Shown here one piece after another: positions 1-64,000 of a DNA stretch of 64,000 nt. Position numbers and translations under genes: made by a program. Origin of the DNA: Octopus vulgaris (taxonomy: Eukaryota). A model generated the notes under the pieces. That model ran no database searches. It saw only the letters and a list, made by a program, of their open reading frames with translations, and had not been told where the DNA came from. Numbering within the stretch: position 1 is the first letter of the stretch; every line of letters begins with the position of its first letter. The stretch covers positions 83,939,318 through 84,003,317 of the forward strand of contig OX597831.1 of assembly GCA_951406725.2 (NCBI GenBank), written 5' to 3'.

Positions 1-44
1 GGAGAGAAAAAAATGCGTGTAGGAGCTAACGATCTATCATGGCG

Positions 45-113
45 TTACACACACATTATATACACATGCACATATACATACACACACACGTACATACATA
101 TGTGTGTGTGTTT

Positions 114-154
<41 letters not shown>

Positions 155-170
155 ATTTATGTATATATAA

Positions 171-216
<46 letters not shown>

Positions 217-392
217 GTTTGAATGTATGTATGTTTGTATATATGTATGTATGTATACTGTTGTGTCTGTGGAGAGTCATTCTCTTTTGGTGCCTTATAC
301 ATAAATATATATATGTGTGTGTGTGTGTGTGTATGTATATATGTATGTGTGTGTAGATGTATGTGTGTGTATGTATATATATTTATATATAT
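45..392. repeat. Compound (CA)n/(TG)n/(TA)n microsatellite
   Basis: Dinucleotide tracts are directly visible; the ORFs here are low-complexity artefacts. Confidence 0.95.
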
Positions 393-399
393 TCTTTTA

Positions 400-775
400 T
401 TCTTTTACTTGTTTCAGTCATTTGGCTGCTGCCATGCTGGAGCACCACCTTAAAGGGTTTTTTTTTTTAATCGAAAAAATCGACCCACGACTTATTTGTA
501 AACCTAGTACTTATTCTTTTGCCGACTCGCTAAGTTACGTGGACGTAAACACACCAACATCGTTTGCCAAGCGATGATGGAGAAACACAAAGAGACACAC
601 ATAAATACTCACACACACTCACACACAAACACACACACACAAACACATATACACGACGGACTTCTTTCATTTACCGTCTCACAAGGCTTGGGTCAGCCCG
701 AGGCTATAGTAGAACACGCCCAAGGTGCCATGTTGTGAGGCTGAACCCGGAAGCATATGGTTGGGAAGCAAGTTT
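400..775 (-). mobile_element. SINE family 1 (3' end shared with the CR1-like LINEs)
   Basis: The motif gtttcagtca...gccatgctggagcacc...ctaagttacg.ggacgtaaacacacca recurs at ~16450, ~21460 and ~22600. A tRNA B-box-like head (ctgaacccgg) lies at the right end. Confidence 0.75.
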
Positions 776-781
776 TTTTTT

Positions 782-1168
782 ACCACCCACAAGGGGCTAA
801 ACACAGAGAGGACAAACGGATTAAATCGATTATATCGACCCAGTACATAACTGGTACTTAATTTATCGATCCCGAAAAGATGAAAGGCAAAGTGAACCTC
901 GGTGGAATTTGAACTCAGAACGTAACAGCAGACAAAATACTTATTTCTTTACTACCCACAAGGGGCTAAACACAGAGGGGACAAACAAGGACAGACAAAC
1001 GGATTAAGTCGATTGCATCGACCCCAGTGCGTAACTGGTACTTAATTTGTCGACCCCGAAAGGATGAAAGGCAAAGTCGACCTCGGCGGAATTTGAACTC
1101 AGAACGTAACGGCAGACGAAATACGGTTAAGCGTTTCACCCGGCGTGCTAACGTTTCTGCCAGCTCTA
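782..1168 (-). mobile_element. SINE family 2, tandem partial duplication
   Basis: Two copies of cccacaaggggctaaacacagag...cgaaaggatgaaaggcaaagtcgacctcggcggaatttgaactcagaacg; the same family occurs at 6408, 7408, 8760, 37800, 42913 and 51066. Confidence 0.85.
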
Positions 1169-1859
1169 GCACACAGCCACGCCTGCGTCTATATTACCCA
1201 TTAAGGCGGTGCTGCAGCATGGCCTCACTGTACTGATTGATGCAAGTAAAAGACAAAAGATAAAAGTTCCATAGACAACCATTACTTATAAACATAGCAT
1301 GCCGACAATGGAAAGAATAATCATACATTACTCGAAGGATAACTTACCAAAAAAATTTTCCTTAAATGTCTTCATGGCAAAAGAACGAAAAAAAAATATA
1401 TAAAATAAAATATAAACAGAAAAAAAATGGCGTGATATATCGTAAGCTACGGAAGACTTACTTCCTGGAAAACAAAGGCGGTAATCCGCACGAGAAAAAA
1501 ACTTTCCAGATTCAAGATCTCGAAAATGCCCAACACAAAAAGGAAGAACCAGATACATTCACGGATGACATTATCAGTTTATGAAAGAATATAGGGTTTT
1601 AATCACAAGAAAATGATTTCTTTGGCAAGCTAAAGTTATAATAAATAAATGAATAAAATAGATAAAAGCGAATGGAATCAGCCGATAACCAATGCGTATT
1701 AGCAGACGAAAACAAGGAACCGATATATTTTACAAATGCGTCTTATAGAGTAATAAAAGAAAAAAGCAGACAACACAAAGCAAAAGTGGATTCACAACGC
1801 AAGAATCACAACACACACATCCGCGAAGCTTTAACACCCGAGACAGATTTAGATGCTTA

Positions 1860-1973
1860 ATAATAATAAAGAAGAAGAAGAAGAAGGAGGAGGAGGTGAG
1901 GAGGGGAAGGAGAGGGGAGGGGAAACGAAGAAGAAGAGGAACAAGAACAACTCAAAAAGAAAGAAGATGAGAA

Positions 1974-2005
<32 letters not shown>

Positions 2006-2150
2006 ATTATGATGATGATGATGATTATGATGATGATGATGATGGTGGTGATTATGATGAGGATGATGATGATGATGAGTATGATGATGATGGTGGTGAT
2101 TATGATGAGGATGATGATAATGATGATGATGATCATTATCATCATCATGA
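1860..2150. repeat. Trinucleotide (GAA/GGA/GAT/GGT)n low-complexity tract
   Basis: Directly visible. Confidence 0.95.
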
Positions 2151-2218
2151 TGCTGGAAAAGTGTTTTTTGTGAGTGAATTTAGTCTAACCTGCTATACAT
2201 ACATACATACTTAATGTT

Positions 2219-2268
<50 letters not shown>

Positions 2269-2324
2269 CATATACACATACAAACATAGCTATGTGTGTA
2301 TGTCTGTGTGTGAAATCAATGTGC

Positions 2325-2570
2325 AAGTAGCTGAGCACTCCACAGTCACGTGTACCCTTAGCTTAGTTCCCAAGGAGATTCAGTGTGACACATAGTGTGC
2401 TAAGGCCGGCCCTTTGAAATACAAGTACATCTCATTTTTGCCAGGTGAGGGGACTGAAGCAACGTGAAATAAAGTGACTTTCTCAAGGACACAACACGTT
2501 GCCAGATATCAGATTTACGATCTTATAATCTTGACCCAAATACCCTAAAAACTTAACCACGCGCCCACTA
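2325..2570 (-). mobile_element. Degenerate SINE-like fragment
   Basis: GC-richer island (gattcagtgtgacac...gcaacgtgaaataaagtgac.ttctcaaggacacaac) with a decayed tRNA-like head; recognised only by resemblance. Confidence 0.45.
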
Positions 2571-3932
2571 TTCGCATATATTAATGGTGTCAGAAACAAA
2601 AAATCGAATATGAATTAGATTCGAATTTATTTCTTCAGGTTGATGTCAATTAAGCTAGAACAGACAATAATCTTACACCAAAATGGGATTCCTGAAGAAA
2701 CCTTCTAATCAAGAAAGATGGTCACTGAAAAGTGTTACGGTAGAATTTCATGTATTCGAGCTAGAACTCTTGTTCCTGTTCTATAAAATGGAAATTTCCT
2801 TTAATGGTATAAGAGTAAGTTCTATAAGCTGTTCAACGATGACAACATTAAAGTGAGCTAGAGTTACATAAGAAAACATATCTATCGCTGTCAAAAAGCA
2901 CAATGCAAAATCATTGTAAATAGTCGTAGAACAAAGTGAAATGTTGAAACAAACAGCTCTGTTCACTTAAAGGGAAACTGTCAAGAGATACGTAAGTATT
3001 GATTACCATGTTAATGTATTCACATCAACTTGCTTTAAAAGACCTACATAGCACATCTTGAAGACTTACCTGCAACAGAGATTCCTTCGAAATTCTAAAT
3101 ATCACAATCTGGAAAATACCTAAGCACTTTCAGAAGACGAAAAGTATATTTGAAAACTGAGAGACAAAGGAGAGACCAGTAACCTATTATAGTTAATGCT
3201 AAATAAGGACAGTCTTTTAAGAACGAATTAAAGTTATACGACATCTTTCTTACACATAAGTTGTTAGCTTTCTCAACTTGTGAGTTAACAAAAAAAAATA
3301 ATAATAATAAATTAATACAAAATGGCTGACGGTTAGTAAGGAGAGACACACAAATAAGAAAGAAGAAAGCAAAGGACCACTGATGCGGTCACAGGAGTGT
3401 GACGAAAGAACTCTGGCTGAAATAAGATTAAGTTTAATGTAAAAAATAAATAACACTGAAGCAAAGTAACACCAAATATATAGTGCGTGTGTTTTTATTG
3501 GCTAAACTGGCAAAATGACCATTCCGAAATACAACAATAATAAATTAATACTTTCGTAAAAAAAAAACAATTAAACTAATGATTTCGATTCCCTGACATA
3601 TACTCAACTTCTTCCTTGAAAATCTTAAAAACAATCTCCTACCTCATTCCTAATTCAGGACAGATGACAACCGATGATTTATACTGCATAAACCGCCTTC
3701 AATCATTTAATTTATTTCCAAGTCATTGACATATACGGCGGGGCCAACAGAAAGAAACTATAGTTCGAGGATATAATATCCGTTTATCTCATATAATTTA
3801 ACATGTATAAGAGTCGACATACTTCTTACATAAAGTTGTATTGAAAAGTTTTATGTTTTTGTATCACAACACAAACAGCTCTTTTTCTGTATAATATATG
3901 TAGCAGTTGTATGACTAAGTACCGCCAATATA

Positions 3933-5895
3933 AATAATAATAATAATAATAATAATAATTGTGTACAGTGCTCAGGTGCACTACAACTCATCTAAAGTGT
4001 ATATATAATCAGGTGTAGTTTCGGCGGATTTCGGAAAGCATGAGGGCCTTAAAAGATGCAGTGTCATGGCAGTCAACAACTGACGCAGGCAGTTTATTCC
4101 ATGCTTCAGCAACTCTGAGCGTGAAAAAATGTTTCCGAAAGTCATGGGAGCTGTATTGTTTTCTGACTTTGTAGGCATGTCCACGTGTGTTAGACACATG
4201 GAGATCAAAAAGGTGTTCAGTGTTGTTGTTGGTGAGGTGGTTGATAACTTTGTGGGTGTTTACCAAGTCCGTCGCCAAACGCCGGAGCTTCAGTGAATCC
4301 ATGCCCAGGGAAACAAGGCGCTCAGAATATGGTAGGTGTCTGATCGAGGGTATGCGTTTGGTTGCACGTCTCTGGACAGATTCCAGGAGGTCAATGTTCT
4401 GTGCAAGATAGGGGTTCCAAACTGATGATGCGAATTCCAAGTGTGGTCGTACCATAGCTGTATACAGTTTTAAATAGATGGCTGGAGAGCGGCTAACAAA
4501 AGACCTGCTGAGTGATGCCAAGACACCCTCGGCCTTCCTGACAATCTTAGAGATATGCTTTGACCAACGCAAATCACTGCTGACAGTGATGCCTAGGTCA
4601 CGCTCGCAAGAGGATTTCTTGATATCAGTGTTGTGGAGGGAGTAAGTGAACGCAGGGTTTTTTCTCCCAAAATGCATGGTGGTACACTTGTCCACAGCCA
4701 GTTTCAGTTGCCAGTCTGTGATCCATTGCTGCATTGTGTCTAGGTCTGATTGCAGGAAAGAGTTGTAGACATCAGGATCTGTCCTCTTGATTTCAAGGTA
4801 CAGCTTGATGTCGTCTGCATATTTCAATACTGTGGCATTCTTTAAATTGGCATCTATGTCGTTAATGTATGCCACAAACAAGAGGGGACCAAGGACAGAT
4901 CCCTGTGGTACACCCGATGACATCTCATATGGTGTAGAGTGCTGTCCTAGAACTGTGACTACCTCCTTTCGGCTGAGGATGAAGGATTTCAACCAGTTAA
5001 AAAGGTCATCCCCCACACCCATTGCAGAGAGTTTCACCATAAGCCTTTTGTGTGGTACAGAGTTGAAAGCCTTAGCAAAGTCAAGGTAGACAACATCCAC
5101 CCATGAGCCACTGTCAGTAATCTGAGTAATGTCCTCAAGGAACTCGACAAGCTGGTCACTGCAGCTGGAGTTAGGGACAAATCCATATTGTGAGGGTCGG
5201 ATGAGACTGTGAGAGCTTCAGAAGTTCCAGAGTGTTTCTCTGACACACGATTCCATCAGTTTTGCAATACAGCTAGTGAGACTGACTGGGCGATAGTTGA
5301 CAGGTGATGTGCGGTCGCCCTTTTTGAACAGAGGAATGACACTGGCAGTTTTCCACTGCTCCGGAGTAGCACCATTGTTGAGACAGTACTGGAAGAAAAT
5401 AGAAAGCTGGTGTAAAAGGAAGTGCCTGCCACGTTTGAGAAGCAGGTATGTAACTCCATCGAGACCAGGGGAGGCATAGTTGCGCTTATTTTGAAGGTGA
5501 CGTCGCAGCATTGCAGGTGTAAATTCCATAGTTGTTATGGAGTTTGCTGTTAGTGATGGTGAAGATGGTACATTTTGACTTTCAACAGTGAATATGTTTG
5601 CATAGCACTCGGCAATGAGTTCTGCGCATTCCTTGGGGTCGTCAGTGATCTGGTTTGTGTGAGGGTTGCGAAGAGGGCCCACTGGAGAGTGAGGTCTCTG
5701 CTTTGAGTGCACATATTTCCAGAAAACCTTGCTGTCAGGATTGGCTGCTATGCACTGTTCAAATTCAAGCACTGCTTTTTTTGTCACTTGCTTGAGATGG
5801 TTGGAGGATTTATTCCGCTTCTTCCTGTTGGTGTCTGATTTATGCAACCTGTATTCCCGTTCAGCAGTCCGACGTTCCCTCCTGGCAAGTCGGAC
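3933..5895 (-). mobile_element. 5'-truncated CR1/L2-group LINE, reverse transcriptase pseudogene with (TTA)n tail
   Basis: ORFs 5218-5955 (PGLDG, FKKGDR..NYRPVSLTS) and 4009-5100 (YLDFAKAF, GVPQGSVLGPLLF, YADD) are in different frames. The (AAT)n tract at 3933-3959 is the 3' tail. Confidence 0.92.
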
Positions 5896-6174
5896 CGTGA
5901 AGTTTCCCAAATTGCCCTTTTGGGGCGGTTCTTCTTTAGGTTTACCGTCGTGCATTAAGAATTAATTCTGGGAATTGTTCCAAATTATACTAAATGATGT
6001 AGTAGCATTTTCTCTTTTTGTTTTTTTCTTTGTTGTTTTATTTTCATTTTTTATTTCTATGAGATACTGCGATACTCATATCTCGTGTTTCCTTTTGCTC
6101 CTCGATAAAAACAATGAAATCTAATAAAATAAAGTAATGACAATCGAGAATAACAATTTGATAAAAACCTTCAT

Positions 6175-6322
6175 TTTTACCACCATCATCACCAAAACCA
6201 TCACCACCTACTCCAACACCAACACCTCCATCACCACCGCTGCTGCGACAGCTGCCGCCGCCGCCGCTGCCACTTGCACTATCATTGTCATGATCACCAA
6301 CATCATCATCATCATTACCATT
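6175..6322. repeat. (CAC/CAT/GCC)n trinucleotide tract
   Basis: Directly visible. Confidence 0.85.
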
Positions 6323-6407
6323 CATAGCTAACAGAGATATTACATTGTCGCTCGACTTGCTAAAAATAACCGCGCAGTTTCTCTTTCGTATTTCATACTC
6401 TACTGTA

Positions 6408-6825
6408 GGGCGACGAGCTGGCAGAATCGTTAGCACTCCGGGCGAAATGCTTAGCGGTATTTCGTCTACCACTACGTTCTGAGTTCAAATTCCGCCGAGG
6501 TCGACTTTGCCTTTCATCCTTTCGGGGTCGATAAATTAAGTACCAGTTACGCACTGGGGTTCGATATAATCGACTTAATACCTATGTCTGTCCTTGTTTG
6601 TCCCCTCTGTGTTTAGCCCCTCGTGGGTAATAAAGAAATAGGTATTTCCTCTGCCTCTACGTTCTGAGTTCAAATTCCGCCGAGGTCGACTTTGCCTTTC
6701 ATCCTTTCGGGGTCGATAAATAAAGTACCAGTTCCGCACTGGGGTCGATGTAATCGACTTAATCCGTCTGTCTATCCTTGTTTGTCCCCTCTGTGTTTGT
6801 CCCCTCTGTGGGTAGTAAAGAAATA
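6408..6825 (+). mobile_element. SINE family 2, full copy plus tandem 5'-truncated copy
   Basis: A tRNA-like head (ggcgacgagctggcagaatcgttag...gagttcaaattcc) is followed by the core gtcgactttgcctttcatcctttcggggtcgataaa..agtaccag, which is present twice. Confidence 0.88.
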
Positions 6826-7064
6826 TATTGATAAAGGTTTTATCATCATCCCAAGATCGTGGTTTCGATTCTCGAACCGAGCGATGTATTGCTTTCTTGA
6901 ACAAATCATTTCATTTCATTCTACCTCAGTTCACTCGGCTGTTAACGAATAATCCTGCGACGCGAGGGAATGGAATCCCGTTCAGAAGAGTTTGTTTTGA
7001 TCTCGCTGTGGGAACCAGATAACCGGCCCTGTGTATCCTCGGGCTCGAGATAATTATGTCTAGG

Positions 7065-7173
7065 TGTTGTTGTTGTTGTTGTTTATGATGATGATGATGA
7101 TGACGACGACGACGACGACGATGATGATGATGATGATGACGATGACGACGACGACGACGACGACGATGATGAT
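7065..7173. repeat. (GTT)n(GAT)n(GAC)n microsatellite
   Basis: Directly visible. Confidence 0.95.
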
Positions 7174-7407
7174 ATAGTAAGTTGGCTTTAATATCATGGG
7201 TTTGTTCGAAGACATAATACGTATTGGGCTCATGATCGTGAAATGATGGACTCCATTTTTGGACTGGGCGGCGCACTGTGTCCGTTCTTGAATAAGATAC
7301 TTTATTTTGCATTGCTGTAATTGATTCAATTGAAAAGGAGCAGCAGAGTTTAGTTGGAACTATGCGAAGAACTGGTGTCCGATTTAGAGAAGCGCTACTC
7401 TTATATT

Positions 7408-7640
7408 CGGCGAGCTGGCAGAAACGTTAGTACGCCGGGCGAAATGTGTAGCCATATTTCGTCTGCCGTTACGTTCTGAGTTCAAATTCCGCCGAGGTCG
7501 ATTTTACCTTTCATCCTTTCGTGGTCGATAAATTAAGTACCAGTTATGCACTGGAGTCGATCTAATCGACTTAATCCCTTCGTCTGTCCTTGTTTGTCCC
7601 CTCTGTGTTTAGCCCCTTGTGGCTAGTAAAGAAATAGGCA
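7408..7640 (+). mobile_element. SINE family 2
   Basis: Same head, core and tail as the 6408 copy. Confidence 0.88.
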
Positions 7641-7784
7641 TGTAAATTTTGGAGAATCCTTGATTCTTCTGATTATCTCCTCTTCTCATTTGGAGTTTAG
7701 TCACAATTGCCACCAATTCTTTCCTCTATCCTCGAAAGAGGAGATAATTTCAGTAAATCAAAATTCTTTAATGCACATTAATTC

Positions 7785-7849
7785 ATCTCTCTCTCTCTCT
7801 CTCTTTCTCTCTCTTCCTGTCTTTTCTCACACATACGCGCACGCACGCC

Positions 7850-7909
<60 letters not shown>

Positions 7910-8017
7910 GATAGATGGCAAAGATAGATGATTAACAAATACGTAGACAAACACATGGACAGACTAATGGACATACAGATAGACAGGCAGATGGATGGAT
8001 GGATGGATGGATGGATG

Positions 8018-8107
<90 letters not shown>

Positions 8108-8125
8108 AAGAAAGATGGATAGATC
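7785..8125. repeat. (CT)n, (CA)n, (GGAT)n and (AGAT)n microsatellites
   Basis: Directly visible. Confidence 0.95.
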
Positions 8126-8756
8126 TGTTATAATTTCACAACACCGAAGATGCCCTACAGGAAGAAATTCACTTCTGTACTTGGGAATTATTTTATTTTA
8201 TCGACGCCTGAAAGTTTAAATGCATTGTTGATCCCTGTTTGATTTTGGCACAGAACGTAGAAGGCCACAACTAAACGCAACAGCCACCCGCCTCCGGGAC
8301 TGTGTGCATGAGTGCTTCTTCGCATGTGTGTGTGTATTATATCTTTCCATCCTCGGACCCAGAACCCCTTATGGGGCCATCGTCAAAAACTGAGTTCCTT
8401 ATGTATTTAGAGCACATCCTTCTTCCGTCTGTGAGCACAATCGAATTCTTCAAAGATAGTGAAAGGAAAAAAAGAATCGACTCCGATGTGATGAAAACAA
8501 AGTTGACTTCAGCAGGATTCGAACTCAGTGTGCTGGTAGCCAATACGGATATTGCAAAGGAATTTGTTTTACGTTCTAATGACTTTGATTGCTACCTGCC
8601 TTATGGAAAGTGTGTGTGTGTATGTGTGTGAGTGTGTGTGTATGTGTGTGAGTGTGTGTGTATGTGTGTGAGTGTATTTATACATATATGCACATGTATG
8701 TATGTATGTATGTATGTATGTACGAATGTATGTGTATGCAAATATGTAGGTGTATG

Positions 8757-8990
8757 CCTATTTCTTTATTACCCACAAGGGGCTAAACACAGAGGGGACA
8801 AACAAGGACAGACATAGGTATTAAGTCGATTACATCGACCCCAGTGCGTAACTGGTACTTAATTTATCGACCCCGAAAGGATGAAAGGCAAAGTCGACCT
8901 CGGCGGAATTTGAACTCAGAACGTAACGGCAGTCGAAATACGGCTACGCATTTCGCCCGACGTGCTTAACGATTCTACCTGCTCGACGCA
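8757..8990 (-). mobile_element. SINE family 2
   Basis: Reverse complement of the 7408 copy. Confidence 0.88.
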
Positions 8991-9599
8991 TTCTAGATGT
9001 GAATAATATTAAAATTGAAGAAGAATGTAGAAGGGAACCGTAGAGAACTATGCAAATCAGGCAGAATACAAAGCGAAAATGCAATCAGCTGCTATAAAAT
9101 CGAAACCAATATCCAATCTGCAATATATAAAATATCAATAAACACATTTAAATTCTTTTACTACATGTGCCGATAAAAATCAATAAACCCGTTAAACATA
9201 AAACTGCACCCAGATCATTAAATTTTCTTCATTTATATCGATTTTCATACACAAAGTACTTCGGAAAATTAAACATTTAGAATTTTGTTTTATTTGATGG
9301 AGTAGGGGAGTTTATTTTTCTCTTTTGGCGTAGTTTAGATATTAATAACTTATTCATGCTTGAATTTCTATCTGCAGATATGGCGAGTTCACCAAGTACA
9401 CGATAAAACTGTGTGTAAATAATATATTATGCATATAAATGTATGCATGCATGCATACTCAAATACATATGTGCTTAAATTTTTGCATACACATACACAC
9501 ATACATACATATGTACATACATACGTACGTACATGTATGCATGCGTACATAGATACATACTCACGTATGTACGTACATACATATATACATACATATATT

Positions 9600-9696
<97 letters not shown>

Positions 9697-10108
9697 ATGA
9701 AGAATAGGAACTTATGGGTATAGATTTCATAATCACAGATCCATGATTAGTTTCCTACACAGAATAAATATATGGCCAACGATGTGTGTGTATGTGTATA
9801 CATAAATACATATATACGTATGTATTCTCCTGCCTGTTCTTTGCCACTCTCTTCTTCGTTCTTACTCGCTCTGCCTTCCATACAAACAGAGAAACACATT
9901 CTTCACACACACGCATTCACTCAAAAACAAACACAAATGTGTTGCAGTGGATGGTAGTGCGTGTTCAATACACGCGCGTGCATACACATTCATGTGTGTG
10001 TTTGAAAGCGTGTGTGTGCCTGTGTGTTTGTCTCTATGTATGTATGAATGTACATACATGCATGTATGCATATATATGCGTATATATATATATATATATA
10101 TATATATA

Positions 10109-10825
10109 GCAATAATAATTCTCTAAAAGAGATATAGACAGTAACTGCTCGATAACATAAGGGACTAAAGCCATCTGAATATGGCTAGGGACAGGGCAGG
10201 GTGGTGGGGGTGTTACTGTTGCATTTAGCCCCAGGCGAACATCGACGTCACCAGAAAGGCCCGACACCGTCACGGTGTCCTTAACCTGCAAAGGGAGGTA
10301 ATTCCCCGATGAAGCGGAAACCACACACGGACCATGGTTTCAAGGTGTATTGCCTATCGTCGGCGTGTGGTAGGCTTCCGCTTCCTCGACGAATTCTCAC
10401 TCTGCAGGATATTCATATATAGATTTTCAAGCAAAATACATTTGCTGATTTCGAAAATCTGTTCGAAAGCAATAATAATTCTCTAAAAGAGATATAGACA
10501 GTAACTGCTCGATAACATAAGGGACTAAAGCCATCTGAATATGGCTAGGGACAGGGCAGGGTGGTGGGGGTGTTACTGTTGCATTTAGCCCCAGGCGAAC
10601 ATCGACGTCACCAGAAAGGCCCGACACCGTCACGGTGTCCTTAACCTGCAAAGGGAGGTAATTCCCCGATGAAGCGGAAACCACACACGGTTAAGGACAC
10701 CGTGACGGTGTCGGGCCTTTCTGGTGACGTCGTCGATGTTCGCCTGGGGCTAAATGCAACAGTAACACCCCCACCACCCTGCCCTGTCCCTAGCCATATT
10801 CAGATGGCTTTAGTCCCTTATGTTA
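10109..10825 (-). mobile_element. Hammerhead-containing 360-nt repeat (retrozyme or Penelope pLTR-like), family R1: 1.6 direct units plus an inverted partial unit
   Basis: 10109-10330 is repeated exactly 360 nt later (10469-10690), followed by an inverted copy at 10689-10825. The unit contains a hammerhead fold. Confidence 0.75.
10324..10369 (-). ncRNA. Minimal type-I hammerhead ribozyme motif (U4C core variant)
   Basis: Minus strand reads CACACG-CCGACGA-TAGG(CAATACA)CCTT-GAAA-CCATGG-TC/CGTGTG: 6-bp stem I, short stem II, palindromic stem III and a GUC site. Confidence 0.72.
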
Positions 10826-10959
10826 TATATATATATATTTATATATATATATATAACCATATATAAATACATATATCTATGTCTGTATGTGTTTCTGTGT
10901 CTGTGAGCCTGCGTGAGCATGTGTGAAGATATGAGTGCGCATGTGTATGTGTGTGTATG

Positions 10960-10993
<34 letters not shown>

Positions 10994-10999
10994 TGTATG

Positions 11000-11039
<40 letters not shown>

Positions 11040-11272
11040 GAGAGAGAGAGAGAGAGAGTTTCGCGTATGTCTATATATAGGTTGGTATATGTTAATACGT
11101 GTACGCATATATGTTTAAGTATGTATATGTGTGTATTCGTGTTTGTAAACGTTCATGTATGTTAAGTATATACACATACTTTTCTCAATAATTTATTTAT
11201 TGCAAGTATGAGTTCTAAATGTATTAAGAGACTATCTCTCTCTCTCACTTTTTCTCTGTGATTCTCCTTACG

Positions 11273-11309
<37 letters not shown>

Positions 11310-11748
11310 GTTTCCCTCGCGCTCTCTCTCTCTCCCCAAAATATCCGCCAAGTTTCTTGCAAAAAAAAAAATTAAAAATAAACAAATAAAAAACAAGCAT
11401 CCTCCAAAATATTTTAAATGATTATCATAAATAGCAATATTTTTCAGATAATACATCGTATTTAATTTAATCCTTTGCGTTTGAGAATATTTTGGATTTT
11501 ACGAAACGTTTACTTTATTTTTTTTTTCCGCTTACAAAAGCAAAAATCTCTTTTCCATCTTGTTTTATTGTGGTTCTTTAATTGTTGGCGGTTTTTGTCT
11601 CTTGTCATACTTTGGTAGAATTTCAGAGAGACACACTTTACTTATTCGATTCTTTCTTTCTCTCAATCACTCTCGCACGAATATTCACTGAAACACCCAC
11701 ACTCGCACGCACACACACAGACACAGACACACCCACACAGATACAGAT

Positions 11749-11814
<66 letters not shown>

Positions 11815-12073
11815 ACACACACACTCACATACACACATACATACAAACCCAAACAAACATATTTCTGTTTTTGAATGTTTGTGTGTTTGATATTGAACGC
11901 TTGCTTTATATATATATAAAACGTATAAATATATTTACATGTGTGTGTATATAATATGTATAGATGTATATATATACATACATACATACATATACATATT
12001 ATATACATATATATTTACATATATATGTATATATTATATAAATGCATTTATATATAGATGTATGCATATATAC

Positions 12074-12137
<64 letters not shown>

Positions 12138-12194
12138 GTGTGTGCGTATATGTGTATCGGTATTCGTATAATCAGAATATTTGAAACAGAAACA

Positions 12195-15100
12195 TATTCC
12201 ATGAAAGAGTTGTTTTGGCATCCTTGAATCCTTCATCCTGACCAGATGACCACTCCATCTGAGCCTTCGCTTTAACACAAGAGCACTTCTACACTTTCAC
12301 ACCGAGAGCCTTCCAATATTTCAAGATCACTGGTGCGGTCCTTCCACTTAATGCCATAGATCCGTCTAAGACACATCTGATGGAAACGATCCAGTTGTTT
12401 AAAGTGGTATCGATATGTGACTCACGTCTCGCAGGCATAGAGAAGAGAAGGGAGCACACATGCCTTGTACACCTTTATCTTTGTCTTTCTGCATATGTCT
12501 CGCCGACTCCAGAGGCGCTTTTCTACCCTTCCGAAAGCAACACTTACTTTCCTAATTCTATGTGGAATTTCATCATCCAAATTGCTATATCTATTGATAG
12601 TGCTTCCCATGTAGACAAACTGATCAACTACATCAAGTCGTTTAAGATACACATAGATATTTGGTACACTATACTGCTTACCAGGGGCAGATTGATGCAT
12701 GACAACAGTTTTCTTGAGATTCACTGTCAATCCTAAGGCAGTGCAAGCATCAGAGAATGCATTAAAAATGTGTTGCATACCAATCTCTGTGTGTGCTACT
12801 AGATCACAATCATCTGCATACAAAAGGTCTCTCATGATAGAGGTAAATGCCTTTGTTTTCGCAGCAAAGTGCCTGATATTAAATATGCTGCCAGAGGTTC
12901 GATAATGGATGTAAACACCGTATCTGCAGTTTCTGAATGCAATACAGAACACCATCGCAAAATATATGGCAAATAGGGTCGGTGCCAGGATATATCCCTA
13001 TTTCCATTTTGTATTGCAATGGGCTCTGACATTTTCCCTCTAACATTCACCCTACCATTCATGTCTTCATGAAAAGACCTAACCAAAGCAAGGAACTTTT
13101 CAGGACACCCACGTTTCTGGAGGACTTTCCACAATGCTTTTCTATTGACGGTATCAAAGGCTTTTGTCAGATCTACAAAAACCTGATACAAATCCAGACC
13201 CTGTTCCACACTTCTCCTGAAGCTGTCTAGCTGAAAAGATTATATCAGCGGTGCCACATCCCACACGAAAGCCAGATTGACTTTCTTGAAGAACACAGTC
13301 TGCAACGTATTTCAGCAGACGATCCAGAAGTACCATGCATAAAACCTTTCCTACAACAGACAGCAATGATACTCTCCTATAATTACCACAATCATTCCTG
13401 CTGCCCTTTCCCTTCCACCATTACTGTATCTCTCCAGTCCTCGTACAGATTCACTAGTCCATATCTTACCAAACAAAGAGTGAAGTTTCTGCAGAAGTTT
13501 CTCACCACCATACTGTAACAACTCCGCATGTATGCCATCCATACCCGGAAACCTCCCATTATTCAACATTGAGACAGCCATTGCAACTTCTTCCAACTTT
13601 GGTGGTTCTGCGAGTGCTGCCTTCACAGGTAATCCAGGGATGAGATTGAGAACATCCTCACTAACTACAGACTGCTGATTCAAATGTTCATCAAAGTGTT
13701 CTTGCCACCTTCGCAGAATTCCTTGTGAATCACGAAGAAGTTATTTACCATCCCTGCTTCGGAGTGGTGTCATCAGGGAAGACGTCGGTCCATAAACTTC
13801 TCGCAAGAGACCATACTACAGCTTTGTGTTATTGGAATATGATACCGCCTGTATCTCACCAGCCTTCTTACTCCACCACGTATCCCTCATCTCTGAGAGC
13901 CTTTGCCTCAGACGTGATTTTACATCCTTGAGTTCCCTATGCAACACTTCCCTTTCCTGTAGCTTTGCTGACAAATAGCGTGACAAAGTACGTCTTTTAT
14001 CAGCCAATAAATCATCTATATGTTCATCATTTTCTTTAAACCAATCTTGATGCTTTCTTTGTATCAATCCCAGTATCATAAACTGACTTTTTAAGGGTTG
14101 GCCAATCCTCCCCAATATCTACAGCATTCATTTCCTCTCGCAAAGTTCTCTTCACACTATTACACCTAAGACGATCAACATCCAGTCTTTTAGGCAGGGT
14201 AATCCCTGCAGCTCGGATTTTATGTTTTGTGACTAATTTCACTTTTGCACGTACTTGGCGGTGGTCAGTTCAACACTCAGCTCCACGAAGAACACGAACA
14301 CACTGCACATCCTGTCTGTCACACACTCTAACAAGGATGTATTCCAGAATATGCCATTCTTTGGATGCAGGGTGCATCCATGTAGTCTTAAACTTATTCT
14401 TTTGTTGAAACATGGTATTGGTAACACACAGACGCAGCTCCTCACACATCTGCAGCAAAACCATGCCATTACTATTACGCTTCCCCACCCCATGCTTTCC
14501 AATTACAGTCCATGTGTTAAAATCCCTACCCACTCTAGCATTAAAGTCACCCAGTACGATGACTGCCCGAGGGATATTTCTTATAATTCCCTTCAAATCA
14601 TGGTAGAAAGAAAGTTTTTCGTCATCAGTATAGAACATAGTTGGAGCATACACACTCACCAAGGTCATATAATTTCCTTTAACCAATGGAATTCTCATGG
14701 ACATAAGACGCTCGTTAATTCCGACTGGGAATTCTTCCAACTTGTCCACAAGAGTAGTCTTATCAGCAAATGCCGCTCCAGCTTCTCCTCTAAACTCTTC
14801 ATTCTTCCCTTTCCAAAAGAATGTATGTTTTCCACAAGATTCTGTAAGATGACCATTTCCAGGTAATCTCGTCTCAGATAAAGCAACGACGTCAAGATCA
14901 TAGCGTTGAAGCTCCTTCGCAACAAGCGCAATCCTTCTTTCAGGACATTCAGTGGACTTGCGGTCAAGTAGTGTCCGTACATTCCAACAGCCAATATTCA
15001 ATATTTTCTTTGGTTCTATCACAGCAGCATGATGACGGCCGGGTTCAGACTGTGATGCTCTGGAGCCCCTGCCGGGCCAAACTCTTTCAGCTGATGTGGT

Positions 15101-15744
15101 TCCAGAGTCCTTACTGCCATTTATTTTTATACTGTTTTAGTACATCATTGATTTTTTGCTTTTTAAGGCTACAGCCAGCCATTCAGTTGAGACTCACAGC
15201 GCCATCAACAATCATGAATTAGTTAATCAATTTAATCAATCAATCAATGTTGTTATCGTGCAATGCCTGTGCAAGAAGATTTATTTTTAAAGTGAGGAAA
15301 GGCTGTGCACTGAGTCAGTCCCACTCACTAAGCAACAGCAGCCATAATCCGAAAAGAAGAACAAGTCAACATCATCGGTAACCACTGAGCCGCAGGTTTT
15401 ATGTCAGAGTCATCCCAGTTACTTGAGTTACCTTCTCCTAGATAGATGCCCTAACAAAGGCTATGAGTCCTTCACTCCCAATGGTTTAACCGCGCGATCG
15501 GGTATTCAGTCCGATTATTTCCGGTGCATGATACAGCCTTAAGACATTTATTGGATGGCTGATGACTCTCAAGAATTTCTCCGCCCTTTGACGGGTTTTG
15601 TTTTTCATCCCGCAGGGTGTCCAATAAACACCTTCCTCACCAAGCAAGCTTGGCTGGGTTGCCAGTTTAGTCGCCGACGACACGACCATGCAACAGGTTG
15701 TACTGGGTTACAAGTTACCAGTAGCACTTGAAAGTGACCTGACA

Positions 15745-15745
<1 letters not shown>
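12195..15745 (-). mobile_element. Near full-length degenerate RTE-clade LINE (5' UTR, APE endonuclease, RT)
   Basis: 14270-15022 encodes an APE domain (IGCWNVRTL, LSETRL, VYAPT, LGDFNARVG). Frameshifted RT fragments follow (FVDLTKAFDTVNR, LLYADD, LLYACET, RLRWSGHLVRM..RMPKQL). The 3' end is lost in a microsatellite. Confidence 0.92.
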
Positions 15746-16049
<304 letters not shown>

Positions 16050-16050
<1 letters not shown>

Positions 16051-16635
16051 TACATACATTCATACATATACACGTGTAGATACCCACATACGCATATATA
16101 CTATCTAAAACGAAATGAAAACCTGATTAAGTCCAAAGGGCAGTACTAGATATTGTTAGTAATTTATATAGTTGTGGGGTGTAATTAAATGTAAATTATA
16201 AGCTAGTCAATGTTTATTCGTTTAAGTTAGCAGCAGAAAAGTTGCCTGTGTATGTTTGTCTCTTCCTGTGCGAATGCAAGTGTGTCCTCCGCAAGCGAAA
16301 AACAAACACACTTACATATTAAACTTTCATGTCTTTTTTTTTTTATAGGCTTCAAGGGAAGTAACTCTAGAATATATTGTAGTTATCTCCCGTGAATATT
16401 TAGTTAAGAGAATACACACTTTTGTCGATATTTTCTATTTTACTCACTTCATTTTTTCAGTTATTTGACTGTGGCCATGGTGGAGCAGCGCCCTTTATTC
16501 GAGCAAATCAACCCCAGGACTTATACTTTGTAGGCCTAGTATTTAATCGATCAGTCTCTTTTCCAGAACCGCTAAGTTACGGGGACGTGAAAGCACCAGC
16601 ACCAGTTGTCAAGCGTTGTTGGAGGGATAGACGAA
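16050..16635 (+). repeat. Diverged ~0.55-0.6-kb direct repeat, copy 1 (partner at 21085-21640)
   Basis: cacgtgta.atacccacatacgcatatatactatctaaaac...aagggaagtaactct...agttatctccc is followed by a SINE family 1 fragment in both copies. Confidence 0.8.
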
Positions 16636-16670
16636 CAAACGTATATATATATATATATATATATATTCAT

Positions 16671-16715
<45 letters not shown>

Positions 16716-16736
16716 CATACATACACGCACACACAC

Positions 16737-16773
<37 letters not shown>

Positions 16774-16794
16774 CATACATACACGCACACACAC

Positions 16795-16838
<44 letters not shown>

Positions 16839-16844
16839 TTTTTC

Positions 16845-19555
16845 TCTTGTTTCAGCTCAGAGCTGCGGCCATGCTGATGCACCACCGTTTTGTGCTGCAC
16901 TGTTATTGCGAAGAACCTCGTCTAATATGTGGCACTTGGTGAAGAATGGAGTTTCATATAGCTACTCTCATTTGCACCTCTTGCCGTGAGGTAGGTTCAT
17001 CTGGGACTCTCGGCAGGAAGATGTCCAGCTTTGATTTAAAAACCGCTACATCTACTTTGTGCAAGTTCCTCAGACTCTTTGGGAGAATATTAAAAAGCTG
17101 TAGGCCCTTGAAACCCAGGCTGTTGCAGAAGCTGGTCCTGAAGCGTGATGGCATTGCTGGGATCTTTGGCACTATGCAGTGTCGTCCCGTTCTAGCATTG
17201 GTGTAGCTTACATTGCCAAAATTTGGCACAATTCCTCCCAGGATCTTCCAGACATATATTACTGCATACCTCTCCCGTCTTCTCTCCAGGGAGTAGAGTC
17301 TTAGCTGTTTCAACCTTCCCCAGTAGCTGAACTGTTGCAAAGAGACGATCTTCTTTGTGAATCCTCTCTGGATTGCTTCAAGGTCCGCTGTTAATTTTAC
17401 ACTGGTGGGTGACCATAGTTGTGAGCAGTAATCCAGGCGGCAGAGGACGAATGTCCGCCAGAGGACCATCATGGTTTCTTTATCTCTGGTTCTGAATGTT
17501 CTTAGGGTTAGAGTTAGGGTTAGCCAGTCGTCTGCACTTTGTCGCCATCCTGGTAATGTGCACTTGGAAAGAGGTATCATCACTCATGTCGATACCCAGG
17601 TCCCTCACAGACTTAGGCTCTGGGATTGAAATTCCCTGTAGACCGGTGTATCCTGTAAGTTTAATATTCAGTTTGGATGCTGGTAGCGCAGGGCCTGGAA
17701 TTTTTCAGCATTAAACTGTATATTATTATCCTCAGCCCATCTGTAGATTGAGTCCAACTCCTGCTGCAGGTGTGCAACATCGCTGGGGTTCTGTATTTTC
17801 CGCGAGACTTTCGTGTCGTCTGCATAGCTGGCCAGAGTGGCTATCCGGGCATTTGAGGGCATATCTGAGAGGGCCACTATAAAAAGCAGTGGTCCCAAGA
17901 CAGTGCCCTGTGGAACACCGCGCACTATTTGTGTGTTCATAGAGGTGGCTCCATTAAACACTACTGCCTGACTCCTATCTTTCAGGAAGTCATGCAACCA
18001 CACTCCAAGTTTTCCAGCTATGCCGAGGTCACGCAGTTTGTGGCATATCATACCATTATCCACCTTGTCAAAAGCTTTTGCAAAATCAAGGTAGATTACG
18101 TCCACATTTGATTTGTTGAGTAACTGCCTCAACACCGAGTCATAATGTTGTAAGAGCTGGGTCAGGCAGCTCCTAACTGGTCGATAACCATGCTGGGTAT
18201 CACTCAACAAGTTATTTTCCTCAAGGAATGCGATTAGTTTCTTTCTGACTATCCGTTCCATGACTTTCCTGATGTGTGAAGTCAGAGAGATAGGCCTATA
18301 GTTTTGGGTATCTGCTCTACTTCCCCCTTTATGTATTGGGCATATTATTCTCTCTTTCAGCTTGCTTGGCAGTTTGTCATTCGCAAGAAAGCTCTGGAAG
18401 AGAATCTTGAGGGGTTTTGCCAGGGCATGCTTACACGCTATGAGGAGGATGGCTGGGAAACCATCTGGACCAGCAGCTGAGTTTGTGTCCACTTCATCTA
18501 TGGCTAGTAGAACATCTTTTTCGCTAATGTCAATACATTCTATTGTAACCGCCTCGCTGGTTATAGTTGAGGCGGCAAAGAAGTCCACTGGTTCATTCAC
18601 TTGTCTGTGTTCCAACCGGATGGTAAAGACACTTTTGAACTGGTTATTCAGCATCTCACTGATCTTAGTTGAACTGTCTATGAGGGAGCCATCCTTTTGG
18701 ATGAGGGGTCCTATCTTGAAGTGCACTGAGACTGTTTCTTTCGCGTAAGGAAAGAAGGCCTTTGGGTTTGATTTAATATTTTTTATAACCCAGGCTTCTT
18801 TGTCTGCTTTCTCCTTCACATAGGATTGTTGCAGCCTTTTTTCGATCTCCATCAGTGTTGTTTTTAGGCGGGATGTTTCGCTACTTTTGGGATGTTGGTT
18901 GAGACGATTTGCAACCTTCGTCCATCGTCTCATGAGGATCTTCCTGTCTCTTGGAATCTTGCTCCTATTTGCTTTGGCCTTGTGCTCTGGGACATATTTC
19001 TGGCATACGGCTTGCACAGAAGATATGAAACCTTCTACTTTCATGTCAATGTCTGGTGTGGTGAGACATTCCGGCCAGTCCTCTCTGGGGATCTCTTTTT
19101 GGATCGATTTCTAATCTGCTTTGTGGAAGTTCAGATTGGAGAGATTTCGGGTGCTTCCTTTAGGCTGTATGTCTCTGGTCACTTTTGGACCAAACATAGA
19201 CAGCTCTATTATGTTGTGATCTGAAACTGATGTCGGTGTCACTTTCATATCATGAATGATGTCCATATTGTTCGTGAAGCAGAGATCCAGAATGTTATTC
19301 GCCCTAGTTGGCTTGAGTACAATTTGCTCCATGAATAAGGCATTGGTGAGGTTGAGCAGGGGCTCCACCTGTACTTGCTTGCAATGATTCATTCCTGAGA
19401 GTATGTGACCTTCGGGCCATTTGACGTTGGGGAAGTTGAAATCACCGATAAGAAATATGGTCACGTGGTGTTCCAGATTCATGAGGATTTCTTTAATTAT
19501 TGTGAGGCAATCATCAAACTTGCCTGTGTGATTTGGGGCATCCGGTGGGCAATAT
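16845..19555 (-). mobile_element. CR1-like LINE A (C-terminal half of APE, RT, 3' end), frameshifted
   Basis: Motifs include GDFNFP..LDLCFTN..SDHN, AGPDG..NYRPISLTS, YLDFAKAFDKV, GVPQGTVLGPLLF, YADD and LYSLERRRER. A 3' stem-loop tail lies at ~16848-16890. Confidence 0.92.
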
Positions 19556-20922
19556 GTATTATGCTTCATTTCCTTTATTGCTGCTAAGACATCAGGAGCG
19601 CCAAAGGTTATGACCGATAAAGTATATTGGGGAGTAACATCACTGATACAGCCCAGATCAGTCATATCAGGATTGCTGAAAACAGAGCAATATTGTTTCT
19701 GCAATATCTCTCCCATGGTTTTGGCATTGTCTTGAAGAGTACCATTTTCATCAATCAGAGGGCCAACAGTAGAACCAGTGACTCTGTGTATTTTTGCAAA
19801 TGAAAAGAACACTTTGGGATTGAGTTTGATCTTCTCAATGGCCCAGGACTCTTCAGCTCTTCACTGACTATTGATGATAGACATCATGTTGTTTTGGAGT
19901 TTATGTTTTTTAATCTCTAGCGACGAGATGGCAGTCAGGTTGGTGTGTTGCTGTTGACAGTATTTCAGCTCGTTGATTTTTTTGTTAATTCATTTAATTT
20001 TCCTGATGAGATATTTTCTATTTCTAGGGATTCGACACTTAGATTTGTTTGCAGATCTTAATGGGGTGTGGTTTGCACATATGTTCGTAATGGTGTCTAC
20101 AAATGACTGCCAGGACTTTTTGATGTTAGTGGGTGTGTATGTGTGCGTGAAGGACCAATCGACTTGTGCAAGATCATTATTGATCGCTTCCCAGTTTGCA
20201 TTGTGGAAATCCATAGTGTCAAATGAATGAACAGGAGGGATGACATTTGTTTTGCATTTTGGCCGGTGAAATCTCAGATCACAGAGAACCATGTCATGAT
20301 CAGAGAGTAAAGTTTTCTCCACTGCAATATTGTGGATAGTATCAGTGTGATTGCTGAAAATTAAGTCTAAGAGGTTTTTGTGACATCTCGTTGGTTCGAG
20401 CACCAGTTGGGACAGGAAGAAATCATCCATGAAGTCAAGAAGCGATTCCACTGCCTCCCTGTCAGGGGTTGAGAGAGAAGAACCTGACGGCAGACTGTTT
20501 GTAGACCAGTCAACCCCGGGAAGGTTGAAGTCTCCCATCATTAAAATGTTGTCAGGTTGACACTGCTGAATGAAACACTTTATGTTGTTGAGGCATTCCT
20601 TGAAGCAAGGTAGGGGCGTTTGGGGTGGTCTGTAGAGCCCAACTACTGTTAAGTTGTTGGTTTGACTGAATACAGCGACTGCTTCGCAGTATCCATTGGA
20701 AAATATGTTCATAGCTTCTGTTGAGAATGAATCATGAACATAAATGGCAGTCCCACCCTTTCTTCTGCCAGCACGATCAGCACGAATGGCTTTGAAATTT
20801 TTAACTTTCACCTCGGCTTCCAAGTGGAGGTTACTAAGATGGGTTTCAGTGAGGACGAAGAAAGGGATGTGGTTTGGATGGGCATCGACCCAGTCCTCCA
20901 GGAATTTTATCTTCCATTTTTT
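19556..20922 (-). mobile_element. CR1-like LINE B fragment (APE endonuclease and linker, no RT), fused to LINE A
   Basis: ORF 19990-20823 encodes an APE domain (RADR..GGTAIYV, LYRPP, MGDFNLP, LDLIFSN, SDHD). The pre-RT linker (VGPLID..QYCSVFS) runs to ~19556. Confidence 0.88.
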
Positions 20923-21017
20923 AGTATATATATATATATATATATATACATAGGTATATACCTACATATATATATATATATAAAATTATAAATTTATGAA
21001 TATATATATATACATAC

Positions 21018-21078
<61 letters not shown>

Positions 21079-21084
21079 CATAAA

Positions 21085-21640
21085 TACATGCATTCATACA
21101 TATACACGTGTATATACCCACATACGCATATATACTATCTAAAACAAAATAAAAACCCGATCATGTCCAAAGGGTAGTACTAGATAGATTTCGGGTGTAA
21201 TTAAATGTAAATTATAATGTTTATTTGTGAAAGTTAACAGCAGAAAATTTGCATGTGTATGTTTGTATCTTCCTGCGCGAATGCAAATGTGCCCTTCGCA
21301 TGCGAAAAACAAACGCACCTACATCTTAAACTGTCACGTCTTTTATTAATATGTAAAGGGAAGTAACTCTAAAAGTTGATTTTTCAGTTATCTCCCTTAC
21401 TGATGTAGTTAAGAGAATATAAACTTTTCTGGTTATTTTCTATTTTACACACTTAATTTTTCAATTATTTGACTGCGGCCATGGTGGAGCAATGCCTTCC
21501 TTCGTGCAAATCGACCCCAGGACTTATACTTTGTAGGCCTAGTATTTAAACTATCGGTCCCTTTTCCCGAACCGCTAAGTTCGGGGAATTGTACACACCA
21601 GCACCCGTTGTCCAACGATGTTCGAGAAATAAACAGACAT
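21085..21640 (+). repeat. Diverged direct repeat, copy 2 (partner at 16050-16635)
   Basis: Collinear similarity with copy 1. Confidence 0.8.
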
Positions 21641-21657
21641 TACAAACACACACACAC

Positions 21658-22595
<938 letters not shown>

Positions 22596-22601
22596 TATAT
22601 T

Positions 22602-22823
22602 CCATGCCGCAGCAGCGCCTTTATTCGCGAAATTCGAACCCAATACTTATTTTTTGTAGGCCTAGTATTTAATCTATTTTCTCTTATGACGAAACGCTAA
22701 GTTACGGGGACATGAACACACCAGCACCGGTTGTCAAGCGGTGTTGGAGAGATAAACAGACATACAAACGTGTATATATATATAGCCCCCCCCACACACA
22801 CACATATATGTATATATATGTTT

Positions 22824-22872
<49 letters not shown>

Positions 22873-23032
22873 TGTGTGTGTGTGTGTATGTTCCGCCTAT
22901 CAATTCCACTCACAAGGTTTGGTGGCACGAGTCTATAGTAGAAGACACTAGCCCAAGATAACATGCAGTGGGACTGAACCAAGAACACTGCGTTTCGTAG
23001 GGAAGCTACTTATCACACAGCCATTCCTACGC
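22602..23032 (-). mobile_element. SINE family 1 with internal microsatellite
   Basis: ctaagttacggggac..acaccagcaccggttgtcaagcg...ctatagtagaagacac...gggactgaacc, as at 400-775. Confidence 0.7.
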
Positions 23033-23036
23033 CTAT

Positions 23037-23121
<85 letters not shown>

Positions 23122-23413
23122 AATATATCTCAGTGGGGGGTTGCCTGCTTACCAACCACATTGTTCCTGGTGCAGTCCCACCGCGTGGCAGCTTAGACAA
23201 GTGTTTTCTTCTCTCGTCCCGAGTCGACTAAATCCTTATTTTGTTGATGAGGAAACATATGTACAACATTAATCCATTATTTAGTTGTAATTTAATTTCA
23301 TAACGTTGACTGTGGTGCTATTTCTATGTGGAATATAGTCGGCGACTTTGACCGGTGGGTCTATGTCTAGCACATAGAGCTAACATACTCAAAGTTGGCT
23401 CTCTAATATTTAC

Positions 23414-23462
<49 letters not shown>

Positions 23463-23464
<2 letters not shown>

Positions 23465-23770
23465 TTATGGCTGCCCCCTCATCATCGAGTATGGCCATTG
23501 CACGAAGCTTAACTGTTACTGGAGGTGTGATCGAATGTGACTTTTTAGCCCAGTCTTGTACAGAATTGGCAACTAAAACCTTTACCGGTAATAGCCGGCT
23601 GTAGTTGTAACTGGGCTTCATGTACCTTTGCATGTCGTTTATGTCCTCCTGCCGAATTACACTCTCTTCCACATGCCCGACAGATATGATTAGTATGGTG
23701 TGTTACACCACCCCCAGTGGCCACGTTGTCACTCATCTGTCTCGTTTTATGACTACGAAGTCTATTCCTG
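23463..23770 (-). mobile_element. 3' fragment of an RTE-like LINE with C2H2-like motifs
   Basis: CRACGREC..HKRHAKVH and CQFC..(frameshift)..SHIRSH precede a short 3' UTR. Similar Cys/His tails end RTE-clade ORF2s; the assignment is by resemblance. Confidence 0.55.
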
Positions 23771-24942
23771 TATGTATGTATGTATGCATGCATGTATGTG
23801 CGTATATGAGTATGTCTATAACAATAATATATGCATACATATGCATATGTATTATATATTTATATATGTATACACACATAGATACATACATACATGTATA
23901 TACACACACATACATACATACATACATACATACATACATACATGCATACACACCCATACCTACATACATACATGCATACACACCCATACATACATGCATA
24001 CATACCCATACATGCATGCATACGTACATACATACATGCATGCATGCATGCATACATACATACATACATACATACATACATACATACATACATCACAAAC
24101 GCATACACATGTCATATGTGTGTATTGAATAAATTTGAATAATTGTGTGTATGTGTGTGTGTGTGTATGTGTGTGTGTGTGTGCATTTGCGTGTGTGTTT
24201 GTGAGTGTGTGCGCGCGCGCGCGACAGAAAGACAGACAGAGAATGAGATTGAAGCATCTACTTTCTAATCCAAAGTAATATAATTGTTTCCATATTGTGT
24301 TTATGACGTCACAATATCGTTGACGTTTTTTTTTTTTTCGTGAGATTTGGTTTGAAAACTCTTCAGTCTCTTTCAACCTTTCTCGGTGATTAGAGGCTAG
24401 GGAATGTGTGCGCCAGGGGGCGTACCCAGACATCTGAAGACTAGGGTGAAGTAACAGACATCTTCAGCTTGTTTTTGATGTTTGTGAGGTTGTTTTATGC
24501 ACCTTTGAGTTCTTAAGCACCCAATCTAACATGCTGGTTGGTAGCATAACATAGTGACAAGGTTTCCGGTAGCATTCCTGTACCCGGATGAACTGTTAAC
24601 CAGGCCATTTCAGGAGAGAAAACCTGGGGGTTCCAACCAGGAACATATACCTCACTCGCAATACATTCAATAATATATTTTATTATAAATAGTGAGAAAG
24701 TAAAGAATGTGACGTTAAATAATAAAGATGATGGAAACGAAATACTGCTTCCTCAAGTTATAATCATTCGTGTGTCAAGAAAATATACTTATAAACATGG
24801 TAAGTATTTAAATGAATATAAAAAATATTGTCTGTTGCTATTAAACTGTTTGAAGATCTTTTTAAGAGATTTTTTTTTATAGTAAAGCAAAATAAATTCT
24901 TCATTAGATGTTCGATATTCTGCTTATATCACTATTTTTTGT

Positions 24943-25169
24943 TCCTTCTCGAGTCATGCCTGGCTCATGAGGGTCGGTTTCCCTCTTTCATTGGCGTATA
25001 GGTTCCCTACCTGGACAGGATACCGGTCCCTCGCATGTGAGCTGCTAGATGCAGGAGGAAAGTGTGAGAGGAAGTTGTGGTGAAAGAATCAGCGAAAGTT
25101 AACTATTTCATTACCTTCTGCCGGAGCCACGTGGTGCTTATGTGTTTTGCTCATAAACCATAAACACAC
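24943..25169 (-). mobile_element. SINE-like element split by the LTR-b insertion (head continues at 37043-37122)
   Basis: It ends in aaacacac at the LTR start. After each LTR-b the sequence resumes cacac..ggtctgagattcgaacccgcg..tctaaccactagg, a reverse-complemented tRNA-like B and A box. Confidence 0.65.
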
Positions 25170-25617
25170 TGTGGTGTGTGGTGAAGGAGTGTGACGGATG
25201 GGGGAGAGCGGAAGTGGGGCTTGGGGAGAATGAGATGGACTGGGCAACAGGTGGACGTGTTTGCCAATGAGCTTAGAAGACTGGCTAAATTGGCGGGTTA
25301 TGAGGGAGTGTAGTGAGTGTGCGCGATTTGAATATAGAGGCACCTACCTTCTCTTCGTAGTGACGGAGATCCTCCCGAGATGGCTGGTCCTTCCTCACAG
25401 CCCCTACCCGAACACTAACGATAGCAGCTGCTAGCCCCAAACCCTTTAGCGACTTCCTCGCACGTCTTGTCACCAGCACAACCCACGTTGGAAAGGTCAA
25501 CTTCCGCCCTCTGCGCGCGCTTGACGGCTGACCCCTTCCGCTTGCCCCAGCTTCCGGTCAACGCACCCCGCTGGCTGACGTCCTGCTGCTGACGTCATCC
25601 CACACGCCACCCTGATC

Positions 25618-28487
25618 TTAAAGATCACAATCTCTCCGCTCCATGTTGTAGTCTACCATCCAACCGGGAGAACGCCTTGCTCGTCGAGATCTTCTCAAGC
25701 TGGGCTCCTCACTCTCCCCCTCTCCCGAATCATCGTCCGTCGAAGCAACAATCCTGCGAAGGTCCAAGACATGTCGAGGTGTGCCATCTACGGATACGTT
25801 GCTTCTGGAATTGATCGCCGTCACCGTTCCTCTGCTCCATTGAGACGTACAGCGCGCCTTTGGTGGATTGACCCAGACTTCCTCCCCTATTTTCACGCGA
25901 ACGGGTCCCTTCTCTTCCTCGTGACCCTCCGGCGCTTTGCTCGGGTGCCTCCATTCATATTTGAACACAGCTCTCTGCGGCACAGATTCCTCAGCCTGTC
26001 CGGATCGGGGAGACAAGTTGTACCAAAAAACTGCTTCAAGCGGCGAAATGTGCCCTCTTTCCGCTATGGCCTTGACTGTCCGATGGTGCCTCTCCACGAT
26101 CCCATTACCGCCCGGCCTATACGCTGCTCTGAACAAGCGTCGCACGTTCCACCGATCAAGCATAACCCTCAATGCTTCCGAACGAAACGCCGCCCCGTTG
26201 TCCATCAGTAGTTCTTCCACGGGACCTCTCTCTAAAAATATCCCGTTCAGGATCTGCACGATCTCGTCAGCAATGCCCGATCTCAACTCCCTCCAAATGG
26301 CCAGCCGGCCCGGCCCACAGTCGACCATGGAGAGGTACATTCGCTGACGGTAGTGTGTCACATCCACAGCTAGCCTTTTCCACTTCTGCTCCACGGAAAG
26401 GCTTCCCTGTTCATGCCCACACGGAGCAGGGTCGATGGACTGACACCTGTCGCAGCTCCCGACCACCTTCCGGACGCTTCTCCTGGTCACGTCAGCATCA
26501 ATCTTTTTTGCCAGATACAGGGTCCTGTCCACACCCAGGTGATGCATAGCGTGCAGTTTCTTCAGTTCAGAGTCATCCAACCGACACGCCGCAGCTATCC
26601 CTTTCCGGGCCTCCTCCGGTTCTTCCAACCACGCCCTTTTCACCCTGGTCAGTACGTCCGCCTTGTTTTTCTTCGAAGGCACGAAGACCACGTTCAGCTT
26701 CAGTCCGAATTCGGCGATCAATTCACCTAGAACTCCTAGACGGCGCTTCACTAACATCTCCGCAGCACCTTTCGTCCGCACTCTCCTGTCACCGGTGATC
26801 ACCGATCCTACCCAGCCAAGTACAGTGGCCGAATCCGTCCGTATTTCAATCGTGCGCAGCCCCCATTTCAAGGTCAAGTTCACCCCTTTCAGCAGCGCGT
26901 CTAATTCGGCGACATTGATGTGGTTGAAATCATCTGCTTTCCGAAGCCAGGCCGCGTCCTCCACCGCAGTGCCTTCGATTGCCAACACCACCCCTATCGC
27001 TATACTGCTAGCATCACACCAGACGGTCCCGCATTTCGTCTTGGGCACGTACCAGTTCCCCCTGACCGGGTCTTCCGCTCTTGTCCTCTCTAGAATCTCC
27101 TGCATCATCGCCACCGTCCCTTCTCCCACCTTGTCGCCCCACCTCTCTCCTTCTGCTCGTCTCTTGGTGTAACTACACGCCGTGCGCAGCCATCCAGCGA
27201 TCGGGTAGTGACCGACCAACTTCCCACACACCGAGAACAGCTCTCTCCTGCTGACGCTGGAACTCAGCTCTGGGATTTCATTTCCTCTCCGGAACACCAA
27301 TTCACCTGATCTATCTCTTCGCAGCTTCAGCCCCAGCGCGGCTCCCCCTTCAATCGACTCCGGTGGCTTAGCAACCAGTCCGAACTTCTCCAGATGTCTC
27401 ACTACCTCGTCGGCTGGCACTACAGTTTCGTCCACCAAAATGTCGTCAATGTAGGAGCTGGTGGCCTTCCTAATCTTGCCGTCTTTCCCTAGGACGGACC
27501 TAAGCACTGCCGCCATGATCTTCGGAGCGGAATTCAGCCCGAAACCCAGCCTGGTTAGACAGTACGTCCGGCCCTTGTACCGCACCAGCTGATATCGCCA
27601 TAGTTTGTCGCTCACATGGAGCTGCAAGTATGCCGATCTCAAGTCGACAATCGTCGCTGCCTCAGTCGACTGTCTCCACTTACGTAATGCCTCACCACAA
27701 ACGTCTGTTGCCTCACCTCCCGTGTGACACGATATGTGCTGGTTTAGCTTCCTGAAGTCCAGCACCGGTCTGACTTTTCCCTTCGTAGGCTGCACCACCG
27801 CCATCAGGGGTAGCACTCCACCCGCTACCTCCTCCTTCCAAGGGACAAGGACCCCTTCCTCGATCCACCTCTCCACCTCGTCTTCAAACCCAACCCTGGC
27901 TTGGCCTTTCAGGGTATGCTGGTAACAGCTCACCCTGTTCTCCAGTGTCGGGGGCTCGTCCTTCCATTTCCACTCTATCGTCCACCGCTGACCATCGAAC
28001 GCCGTCTGGAAGTCTTTGTCCTCGATGGTGTAAGCGGCGCAGTCCCTCGTGGGGCTCTGCTCCCTCTGGCGATCCTGACTCGCAGTGCACAACGCCCCCA
28101 CGCTTCCGAACGTGACCTCATTTCCCACAACACTGACGCCACCGAGGCAGTTGATGGCGTCCATCCCCATCACCACATCAACTCCATTTATCACGCGTTC
28201 GGCCACAATTGCCTGTAGCCATAGCGTCGCGCCGCGCACCACTATCTCTACCTTGCTGCTGCCTCTGCAACGGATTTCGCTGCCGTCGACCGCCCGGACA
28301 CTACACACCCCGTTCCATTCCTTCGTCACCCTCGAAGTCACCAGGGTGGTCGTACAGCCCGTATCCACAAGGGCCTTGAACGTCTCCCCCTCGGCCTCCA
28401 CGTCAATCAATGGCAGCGTCTCCAATAGCGCCTCTACTCGTTTGAGGGGAAAGTTCGAGAGGCAGCAACTTCCCGCGGTCGTTTCCC
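25618..28487 (-). CDS. pol: Pol (protease, RT, RNase H, integrase), entered by -1 frameshift
   Basis: ALVDTGC (PR); RPVLDF, FGLNSAP, YIDD (RT); DAS..E..D (RH); H..H..CDRC and D/DNG/VER (IN). It overlaps gag in the -1 frame at GGGAAAC (28481-28487). Confidence 0.93.
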
Positions 28488-29197
28488 TGGCCGCAATCAC
28501 GGGCAATGTGCCCTGTCTGCCTGCATCGATAGCAAACGGGCCCCGGCTGCGTACAGTCCCGCGCCATGTGCGGTCCCTGGCATCTAAAACACCGTCCTGA
28601 GAACGGCCGCTCTCGTTGCACGGCGGGCTTCTGTACCTCTTTCTCGGGACGTCGTCCGTCTTTACGCGCCTCCGTCACCGCCATCGCTATCGCCTTCCGC
28701 CCAGAGTGTCTCGTCAACGCGCGAGCATGAGTTACAAGTTCGCTCAATGGCATCTTATTGACCCCGGGCAGTTGTTGTAGGTGAATCCCTACATCGTCGG
28801 GGAACCCATTCACGAACGCCAGTCGGGCTGCTCTCTCCAGTTCTTCTCCGGCAAACCCGGCCAGAGTCGCTAGCCTTCTAGCTTCCGATGCAAAATCATC
28901 CACCTGGCCTCCCGTCCACCTGATTGCACCTAGCTTAGCGAAAGCTGTGTACTCGCATTCCGTGTATGCGTCACACAAGCGCCGCTTTATATTCTCATCG
29001 CAGAGCCGTTCTTCGACATCCATCTCTATGTAAAGCGACAACGCACTCCCTTCCAAATACAGCGCCATAAGACTCGCCACGTCGCTTATGCCCTGCAGTC
29101 TCGCCACCAGCCTGATTTTCTGAATCCAGTCCACTACATCGCCTTCGCCGTTAAAAGGTCTGACGACGTCACTGGCGATCCTAATTTTTGCAGACAT
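28403..29197 (-). CDS. gag: Gag with two zinc knuckles
   Basis: 264-aa ORF just after the 5' LTR, with CFRCQGPHMARDC and CYRCRQTGHIARDC. Confidence 0.92.
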   Translation of the reverse strand: MSAKIRIASDVVRPFNGEGDVVDWIQKIRLVARLQGISDVASLMALYLEGSALSLYIEMDVEERLCDENIKRRLCDAYTECEYTAFAKLGAIRWTGGQVDDFASEARRLATLAGFAGEELERAARLAFVNGFPDDVGIHLQQLPGVNKMPLSELVTHARALTRHSGRKAIAMAVTEARKDGRRPEKEVQKPAVQRERPFSGRCFRCQGPHMARDCTQPGPVCYRCRQTGHIARDCGQGNDRGKLLPLELSPQTSRGAIGDAAID

Positions 29198-29229
29198 CGT
29201 GTTGAAAAAAAATGTGAATGTTTACGAAC

Positions 29230-29242
29230 TGCCGAAATAGCT
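29230..29242 (-). promoter_or_regulatory. Putative primer-binding site AGCTATTTCGGCA
   Basis: It abuts the 5' LTR. An identical 13-mer abuts the family-2 5' LTRs (38329, 43443, 51598) although the LTRs are unrelated. Confidence 0.8.
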
Positions 29243-32200
29243 TGTAGTGAGTGTGTGCGATTTGAATATAGAGGCACCTACCTTCTCTTCGTGGTGACGG
29301 AGATCCTCCCGAGATGGCTGGTCCTTCCTCACAGCCCCTACCCGAACACTAACGATAGCAGCTGCAAGCCCCAAACCCTTTAGCGACTTCCTCACACGTC
29401 TTGTTACCAGCACAACCCACGTTGGAAAGGTCAACTTCCGCCCCCTGCACGCGCTTGACGGCTGACCCCTTTCGCTTGCCCCAGCTTCCGGTCAACGCAC
29501 CCCGCTGGCTGACGTCCTGCTGCTGACGTCATCCCACAGGAGAGTCGCTAGAACGGACGATTAGGTTAGCGTTCGTGACCGGCTTTCCCGACATCATGTC
29601 GGTCGAGCTACAGAAGCTCCCGAACGTGCGTTCGATGCCGATGGCCGATATCATGTCGCGGGCACGTGTACTGGTTTCGTGCAGCAAGTTGACGTCGGTA
29701 GCAGCGACTGTAACGTCGAAAACTGGCCCAGCTAGGAGCAGCGGAGAGGGGCTGAGGAAAGAACGTGTGCGACTGTTCATAGGAGAGTGTTTCCGGTGCC
29801 AAGGTCCACACATGGTCCGTAACTGCGCGTCGCCCAAGCCTGAGGTGATTTGCTACCGGTGTCGAGAGCCAGGGCATGTAGCCAGCGAGTGTCTGCGGGG
29901 AAACGGACCGCGGGAGACTACTGCGCTGGTAGTCGTCCCTTTCGATTAGTAGCGGCGCGTTTATCATCGCTACCTGTGGTCGACATTCTGGTGAAGGGGA
30001 AGATGTCGCGAGCTCTGGTGGACACGGGCTGTACAACGACCCTGATGACTACGGAAGTGGCATCCACCAGAATGTCGTCGATGTATGAATTGGTGGCCCT
30101 TTTTACTCTGTCCACCTTCCCCAGGATGGCCTTGAGAATTGTTGCCATAATCTTCGGCGCCGAATTCAGCTCGAATTCCAACCTGGTCAGACAGTACGTC
30201 CGGCCCCTATACCTGACGAGCTGGTACTTCCATAATTTCTCAGCCACATGCACCTGTAGGTATGCCGACTTCAAATCGACAATCGTGGAGGGCCCAGTCG
30301 TCTGCCTCCACTCTCGCAAGGTGTCTCCGCAGACATCCGTGGCCTCGCCGCCTGTATGACACGACACGTGGTCATTCAGCTCTCGGAAGTCGAGCACTGG
30401 CCTGACCTTACGCTTTGTGGGCTGTATCACCGCCATCAGTGGCAGGACTCCGCTCTCTTCTTTTTCCCAAGGGATCAGTATGCCCTCCTTAATCCACCGC
30501 TCCACTTCCCCCTCGAACTCACTTCTGGCATCCCCTTTTAGAGTATGCTGATAGCAGCCCATTTTATTCTTTAACATCGGGGGCTCTCCCTTCCAGTGCC
30601 ACTCCACTGTCCACCTCTTGCCATCAAAGACAGCCCGAAAATCCTGGTCTTCAATGGTGTGCGCCGCATCCTTTTCCTCACGGTTGTCGTCGGTACACGG
30701 TCTCGCCCTACACGGCTTCCCCGCTAACCCAAACGTTACGCCAGCCTCGTTGACGGTGACACCTCCCAAACGGGTGATTGCATCCATCCCCATCACCACG
30801 TCAATCTCGTCCACCAAGTGACCAACCACAATTGCACGTAACGTCAGCTGTAGTCCCTGCACCACAATCTGCGCATCCGTACCCCTTCGCAGTACACTTC
30901 TCTTCCGTCGACTGCCCTAACACTGCTTCCACCACTCCACGTGCACTTCGCAGTGCACTTCTCTTCCGTCGACTGACCTAACACTGCTTCCTCCACTCCA
31001 CGTGGAGTGGAGGAAGCAGTGTTAGGGCAGTCGACGGAAGAGAAGTGCACTGCGAAGGGGTTACGGATGCGCAGATTGTGGTGCAGGGACTACAGCTGAC
31101 GTTGCGAGCAATTGTGGTTGGTCACTTGGTGGACGAGATTGACGTGGTGATGGGGATGGATGCAATCACCCGCTTGGGAGGTGTCACCGTCAACGAGACT
31201 GGCGTAACGTTTGGGTTAGCGGGGAAGCCGTGTAGGGCGAGACCACGCACCGACGACAACCGTGAGGAAAAGGATGCGGCGCACACCATTGAAGACCAGG
31301 ATTTTCGGGCTATCTTTGATGGCGAGAGGTGGACAGTGGAGTGGTACTGGAAGGAGAGCCCCTATGTCAAAGAATAAAGTGGGCTGCTATCAGCATACTC
31401 TAAAATGGGATGCCAGAAGTGAGTTCGAGGGGGAGGTGGAGCGGTGGATTAAGGAGGGCATACTGATCCCCTGGGAAAAAGAAGAGAGCGGAGTCCTGCC
31501 ACTGATGGTGGTTATACAGCCCACAATCATAAGGTCAGGCCACTGCTTGACTTCCGAGAGCTGAATGACCACGTGTCGTGTCATACAGGCGGCGAGGCCA
31601 CGGATGTCTGCGGAGACACATTGCGAGAGTGGAGGCAGACGGCGGGGGCCTCCACGATTGTCGATTTAAAGTCGGCATACCTTCAGGTGCATGTGACTGA
31701 GATACTATATACGTACCAGCTCGTCAGGTATAGGGACCGGAGGTACTGTCTGACCAGGTTGGGATTCGGGCTGAATTCAGCGCCGAAGATTATGGCAACA
31801 ATTCTCAAGGCCATCCTGGGGAAGGTGGACAGAGTAAAAAGGGCCACCAATTCAAACATCGACGACATTCTGGTGGATGAAACCGTGATACCAGCAACGG
31901 AGGTCATACGCCACCTGAAGAGTTTTGGACTGATCGCCAAGCCGCCAGAGTCTATGGAGGGAGATGCAGCACTGGGCCTCAAGGTATGGAGATACAAGGC
32001 CGGCGCCTTGGTGTTCCGGCGAGGGAATGAGGTCCCTGAACTGGGCGCCAGCATGAGTAGACGGCAACTGTTCTCTGTGTGTGGGAAGCTGGTGGGACAC
32101 TACCCGATTGCAGGCTGGCTCCGGACAGCATGTAGCTTCATCAAGAGACGAGCCGAAGGAGTGAAGTGGAATGATGAAGTGGGGGAGAGGACAATCGAAA

Positions 32201-35200
32201 TGATGCAGGAAGTCTTGGCCAGAGTAGGAGCAGAGGACCCAGTGAGGGGCAACTGGTATGTTCCCAAATCAAAGAGCGGTATCGTATGGTGTGACGCCAG
32301 TTGCATCGCAATAGGGTTGTCTTGGAAGTGGGAGGTGTCACGGTGGAAGATGCGGCCTGGCTCAGGAAGATGGATGACTGCAATCATATCAACGTGGCGA
32401 AGTTGGTTGCCGTGCTGAAGTGGGTGAACCTAGCCTTGAAGTGGGGGTTGCACACCATAGAAATCAGGACTGATTCGGCCACTGTACTTTGTTGGGCGAC
32501 AGCAGTCATCACCGATGAGCGGAGGGTGCGGACCAAAGGGGCTGCAGAGATGCTGGTAAAGCGTCGATTAGGAATACTGCGTGAACTAACCACTGAGTTC
32601 AATCTGGAGCTGAGCGTGATCTTTGTGCCTTCCGAGAAGAACAGGGCAGACGTCCTGACCAGGGTAAAGCGAGCCTGGTTGCAGGTGCCAGAGGATACGA
32701 AGCAGGATGTAGCTGCAGTATGCCGTCTGAGCGACTCGGAGTTACGGAGACTGCACACCATGCATCACATGGGTGTGGACAGGACATTGTTCCTGGCCAG
32801 AAAATTGACTCCGACGTAACAAGACAGAGTGTGCAGAGAGTGGTTAGCAGTTGTGACAGGTGCCAGTCCATCGACCCTGCTCCGGTCGTGCATGAAGCGG
32901 GAAGTATTCCAGTGGACCAGGACTGGAGACGACTGGCGATGGACATAACACGCTACCGGCAGGGGACATACCTCTCAATGGTTGACTGCGGACCGGGGAG
33001 GTTCGCCATATGGAGGGACACGGTGGACACGGGCTGTACAACGACCGTGATGACTACGGAAGTGGCATTCACCAGAATGTCGTCGATGTATGAATTGGTG
33101 GCCCTTTTTACTCTGTCCACCTTCCCCAGGATGGCCTTGAGAATTGTTGCCATAATCTTCGGCGCTGAATTCAGCCCGAATCCCAACCTGGTCAGGCAGT
33201 ACGTCGGGCCCCTATATCTGACGAGCTGGTACTTCCATAATTTCTCAGCCACATGCACCTGTTGGTATGCCGACTTCAAATCGACAATCGTGGAGGCCCC
33301 CGTCGTCTGCCTCCACTCTCGCAAGGTGTCTCCGCAGACATCCGTGGCCTCGCAGCCTCTATGATACTAAACGTGGTCATTCAGCTCTCGGAAGTCAAGC
33401 ACTGGCCTGACCTTATGCTTTGTGGGCTGTATCACCACAATCAGTGGCAGGACTCCGCTCTCTTCTTTTTCCCAGGGGATCAGTATGCCCTCCTTAATCC
33501 ACCGCTCCACTTCCCCCTCGAACTCACTTCTAGCATCTCCTTTTAGAGTATGCTGATAGCAGCCCACTTTATTCTTTAACATCGGGGGCTCTCCCTTCCA
33601 GTACCACTCCACTGTCCACCTCTTGCCATCAAAGACGGCCCGAAAATCCTGGTCTTCAATGGTGTGCGCCGCATCCTTTTCCTCACGGTTGTCGTCGGTG
33701 CACGGTCTCGCCCTACACGGTTTCCCCGCTAACCCAAACGTTACGCCAGCCTCGTTGACGGTGACACCTCCCAAGCGGGTGATTGCATCCATCCCCAACA
33801 CCACGTCAATCTCGTCCACCAAGTGACCAACCACAATTGCTCGCAACGTCAGCTGTAGTCCCTGCACCACAATCTGCGCATCCGTAACCCCTTCGCAGTT
33901 CACTTCTCTTCCGTCGACTGCCCTAACACTGCTTCCTCCACTCCACGTGCACTTCGCAGTGCGCTTCTCTTCCGTCGACTGCCCTAACACTGCTTCCTCC
34001 ACTCCACGTGGAGTGGAGGAAGCAGTGTTAGGGCAGTCGACGGAAGAGAAGTTCACTGCGAAGGGGTTACGGATGCGCAGATTGTGGTGCAGGGACTACA
34101 GCTGACGTTGCGAGCAATTGTGGTTGGTCACTTGGTGGACGAGAATAACATGATGATGGGGATGGATGCAATCACCCGTTTGGGAGGTGTCACCGTCAAC
34201 GAGGCTGGCGTAACGTTTGTGTTAGCGGGGAAACCGTGTAGGGCGAGACCATGCACCGACGACAAACGTGAGGAAAATGAAGCGGCGCACACCATTGAAG
34301 ACCAGGATTTTCGGGCTGTCTTTGATGGCAAGAGGTGGACAGTGGAGTGGCACTGGAAGGGAGAGCCCCCGATGTTAAAGAATAAAGTGGGCTGCTATCA
34401 GCATACTCTAAAAGGAGATGCCAGAAGTGAGTTCGAGGGGAGGTGGAGCGGTGGATTAAGGAGGGCATACTGATCCCTTGGGAAAAAGAAGAGAGCGGAG
34501 TCCTGCCACTGACGGCGGTGATACAGCCCACAAAGCATAAGGTCAGGCCAGTGCTTGATTTCCGAGAGCTGAATGACCACGTGTCGTGTCATAGAGGCGG
34601 CGAGGCCACGGATGTCTGCGGAGACACCTTGCGAGAGTGGAGGCAGACGACGGGGGGCTCCACGATTGTCGATTTGAAGTCGGCATACCTACAGGTGCAT
34701 GTGGATGAGAAATTATGGAAGTACCAGCTCGTCAGGTATAGGGGACGGACGTACTGTCTGACCAGGTTGGGATTCGGGCTGAATTCAGCGCCGAAGATTA
34801 TGGCAACAATTCTCAAGGCCATCCTGGGGAAGGTGGACAGAGTAAAAAGGGCCACCAATTCATACATCGACGACATTCTGGTGGATGAAACCGTGATTCC
34901 AGCAACGGAGGTCATAGGCCACCTGAAGAGTTTTGGAATGATCGCCAAGCCGCCAGAGTCTATGGAGGGAGGTGCTGCACTGGGCCTCAAGCTATGGAGA
35001 GACAAGGCCGGCGCGTTGGTGTTCCGGCGAGGGAATGAGGTCCCTGAACTGGGCGCCAGCATGAGTAGATGGGAACTGTTCTCTGTGTGTGGGAAGCTGG
35101 TGGGACACTACCTGATTGCAGGCTGGCTCCGGACAGCATGTAGCTTCATCAAGAGACGAGCCGAAGGAGTGAAGTGGAATGATAAAGTGGGGGAGAGGAC

Positions 35201-37037
35201 AATCGACATGATGCAGGAAGTCTTGGTCAGAGTAGGAGCAGAGGACCCAGTGAGAGGCAACTGGTATGTTCCCAAATCAAAGAGCGGTATCGTATGGTGT
35301 GACGCCAGTTGCATCGCAATAGGGTTGTCTTGGAAGTGGGAGGTGTCACGGTGGAAGATGCGGCCTGGCTCAGGAAGATGGATGACTGCAATCATATCAA
35401 CGTGGCGGAGTTGGATGCCGTGCTGAAGGGGGTGATCCTCGCCTTGAATTGGGAGTTGCACACCATAGAAATCAGGACTGATTCGGCCACTGTACTTTGT
35501 TGGGCGACAGCAGTCATCACCGATGAGCGGAGGGTGCGGACCAAAGGGGCTGCAGAGATGCTGGTAAAGCGTCGATTAGGAATACTGCGTGAACTAACCA
35601 CTGAGTTCAATCTGAAGCTGAGCGTGATCTTTGTGCCTTCCGAGAAGAACAGGGCAGACGTCCTGACCAGGGTAAAGCGAGCCTGGTTGCAGGTGCCAGA
35701 GGATGCGAAGCAGGCTGTAGCTGCAGTATGCCGTCTGAGCGACTCGGAGTTACGGAGACTGCACACCATGCATCACATGGGTGTGGACAGGACATTGTTC
35801 CTGGCCAGAAAAGTTGACTCCGACGTAACAAGACAGAGTGTGCAGAGAGTGGTTAGCAGTTGTGACAGGTGCCAGTCCATCGACCCTGCTCCGGTCGTGC
35901 ATGAAGCGGGAAGTATTCCAGTGGACCAGGACTGGAGACGACTGGCGGTGGACATAACACACTACCGGCAGGGGACATACCTCTCAATGGTTGACTGCGG
36001 ACCGGGGCGGATGAAGGAGATGAAGTCGGGGACCGCAGAAGAAATTGTGAAAGTGTTGAATGAGATATTCCTGGAACGAGGCCCCGTGGATGAACTGCTT
36101 CTGGACAACGGCACTGCATTTCGCTCGGATGTGCTGAGAGAAATTCTTGATGAGTGGAAGGTCAACCGCTACTTCAGGGCGGCATACCGGCCAAGTGGAA
36201 ACGGGGTGGTGGAAAGGCATCATCGTACCATCAAGGCCATCGCAGAGAGGCGTCACATTTCACCAGTCGAGGCCGTGTTTTGGTACAATATGTCGCCCAG
36301 ATCAGGACAGGCTGAGGAGTCGGTGCCACACAGGGCAATATTCAGGTACGAGTGGAGGCATCCCTGTACTACATCAATGCGACCCGGGGCAGAGGAAGAG
36401 CACGCCTTCGTGCAGGTCGGGGAGGAAGTCTGGGTAAAACACCCCAAACGCACGGTGTAGATCGCAATGGGGAAAGGGGACAATAACCTCCGTAAATTCA
36501 AAGAATAACATCTCGGTCGATGGTATGCCACGCCACGTTTTGGACATACGGAGGATTGTCCATGCCCCAGAGGATGGGGCCAGCAGCAGTGGGCAAGACG
36601 AAAACAACAGACAGGATGACAGGGTCGGCAGCAACACGTCAGGAACAAGTCCTAGGGTCGCACTGCGACCACAGAGGGAGCGGCACCCTCCTCCCTGGTT
36701 GGCTGATTATGAAACCAGTTTCAGGTGCGGGAGTGAGTGCGGAAGCCGGTTCAGTGATCTGTAGATCAGGGGGGCGTGTGGTGTGTGGTGAAGGAGTGTG
36801 ACGGATGGGGGAGAGCGGAAGTGGGGCTTGCAGGGCTTGCAGGGCGCATGCGCCGGAGGAAGCGGAAGTGACAGGCAGAACGCACGTGCGGCATTGAGGA
36901 GTTGCGGCAGACAGGATGAAGGGACCAGACGAGCGAGTTGGCTAAAAGCGATCCAAGTTCATCTCCGACGAGGTAAGACCCAATTACATTTCCATTCTCC
37001 CTTTTTCTGTTGTACTCATTTCACCGTTCACACTACA

Positions 37038-38059
37038 CACACACATCCCCCGGTCTGAGATTCGAACCCGCGAATTCTCGACCGCGAGTCCGCTGTTCTA
37101 ACCACTAGGTTATGTGCCTCCACTATTCCGCTTATACTTACCACTATTGTTGCAATCATAAGAACACATAAAACATTGGTTGCAAATGTGTGCGTGCGTG
37201 TGTGTGAGTGAGTGTGTATGTGTGTGTGTTACTTGTGAGTGTGTATGTGTGTGTGTGTCTTTCTTGTGAGTGTGTATGCGTGCGTGTGTGTTTGTGTTTG
37301 ATGTGTGTGCGTGAGTGTGTATGTTTGTTGTGAGTGTGTGTATGTGTGCGTGAGTGTGTATGTTTGTTGTGAGTGTGTATGTGTGCGTGTGTGTTTGTTT
37401 GATGTGTGTGCGTGAGTGTGTATGTTTGTTGTTAGTGTGTGTATGTTTGTTGTGAGTGTATATGTGTGCGTGTGTGTTTGTGTTTGTGCTTGATGTTTGT
37501 GTGTGTATGTGTGCGTGAGTGTGTGTGTGTTTGTTGTGAGTGTGAATGTGTGCGTGTGTATGTGTGCTTGTGTGTGTGTAGATGTGTGTATCTATTGGTC
37601 TCCTTCAGTCATTCTCTATCTCTCTGTCTTCATCATCCCGCCAGACACGCATTTTGAGTCAATCTACGAACGTGTGTTTGATTGCTGTGTGTGTCAATGT
37701 GTGTTTGATTGCTGTGTGTGTCAGTGCATGCGCGCTCGCAGGCGCGTTTTTTTGCGTCTGCTTCTGTGCATGTGCGTAGACTACCAAGATGATGTGCGGG
37801 GCAGAAACGTTAGCACGCCGGGCGAAATGCATATCCGTATTTCGTCTGCCGTTACGTTCTGAGTTTAAATTCCACCGAGGTCGACTTTGCCTTTCATCCT
37901 TTCGGGGTCGATAAATTAAGTACCAGTTACGCACTGGGGTCGATATAATCGACTTAATCCGTTTGTCTGTCCTTGTTTGTCCCCCCTGTGTTTAGCCCCT
38001 TATGGGTAGTAAAAAATGCATATATGTATTAAGTAAGCACGTATGTATATGCTTGTATA
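37038..38059. repeat. Host spacer, copy 1 (SINE head, TG-rich tract, SINE family 2)
   Basis: Near-identical copies at 42291-43173 and 50405-51326 differ mainly in microsatellite length. Confidence 0.92.
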
Positions 38060-41000
38060 TGTGGTGTGATGGTGAAGGAGTGTGACGGAATGGGGGGGAG
38101 CGGAAGTGGGGCTTGCAGGTCTTGCAGGGCGCATGCGCGGGCGGAAGCGGAAGTGACAGACAGAACGCACGTGTGGCATTGACCAGTTGCGCCAGACACG
38201 ACGAAGACACCGAGAAGACACGACGCGAGCGAGTTGGCTAAAGGCGATCCGAGTTCATCTCCGGCCAGGTAAGACCCAATCACATTTCCATTCCTTTCCT
38301 TGTTCTGTTGTACACTTTTCATACTACAAGCTATTTCGGCAAATAATCACTCGGTTTCGTAAAAAAAAAAATAGAAAATTATGCAGAGTGCTATGGTTTC
38401 ACGCGAGCCTATAACACCGTTTTGCGGCGACACCGATGTGGTCGCTTGGTTGAAGAGGGTAAAGTTGGTGGCGAAGCTCCACGGTATAGCTGACCTGGCT
38501 AGTTTTATGCCGTTGTATTTGGATGGCCCGGCCTTGGCGTATATTTAGAGATGGAGGAGACGGATCAACTCAGCGCAGATAAAGTGGAGATCCGACTTAT
38601 GGAGGCCTTCGCGGAAGGAATGTTTGAAGCGTACGGTCGGCTGGGTAGAATGAGATGACCGGACAACAGGTGGACGTGTTCGCCGGTGAGCTTAGAAGGT
38701 TGGCTAAACTGGCGGGATATGAGGGAGAGTCGCTAGAACGGACGGTTAGGTTAGCGTTCGTGACCGGCTTTCCCGACATCATGTCGGTCGAGCTACAGAA
38801 GCTCCCGAACGTGCGTTCGATGCCGATGGCCGATATCATGTCGCGGGCACGTGTACTGGTTTCGTGCAGCAAGTTGACGTCGGTAGCAGCGACTGTAACG
38901 TCGAAAAGTGGCCCAGCTAGGAGCAACGGAGAGGGGCTGAGGAAAGAACGCGTGCGATCGTTCAAAGGACAGTGTTTCCGGTGCCAAGGCCCACACATGG
39001 TCCGCGACTGCGCGTCGCCCAAGCCTGAGGTGATTTGCTACCGGTGTCGAGAGCCAGGGCATGTAGCCAGCGAGTGTCTGCGGGGAAACGGACCGCGGGA
39101 GACTACTGCGCCGGTAGTTGTCCCTTTGGATTAGTAGCGGCGCGTTTATCATCGTTACCTGTGGTCGACATTCTGGTGAAGGGGAAGATGTCGCGAGCCC
39201 TGGTGGACACGGGCTGTACGACGACCCTGATGACCACAGAAGTGGCAGAGACGTGGAGTGGAGGAAGCAGTGTTAGGGCAGTTGACGGAAGAGAAGTTCA
39301 CTGCGAAGGGGTTACGGATGCGCAGATTGTGGTGCAGGGACTACAGCTGATGTTGCGAGCGATTGTGGTTGGTCACTTGGTGGACGAGATCGACGTGGTG
39401 ATGGGGATGGATGCAATCACCCGTTTGGGAGGTGTCACCGTCAACGAGGCTGGCGTAACGTTTGGGTTAGCGGGGAAACCGTGTAGGGCGAGACCACGCA
39501 CCGACGACAACCGTGAGGAAAAGGATGCGGCGCACACCATTGAAGACAAGGATTTTCGGGCTGTCTTTGATGGCGAGAGGTGGACAGTGGAGTGGCACTG
39601 GAAGGGAGAGCCCCCGATGTTAAAGAATAAAGTGGGCTGCTATCAGCATACTCTAAAAGGAGATGCCAGAAGTGAGTTCGAGGGGGAGGTGGAGCGCTGG
39701 ATTAAGGAGGGCATACTGATCCCCTGGGAAAAGAAGAGAGCGGAGTCCTGCCACTGATGGCGGTGATACAGCCCACAAAGCATAAGGTCAGGCCAGTGCT
39801 CGACTTCCGAGAGCTGAATGACCACGTGTCGTGTCATACAGGCGGCGAGGCCACGGATGTCTGCGGAGACACCTTGCGAGAGTGGAGGCAGACGGCGGGG
39901 GCCTCCACTATTGTCGATTTAAAGTCGGCATATATTCAGGTGCATGTGGCTGAGAAACTATGTGAGTACCAGCTCGTCAGGTATAGGGGCCGGACGTACT
40001 GTCTGACCAGGTTGGGATTCGGGCTGAATTCAGCGCCGAAGATTATGGCAACAATTCTCAAGGCCATCCTGGGTAAGGTGGACAGAGTAAAAAGGGCAAC
40101 CAATTCATACATCGACGACATTCTGGTGGATGAAACCATGATACCAGCAACGGAGGTCATACGCCACCTGAAGAGTTTTGGACTGATCGCCAAGCCGCCA
40201 GAGGCTATGGAGGGAGGTGCTGCACTGGGCCTCAAGCTATGGAGAGACAAGGCGTGCGCCTTGGTGTTCCGGCGAGGGAATGAGGTCCCTAAACTAGGCG
40301 CCAGCATGAGTAGACGGCAACTGTTCTCTGTGTGTGGGAAGCTGGTGGGACACTACCCGATTGCAGGCTGGCTCCGGACAGCATGTAGCTTCATCAAGAG
40401 ACGAGCCGAAGGAGTGAAGTGGAATAATGAAGTGGGGGAGAGGACAATCGAAATGATGCAGGAAGTCTTGGCCAGAGTAGGAGCAGAGGACCCAGTGAGG
40501 GGCAACTGGTATGTTCCCAAATCAAAGAGCGGTATCGTATGGTGTGACGCCAGTTGCATCGCAATAGGGTTGTCTTGGAAGTGGGAGGTGTCACGGTGGA
40601 AGATGCGGCCTGGCTCAGGAAGATGGATGACTGCAATCATATCAACGTGGCGGAGTTCGATGCCGTGCTGAAGGGGGTGAACCTAGCCTTGAAGTCGGGG
40701 TTGCACACCATAGAAATCAGGACTGATTCGGCCACTGTACTTGGTTGGGCGACAGCAGTCATCACCGATGAGCGGAGGGTGCGGACCAAAGGGGCTGCAG
40801 AGATGCTGGTAAAGCGTCGATTAGGAATACTGCGTGAACTAACCACTGAGTTCAATCTGAAGCTGAGCGTGATCTTTGTGCCTTCCGAGAAGAACAGGGC
40901 AGACGTCCTGACCAGGGTAAAGCGAGCCTGGTTGCAGGTGCCAGAGGATGCGAAGCAGGCTGTAGCTGCTGTATGCCGTCTGACCGACTCGGAGTTACGG

Positions 41001-42290
41001 ATACTACACACCATGCATCACATGGGTGTGGACAGGACATTGTTCCTGGCCAGAAAAGTTGACTCCGACGTAACAAGACAGAGCGTGCAGAGAGTGGTTA
41101 GCAGTTGTGACAGGTGCCAGTCCATCGACCCTGCTCCGGTCGTGCATGAAGCGGAAGTATTCCAGTGGACCAGGACTGGAGACGACTGGCGATGGACATA
41201 ACACACTACCGGCAGGGGACATACCTCTCAATGGTTGACTGCGGACCGGGGCGGATGAAGGGAGATGAAGTCGGGGACCGCAGAAGAAATTGTGAAAGTG
41301 TTGAATGAGATATTCCTGGAACGAGGTCCCGTGGATGAATTGCTTCTGGACAACGGCACTGCATTTCGCTCGGATGTGCTGAGAGAAATGCTTGATGAGT
41401 GGAAGGTCAACCGCTTCTTCAGGGCGGCATACCGGCCAAGTGGAAACGGGGTGGTGGAAAGGCATCATCGTACCATCAAGGCCATCGCAGAGAGGGGTCA
41501 CATTTCACCAGTCGAGGCCGTGTTTTGGTACAATATGTCGCCCAGATCAGGACAGGCTGAGGAGTCGGTGCCACACAGGGCAATATTCAGGTACGAGTGG
41601 AGGCATCCCTGTACTACATCAATGCGACCCGGGGCAGAGGAAGAGCACGCCTTCGTGCAGGTCGGGGAGGAAGTCTGGGTAAAACACCCCAACGCACGGT
41701 GTAGATCGCAATGGGGAAAGGGGACAATAACCTCCGTAAATTCAAAGAATAACATCTCGGTCGATGGTATGCCACGCCACGTTTTGGACATACGGAGGAT
41801 TGTCCATGCCCCAGAGGATGGGGCCAGCAGCAGTGGGCAAGACGAAAACAACAGACAGGATGACGCTGTCGGCAGCAACACGCCAAGAACAAGCCCTAGG
41901 GTCGCACTGCGATCACAGAGGGAGCGGCACCCTCCTCCCTGGTTGACTGATTATGAAACCAGTTTCAGGTGCGGGAGTGAGTGAGGAAGCCGGTTCAGTG
42001 ATCTGTAGATCAGGGGGGCGTGTGGTGTGTGGTGAAGGAGTGTGACGGATGGGGGAGAGCGGAAGTGGGGCTTGCAGGGCTTGCAGGGCTTGCAGGGCGC
42101 ATGCGCCGGAGGAAGCGGAAGTGACAGGCAGAACGCACATGCGGCATTGAGGAGTTGCGGCAGACAGGACGAAGGGACCAGACGAGCGAGTTGGCTAAAA
42201 GCGATCCAAGTTCATCTCCGACGAGGTAAGACCCAATTACATTTCCATTCTCCCTTTTTCTGTTGTACTCTTTTCACCGTTCACACTACA
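38060..42290 (+). mobile_element. LTR family 2, copy 2 (chimeric LTR-a...LTR-b), full length with frameshifts
   Basis: LTR-a 38060-38328, PBS 38329-38341, gag from ATG 38381 (frameshift at ~38656) to 39134, pol fragments 39083-41984, PPT, LTR-b 42021-42290. Confidence 0.93.
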
Positions 42291-43173
42291 CACACACATC
42301 CCCCGGTCTGAGATTCGAACCCGCGAATTCTCGACCGCGAGTCCGCTGTTCTAACCACTAGGTTATGTGCCTCCACTATTCCGCTTATACTTACCACTAT
42401 TGTTGCAATCATAAGAACACATAAAACATTGGTTGCAAATGTGTGTGTGTGTGTGAGTGTGTATGTGTGTTTCTTGTGAGTGTGTATGCGTGCGTGTGTG
42501 TTTGTGTTTGATGTGTGTGCGTGAGTGTGTATGTTTGTTGTGAGTGTGTGTATGTATGTTTGTTGTGAGTGTATATGTGTGCGTGTGTGTTTGTGTTTGT
42601 GCTTGATGTGTGTGTGTGTATGTGTGCGTGAGTGTATGTGTGTTTGTTGTGAGTGTGTATGTGTGCGTGTGTATGTGTGCTTGTGTGTGTGTAGATGTGT
42701 GTATCTATTGGTCTCCTTCAGTCATTCTCTATCTCTCTGTCTTCATCATCCCGCCAGACACGCATTTTGAGTCAATCTACGAACGTGTGTTTGATTGCTG
42801 TGTGTGTCAATGTGTGTTTGATTGCTGTGTGTGCCAGTGCATGCGCGCTCGCAGGCGCGTTTTTTTGCGTCTGCTTCTGTGCATGTGCGTAGACTACCAA
42901 GATGATGTGCGGGGCAGAAACGTTAGCACGCCGGGCGAAATGCATATCCGTATTTCGTCTGCCGTTACGTTCTGAGTTTAAATTCCACCGAGGTCGACTT
43001 TGCCTTTCATCCTTTCGGGGTCGATAAATTAAGTACCAGCTACGCACTGGGGTCGATATAATCGACTTAATCCGTTTGTCTGTCCTTGTTTGTCCCCCCT
43101 GTGTTTAGCCCCTTATGGCTAGTAAAGAAATGCATATATGTATTATGTAAGCACGTATGTATATGCTTGTATA
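42291..43173. repeat. Host spacer, copy 2
   Basis: Matches 37038-38059. Confidence 0.92.
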
Positions 43174-46100
43174 TGTGGTGTGATGGTGAAGGAGTGTGAC
43201 GAAATGGGGGGGAGCGGAAGTGGGGCTTGCATGTCCTGCAGGGCGCTCTCGCGGGCGGAAGCGGAAGTGACAGACAGAAAGCAAGTGCGGCATTGACCAG
43301 TTGCGCCAGACACGACGAAGACACCGAGAAGACACGACGCGAGCGAGTTGGCTAAAGGCGATCCGAGTTCATCTCCGGCCAGGTAAGACCCAATTACATT
43401 TCCATTCCTTTCCTTGTTCTGTTGTACTCTTTTCATACTACAAGCTATTTCGGCAAATAATCACTCGGTTTCGTAAAAAAAAAAAAAGAAAATTATGCAG
43501 AGTGCTATGGTTTCACGCGAGCCTATAACACCGGTTTGCGGCGACACCGATGTGGTCGCTTGGTTGAAGAGGGTAAAGTTGGTGGCGAAGCTCCACGGTA
43601 TAGCTGACCTGGCTAGTTTTATGCCGTTGTATTTGGATGGCCCGGCCTTGGTGTTATATTTAGAGATGGAAGAGACGGACCAACTCAGCGCAGATAAAGT
43701 GGAGATCCGACTTATGGAGGCCTTCGCGGAAGGAATGTTTGAAGCGTACGGTCGGCTGGGTAGAATGAGATGACCGGACAACAGGTGGACGTGTTCGCCT
43801 GTGAGCTTAGAAGGTTGGCTAAACTGGCGGGATATGAGGGAGAGTCGCTAGAACGGACGATTAGGTTAGCGTTCGTGGCCGGCTTTCCCGACATCATGTC
43901 GGTCGAGCTACAGAAGCTTCCGAAAATGCGTTCGATGCCGATGGTCGATATCATATCGCGGGCACGTGTACTGGTTTCGTGCAGCAGGTTGACGTCGGTA
44001 GCAGCGACTGTAACGTCGAAAAGTGGCCCAGCTAGGAGCAACGGAGAGGGGCTGAGGAAAGAATGCGTTCGATCGTTCAAAGGACAGTGTTTCCGGTGCC
44101 AAGGCCCACACATGGTCCGCGACTGCGCGTCGCCCAAGCCTGAGGTGATTTGCTACCGGTGTCGAGAGCCAGGGCATGTAGCCAGCGAGTGTCTGCGGGG
44201 AAACGGACCGCGGGAGACTACTGCGCCGGTAGTTGTCCCTTTGGATTAGTAGCGGCGCGTTTATCATCGTTAACTGCGGTCGACATTCTGGTGAAGGGGA
44301 AGATGTCGCGAGCCCTGGTGGACACGGGCTGTACGACGACCATGATGACCACAGAAGTGGCAGAGACATGGAGTGGAGGAAGCAGTGTTAGGGCAGTCGA
44401 CGGAAGAGAAGTTCACTGCGAAGGGGTTTCGGATGCGCAGATTGTGGTGCAGGGACTACAGCTGACGTTGCGAGCGATTGTGGTTGGTCACTTGGTGGAC
44501 GAGATCGACGTGGTGATGGGGATGGATGCAATCACCCGTTTGGGAGGTGTCACCGTCAACGAGGCTGGCGTAACGTTTGGGTTAGCGGGGAAACCGTGTA
44601 GGGCGAGACCACGCACCGACGACAACCGTGAGGAAAAGGATGCGGCGCACACCATTGAAGACCAGGATTTTCGGGCTGTTTTGATGGCGAGAGGTGAAGA
44701 GTGGAGTGGCACTGGAAGGGAGAGCCCCCGATGTTAAAGAATAAAGTGGGCTGCTATCAGCATACTCTAAAATGAGATGCCAGAAGTGAGTTCGAGAGGG
44801 AGGTGGAGAGGTGGATTAAGGAGGGCATACTGATCCCTTGGGAAAAAGAAGAGAGCGGAGTCCTGCCACTGATGGCGGTGATACAGCCCACAAAGCATAA
44901 GGTCAGGCCAGTGCTCGAATTCCGAGAGCTGAATGACCAAGTGTCGTGTCATACAGGCGGCGAGGCCACGGATGTCTGCGGAGACACCTTGCGAGAGTGG
45001 AGGCAGACGGCGGGGGCCTCCACGATTGTCGATTTAAAGTCGGCATACCTTCAGGTGCATGTGGCTGAGAAACTATGGAAGTACCAGCTCGTCAGGTATA
45101 GGGGCCGGACGTACTGTCTGACCAGGTTGGGATTCGGGCTGAATTCAGCGCCGAAGATTATGGCAACAACTCTCAAGGCCATCCTGTGTGAGGTGGACAG
45201 AATAAAAAGGGCCACCAATTCATACAACGACGACATACTGCTGGATGAAACCGTGATTCCAGCAACGGAGGTCATAGGCCACCTGAAGAGTTTTGGACTG
45301 ATCGCCAAGCCACCAGAGGCTATGGAGGGAGGTGCTGCACTGGGCCTCAAGCTATGGAGAGACAAGGCCGGCGCCTTGGTGTTCCGGCGAGGGAATGAGG
45401 TCCCTGAACTGGGCGCCAGCATGAGTAGACGGCAACTGTTCTCTGTGTGTGGGAAGCTGGTGGGACACTACCCGATTGCAGGCTGGCTCCGGACAGCATG
45501 CAGCTTCATCAAGAGACGAGCCGAAGGAGTGAAGTGGAATGATGAAGTGGGGGAGAGGACAATCGAAATGATGCAGGAAGTCTTGGCCAGAGTAGGAGCA
45601 GAGGACCCAGTGAGGGGCAACTGGTATGTTCCCAAATCAAAGAGCGGTATCGTATGGTGTGACGCCAGTTGCATCGCAATAGGGTTGTCTTGGAAGTGGG
45701 AGGTGTCACGTTGGAAGATGCGGCCTGGCTCAGGAAGATGGATGACTGCAATCATATCAACGTGGCGGAGTTGGATGCCGTGCTGAAGGGGGTGAACCTA
45801 GCCTTGAAGTGGGGGTTGCACACCATAGAAATCAGGACTGATTCGGCCACTGTACTTTGTTGGGCGACAGCAGTCATCACCGATGAGCGGAGGGTGCGGA
45901 CCAAAGGGGCTGCAGAGATGCTGGTAAAGCGTCGATTAGGAATACTGCGTGAACTAACCACTGAGTTCAATCTGAAGCTGAGCGTGATCTTTGTGCCTTC
46001 CGAGAAGAACAGGGCAGACGTCCTGACCAGGGTAAAGCGAGCCTTGTTGCAGGTGCCAGAGGATGCGAAGCAGGCTGTAGCTGCAGTATGCCGTCTGAGC

Positions 46101-49100
46101 GACTCGGAGTTACGGAGACTGCACACCATGCATCACATGGGTGTGGACAGGACGTTGTTCCTAGCCAGAAAAGTTGACTCCGACGTAACAAGACAGAGTG
46201 TGCAGAGAGTGGTTAGCAGTTGTGACAGATGCCAGTCCATCGACCCTGATCCGGTCGTGCATGAAGCGGGAAGTATTCCAGTGGACCAGGACTGGAGACG
46301 ACTGGCGGTGGACATAACACACTACCGGCAGGGGACATACCTCTCAATGGTTGACTGCGGACCGGGGCGGTTCGCCATATGGAGGGACATGGTGGACACG
46401 GGCTGTACAACGACCCTGATGACTACGGAAGTGGCATCCACCAGAATGTCGTCGATGTATGAATTGGTGGCCCTTTTTACTCTGTCCACCTTCCCCAGGA
46501 TGGCCTTGAGAATTGTTGCCATAATCTTCGGCGCTGAATTCAGCACGAATCCCAAACTGGTCAGACAGTACGTCCGGCCCCTATACCTGACGAGCTGGTA
46601 CTTCCATAATTTCTCAGCCACATGCACCTGAAGGTATGCCGAGTTCAAATCGACAATCGTGGAGGCCCCCGCCGTCTGCCTCCACTCTCGCAATGTGTCT
46701 CCGCAGACATCCGTGGCCTCGCCGCCTGTATGACACGACACGTGGTCATTCAGCTCTCGGAAGTCAAGCAGTGGCCTGACCTTATGATTGTGGGCTGTAT
46801 AACCACCATCAGTGGCAGGACTCCGCTCTCTTCTTTTTCCCAGGGGATCAGTATGCCCTCCTTAATCCACCGCTCCACTTCCCCCTCGAACTCACTTCTA
46901 GCATCTCCTTTTAGAGTATGCTGATAGCAGCCCACTTTATTCTTTAACATCGGGGGCTCTCCCTTCCAGTGCCACTCCACTGTCCACCTCTTGCCATCAA
47001 AGACGGCCCGAAAATCCTGGTCTTCAATGGTGTGCGCCGCATCCTTTTCCTCACGGTTGTCGTCGGTGCACGGTCTCGCCCTACACGGTTTCCCCGCTAA
47101 CCCAAACGTTACGCCAGCCTCGTTGACGGTGACACCTCCCAAGCGGGTGATTGCATCCATCCCCATCACCACGTCAATCTCGTCCACCAAGTGACCAACC
47201 ACAATTGCTCGCAACGTCAGCTGTAGTCCCTGCACCACAATCTGTGCATCCGTAACCCCTTCGCAGTGCTCTTCTCTTCCGTCGACTGCCCTAACACTGC
47301 TTCCTCCACTCCACGTGCACTTCGCAGTGCACTTCTCTTCCGTCGACTGCCCTAACACTGCTTCCTCCACTCCACGTGGAGTGGAGGAAGCAGTGTTAGG
47401 GCAGTTGACGGAAGAGAAGAACACTGCGAAGGGGTTACGGATGCGCAGATTGTGGTGCAGGGACTACAGCTGACGTTGCGAGCAAATGTGGTTGCTCACT
47501 TGGTGGACGAGATTGACGTGGTGATGGGGATGGATGCAATCACCCGTTTGGGAGGTGTCACCGTCAACGAGGCTGGCGTAACGTTTGGGTTAGCGGGGAA
47601 ACCGTGTAGGGCGAGACCACGCACCGACGACAACCGTGAGGAAAATGATGCGGCGCACACCATTCAAGACCAGGATTTTCGGGCTGTCTTTGATGGCAAG
47701 AGGTGGACAGTGGAGTGGCACTGGAAGGGAGAGCCCCGATGTTAAAGAATAAAGTGGGCTGCTATCAGCATACTCTAAAAGGAGATGCCAGAATTGAGTT
47801 CGAGGGGGGTGTGGAGCGGTGGATTAAGGAGGGCATACTGATCCCTTGGGAAAAAGAAGAGAGCGGAGTCCTGCCACTGACGGCGGTGATACAGCCCACA
47901 AAGCATAAGGTCAGGCCAGTGCTTGACTTCCGAGAAATCAATGACCCCGTGTCGTGTCATAGAGGCGGCGAGGCCACGGATGTCTGCGGAGACACCTTGC
48001 GAGAGTGGTGGCAGACGACGGGGGGCTCCACGATTGTCGATTTGAAGTCGGCATACCTACAGGTGCATGTGGATGAGAAATTATGGAAGTACCAGCTCGT
48101 CAGGTATAGGGGCCGGACGTACTGTCTGACCAGGTTGGGATTCGGGCTGAATTCAGCGCCGAAGATTATGGCAACAATTCTCAAGGCCATCCTGGGGAAG
48201 GTGGACAGAGTAAAACGGGCCACCAATTCATACATCGACGACATTCTGGTGGATGAAACCGTGATACAAGCAACGGAGGTCATAGGCCACCTGAAGAGTT
48301 TTGGACTGATCGCCAAGCCGCCAGAGTCTATGGAGGGAGGTGCTGCACTGGGCCTCAAGCTATGGAGAGACAAGGCCGGCTCCTTGGTGTTCCGGCGAGG
48401 GAATGAGGTCCCAGAACTGGGCGCCAGTATGAGTAGACGGGAACTGTTCTCTGTGTGTGGGAAGCTGGTGGGACACTACCCGATTGCAGGCTTGCTCCGG
48501 ACAGCATGTAGCTTCATCAAGAGAAGAGCCGAAGGAGTGAAGTGGAATGATAAAATGGGGGAGAGGACAATCGACATGATGCAGGAAGTCTTGGTCAGAA
48601 TAGGAGCAGAGGACACAGTGAGGGGCAACTGGTATGTTCCCAGATCAAAGAACGGGATCGTATGGTGTGACGCCAGTAGCATCGCAATAGGGGTTGTCTT
48701 GGAAGTGGGAGGTGTCACGGTGGAAGATGCGGCCTGGCTCAGGAAGATGGATGACTGCAATCATATCAACGTGGCGGAGTTGGATGCCGTGCTGAAGGGT
48801 TGATCCTGGCCTTGAAGTGGGGGTTGCACACCATAGAAATCAGGACTGATTCGGCCACTGTACTTTGTTGGGCGACAGCAGTCATCGCCGATGAGCGGAG
48901 GGTGCGGACCAAAGGGGCTGCAGAGATGCTGGTAAAGCGTCGATTAGGAATACTGCGTGAACTAACCACTGGGTTCAATCTGAAGCTGAGCGTGATCTTT
49001 GTGCCTTCCGAGAAGAACAGGGCAGACGTCCTGACCAGGGTAAAGCGAGCCTGGTTGCAGGTGCCAGAGGATGCGAAGCAGGCTGTAGCTGCAGTATTCC

Positions 49101-50404
49101 GTCTGAGCGACTCGGAGTAAAGGAGACTGCACACCATGCATCACATGGGTGTGGACAGGACATTGTTCCTGGCCAGAAAAGTTGACTCCGACGTAACAAG
49201 ACAGAGTGTGCAGAGAGTGGTTAGCAGTTGTGACAGGTGCCAGTCCATCGACCCTGCTCCGGTCGTGCATGAAGCGGGAAGTATTCCAGTGGACCAGGAC
49301 TGGAGACGACTGGCGGTGGACATAACGCACTACCGGCAGGGGACATACCTCTCAATGGTTGACTGCGGACCGGGGCGAATGAAGGGAGATGAAGTTTGGG
49401 ACCGCAGAAGAAATTGTGAAAGTGTTGAATGAGATATTCCTGGAACGAGGCCCCGTGGATGAACTGCTTCTGGACAACGGCACTGCATTTCGCTCGGATG
49501 TGCTGAGAGAAATGCTTGATGATTGGAAGGGCAACCGCTTCTTCAGGGCGGCATACCGGCCAAGTGGAAACGGGGTGGTGGAAAGGCATCATCGTACCAT
49601 CAAGGCCATCGCAGAGAGGCGTCACATTTCACCAGTCGAGGCCGTGTTTTGGTACAATATGTCGCCCAGATCAGGACAGGCTGAGGAGTCGGTGCCACAC
49701 AGGGCAATATTCAGGTACGAGTGGAGGCATCCATGTACTACATCAATGCGACCCGGGGCAGAGGAAGAGCACGCCTTCGTGCAGGTCGGGGAGGAGGTCT
49801 GGGTAAAACCCCCAAACGCGCGGTGTACATCGCAATGGGAAAAGGGGACAATAACCTCCGTAAATTCAAAGAATAACATCTCGGTCGATGGTATGCCACG
49901 CCACATTTTGGACATACGGAGGATTGTCCCTGCCCCAGAGAATGGGGCCAGCAGCAGTGGGCAAGACGAAAACAACAGACAGGATGATGCTGTCGGCAGC
50001 AACACGCCAGGATCAAGTCCTAGGGTCGCACTGCGACCACAGAGGGAGCGGCACCCTCCTCCCTGGTTGGCTGATTATGAAACCAGTTTCAGGTGCGGGA
50101 GTGAGTGAGGAAGCCGGTTCAGTGATCTGTAGATCAGGGGGCGTGTATTGTGTGGTGAAGGAGTGTAACGGATGGTGGAGAGCGGAAGTGGGGCTTGCAG
50201 GGGCTTGCAGGGCGCATGCGCCGGAGGAAGCGGAAGTGACAGGCAGAACGCACGTGCGGCATTGAGGAGTTGCGGCAGACAGGACGAAGGGACCAGATTA
50301 GCGAGTTGGCTAAAAGCGATCCAAGTTCATCTCCGACGAGGTAAGACCCAATTACATTTCCATTCTCCCTTTTCTGTTGTACTCTTTTCACCGTTCACAC
50401 TACA
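43174..50404 (+). mobile_element. LTR family 2, copy 3 (LTR-a...LTR-b) with one fold-back duplication
   Basis: LTR-a 43174-43442, PBS, gag/pol to ~46388, inverted PR-RT ~46436-47375, second pol to 50108, LTR-b 50144-50404. Confidence 0.92.
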
Positions 50405-51326
50405 CACACACATCCCACGGTCTGAGATTCGAACCCGCGAATTCTCGACCGCGAGTCCGCTGTTCTAACCACTAGGTTATGTGCCTCCACTATTCCGCTT
50501 ATACTTACCACTATTGTTGCAATCATAAGAACACATAAAACATTGGTTGCAAATGTGTGTGTGCGTGTGTGTGTGTGAGTGTGTATGTCTGTTGTGAGTG
50601 TGTGTATGTGTGCGTGAGTACGTGTATGTTTGTTGTGAGTGTGTATGTGTGCGTGTGTGTTTGTTTGATGTGTGTGCGTGAGTGTGTATGTTTGTTGTTA
50701 GTGTGTGTATGTTTGTTGTGAGTGTATATGTGTGCGTGTGTGTTTGTGTTTGTGCTTGATGTGTGTGTGTGTATGTGTGCGTGAGTGTATGTGTGTTTGT
50801 TGTGAGTGTGTATGTGTGCGTGTGTATGTGTGCTTGTGTGTGTGTAGATGTGTGTATCTATTGGTCTCCTTCAGTCATTCTCTATCTCTCTGTCTTCATC
50901 ATCCCGCCAGACACGCATTTTGAGTCAATCTACGAACGTGTGTTTGATTGCTGTGTGTGTCAATGTGTGTTTGATTGCTGTGTGTGCCAGTGCATGCGCG
51001 CTCGCAGGCGCGTTTTTTTGCGTCTGCTTCTGTGCATGTGCGTAGACTACCAAGATGATGTGCGGGGCAGAAACGTTAGCACGCCGGGCGAAATGCATAT
51101 CCGTATTTCGTCTGCCGTTACGTTCTGAGTTTAAATTCCACCGAGGTCGACTTTGCCTTTCATCCTTTCGGGGTCGATAAATTAAGTACCAGTTACGCAC
51201 TGGGGTCGATATAATCGACTTAATCCGTTTGTCTGTCCTTGTTTGTCCCCTCTGTGTTTAGCCCCTTATGGCTAGTAAAGAAATGCATATATGTATTATG
51301 TAAGCACGTATGTATATGCTTGTATA
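50405..51326. repeat. Host spacer, copy 3
   Basis: Matches 37038-38059. Confidence 0.92.
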
Positions 51327-54300
51327 TGTGGTGTGATGGTGAAGGAGTGTGACGAAATGGGGGGGGGAGCGGAAGTGGGGCTTGCAGATCTTGCAGGGCG
51401 CATGCGCGGGCGGAAGCGGAAGTGACAGACAGAACGCACGTGCGGCATTGACCAGTTGCGCCAGACACGACGAAGACACCGAGAAGACACGATGCGAGCG
51501 AGTTGGCTAAAGGCGATCCGAGTTCATCTCCGGTCACGTAAGATCCAATTACATTTCCATTCCTTTCCTTGTTCTGTTGTACACTTTTCATACTACAAGC
51601 TATTTCGGCAAATAATCACTCGGTTTCGTAAAAAATAAAAATAGAAAATTATGCAGAGTGCTATGGTTTCACGCGAGCCTATAACACCGTTTTGCGGCGA
51701 CAGCGATGTGGTCGCTTGGTTGAAGAGGGTAAAGTTGGTGGCGAAGTTCCACGGTATAGCTGACCTGGCTAGTTTTATGCCGTTGTATTTGGATGGCCCG
51801 GCCTTGGCGTTATATTTAGAGATGGAGGAGACGGACCAACTCAGCGCAGATAAAGTGGAGATCCGACTTATGGAGGCCTTCGTGGAAGGAATGTTTGAAG
51901 CGTACGGTCGGCTGGGTAGAATGAGATGGACCGGATAACAGGTGGACGTGTTCGCCGGTGAGCTTAGAAGGTTGGCTAAACTGGCGGGATATGAGGGAGA
52001 GTCGCTAGAACGGACGGTTAGGTTAGCGTTCGTGACCGGCTTTCCCGACATTATGTCGGTCGAGCTACAGAAGCTTCCGAAAATGCGTTCGATGCCGATG
52101 GTCGATATCATATCGCGGGCACGTGTACTGGTTTCGCGCAGCAGGTTGACGTCGGTAGCAGCAACTGTAACGTCGAAAAGTGGCCCAGCTAGGAGCAACG
52201 GAGAAGGGCTGAGGAAAGAACGCGTGCGATCGTTCAAAGGACAGTGTTTCCGGTGCCGAGGCCCACACATGGTCCGCGACTGCGCGTCGCCCAAGCCTGA
52301 GGTGATTTGCTACCGGTGTCGAGAGCCAGGGCATGTAGCCAGCGAGTGTCTGCGGGGAAACGGACCGCGGGAGACTACTGCGCCGGTAGTTGTCCCTTTG
52401 GATTAGTAGCGGCGCGTTTATCATCGTTACCTGCGGTCGACATTCTTGTGAAGGGGAAGATGTCGCGAGCCCTGGTGGACACGGGCTGTACGACGACCAT
52501 GATGACCACGGAAGTGGCAGAGACGTGGAGTGGAGGAAGCAGTGTTAGGGCAGCTGACGGAAGAGAAGTTCACTGCGAAGGTGTTACGGATGCGCAGATT
52601 GTGGTGCAGGAACTACAGAGGCTATGGAGGGAGGTGCTGCACTGGGCCTCAAGCTATGGAGAGACAAGGCCGGCGCCTTGGTGTTCCGGCGAGGGAATGA
52701 GGTCCCTGAACTGGGCGCCAGCATGAGTAGACGGGAACTGTTCTCCGTGTGTGGGAAGCTGGTGGGACACTACCCGATTGCAGGCTTGCTCCGGACAGCA
52801 TGTAGCTTCATCAAGAGACGAGCCGAAGGAGTGAAGTGGAATGATAAAGATGGTGGAGAGGACAATCGACATGATGCAGGAAGTCTTGGTCAGAGTAGGA
52901 GCAGAGGACCCGGTGAGGGGCAGCTGGTATGTTCCCAAATCAAAGAGCGGGATCGTATGGTGTGACGCCAGTAGCATCGCAATAGGAGTCGTCTTGGAAG
53001 TGGGAGGTGTCACGGTGGAAGATGCGGCTTGGCCTAGGAAGACGGATGACTGCAATCACATCAACGTGGCGGAGTTGGAAGCCGTGCTGAAGGGGGTGAA
53101 TCTAGCCTTGAAGTGGGGGTTGCACACCATAGAAATCAGGACTGATTCAGCCACTGTACTTTCTTGGGCGACAGCAGTCATCACCGATGAGAGGAGGGTG
53201 CGGACCAAAGGGGCTGCAGAGATGCTGGTAAAGCGTCGATTAGGAATACTGCGTGAACTAACCACTGAGTTCAATCTGAAGCTGAGCGTGATCTTTGTGC
53301 CTTCCGAGAAGAACAGGGCAGACGTCCTGACCAGGGTAAAGCGAGCCTGGTTGCAGGTGCCAGAGGATGCGAAGCAGGCTGTAGCTGCTGTATGCCGTCT
53401 GAGCGACTCGGAGTTACGGAGACTGCACACCATGCATCACATGGGTGTGGACAGGACATTGTTCCTGGCCAGAAAAGTTGACTCCGACGTAACAAGACAG
53501 AGTGTGCAGAGAGTGATTAGCAGTTGTGACAGGTGCCAGTCCATCGACCCTGCTCCGGTCGTGCATGAAGCGGGAAGTATTCCAGTGGACCAAGACTGGA
53601 GACGACTGGCGGTGGACATAACACACTACCGGCAGGGGACATACCTCTCAATGGTTGACTGCGGACCGGGGAGGTTCGCCATATGGAGGGACACGGTGGA
53701 CACGGGCTGTACAACGACGCTGATGACTACGGAAGTGGCATCCACCAGAATGTCGTCGATGTATGAATTGGTGGCCCTTTTTACTCTGTCCACCTTCCCC
53801 AGGATGGCCTTGAGAATTGTTGCCATAATCTTCGGCGCTGAATTCAGCGCCGAATCCCAACCTGGTCAGACAGTACGTCCGGCCCCTATACCTGACGAGC
53901 TGGTACTTCCATAATTTCTCAGCCACATGCACCTGAAGGTATGCCGAGTTCAAATCGACAATCGTGGAGGCCCCCGTCGTCTGCCTCCACTCTCGCAAGG
54001 TGTCTCCGCAGACATCCGTGGCCTCGCCGCCTGTATGACACGACACGGGGTCATTCAGCTCTCGGAAGTCGAGCACTGGCCTGACCTTACCCTTTGTGGG
54101 CTGTATCACCGCCATCAGTGGCAGGACTCCGCTCTCTTCTTTTTCCCAAGGGATCACTATGCCCTCCTTAATCCACCGCACCACTTCCCCCTCGAACTCA
54201 CTTCTGGCATCTCATTGTAGAGTATGCTGCTAGCAGCCCACTTTATTCTTTAACTCGGGGGCTCTCCCTTCCAGTGCCACTCCACTGTCCACCTCTTGCC

Positions 54301-57300
54301 ATCAAAGACAGCCCGAAAATCCTGGTCTTCAATGGTGTGCGCCGCATCATTTTCTTCTCGGTTGTCGTCGGTGCACGGTCTCGCCCTACACGGTTTCCCC
54401 GCTAACACAAACGTTACGCCAGCCTCGTTGACGGTGACACCTCCCAAACGGGTGATTGCATCCATCCCCATCACCACGTCAATCTCGTCCACCAAGTGAC
54501 CAACCACAATTTCTCGCAACGTCAGCTGTAGTCCCTGCACCACAATCTGCGCATCCGTAACCCCTTCGCAGTGAACTTCTCTTCCGTCAACTGCCCTAAC
54601 ACTGCTTCCTCCACTCCACGTGGAGTGAAGGAAGCAGTGTTAGGGCAGTCGACGGAAGAGAAGTGCACTGCGAAGTGCACGTGGAGTGGAGGAAGCAGTG
54701 TTAGGGCAGTCGACGGAAGAGAAGTGCACTGCGAAGGGTTTACGGATGTGCTGATTGTGGTGCAGGGACTACAGCTGACGTTGCGAGCAATTGTGGTTGG
54801 TCACTTGGTGGACGAGATCGACGTGGTGATGGGGATGGATGCAATCACCCGTTTGGGAGGTGTCACCGTCAACGAGGCTGGCGTAACATTTGGGTTAGCG
54901 GGGAAACCGTGTAGGGCGAGACCGTGCACCGACGACAACCGTGAGGAAAAGGATGCGGCGCACACCATTGAAGACCAGGATTTTCGGGCTGTCTTTGATG
55001 GCGAGAGGTGGACAGTGGAGTGGCACTGGAAGGGAGAGCCCCCGATGTTAAAGAATAAAGTGGGCTGCTATCAGCATACTCTAAAAGGAGATGCCAGAAG
55101 TGAGTTCGAGGGGGAGGTGGAGCGGTGGATTAAGGAGGGCATACTGATCCCCTGGGAAAAAGAAGAGAGCGGAGTCCTGCCACTGATGGCGGTGATACAG
55201 CCCACAAAGCATAAGGTCAGGCCAGTGCTCGACTTCCGAGAGATGAATGACAACGTGTCGTGTCATACAGGCGGCGAGGCCACGGATGTCTGCGGAGACA
55301 CCTTGCGAGAGTGGAGGCAGACGGCGGGGGCCTCCACGATTGTCGATTTGAAGTCGGCATACCTACAGGTGCATGTTGCTGAGAAAGTATGGAAGTACCA
55401 ACTCGTCAGGTATAGGGGCCGGACGTACTGTCTGACCAGGTTGGGATTCGGGCTGAATTCAGCGCCGAAGATTATGGCAACAATTCTCAAGGCCATCCTG
55501 GGTAAGGTGGACAGAATAAAAAGGGCCACCAATTCATACATCGACGACATTCTGGTGGATGAAACCGTGATACCAGCAACGGAGGTCATAGGCCACCTGA
55601 AGAGTTTTGGACTGATCGCCAAGCCGCCAGAGGCTATGGAGGGAGGTGCTGCACTGGGCCTCAAGCTATGGAGAGACAAGGCCGGCGCCTTGGTGTTCCG
55701 GCGAGGGAATGAGGTCCCTGAACTGGGCGCCAGCATGAGTAGACGGCAACTGTTCTCTGTGTGTGGGAAGCTGGTGGGACACTACCCGATTGCAGGCTTG
55801 CTCCGGACAGCATGTAGCTTCATCAAGAGACGAGCCGAAGGAGTGAAGTGGAATGATAAAGTGGGGGAGTGCACAATCGACATGATGCAGGAAGTCTTGG
55901 TCAGAGTAGGAGCAGAGGACCCGGTAAGGGGCAGCTGGTATGTTCCCAAATCAAAGAGCGGTATCGTATGGTGTGACGCCAGTAGCATCGCAATAGGGGT
56001 CGTCTTGGAAGTGGGAGGTGTCACGGTGGAAGATGCGGCCTGGCTCAGGAAGACGGATGACTGCAATCACATCAACGTGGCGCAGTTGGATGCCGTGCTG
56101 AAGGGGGTGAACCTAGCCTTGAAGTGGGGGTTGCACACCAAAGAAATCAGGACTGATTCGGCCACTGTACTTTGTTGGGCGACAGCAGTCATCACCAATG
56201 AGCGGAGGATGCGGACCAAAGGGGCTGCAGAGATGCTGGTAAAGCGTCGATTAGGAATACTGCGTGAACTAACCACTGGGTTCAATCTGAAGCTGAGCGT
56301 GATCTTTGTGCCTTCCGAGAAGAACAGGGCAGACGTCCTGACCAGGGTAAAGCGAGCCTGGTTGCAGGTGCCAGAGGATGCGAAGCAGGCTGTAGCTGCA
56401 GTATGCCGTCTGAGCGACTCGGAGTTACGCAGACTACACACCATGCATCACATGGGTGTGGACAGGACATTGTTCCTAACCAGAAAAGTTGTCTCCGACG
56501 TAACAAGACAGAGCGTGCAGAGAGTGGTTAGCAATTGTGACAGGTGCCAGTCCATCGACCCTGCTCCGGTCGTGCATGAAGCGGGAAGTATTCCAGTGGA
56601 CCAGGACTGGAGACGACTGGCGGTGGACATAACACACTACCGGCAGGGGACATACCTCTCAATGGTTGACTGCGGACCGGGGCGGTTCGCCATATGGAGG
56701 GAGATGAAGTCGGGAACCGCAGAAGAAATTGTGAAAGTGTTGAATGAGATATTCCTGGAACGAGGCCCCGTGGATGAACTGCTTCTGGACAATGGCACTG
56801 CGTTTCGCTCGGATGTGCTGAGAGAAATGCTTGATGAGTGGAAGGTCAACCGCTTCTTCAGGGCGGCATACCGGCCAAGTGGAAACGGGGTGGTGGAAAG
56901 GCATCATCGTACCATCAAGGCCATCGCAGAGAGGGTCACATTTCACCAGTCGAGGCCGTGTTTTGGTACAATATGTCGCCCAGATCAGGACATGGCTGAG
57001 GAGTCGGTGCCACACAGGGCAATATTCAGGTACGAGTGGAGGCATCTGTGTACTACATCAATGCGACCCGGGGCAGAGGAAGAGCACGCCTTCGTGCAGG
57101 TCGGGGAGGAAGTCTGGGTAAAACACCCAAACGCACGGTGTAGATCGCAATGGGGAAAGGGGACAATAACCTCCGTAAATTCAAAGAATAACATCTCGGT
57201 CGATGGTATGCCACGCCACGTTTTGGACATACGGAGGATTGTCCATGCCCCAGAGGATGGGGCCAGCAGCAGTGAGCAAGACGAAAACAACAGACAGGAT

Positions 57301-57724
57301 GATGAGGTCGGCAGCAACACACCAGAAACAAGTCCTAGGGTCGCACTGCGACCACAGAGGGAGCGGCACCCTCCTCCCTGGTTGGCTGATTATGAAACCA
57401 GTTTCAGGTGCGGGAGTGAGTGAGGAAGCCGGTTCAGTGATCTATAGATCAGGGGGGCGTGTGGTGTGATGGTGAAGGAGTGTGACGGAATGGGGGGGAG
57501 CGGAAGTGGGGCCTGCAGGTCTTGCAGGGCGCTCTCGCGGGCGGAAGCGGAAGTGACAGACAGAACGCACGTGCGGCATTGACCAGTTGCGCCAGACACC
57601 GAGAAGACACGACGCGAGCGAGTTGGCTAAAGGCGATCCGAGTTCATCTCCGGCCAGGTAAGACCCAATTACATTTCCATTCCTTTCCTTGTTCTGTTGT
57701 ACTCTTTTCACCATTCATACTACA
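51327..57724 (+). mobile_element. LTR family 2, copy 4 (LTR-a...LTR-a) with internal deletion and fold-back
   Basis: LTR-a 51327-51597, PBS, gag with TAA at 51936-51938, PR-to-RT deletion at ~52618, inversion ~53739-54619, pol to 57423, LTR-a 57460-57724 followed by GTATA. Confidence 0.92.
54620..57423 (+). pseudogene. pol: Long open pol frame lacking the protease DTG site, with compensating frameshifts in integrase
   Basis: The 950-aa ORF begins in the palindrome centre. An off-frame stretch (VTFHQSRPCFGTICRPDQDM) replaces GHISPVEAVFWYNMSPRSGQ. Confidence 0.85.
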
Positions 57725-57880
57725 GTATATATACGTATGTATGTATGTATGTATGTATGTATGTATGTATGTATGTATGTATGTATGTATGTATGTATGT
57801 ATGTATGTATGTATGTATGTATGTATGTATGTATGTATGTATGTATGTATGTGCGTGTGTGTGTATGTATGTATGTACGC
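57725..57880. repeat. (TATG)n microsatellite
   Basis: Directly visible. Confidence 0.95.
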
Positions 57881-58304
57881 ATGAATGTATTTGAGCATGT
57901 ATGTATTTGCATGTGTGTATGTACGAAGGGTTACTCAAAAGAAACTGGAATTTTGCAATATTATTTTATTCGCTTAGTTTTATGTTTACACTTTTATCGT
58001 CTTCAAAGTATTCTCCATTTAAAGAAATGCATTGGTCCAGGCGCACTTTACACTTTTCGAAACAGTGCTGGAATTCTTGCGAAGCAATGCTTTTTAACGC
58101 CTCCGTTGCTTTTTTTTTTTTTTTACTTCGTCCACGTCTGCAAATCGTTTACCGTTAAGGACGTTTTTTTATTTGGATGAACAAAAAGAAGTCTCAGGGA
58201 CGAAGATCGAGTGAATGAATAGAGAGGGTGCGTACGCGCGGTCATGCCATTATTGATCAAAAACTAGAATAAATCAATCAATCAATCAATCATATACATA
58301 CATA

Positions 58305-58347
<43 letters not shown>

Positions 58348-58349
58348 AT

Positions 58350-58972
58350 AGTAGAAATATTAAAATTACTAAGCCTCTCTAAAAGAGATCGCGGCAGCGT
58401 TCCTGGAAAATAATAGTTATCGCCATACTAATATGGCATTCTTATAAAAATAAGAATAAAGCTGTCCGCTTATTAGCTCCATGAGGCCATCGCCTTAAGT
58501 TAGCTATTTGATACACAAACTGTATCCATATAACCTTCGAACAAGGGAGGTCAGTCGCTCCACACTACTTGACCGACAGCTACAGACGCGTTTCGGGGTA
58601 TTGCCCCCTTTTCAATGTAGCGTAGTCAGACCAGTAGGTGTCGCTTCTGACAATCTCTGTTCGAAGGTTTTATTTACCTAGTTTCAGTGGAATACATCCA
58701 CTTGTTTTCAATAATAGAAATATTAAAATTACTAAGTCTCTCTAAAAGAGATCGCGGCAGCGTTCCTGGAAAATAATAGTTATCGCCATACTAATATGTA
58801 GCTGTCGGTCAAGTAGTGTGGAGCGACTGACCTCCCTTGTTCGAAGGTCATATGGATACAGTTTGTGTATCAAATAGCTAACTTAAGGCGATGGCCTCAT
58901 GGAGCTAATAAGCGGACAGCTTCATTCTTATTTTTATAAGAATGCCATATCAGTATGGCGATAACTATTATT
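58350..58972. mobile_element. Hammerhead repeat family R2, second locus (1.25 minus units plus an inverted partial unit)
   Basis: atagttatcgccatac occurs at 58414 and 58777 (363-nt period). The plus-strand partial copy starts at 58797. Confidence 0.8.
58579..58621 (-). ncRNA. Minimal type-I hammerhead ribozyme motif (U3-A8 variant)
   Basis: Minus strand reads GCTACA-TTGAAAA-GGGGG(CAATA)CCCC-GAAA-CGCG-TC/TGTAGC with a perfect 6-bp stem I. Confidence 0.78.
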
Positions 58973-59502
58973 TATATAAACATACTTATATATATACGTA
59001 CATATATATATACATATATATATACAAATATATACATATATATATACATATATATACATATATATATACTTATATATACATATATATATACATACATATA
59101 TATACATTCTTATATATATATCACATATATATACATACACACACACACATATATATACATACACACACACACACATATATATACATACACGCACACATAT
59201 ATATATATATATATATACATACACACACACATATATACATACACACACACATATATATACATACACACACACAAACACACATATATATATACATACACAC
59301 ACATATATATATATACATACACACACACATACATATATACATACACACACACACATACATATATACATACACACACACACACATATATATATACATACAC
59401 ACATACATATATACATACATACATACACACACACATATATATATACATACACAGACACACACACACACATATATATATACATACACACACACACATATAT
59501 AT

Positions 59503-59541
<39 letters not shown>

Positions 59542-59543
<2 letters not shown>

Positions 59544-59688
59544 CTAGGGTCATAATTATGGGTGACAATTTCATATGACACCGCTAGAAAAAACTGCCGT
59601 TCAAACCGAAAACTGTGGATCTCTTCGGTTTGAACGGCAGTTTTTCTAGCGGTGTCATATGAAATTGTCACCCATAATTATGACCTAG

Positions 59689-59690
<2 letters not shown>
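59542..59690. repeat. Near-perfect hairpin (~68-bp arms, 13-nt loop) at the centre of a larger inverted microsatellite duplication
   Basis: ggtcataattatgggtgacaatttcatatgacaccgctagaaaaaactgccgttcaaaccgaa, then the loop aactgtggatctc, then the reverse complement. Confidence 0.9.
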
Positions 59691-59737
<47 letters not shown>

Positions 59738-59903
59738 ATATATATGTGTGTGTGTGTATGTATATATATGTGTGTGTGTGTATGTATGTATGTATATATG
59801 TATGTGTGTATGTATATATATGTGTGTGTGTGTGTGTGTATATATATGTGTGTGTGTGTATGTATGTGTGTGTGTGTGTATGTATATATAAGTGTGTTTG
59901 TGT

Positions 59904-59951
<48 letters not shown>

Positions 59952-60026
59952 GTGTGTGTATGTATATATATATATGTGTGTGTGTGTATATATATGTGTG
60001 TATGTATATATATATGTGTGTGTGTG

Positions 60027-60073
<47 letters not shown>

Positions 60074-60290
60074 ATATATATGTGATATATATATATAAGT
60101 ATGTATATATATGTATTTATATATATATGTATATATAAGTATATATATATGTATATATATGTATATATATATGTATTTATATATATATATGTATATATAA
60201 GTATATATATATGTATATATATGTATATATATATGTATATATATGTATATATATATGTATATATATATATGTACATATATATATAAGTAT

Positions 60291-60345
<55 letters not shown>

Positions 60346-60359
60346 TATGTATGTATATA

Positions 60360-60387
<28 letters not shown>

Positions 60388-60390
<3 letters not shown>

Positions 60391-62128
60391 CTAGTTTCAG
60401 CTCATGAGCTGTGGCCATGCTGGGGCACCGCCATTTGGTGTTGATACTTGGTTTTACTTCACTAAAGCTTTTTAGCAACTGCCATTTGGTGCATGAGAGA
60501 GTTCGATGCAGCTGCCCTCATCTGCACCTCCTGCTGTGAAGTTGGTTCATCTGGGACACCTGACAGGAAGAGATCCAGTTTCATTTTAAAGACATCTGCA
60601 TCCACCCCATGCAGGTCTCTCAGGTTCTTCGGGAGGATATTGAAGAGCTGTGGGCCTCGGAAGCCCAGGCTATCACAGTATCTTGTCCTACATCTTGATG
60701 GCAAATTTGGAGTCCTAGGCACCACGCAGTGGCGCCCAGTTCTGGCATTCGTGTAACTCTCGATGCCAAAGTTTGGGACACGTCCCTCCAGGATCTTCCA
60801 GATGTATATTATGGCATATCTTTCCCGCCTACGCTCCAAGGAATATAGTTTTAATCTCTTGAGTCTTTCCCAGTAGCTTACATTCTGCATAGAGGCAATC
60901 TTCTTCGTGTAGCTACGCTGGATCGCCTCGAGCTCTGTGATCAACTTGACACTGGATGGTGACCATAACTGAGAGCAATAGTCAAAGTGGCTTAGGACAA
61001 GAGTCCTCCAGAGGAACATCATGGTTTCTTGTTCTCTTGTTCTAAAGGTTCTGAGAATCCATCCGGCCAGTCGTCTACATTTCATTGCCAATTTAGCAAC
61101 ATGTACATGAAAGGTTGCGTCATCACTCATGTAAATACCCAGGTCACGCACTGATTGTGCCTCTGGGATTGCTATTCCTCCGGGTCCAGTGTATTCATTG
61201 GGTATTGCATTTAGTTTTGCATGCTGATAGTATAAAGCTTGAAACTTTTCAGCATTGAACTGCATGCTATTCTTTTCAGCCCACTTGTATATTTTGTCCA
61301 GCTCACATTGCAGGCGTTTAGTGTCCTCAGGGTTCTGTATTGCCTGTGAAACTTTTGTATCATCTGCATAACTTGTGATCGTGGATCTCCGCGTGGCTGA
61401 GGGCAGGTCTGAGAGGGCCATTATGAACAGTAGTGGTCCCAGAACAGTGCCCTGCGGAACACCGCTCACTATTTGCGTGTTAATGGGAGTGGCTACTACC
61501 ACCTGACTTCTATCTATCAGAAAGTCATGAAGCCATACTCCCAGTTTTCCAACTATGTTGAGATCACGCAGTTTGTGACATATCATTCCATGATCGACTT
61601 TATCAAAGGCCTTTGCAAAGTCGAGATATATCACTTCCACATTTGAGTGGTTGAGCAGCCGTTTCAGCACCCAGTCATAGTGTTGTAGGAGCTGAGTTAA
61701 ACAGCTTCTCCCTGGTCGGAAACCATGTTGGGTGTCGGGCAGCAAGTCATTTTCTTCAAGGAAGGTGATCAGTTTCCTTCTGAATATTCGTTCCATGACC
61801 TTGCTGATGTGTGAGGTCAGAGAGATAGGTCTGTAGTTCTTGGCCTCCGCTCTGCTACCTCATTTATGAATGGACCTTCCTTCAGTTTTCTTGGAAGTTT
61901 GCCAGCTGCAAGGAAGCTCTGAAAGAGGAACTGCAGTGGTCTTGCTAGGAATCTCTTACATGCTTTTAGGAGGATTGCCGGGAATCCATCGGGACCAGTA
62001 GCTGAGTCTGTTTTCATTTCATCTATAGCCTTTATTACATAGTCTTCCTTTATATCGATGTAATCTATCGTCGCAGCCTCTGATTTTATATCTGCAGTGG
62101 TAAAGAAGTCAGTTGGATTGGTGATTTG
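60388..62128 (-). mobile_element. 5'-truncated CR1-like LINE related to LINE A
   Basis: 444-aa RT ORF (YLDFAKAFDKV, GVPQGTVLGPLLF, YADD, LYSLERRRER), an upstream TGPDG fragment, a 3' stem-loop tail and (AATC)n. Confidence 0.92.
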
Positions 62129-62441
62129 GAGATGTATATATACATAGACACACACACACACAAACACAAATATATATACATACACACACATATATATATA
62201 TATACATATACACACACGCGCATATATACATACACACACACATATATATATATACGTACACACACACACACATATATATATACATACACACACACACATA
62301 TATATACATACACGCACATATATATACATACACCCTGTGTCATCCATGTATATATATATATATACACACACACATATATATACATGCACACACACACATA
62401 TATATACATACACACACACACATATATATACATACACACAC

Positions 62442-62473
<32 letters not shown>

Positions 62474-62514
62474 GTATATATATGTGTGTGTGTATGTATA
62501 TATATATATATATA

Positions 62515-62575
62515 TATGATATTATTTATTTATGTAAAGGTTTATTATATACATATATGTATATATATATATATA

Positions 62576-62610
<35 letters not shown>

Positions 62611-62828
62611 GTTATTATTTATTTATCCAAAGCTTATTATATGCATATATATATATATGTGTATGTGTGTATGTTTATATATGTGTGTGTGTATGTATAT
62701 ATATATATGTTATTATTTATTTATCTAAAGGTTTATTATATACATATATATATATATATGTGTGTGTGTGTATATATATATGTGTGTGTGTGTATGTATA
62801 TATATGTGTGTGTGTGCATGTATATATA

Positions 62829-62861
<33 letters not shown>

Positions 62862-63090
62862 GTTATTATTTATTTATGCAAAGGTTTATTACGTACATAT
62901 ATATATATATGTGTGTGTGTATGTATATATATATATATATATATGTTATTATTTATTTATCTAAAGTTTTATTATATACATATATATATATATATGTATG
63001 TGTGTATGTATATATATGTGTGTGTGTATGTATATATATATATATATGTTATTATTTATTTATGTAAAGGTTTATTATATACATATATAT
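62515..63090. repeat. Minisatellite of ttattatttattt(a)tgtaaaggtttattatatac units separated by variable (TA/TG)n
   Basis: About six recurrences (~62518, 62611, 62709, 62862, 62945, 63048) and another at ~63303. Confidence 0.8.
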
Positions 63091-63129
63091 ATATGTATGT
63101 GTGTATGTATATATATATGTGTGTGTGTG

Positions 63130-63990
63130 TTTCATGTTCGTCTCTGTTAAGTTGCATTCTTTCCTTCTGTGGCTGGCTGACTCGGAGCGGATCTCAGAAT
63201 TAAACAGCAGAAATCTGCTATGAGGGATCAGTTTCTGACTGAAGAATGAAGGCTTTGAATGACCCGTTTGTCTGTTTGTTCGTCCCTTTCGTGTATTTCA
63301 CGTTATTTATTTATGTAAAGGTTTATTATATATTTCGCAGCGTACCTGCATAATAACTTCTTTATGTTTATCATATCAAAACCCCTGCACGATGTCTTTA
63401 AACTATTTTCTTTCCTTCGCCATTGCTTCGTTGCCAAATTGGTTTCGCGACTTTTTCTCCCAGCCTTTCTGATTCCTTCTCTCCCTCTCTCTCTTGATCA
63501 CTGCTTCTTCTCTGATTCCTTCTCTGCCTCTCTCTCTCTCGGTCACTGCTTCTGTCCTCGCCTTCTACCCTCCTTGGTCCCCTCTCTCTCTTAGCCCCTC
63601 CTCTCTCTTACCCTCTTGCGACTTTCTGCCTCAGCCATTCTCTTTCCATCGGCCACTTGTTCAACATGTGTCTTAACACCGAAAAGGTAATTATTTTTCC
63701 ACGCTTGCTGATATTGTTTTTGTGTCTCTCTTTTTGTGTTAAAGCCATAGGGCGCCTGTGACATCCATGTTTTTAACCGTTACTGTCTCCAAAAAGATTT
63801 TTCGTTTCATGTTCGTCTCTGTTGCGTTGCATTCTTTCCTTCTGTGGCTGGCTGATTCGGAGCGGATCTCAGAATTGAACGGCCGAAATCTGCGTTGGGG
63901 GATCAGTTTCTGACTGAAGAATGAAAGCTTTGAATGACCCGTTTGGCTTTTTGTTCGTCCCTTCGTGTATTTCACGTTATTTATTTATAT
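63130..63990. repeat. Two ~185-bp diverged direct repeats (63130-63315 and 63804-63990)
   Basis: tttcatgttcgtctctgtt..gttgcattctttccttctgtggctggctga...cgtgtatttcacgttatttattta occurs twice. Confidence 0.85.
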
Positions 63991-64000
63991 GTATATATAT

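Follow-up and report, generated by a model that had tools for sequence, protein, structure and literature searches.

The window, by which we mean the whole 64,000-nucleotide stretch of the Octopus vulgaris genome that was analysed, contains two families of LTR retrotransposons, designated A and B, and their features are collected in Table 1. The LTRs of element A have TG...CA ends and are identical at 288 of 296 positions, and contigs from four of four public runs show its empty site, joining position 25304 to 29539 with 4 shared letters. Its pol frame encodes an aspartic protease, a reverse transcriptase (RT) with the YIDD motif, DUF7047, one RNase H and an HHCC-DDE integrase, and a search of the element against Rfam gave no match above chance. 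The family B copy that is interrupted by element A carries internal duplications and inversions. Between 29539 and 57724, family B forms a tandem array of ~28 kb with 3-kb internal duplications and inversions, which probably arose by unequal recombination between two adjacent insertions (outer flanks CACAC and GTATA). LINE-type fragments with endonuclease and RVT_1 matches lie amid microsatellite arrays at 4009-5961, 14270-20961 and 60462-61859 (-).

Table 1. Coordinates of the family A and family B features in the window
Feature	Position	Strand	Remarks
Rearranged family B copy	25170..37037	+	truncated 5' LTR from 25170; 3' LTR 36777-37037
Target-site duplication GGAG, 4 bp	25305..25308	+	second copy 29539-29542
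Family A LTR retrotransposon	25309..29538	-	4230 bp; nested within gag region of family B copy
Family A 3' LTR	25309..25604	-	296 bp
Hairpin (TGATC...GATCA) and short G-rich polypurine tract	25605..25627	-	abuts 3' LTR
pol frame, element A	25618..28674	-	stop to stop, 1018 aa
gag ORF, element A	28403..29197	-	264 aa, two CCHC zinc knuckles
Predicted primer-binding site AGCTATTTCGGC	29231..29242	-	exact complement of host tRNA-Phe(GAA) nt 1-12; abuts the CA of the LTR
Family A 5' LTR	29243..29538	-	296 bp
Family B 5' LTR, tandem duplicate 1	38060..38328	+	3' LTR at 42021-42290
Predicted family B primer-binding site, duplicate 1	38329..38340	+	
Family B 5' LTR, tandem duplicate 2	43174..43442	+	3' LTR at 50144-50404
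Predicted family B primer-binding site, duplicate 2	43443..43454	+	
Family B 5' LTR, tandem duplicate 3	51327..51597	+	3' LTR 57460-57724; pol frame 54532-57423
Predicted family B primer-binding site, duplicate 3	51598..51609	+	

The 13-mer AGCTATTTCGGCA occurs exactly four times in the 64-kb window, at 29230-29242 on the minus strand and at 38329, 43443 and 51598 on the plus strand, and no further match was found in the window at up to two mismatches (chance expectation at two mismatches, mean 1.21). A first-pass annotation had pointed to these four copies, and their positions and strands proved real: each is directly 3' of a 5' LTR that ends in ...ACTACA, and the zero spacer that it described after the CA is seen at all four. 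Their independence could not be upheld. Because the three plus-strand copies have a common upstream flank and belong to tandem duplicates that are 95-97% identical, they are duplicates of one insertion, and the window therefore contains two independent sites instead of four. The same annotation had spoken of two families with non-homologous LTRs; the A and B LTRs indeed do not align, but they have short boxes in common, and the families are close relatives (RT core 74% identical, ~71% nucleotide identity across 2.3 kb).

The start pattern of the host tRNA-Phe had 78 matches in the genome versus 0 in the control, and ARAGORN called tRNA-Phe(GAA) at 12 of 12 fetched loci, all beginning with GCCGAAATAGCT, which confirms for this genome the start that the first-pass annotation had assumed. 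Against these genes the complementarity claimed for the motif is exact: the first 12 nucleotides after the LTR, AGCTATTTCGGC, are complementary at 12 of 12 positions to nt 1-12 of the host tRNA-Phe(GAA), and this is the longest complement to any part of tRNA-Phe within elements A and B. The 13th A of the motif cannot pair, because the base preceding the host tRNA-Phe genes is itself A (11 of 12 distinct flanks). Across 29 homologues this position is A in 15, C in 9, G in 3 and T in 2, and a non-templated or discriminator base was ruled out since the position is not conserved. Thus, 12 of the 13 nucleotides originally proposed match the tRNA, and of the proposed mimicry of the acceptor 3' strand there remain the last 7 nt of the 12-nt site, which equal that strand, without the discriminator mimicry by the 13th A. 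A second motif, TTCGTAAA, had been described as shared; an exact copy is present at 7 of 30 own-genome loci and in 0 of 29 homologues, so that it is not clade-wide, and a shared functional role for it is not supported. A search of the host for variants at position 6 yielded only two deviating tRNA-like genes, each of them degenerate. Also on the contig of the window, a 200-bp tandem array (C18:30148723-30157146) contains ~40 matches to the tRNA-Phe start. Since the site is the complement of tRNA-Phe nt 1-12 and not of the tRNA tail, priming from a short 5' tRNA piece is likely, and judging from the sequences the 12-nt site probably marks a clade of elements that primes minus-strand DNA from tRNA-Phe nt 1-12. 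To this extent the interpretation of the first-pass annotation survives, with the roles of the 13th A and of TTCGTAAA and the independence of the copies and families removed from it.

With the CA of the LTR included, the motif (CAAGCTATTTCGGCA) has 152 matches in the 2.8-Gb genome versus 10 for a reversed control; gag or pol homology was present at 30 of 30 fetched loci, the LTR ends of which fall into 5 clusters. A test that does not depend on the motif started from gag, with 150 anchored matches in the same genome. Of the top 30, one of them being the window's own copy, 26 had the exact 12-mer, 3 had one substitution and 1 had a 1-nt insertion. When the site types of other hosts were sought in this genome, 10 matches were obtained with 2 elements, both single T-to-C variants, and no clade copy with another site type was found among these 10 matches. 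A search for the site at one mismatch (381 matches versus 234) says nothing about its mutation spectrum, because the control was high and only perfect matches were among those listed. An LTR pair was found in 15 of 20 fetched own-genome stretches, and in the 7 of these 15 copies for which the length of the target-site duplication (TSD) was resolved, it was exact over 5 bp in 6 and over 4 bp in 1. Seven own-genome loci (L008, L014, L015, L023, L024, L027 and L029) have a family A-type gag and family B-type LTR ends, a combination of sequences that suggests LTR exchange between families sharing the primer site.

Homologues of pol number at least 641, with Petrolisthes, Oratosquilla, Argonauta, Hydra and Macrosteles as named sources. 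From a metagenome scan 70 loci were fetched, of which 29 include the gag N-terminus and yield 25 distinct sites. The expression used to find the sites demanded AGCTAT, and AGCTAT-NN-CG-NN was found within 320 nt upstream of gag in 29 of 29 loci, directly after CA in 28; conservation in wider homologues, which the first-pass annotation had put forward as a check, is therefore observed wherever the leader is present. The distinct sites comprise AGCTATTTCGGC (TTC, 10), AGCTATCGCGGC (CGC, 8), AGCTATCACGGC (CAC, 3), AGCTATCCCGGC (CCC, 2) and 2 aberrant sites. Variation is mainly opposite tRNA positions 5-6 (AA, CG, TG, GG), and 2 of the 25 depart at tRNA positions 1-2, the distal end. The aberrant sites, AGCTATCACGCG and AGCTATTTCGTC in L085/L086 and L088, would reflect either a decay of the pairing at the distal end or host tRNA-Phe genes with an unusual start. 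In one homologue (L075:1833-1960), the leader between the primer site and gag contains a stretch resembling a tRNA; it has a T run and a motif similar to a B box, and ARAGORN does not call it. Ordinary TGG-type sites were seen in six distant integrase-only matches with LTR pairs. No relatives were found in IMG/VR, where the 4 matches to the tRNA pattern were Thr or Val.

For comparison, contigs were scanned for tRNA-Phe(GAA) with positions 5-6 free and with the first four and last six bases fixed in the pattern. This gave 68 loci, mostly archaeal; the 18 non-redundant loci with non-archaeal titles, which we infer to be stray eukaryotic contigs, have AA in 9 cases, TG in 4, GA in 2, CG in 2 and CT in 1. 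The AA, CG and TG site types are natural tRNA-Phe(GAA) 5' ends (3 of 4 site types against 5 tRNA types, p = 0.063), and the GG type was absent among the 18 loci. An RT tree was computed from 34 rows, namely A and B, five named proteins and 27 metagenome loci (L044, which was too short, L056, L057 and L091 are left out). On it the site type switches at least 9 times (shuffled mean 13.6), and the sister rows L059 (TTC) and L067 (CGC), with support of 100/99, differ by a two-base site change. This switching fits a re-tuning of the site to different host tRNAs, but it is read across anonymous metagenome hosts and so is not host-matched covariation; the site was compared with the tRNA-Phe of its own host in one genome. 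Another reading is that the match arose by chance or that the primer is some different cellular RNA with GCCGAAAUAGCU at its 3' end. The four alternative middles of the site, three of them equal to natural tRNA-Phe starts, and the excess of genome matches over the control both argue against this, and we regard it as very improbable.

A further possibility is self-priming of the Tf1/sushi type, in which the transcript of the element itself supplies the primer from its 5' end. The primer would be of similar length (11 versus 12 nt), there is no TGG site, and self-priming is known in gypsy-order elements (PMC4600332). However, the best duplexes of the site with the element's own LTR are interrupted and reach -9.5 kcal/mol in A and -10.7 kcal/mol in B, as compared with -18.7 kcal/mol for the duplex with tRNA-Phe, and in 29 of 29 homologues the sequence upstream, of which 4-452 nt could be examined, contains no reverse complement of the site with fewer than 3 mismatches. 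Moreover, self-primers drift with the LTR, whereas the site of this clade is constant while the LTRs diverge past alignment. Self-priming can hardly be credited on this evidence, and the earlier statement that the LTR contains no complement holds.

Alternatively, the motif might bind or mimic tRNA-Phe for packaging, structure or translation, and priming might be left to a protein, to a different RNA or, at a second site, to the CCA end of the intact tRNA. The last 7 nt of the site are the tRNA's own 3' acceptor strand, and for this reason covariation in the acceptor stem alone cannot separate a complement from a mimic. In addition, Ty3 makes more than one contact with its tRNA, and the RT of the clade has diverged far, its identity in fold searches being no more than 21%; both count in favour of such a role. 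Mimicry, however, covers 7 of the 12 bases: the LTR-proximal AGCTA complements tRNA nt 8-12 and is not a copy of nt 61-65. The site also sits exactly where the 3' end of an LTR primer must be. Furthermore, the sole match to the 3' end of this tRNA in the two elements is an 8-mer within the B coding region, with none in A, in agreement with the first-pass remark that a canonical primer-binding site (PBS) is lacking. A binding or mimicking role in place of priming is, in our judgement, improbable.

Where an LTR ends on its right is determined by the 3' end of the primer for the minus strand. Together with the zero spacer, this means that the primer, if it is tRNA-Phe, ends at nt 12. In principle the two leading bases of the site, AG, might instead serve the integrase as a spacer, in which case the primer would be 10 nt long and end at nt 10. 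A longer duplex, in which the end of the LTR would pair with the D loop of the tRNA, was discarded, since the TG...CA inverted repeat already dictates where the LTR stops. In the reading that we favour, the element RNA, probably helped by the CCHC nucleocapsid, would invade tRNA-Phe and form a 12-bp RNA duplex, displacing the acceptor stem's 3' strand together with the partner strand of the D stem. The predicted energy of the duplex between the site and tRNA nt 1-12 is -18.7 kcal/mol, compared with -8.8 kcal/mol for the acceptor stem that it would replace, in a calculation that ignores tRNA modifications and in which the free tRNA does not fold as a cloverleaf. The tRNA would then be cut at the end of the duplex, between U12 and C13, leaving a 3'-OH exactly at the LTR edge; the cutter would most likely be the RNase H of the element, as in Tf1. 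RT would extend the 12-nt tRNA piece, so that the cDNA would begin at the terminal CA with no extra dinucleotide; at the other end the polypurine tract (PPT) likewise abuts the LTR.

Throughout the clade, the short G-rich PPT is immediately preceded on its 5' side by a small hairpin, in the window at 25605-25627 (-) and just before 36777, 42021, 50144 and 57460 (+), and also in L051, L058, L061, L070, L084 and L085. Its arms covary (TGATC/GATCA, TGAAC/GTTCA, TGATA/TATCA, TGATT/AATCA), with a strict GATC...GATC in 13 of 44 loci, and it may define plus-strand priming. As a second contact with tRNA-Phe it was set aside, because it covaries as a self-hairpin.

The source of the cut bears on how the primer would be made. 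In Tf1, the transcript's initial 11 bases pair with the PBS and RNase H cuts the 5'-terminal duplex between bases 11 and 12 (PMC7175516). By analogy, it is possible, though short of likely, that the element's own RNase H cuts 12 nt off an intact host tRNA-Phe after invasion of the acceptor stem, which would be Tf1 chemistry in trans with a site re-tuned for each new host; RNase H acidic motifs are present in the clade pol. The site might be rewritten from the primer or might be kept by selection; Ty1 and Ty3 inherit their PBS (PMC7472051). On the other hand, a 5' tRNA-Phe fragment or half made by the host might anneal through its first 12 nt, and a nuclease of the host or of the particle, not the element RNase H, might trim it back as far as the duplex. 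Such a fragment would leave an identical DNA signature and make invasion of the acceptor stem unnecessary, and 5'-tRFs and tRNA halves are a known class of RNA (PMC7472051). However, every site type stops exactly at nt 12 and abuts the LTR, which matches the Tf1 geometry of an element-made cut, and we consider a host-made fragment unlikely while giving it serious weight. It would be a variant within 5'-end priming, not an alternative to tRNA-Phe nt 1-12 as the primer.

The clade consists of compact (~4.2 kb) LTR elements with gag, PR-RT-RNase H-IN and a divergent RT with DUF7047, the last being present in 27 of 27 aligned members. Paired TG...CA LTRs, a TSD, gag and a pol with a DDE integrase are those of LTR retrotransposons (Ortervirales), and the pol order PR-RT-RH-IN is that of Metaviridae and not the PR-IN-RT-RH of Hemivirus and Pseudoviridae. 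In Pfam the RT is weak on RVT_1, the RNase H matches RVT_3 and not RT_RNaseH, and no chromodomain was matched. Pao elements carry the specific Pfam domains Peptidase_A17 and DUF1758/1759; no Pao-specific domain of Belpaoviridae was among the 19 families matched by 27 members at E <=0.1. An AlphaFold model of the RT-RNase H region (481 aa, 91 sequences; mean pLDDT 94) contains palm, fingers, a three-helix region and one RNase H. From this model we infer that the three-helix region at DUF7047 is the thumb; DUF7047 as a tether was rejected on it, and so was identity with Odin retrotransposons or lokiretroviruses, since their dual RNase H (tether and RH) is absent and a single RNase H fold is modelled. 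The best solved match of the model is the CaMV RT (TM 0.68, 16% identity). Fold searches place caulimovirid and retroviral RTs first at 11-21% identity, and BFVD ranks caulimovirids first; the best PDB match of the integrase is 5cz2, which is retrovirus-like. No named family was returned by the PDB sequence search, the fold search or the Atlas, in which the neighbours are unnamed clusters. By sequence comparison, the clade would appear to be an unnamed, widespread lineage of LTR retroelements with named relatives in crustaceans, a cephalopod, Hydra and a leafhopper.

Should tRNA-Phe nt 1-12 be the primer, self-priming and tRNA priming would be joined, which bears on which of them came first, a question posed in an earlier paper (PMC3601003). 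It would also give a function, or a viral source, to a very short 5' tRNA fragment, and the clade would be immune to the 3'-tRF silencing described for ERVs. Pipelines that scan only tRNA 3' ends, as one does (PMC13524379), would record no PBS for it, and the 12-mer after CA is a simple marker of a large under-annotated lineage. In the portions of the literature that were available, no description of a site for tRNA nt 1-12, of the site sequence or of the clade was found, Repbase, GyDB and subscription papers being outside the search; of the 8 papers listed as containing the site sequences, none concerns retrotransposons to judge by title or abstract. It is conceivable, if rather unlikely, that Repbase already holds a description.

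Troyka, Skipper and Ronin in Repbase are divergent gypsy-like lineages with tRNA-Ala and tRNA-Arg fragment primers, and the TSD of Troyka is 3 bp. The clade differs from these in its predicted use of tRNA-Phe and in a TSD of mostly 5 bp (6 of 7 resolved; 4 bp in 1). With Metaviridae (PMC7879559) it shares LTRs, a CCHC gag, the PR-RT-RH-IN order, the absence of env, a PPT and a mostly 5-bp TSD. It differs from them in its site, which is 12 nt and not complementary to a tRNA 3' end in place of the ~18-nt PBS that is, in its RT weak on RVT_1, in its RVT_3-type RNase H and in DUF7047. Odin retrotransposons and lokiretroviruses resemble the clade in an RVT_3-type RNase H, a retrovirus-like integrase and cnidarian relatives, but they have a tether and a second RNase H (PMC9040795), whereas in the model of the clade one RNase H directly follows the thumb-like region.

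With regard to priming, the ICTV profiles describe the use of tRNA 3' ends and, for hemiviruses, of a short tRNA segment (PMC7879559, PMC8515867), and in the sources cited here, tRNA-primed LTR elements start either from the CCA terminus or from a fragment that stops close to the anticodon, and Tf1 uses its own 5' end. Hemivirus-type copia, Ty5 and the fungal Copia/Helenus elements take as primer the 5' part of a host tRNA, the 3' end of which has been newly made, and the clade is predicted to do likewise; the fungal study lists anticodon-loop tRNA fragments as primers (PMC10886601). Hemivirus sites, in the descriptions of these texts, have the anticodon loop of an iMet, Tyr, Ile or Asp tRNA as their pairing partner in elements of copia order (PMC10886601, PMC8515867), unlike the site of the clade, which matches tRNA-Phe nt 1-12 from the acceptor 5' strand to the D stem in elements with the integrase after RT. 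The likeness to Tf1, Tf2 and sushi (Metaviridae; PMC7175516, PMC4600332) lies in the gypsy-type domain order, in a predicted primer of 11-12 nt from the extreme 5' end of an RNA, and in a 3'-OH that has to be produced by cutting where an RNA-RNA duplex ends. In contrast to them, the predicted primer of the clade is host tRNA-Phe in trans and not its own mRNA, with no LTR complement and no chromodomain. The site of the clade may thus represent fragment priming that works like that of Tf1 but is not self-priming.

What the first reader, a model, noticed from the sequence alone, without database searches (positions are those of the whole stretch)
58791..58972. Inversion junction begins exactly at the predicted ribozyme cleavage site (family R2)
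Seen: the plus-strand partial copy starts TGTAGCTGTCGG at 58797, the first base after the predicted GUC cut. It joins the opposite-orientation copy through a 2-nt TG microhomology. Inference: this is a genomic fossil of an RNA whose 5' end was made by self-cleavage and then reverse transcribed with a template switch. It is independent support that the variant ribozyme is or was active.
Basis: partly seen in the sequence, partly recalled or inferred. Interest (0 to 1): 0.75.

Follow-up and report, generated by a model that had tools for sequence, protein, structure and literature searches.

The report
Retrozyme inversion starting at ribozyme cut
A back-to-back insertion of a small jumping repeat does start exactly at the repeat's predicted self-cutting site, but genome-wide only about 1 in 100 repeat units start there and other spots are used more often, so this junction is likely not proof of cutting, although a small pile-up of ends at the site hints that cut RNA is sometimes copied.

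Summary
Observation confirmed. The plus arm (58797-58973) starts at the first base after the GUC of a type I hammerhead motif (U3-A8 core) and overlaps the inverted arm by TG. The insert has a 12-bp target duplication and a paralogous empty site: a Penelope-type inverted insertion of a 363-nt non-LTR retrozyme, likely twin-primed. Of 1484 units, 14 detectably start at +1 (about 1.3% corrected). Among inversion junctions +1 has 8 (window excluded) against a local mean of 4.4 (P 0.08-0.14); +9 and +12 have 11 each. Positions 39, 42 and 44, with no cut site, are used about 1.8 times as often. The other arm of this insertion reads through an intact cut site. So this junction is not independent proof of activity and needs no template switch. 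A weak family-level signal remains: 13 of 25 single-arm ends counted between -6 and +17 lie at +1/+3 (6 versus 0 at a matched TA site), which fits a few percent of cut templates. The scan had already noted twin-primed retrozymes and the Tx1 side finding elsewhere in this genome.

The parts
58339..58350 (+). Left copy of the 12-bp target-site duplication; its last 3 nt are shared with the end of the minus arm
   Evidence: the same 12-mer stands at 58973-58984
58348..58798 (-). Arm A, 451 nt: retrozyme positions 150-363 then 1-237 (long 3' end class); reads through an intact predicted cleavage site
58579..58621 (-). Type I hammerhead motif: 6-bp stem I, core with U3-A8 in place of C3-G8, 4-5 bp stem II, GAAA, short palindromic stem III; predicted cut between 58585 and 58584
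   Evidence: U3-A8 variant described in PMC4209133; no Rfam hammerhead hit
58797..58798 (.). Head-to-head junction with 2-nt TG microhomology between arm A position 150 and arm B position +1
58797..58973 (+). Arm B, 177 nt: retrozyme positions 1-177 (short 3' end class); starts at the first base after the predicted cut and holds no complete hammerhead; three private T>C changes
58973..58984 (+). Right copy of the 12-bp target-site duplication
60288..60299 (-). Paralogous empty site: an inverted duplicate of the flanking microsatellite region with one copy of the 12-mer and no retrozyme
   Evidence: 58268-58350 matches 60299-60381 inverted at 95%
21756..22530 (.). Second inverted insertion of the same family in the window; its 5' ends are at positions 177 and 144, not at the cut site

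Best explanation
The 58339-58984 insert is a head-to-head pair of 5'-truncated copies of a 363-nt hammerhead-motif repeat inside a 12-bp target duplication, likely made when a Penelope-type enzyme primed two cDNAs, one from each cut DNA strand, that were then joined by a 2-nt microhomology, and its start at the predicted cut base is likely an ordinary truncation point rather than a record of self-cleavage. Shown: anatomy, duplication, empty site, two fixed 3' ends near 175 and 237, shared alleles between arms, boundary counts. Inferred: Penelope enzyme, twin priming on one circular or multimeric RNA, and stops that favour the AT-rich side of GC-rich or hairpin segments (the hammerhead core is one such segment, lying just 5' of +1). 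A minority of the family's insertions, at most about 3% of passes through the site, may come from cut RNA; this locus cannot be assigned to them.
For: Duplication and empty site. 63 of 84 inversion pairs have one short (167-179) and one long (228-240) end, 1 has two short, 0 two long, and 20 have at least one other end. Arms share subfamily alleles at 679 of 696 site comparisons (97.6%) versus 67.9% between loci. Two adjacent internal RT starts and cleavage plus extension of both strands are shown for a Penelope protein (PMC11167929). 1484 units hold +4..+22; 33 detectably start at +1..+3, 14 at +1. Inversion ends: +1 = 8 without the window, neighbours mean 4.4, +9 and +12 = 11, +15 = 8; 23 ends lie at -6..0, upstream of the cut, where cut RNA cannot end. 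Positions 39, 40, 42 and 44 have 12, 9, 12 and 13 of the first 100 of 256 rows, about 1.2-1.7% of 1957 units each versus 0.9% at +1. End density tracks a GC-upstream/AT-downstream contrast (Spearman 0.25, P 2e-6). One +1 junction (L028) is simply a join through the 6-nt stem I complement.
Against: +1..+3 holds 32 ends against 14.6 expected from neighbouring positions (overdispersed P 0.008), the highest 3-nt sum between -6 and +17. Single-arm ends: 13 of 25 in that range lie at +1 or +3; at +18, which also starts with TAG, 0 were found against 6 equally detectable at +3 (P 0.03). 19 of 20 inversion arms starting at +1..+3 are shorter than one unit versus 60 of 90 neighbours (P 0.012, post hoc), and both arms stay short of the site in 9 of 20 versus 20 of 90. 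Taken at face value up to 45% of +1 inversion ends are excess. The autonomous Penelope partner was not identified.
Confidence: 0.68

Rival explanations
1. Arm B ran off the 5'-OH end of an RNA cut at this hammerhead. The template would be a partly cut multimer (cut at the first site, intact at the second), so arm A, primed in the second unit, read through the intact site and met arm B. This keeps the reader's cleavage idea but replaces the template switch by cDNA-cDNA joining.
For: Exact +1 start. 8 versus 4.4 at +1 among inversions, 32 versus 14.6 at +1..+3 overall. Single-arm pile-up with a negative TA control. L161 has arms starting at +1 and +2 with about 44 nt of filler between. Linear and multimeric retrozyme RNAs exist in other animals (PMC7229834 passages). 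R2 5' junctions track ribozyme cleavage (PMC3774820 abstract).
Against: The excess at +1 among inversions is not significant; ends at -1 to -3 are nearly as frequent per base (5, 7, 4); stronger peaks lie where there is no cut site. For Anolis Poseidon, hammerhead mutants did not change insertion in vitro and no RNA-seq reads began or ended at the cut (PMC11167929). 9 of 13 single-arm ends at +1/+3 follow at least one full read-through of the site.
Confidence: 0.27
2. The inversion arose by self-priming or fold-back of one strand, or by a later DNA rearrangement, not by two primed cDNAs.
For: Self-priming on an antisense template was proposed for head-to-head Penelope junctions (PMC3846280 passage). 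Some family junctions are centred on palindromes (L074, L184, L218). Here arm B lies wholly within the span of arm A.
Against: In many loci neither arm contains the other (for example L008). Arm ends pair as one short plus one long (63 of 84). The 12-bp duplication brackets the whole structure as one event.
Confidence: 0.05

Closest known systems
Animal non-LTR retrozymes (Cervera and de la Pena 2020, PMC7229834, passages read; Li, Clavereau and Pollet 2026, bioRxiv 10.64898/2026.07.22.740005, part 1 of 5 read)
   Same: Non-coding tandem units of a few hundred bases, one type I hammerhead per unit, strongly self-paired fold (z -8.0), proposed Penelope origin.
   Different: U3-A8 core. Expression, cleavage and circles are not shown here. 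In the passages read I saw no map of 5' boundaries of genomic copies.
Endonuclease-positive Penelope-like elements with inverted pLTR and tail (PMC8557442 and PMC3846280, passages; PMC11167929, parts 1-2 of 4)
   Same: Partial tandems, head-to-head inverted 5'-truncated copy, one end longer than the other, short target duplication, AT-rich or microsatellite targets, microhomology at 5' joints.
   Different: No ORF; the two ends differ by about 60 nt rather than 30-40; the enzyme-donor element was not identified.
PLE minimal hammerheads including the U3-A8 variant of Schistosoma Cercyon elements (PMC4209133, parts 1-2 of 4)
   Same: U3-A8 covariation, short palindromic helix III, predicted dimeric activity.
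   Different: Helix I 6 bp and helix II 4-5 bp as in canonical metazoan motifs; it sits in a tandem retrozyme, not beside an RT ORF.
R2 retrotransposon HDV-like ribozyme and its 5' junctions (PMC3774820, abstract only)
   Same: The idea that genomic 5' junctions can record where a ribozyme cut the template.
   Different: In R2 the cut defines the element's normal 5' end; here at least about 97% of passes through +1..+3 read on.

Membership tests
Type I hammerhead ribozyme | Conserved core (3-9 box, GAAA, NUH) around three helices, helix I open | tested here: met
   core present with U3-A8; position 7 is the one common polymorphism in the 3-9 box (88 A, 50 C of 138). Core numbering is recalled and matches the figure legends of PMC4209133.
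Type I hammerhead ribozyme | Match to a curated Rfam hammerhead model | tested here: not met
   No hit at gathering score in the window, and none at E up to 10 in 58300-59000.
Type I hammerhead ribozyme | Self-cleavage after GUC | not testable with these tools
   Only indirect genomic counts; no raw RNA reads were available.
Non-LTR retrozyme | Tandem non-coding units, each with a type I hammerhead | tested here: met
   363-nt units in arrays of up to 5 or more. No ATG ORF of 30 aa or more lies inside the unit; the 4 listed lie mostly in the flanking microsatellite.
Non-LTR retrozyme | Highly self-paired monomer fold | tested here: met
   -127.6 kcal/mol, z -8.0, 0 of 100 shuffles as stable.
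Non-LTR retrozyme | Expression as linear and circular RNA | not testable with these tools
   No holder on record as RNA; contigs only.
Penelope-mobilised insertion | Inverted 5'-truncated copy, tail on one end, target duplication in AT-rich DNA | tested here: met
   182 of 228 arms in inversions; 63 of 84 pairs short plus long; 12-bp duplication with empty site.
Penelope-mobilised insertion | Shared pLTR with an autonomous RT plus GIY-YIG element | not tested
   No search for the autonomous partner was run; the only long ORFs found inside arrays belong to a Tx1-like LINE.
Ribozyme-defined 5' junction (R2-like) | 5' boundaries of genomic copies concentrate at the cleavage site | tested here: inconclusive
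   No dominant peak (about 1.3% of units at +1; higher peaks at 39-44); mild excess at +1..+3, mainly single-arm ends.

The most novel reading that the evidence does not exclude
A few percent of this retrozyme's insertions are copied from hammerhead-cut linear RNA, and the single-arm 5' ends at +1/+3 are a genomic read-out of germ-line cleavage by a U3-A8 Penelope-type hammerhead. Boundary maps could then measure in vivo cleavage for any Penelope or retrozyme family, and the stronger pile-up at 37-45 may mark a second processed RNA end.
Probability: 0.35. Interest if true: 0.52.

Novelty: new member of a known kind. Interest (0 to 1): 0.27.

Why it matters
Whether Penelope and retrozyme hammerheads cut in vivo, and whether cut, circular or uncut RNA is the template, is open: PMC4209133 reports low activity in vitro, and PMC11167929 found cleavage dispensable in vitro and no reads ending at the site. 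This family shows that nearly all reverse transcription passes through the site, which favours circular or uncut templates, and it puts an upper bound of about 3% on cut templates. The single junction is ordinary; the census method and the weak single-arm signal are what is worth keeping.

Tried and rejected
1) Template jumps at the cut as the source of tandem arrays: read-through junctions are mostly exact. The 19 deviations listed are mainly CpG-type or point changes; only a few are small indels near the site (L018, L031, L065, L097). Not supported. 2) Conservation as proof of ribozyme function: the family is too young, nearly every position is about 97% conserved, so no test was possible; I did not run a covariation count. 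3) Pure TA microhomology with microsatellite flanks as the full cause of the +3 single-arm ends: the +18 control gave 0 single-arm ends among 18 rows, so it is insufficient alone; numbers are small. 4) Partner arms confined to a linear monomer: 9 of 20 versus 28 of 90, P 0.30; not shown. 5) Collision of the long arm with the short arm's start: the 5' end profiles of the two arm classes look alike; not supported. 6) RNA evidence: no RNA holder listed; four contig runs were laid and cannot show ends. 7) Rfam: no hammerhead hit. 8) Look-up of earlier findings by sequence and by words returned nothing. 10) Literature searches showed no paper mapping Penelope or retrozyme 5' boundaries to the hammerhead cut; this covers only the held library, listings and passages, and no supplements were read.

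Full report
1. Observation. The window is the last 64 kb of contig C18 of a 2.8-Gb genome. The minus strand at 58348-58798 holds 451 nt of a 363-nt tandem unit; the plus strand at 58797-58973 holds 177 nt of the same unit. A type I hammerhead motif lies at 58621-58579 on the minus strand with a predicted cut between 58585 and 58584. With the first base after the cut as +1, the plus arm is +1..177 and the minus arm is 150..363 followed by 1..237. They overlap by TG at 58797-58798.

2. The element. The hammerhead has a 6-bp stem I, a U3-A8 core, a 4-5 bp stem II and a short palindromic stem III that can pair between two copies. The U3-A8 variant and the dimer model are described for Penelope hammerheads (PMC4209133, parts 1-2 of 4 read). 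Rfam gave no hammerhead hit. The unit folds far better than shuffles (z -8.0, 0 of 100) and holds no ATG ORF of 30 aa. 1484 genomic units carry positions +4..+22 intact. This fits an animal non-LTR retrozyme (PMC7229834, passages; bioRxiv 2026.07.22.740005, part 1 of 5).

3. How the insertion was made. A 12-bp duplication (58339-58350 and 58973-58984) brackets both arms, and an inverted duplicate of the flank carries the empty site at 60288-60299, so this is one event. In a sample of 228 arms from 127 loci, 182 arms sit in head-to-head inversions. That sample is not random: it joins 30 loci from the best BLAST hits (40 of 2392 candidates scored), the loci of the 100 exact matches to one 20-mer and C1 loci, and it requires an intact unit start. 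Of 84 clean pairs, 63 have one short (167-179) and one long (228-240) 3' end, 1 has two short, none two long, and 20 have another end. The two arms share subfamily alleles at 679 of 696 comparisons versus 67.9% between loci. A Penelope protein cleaves and extends both strands and starts at two nearby internal sites (PMC11167929, parts 1-2 of 4); inverted copies and tails are standard for the group (PMC8557442, PMC3846280, passages). Inference: two cDNAs from one RNA source converge and anneal by microhomology. A 2-nt overlap is the mode (17 of 91). No template switch is needed.

4. Pattern searches return whole counts, and every exact match in 30 earlier loci was re-found. I required a wrong base upstream of an intact anchor to list all boundaries in a tile. 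Tile -6..+4 gave 67 rows and tile +5..+17 gave 94 rows; all were fetched and classified. Rows with identical context were collapsed to 65 and 90. Read-through SNP or indel rows were dropped (3 and 15 by script, 2 more by hand); L161 was moved to inversions and L139 and L151 to -6 by hand. A boundary is seen only if the tested base differs, about 70% by base composition (estimate). Inversion ends per position, window excluded, from -6 to +17: 3, 0, 3, 4, 7, 5, 1, then 8 at +1, 4, 7, 2, 0, 5, 2, 4, 11, 5, 4, 11, 5, 1, 8, 5, 4. The mean of the other 23 positions is 4.4; P for 8 or more is 0.078 (Poisson) or 0.14 (overdispersed). 23 ends lie upstream of the cut. All types together, 14 of 1484 units start at +1 (0.9%; about 1.3% corrected) and 33 at +1..+3 (2.2%; about 3.2%). 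A third tile, 35..50, gave 256 rows among 1957 units. I read the first 100 by eye (30 checked by script) and dropped 27 as read-through or ambiguous: 12 at 39, 9 at 40, 12 at 42 and 13 at 44, or about 1.6, 1.2, 1.6 and 1.7% of passes. In the locus sample +1 had 2 of 214 BLAST-called ends (two more, L015 and L047, were called 1-3 nt upstream), and +1..+3 ranked 15th of 361 overlapping 3-nt windows; the top windows were 38-44. End density follows a GC-upstream/AT-downstream contrast (Spearman 0.25, P 2e-6), and +1 has that context. So +1 is not the family's peak, and about 97% or more of passes read through.

5. What favours some cleavage. +1..+3 holds 32 ends versus 14.6 expected from neighbours (overdispersed P 0.008). 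That control is biased low, because the second tile misses (TA)n flanks at odd positions. The excess is mainly single-arm ends joined to flank: 5 at +1 and 8 at +3 of 25 in the range. At +18, which starts with the same TAG, 0 single-arm and 2 inversion ends were found in 18 rows, against 6 equally detectable single-arm ends at +3 (P 0.03). In the locus sample 2 of 30 single-arm ends were at +1..+3 and 7 of 30 at 39-45. Inversion arms starting at +1..+3 are shorter than one unit in 19 of 20 versus 60 of 90 neighbours (P 0.012, post hoc). Against: 9 of 13 single-arm ends first read through the site at least once, partners cross the site in 11 of 20 including this locus, and one +1 junction is a join through stem I (L028). 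These are small counts with several comparisons.

6. Verdict. The locus is an ordinary Penelope-type inverted retrozyme insertion. Its +1 start has about a 1 in 4 chance of recording cleavage, requiring a partly cut multimer, and it is not independent proof of activity. The family gives weak evidence for a few percent of cut templates, a much smaller effect than in R2, where cleavage sets the 5' junction (PMC3774820, abstract only). No RNA evidence could be obtained, the autonomous partner was not sought, and no supplements were read. My reading was formed before the look-ups of earlier notes, which agree on twin priming and on the Tx1 target; they are leads, not support.

Noticed in passing
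L079:2254-7614; L285-L312: A Tx1-like LINE (ORF1 515 aa with zf-CCHC; ORF2 1140 aa with APE, RT, zf-RVT; about 5.4 kb) sits at one site of this retrozyme, unit position 301-316, with a 16-bp duplication in L079. 21 of 28 exact 3'-end matches are followed by that site, three of them as tandem LINE copies; 7 more diverged relatives (84-97%) sit elsewhere, one before a U1-snRNA-like start (U1 recalled, not tested).. Already noted many times by this scan.
   Followed up: partly
Unit positions 37-45 (window 58833-58841 on the plus arm): The strongest pile-up of 5' ends in the family, rich in single-arm ends (9 of the first 30 rows; 7 of 30 in the locus sample). It lies at the edge of the longest helix of the predicted fold. 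RT stop or second RNA 5' end; unexplained.
   Followed up: partly
window 58849, 58923, 58951: All three differences of the plus arm from the minus arm are T>C in element sense (A>G on the other strand) and rare in the family (3 of 197, 1 of 220, 1 of 239). Chance, RT error or editing of a hairpin RNA; not resolved.
   Followed up: no
window about 58260-60400: The retrozyme sits in the left arm of a larger fold-back of microsatellite DNA centred near 59617; the centre 59548-59685 has 45-nt and 22-nt perfect inverted arms.
   Followed up: partly
window about 25600-57600: Cluster of GC-rich LTR-retrotransposon-like copies (gag-, protease-, RT- and integrase-like ORFs by eye, mostly broken) in direct and inverted arrays with 3-kb and 5-kb spacing.
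   Followed up: no
L150, L174, L185; G000:C6:700165: Internal deletions that remove part of the hammerhead core or join the cut region to position 42.
   Followed up: no
L161:1228-1683: Both arms start at +1/+2 with about 44 nt of filler between them: the best single candidate for two cDNAs running off a cut end.
   Followed up: partly
L014, L094, L279; L069, L104; L077, L156, L165, L187: The same junction pairs (39/48, 263/44, 107/3) recur in separate loci, some with the short and long ends swapped, showing microhomology hot spots set by the unit's own inverted repeats.
   Followed up: partly
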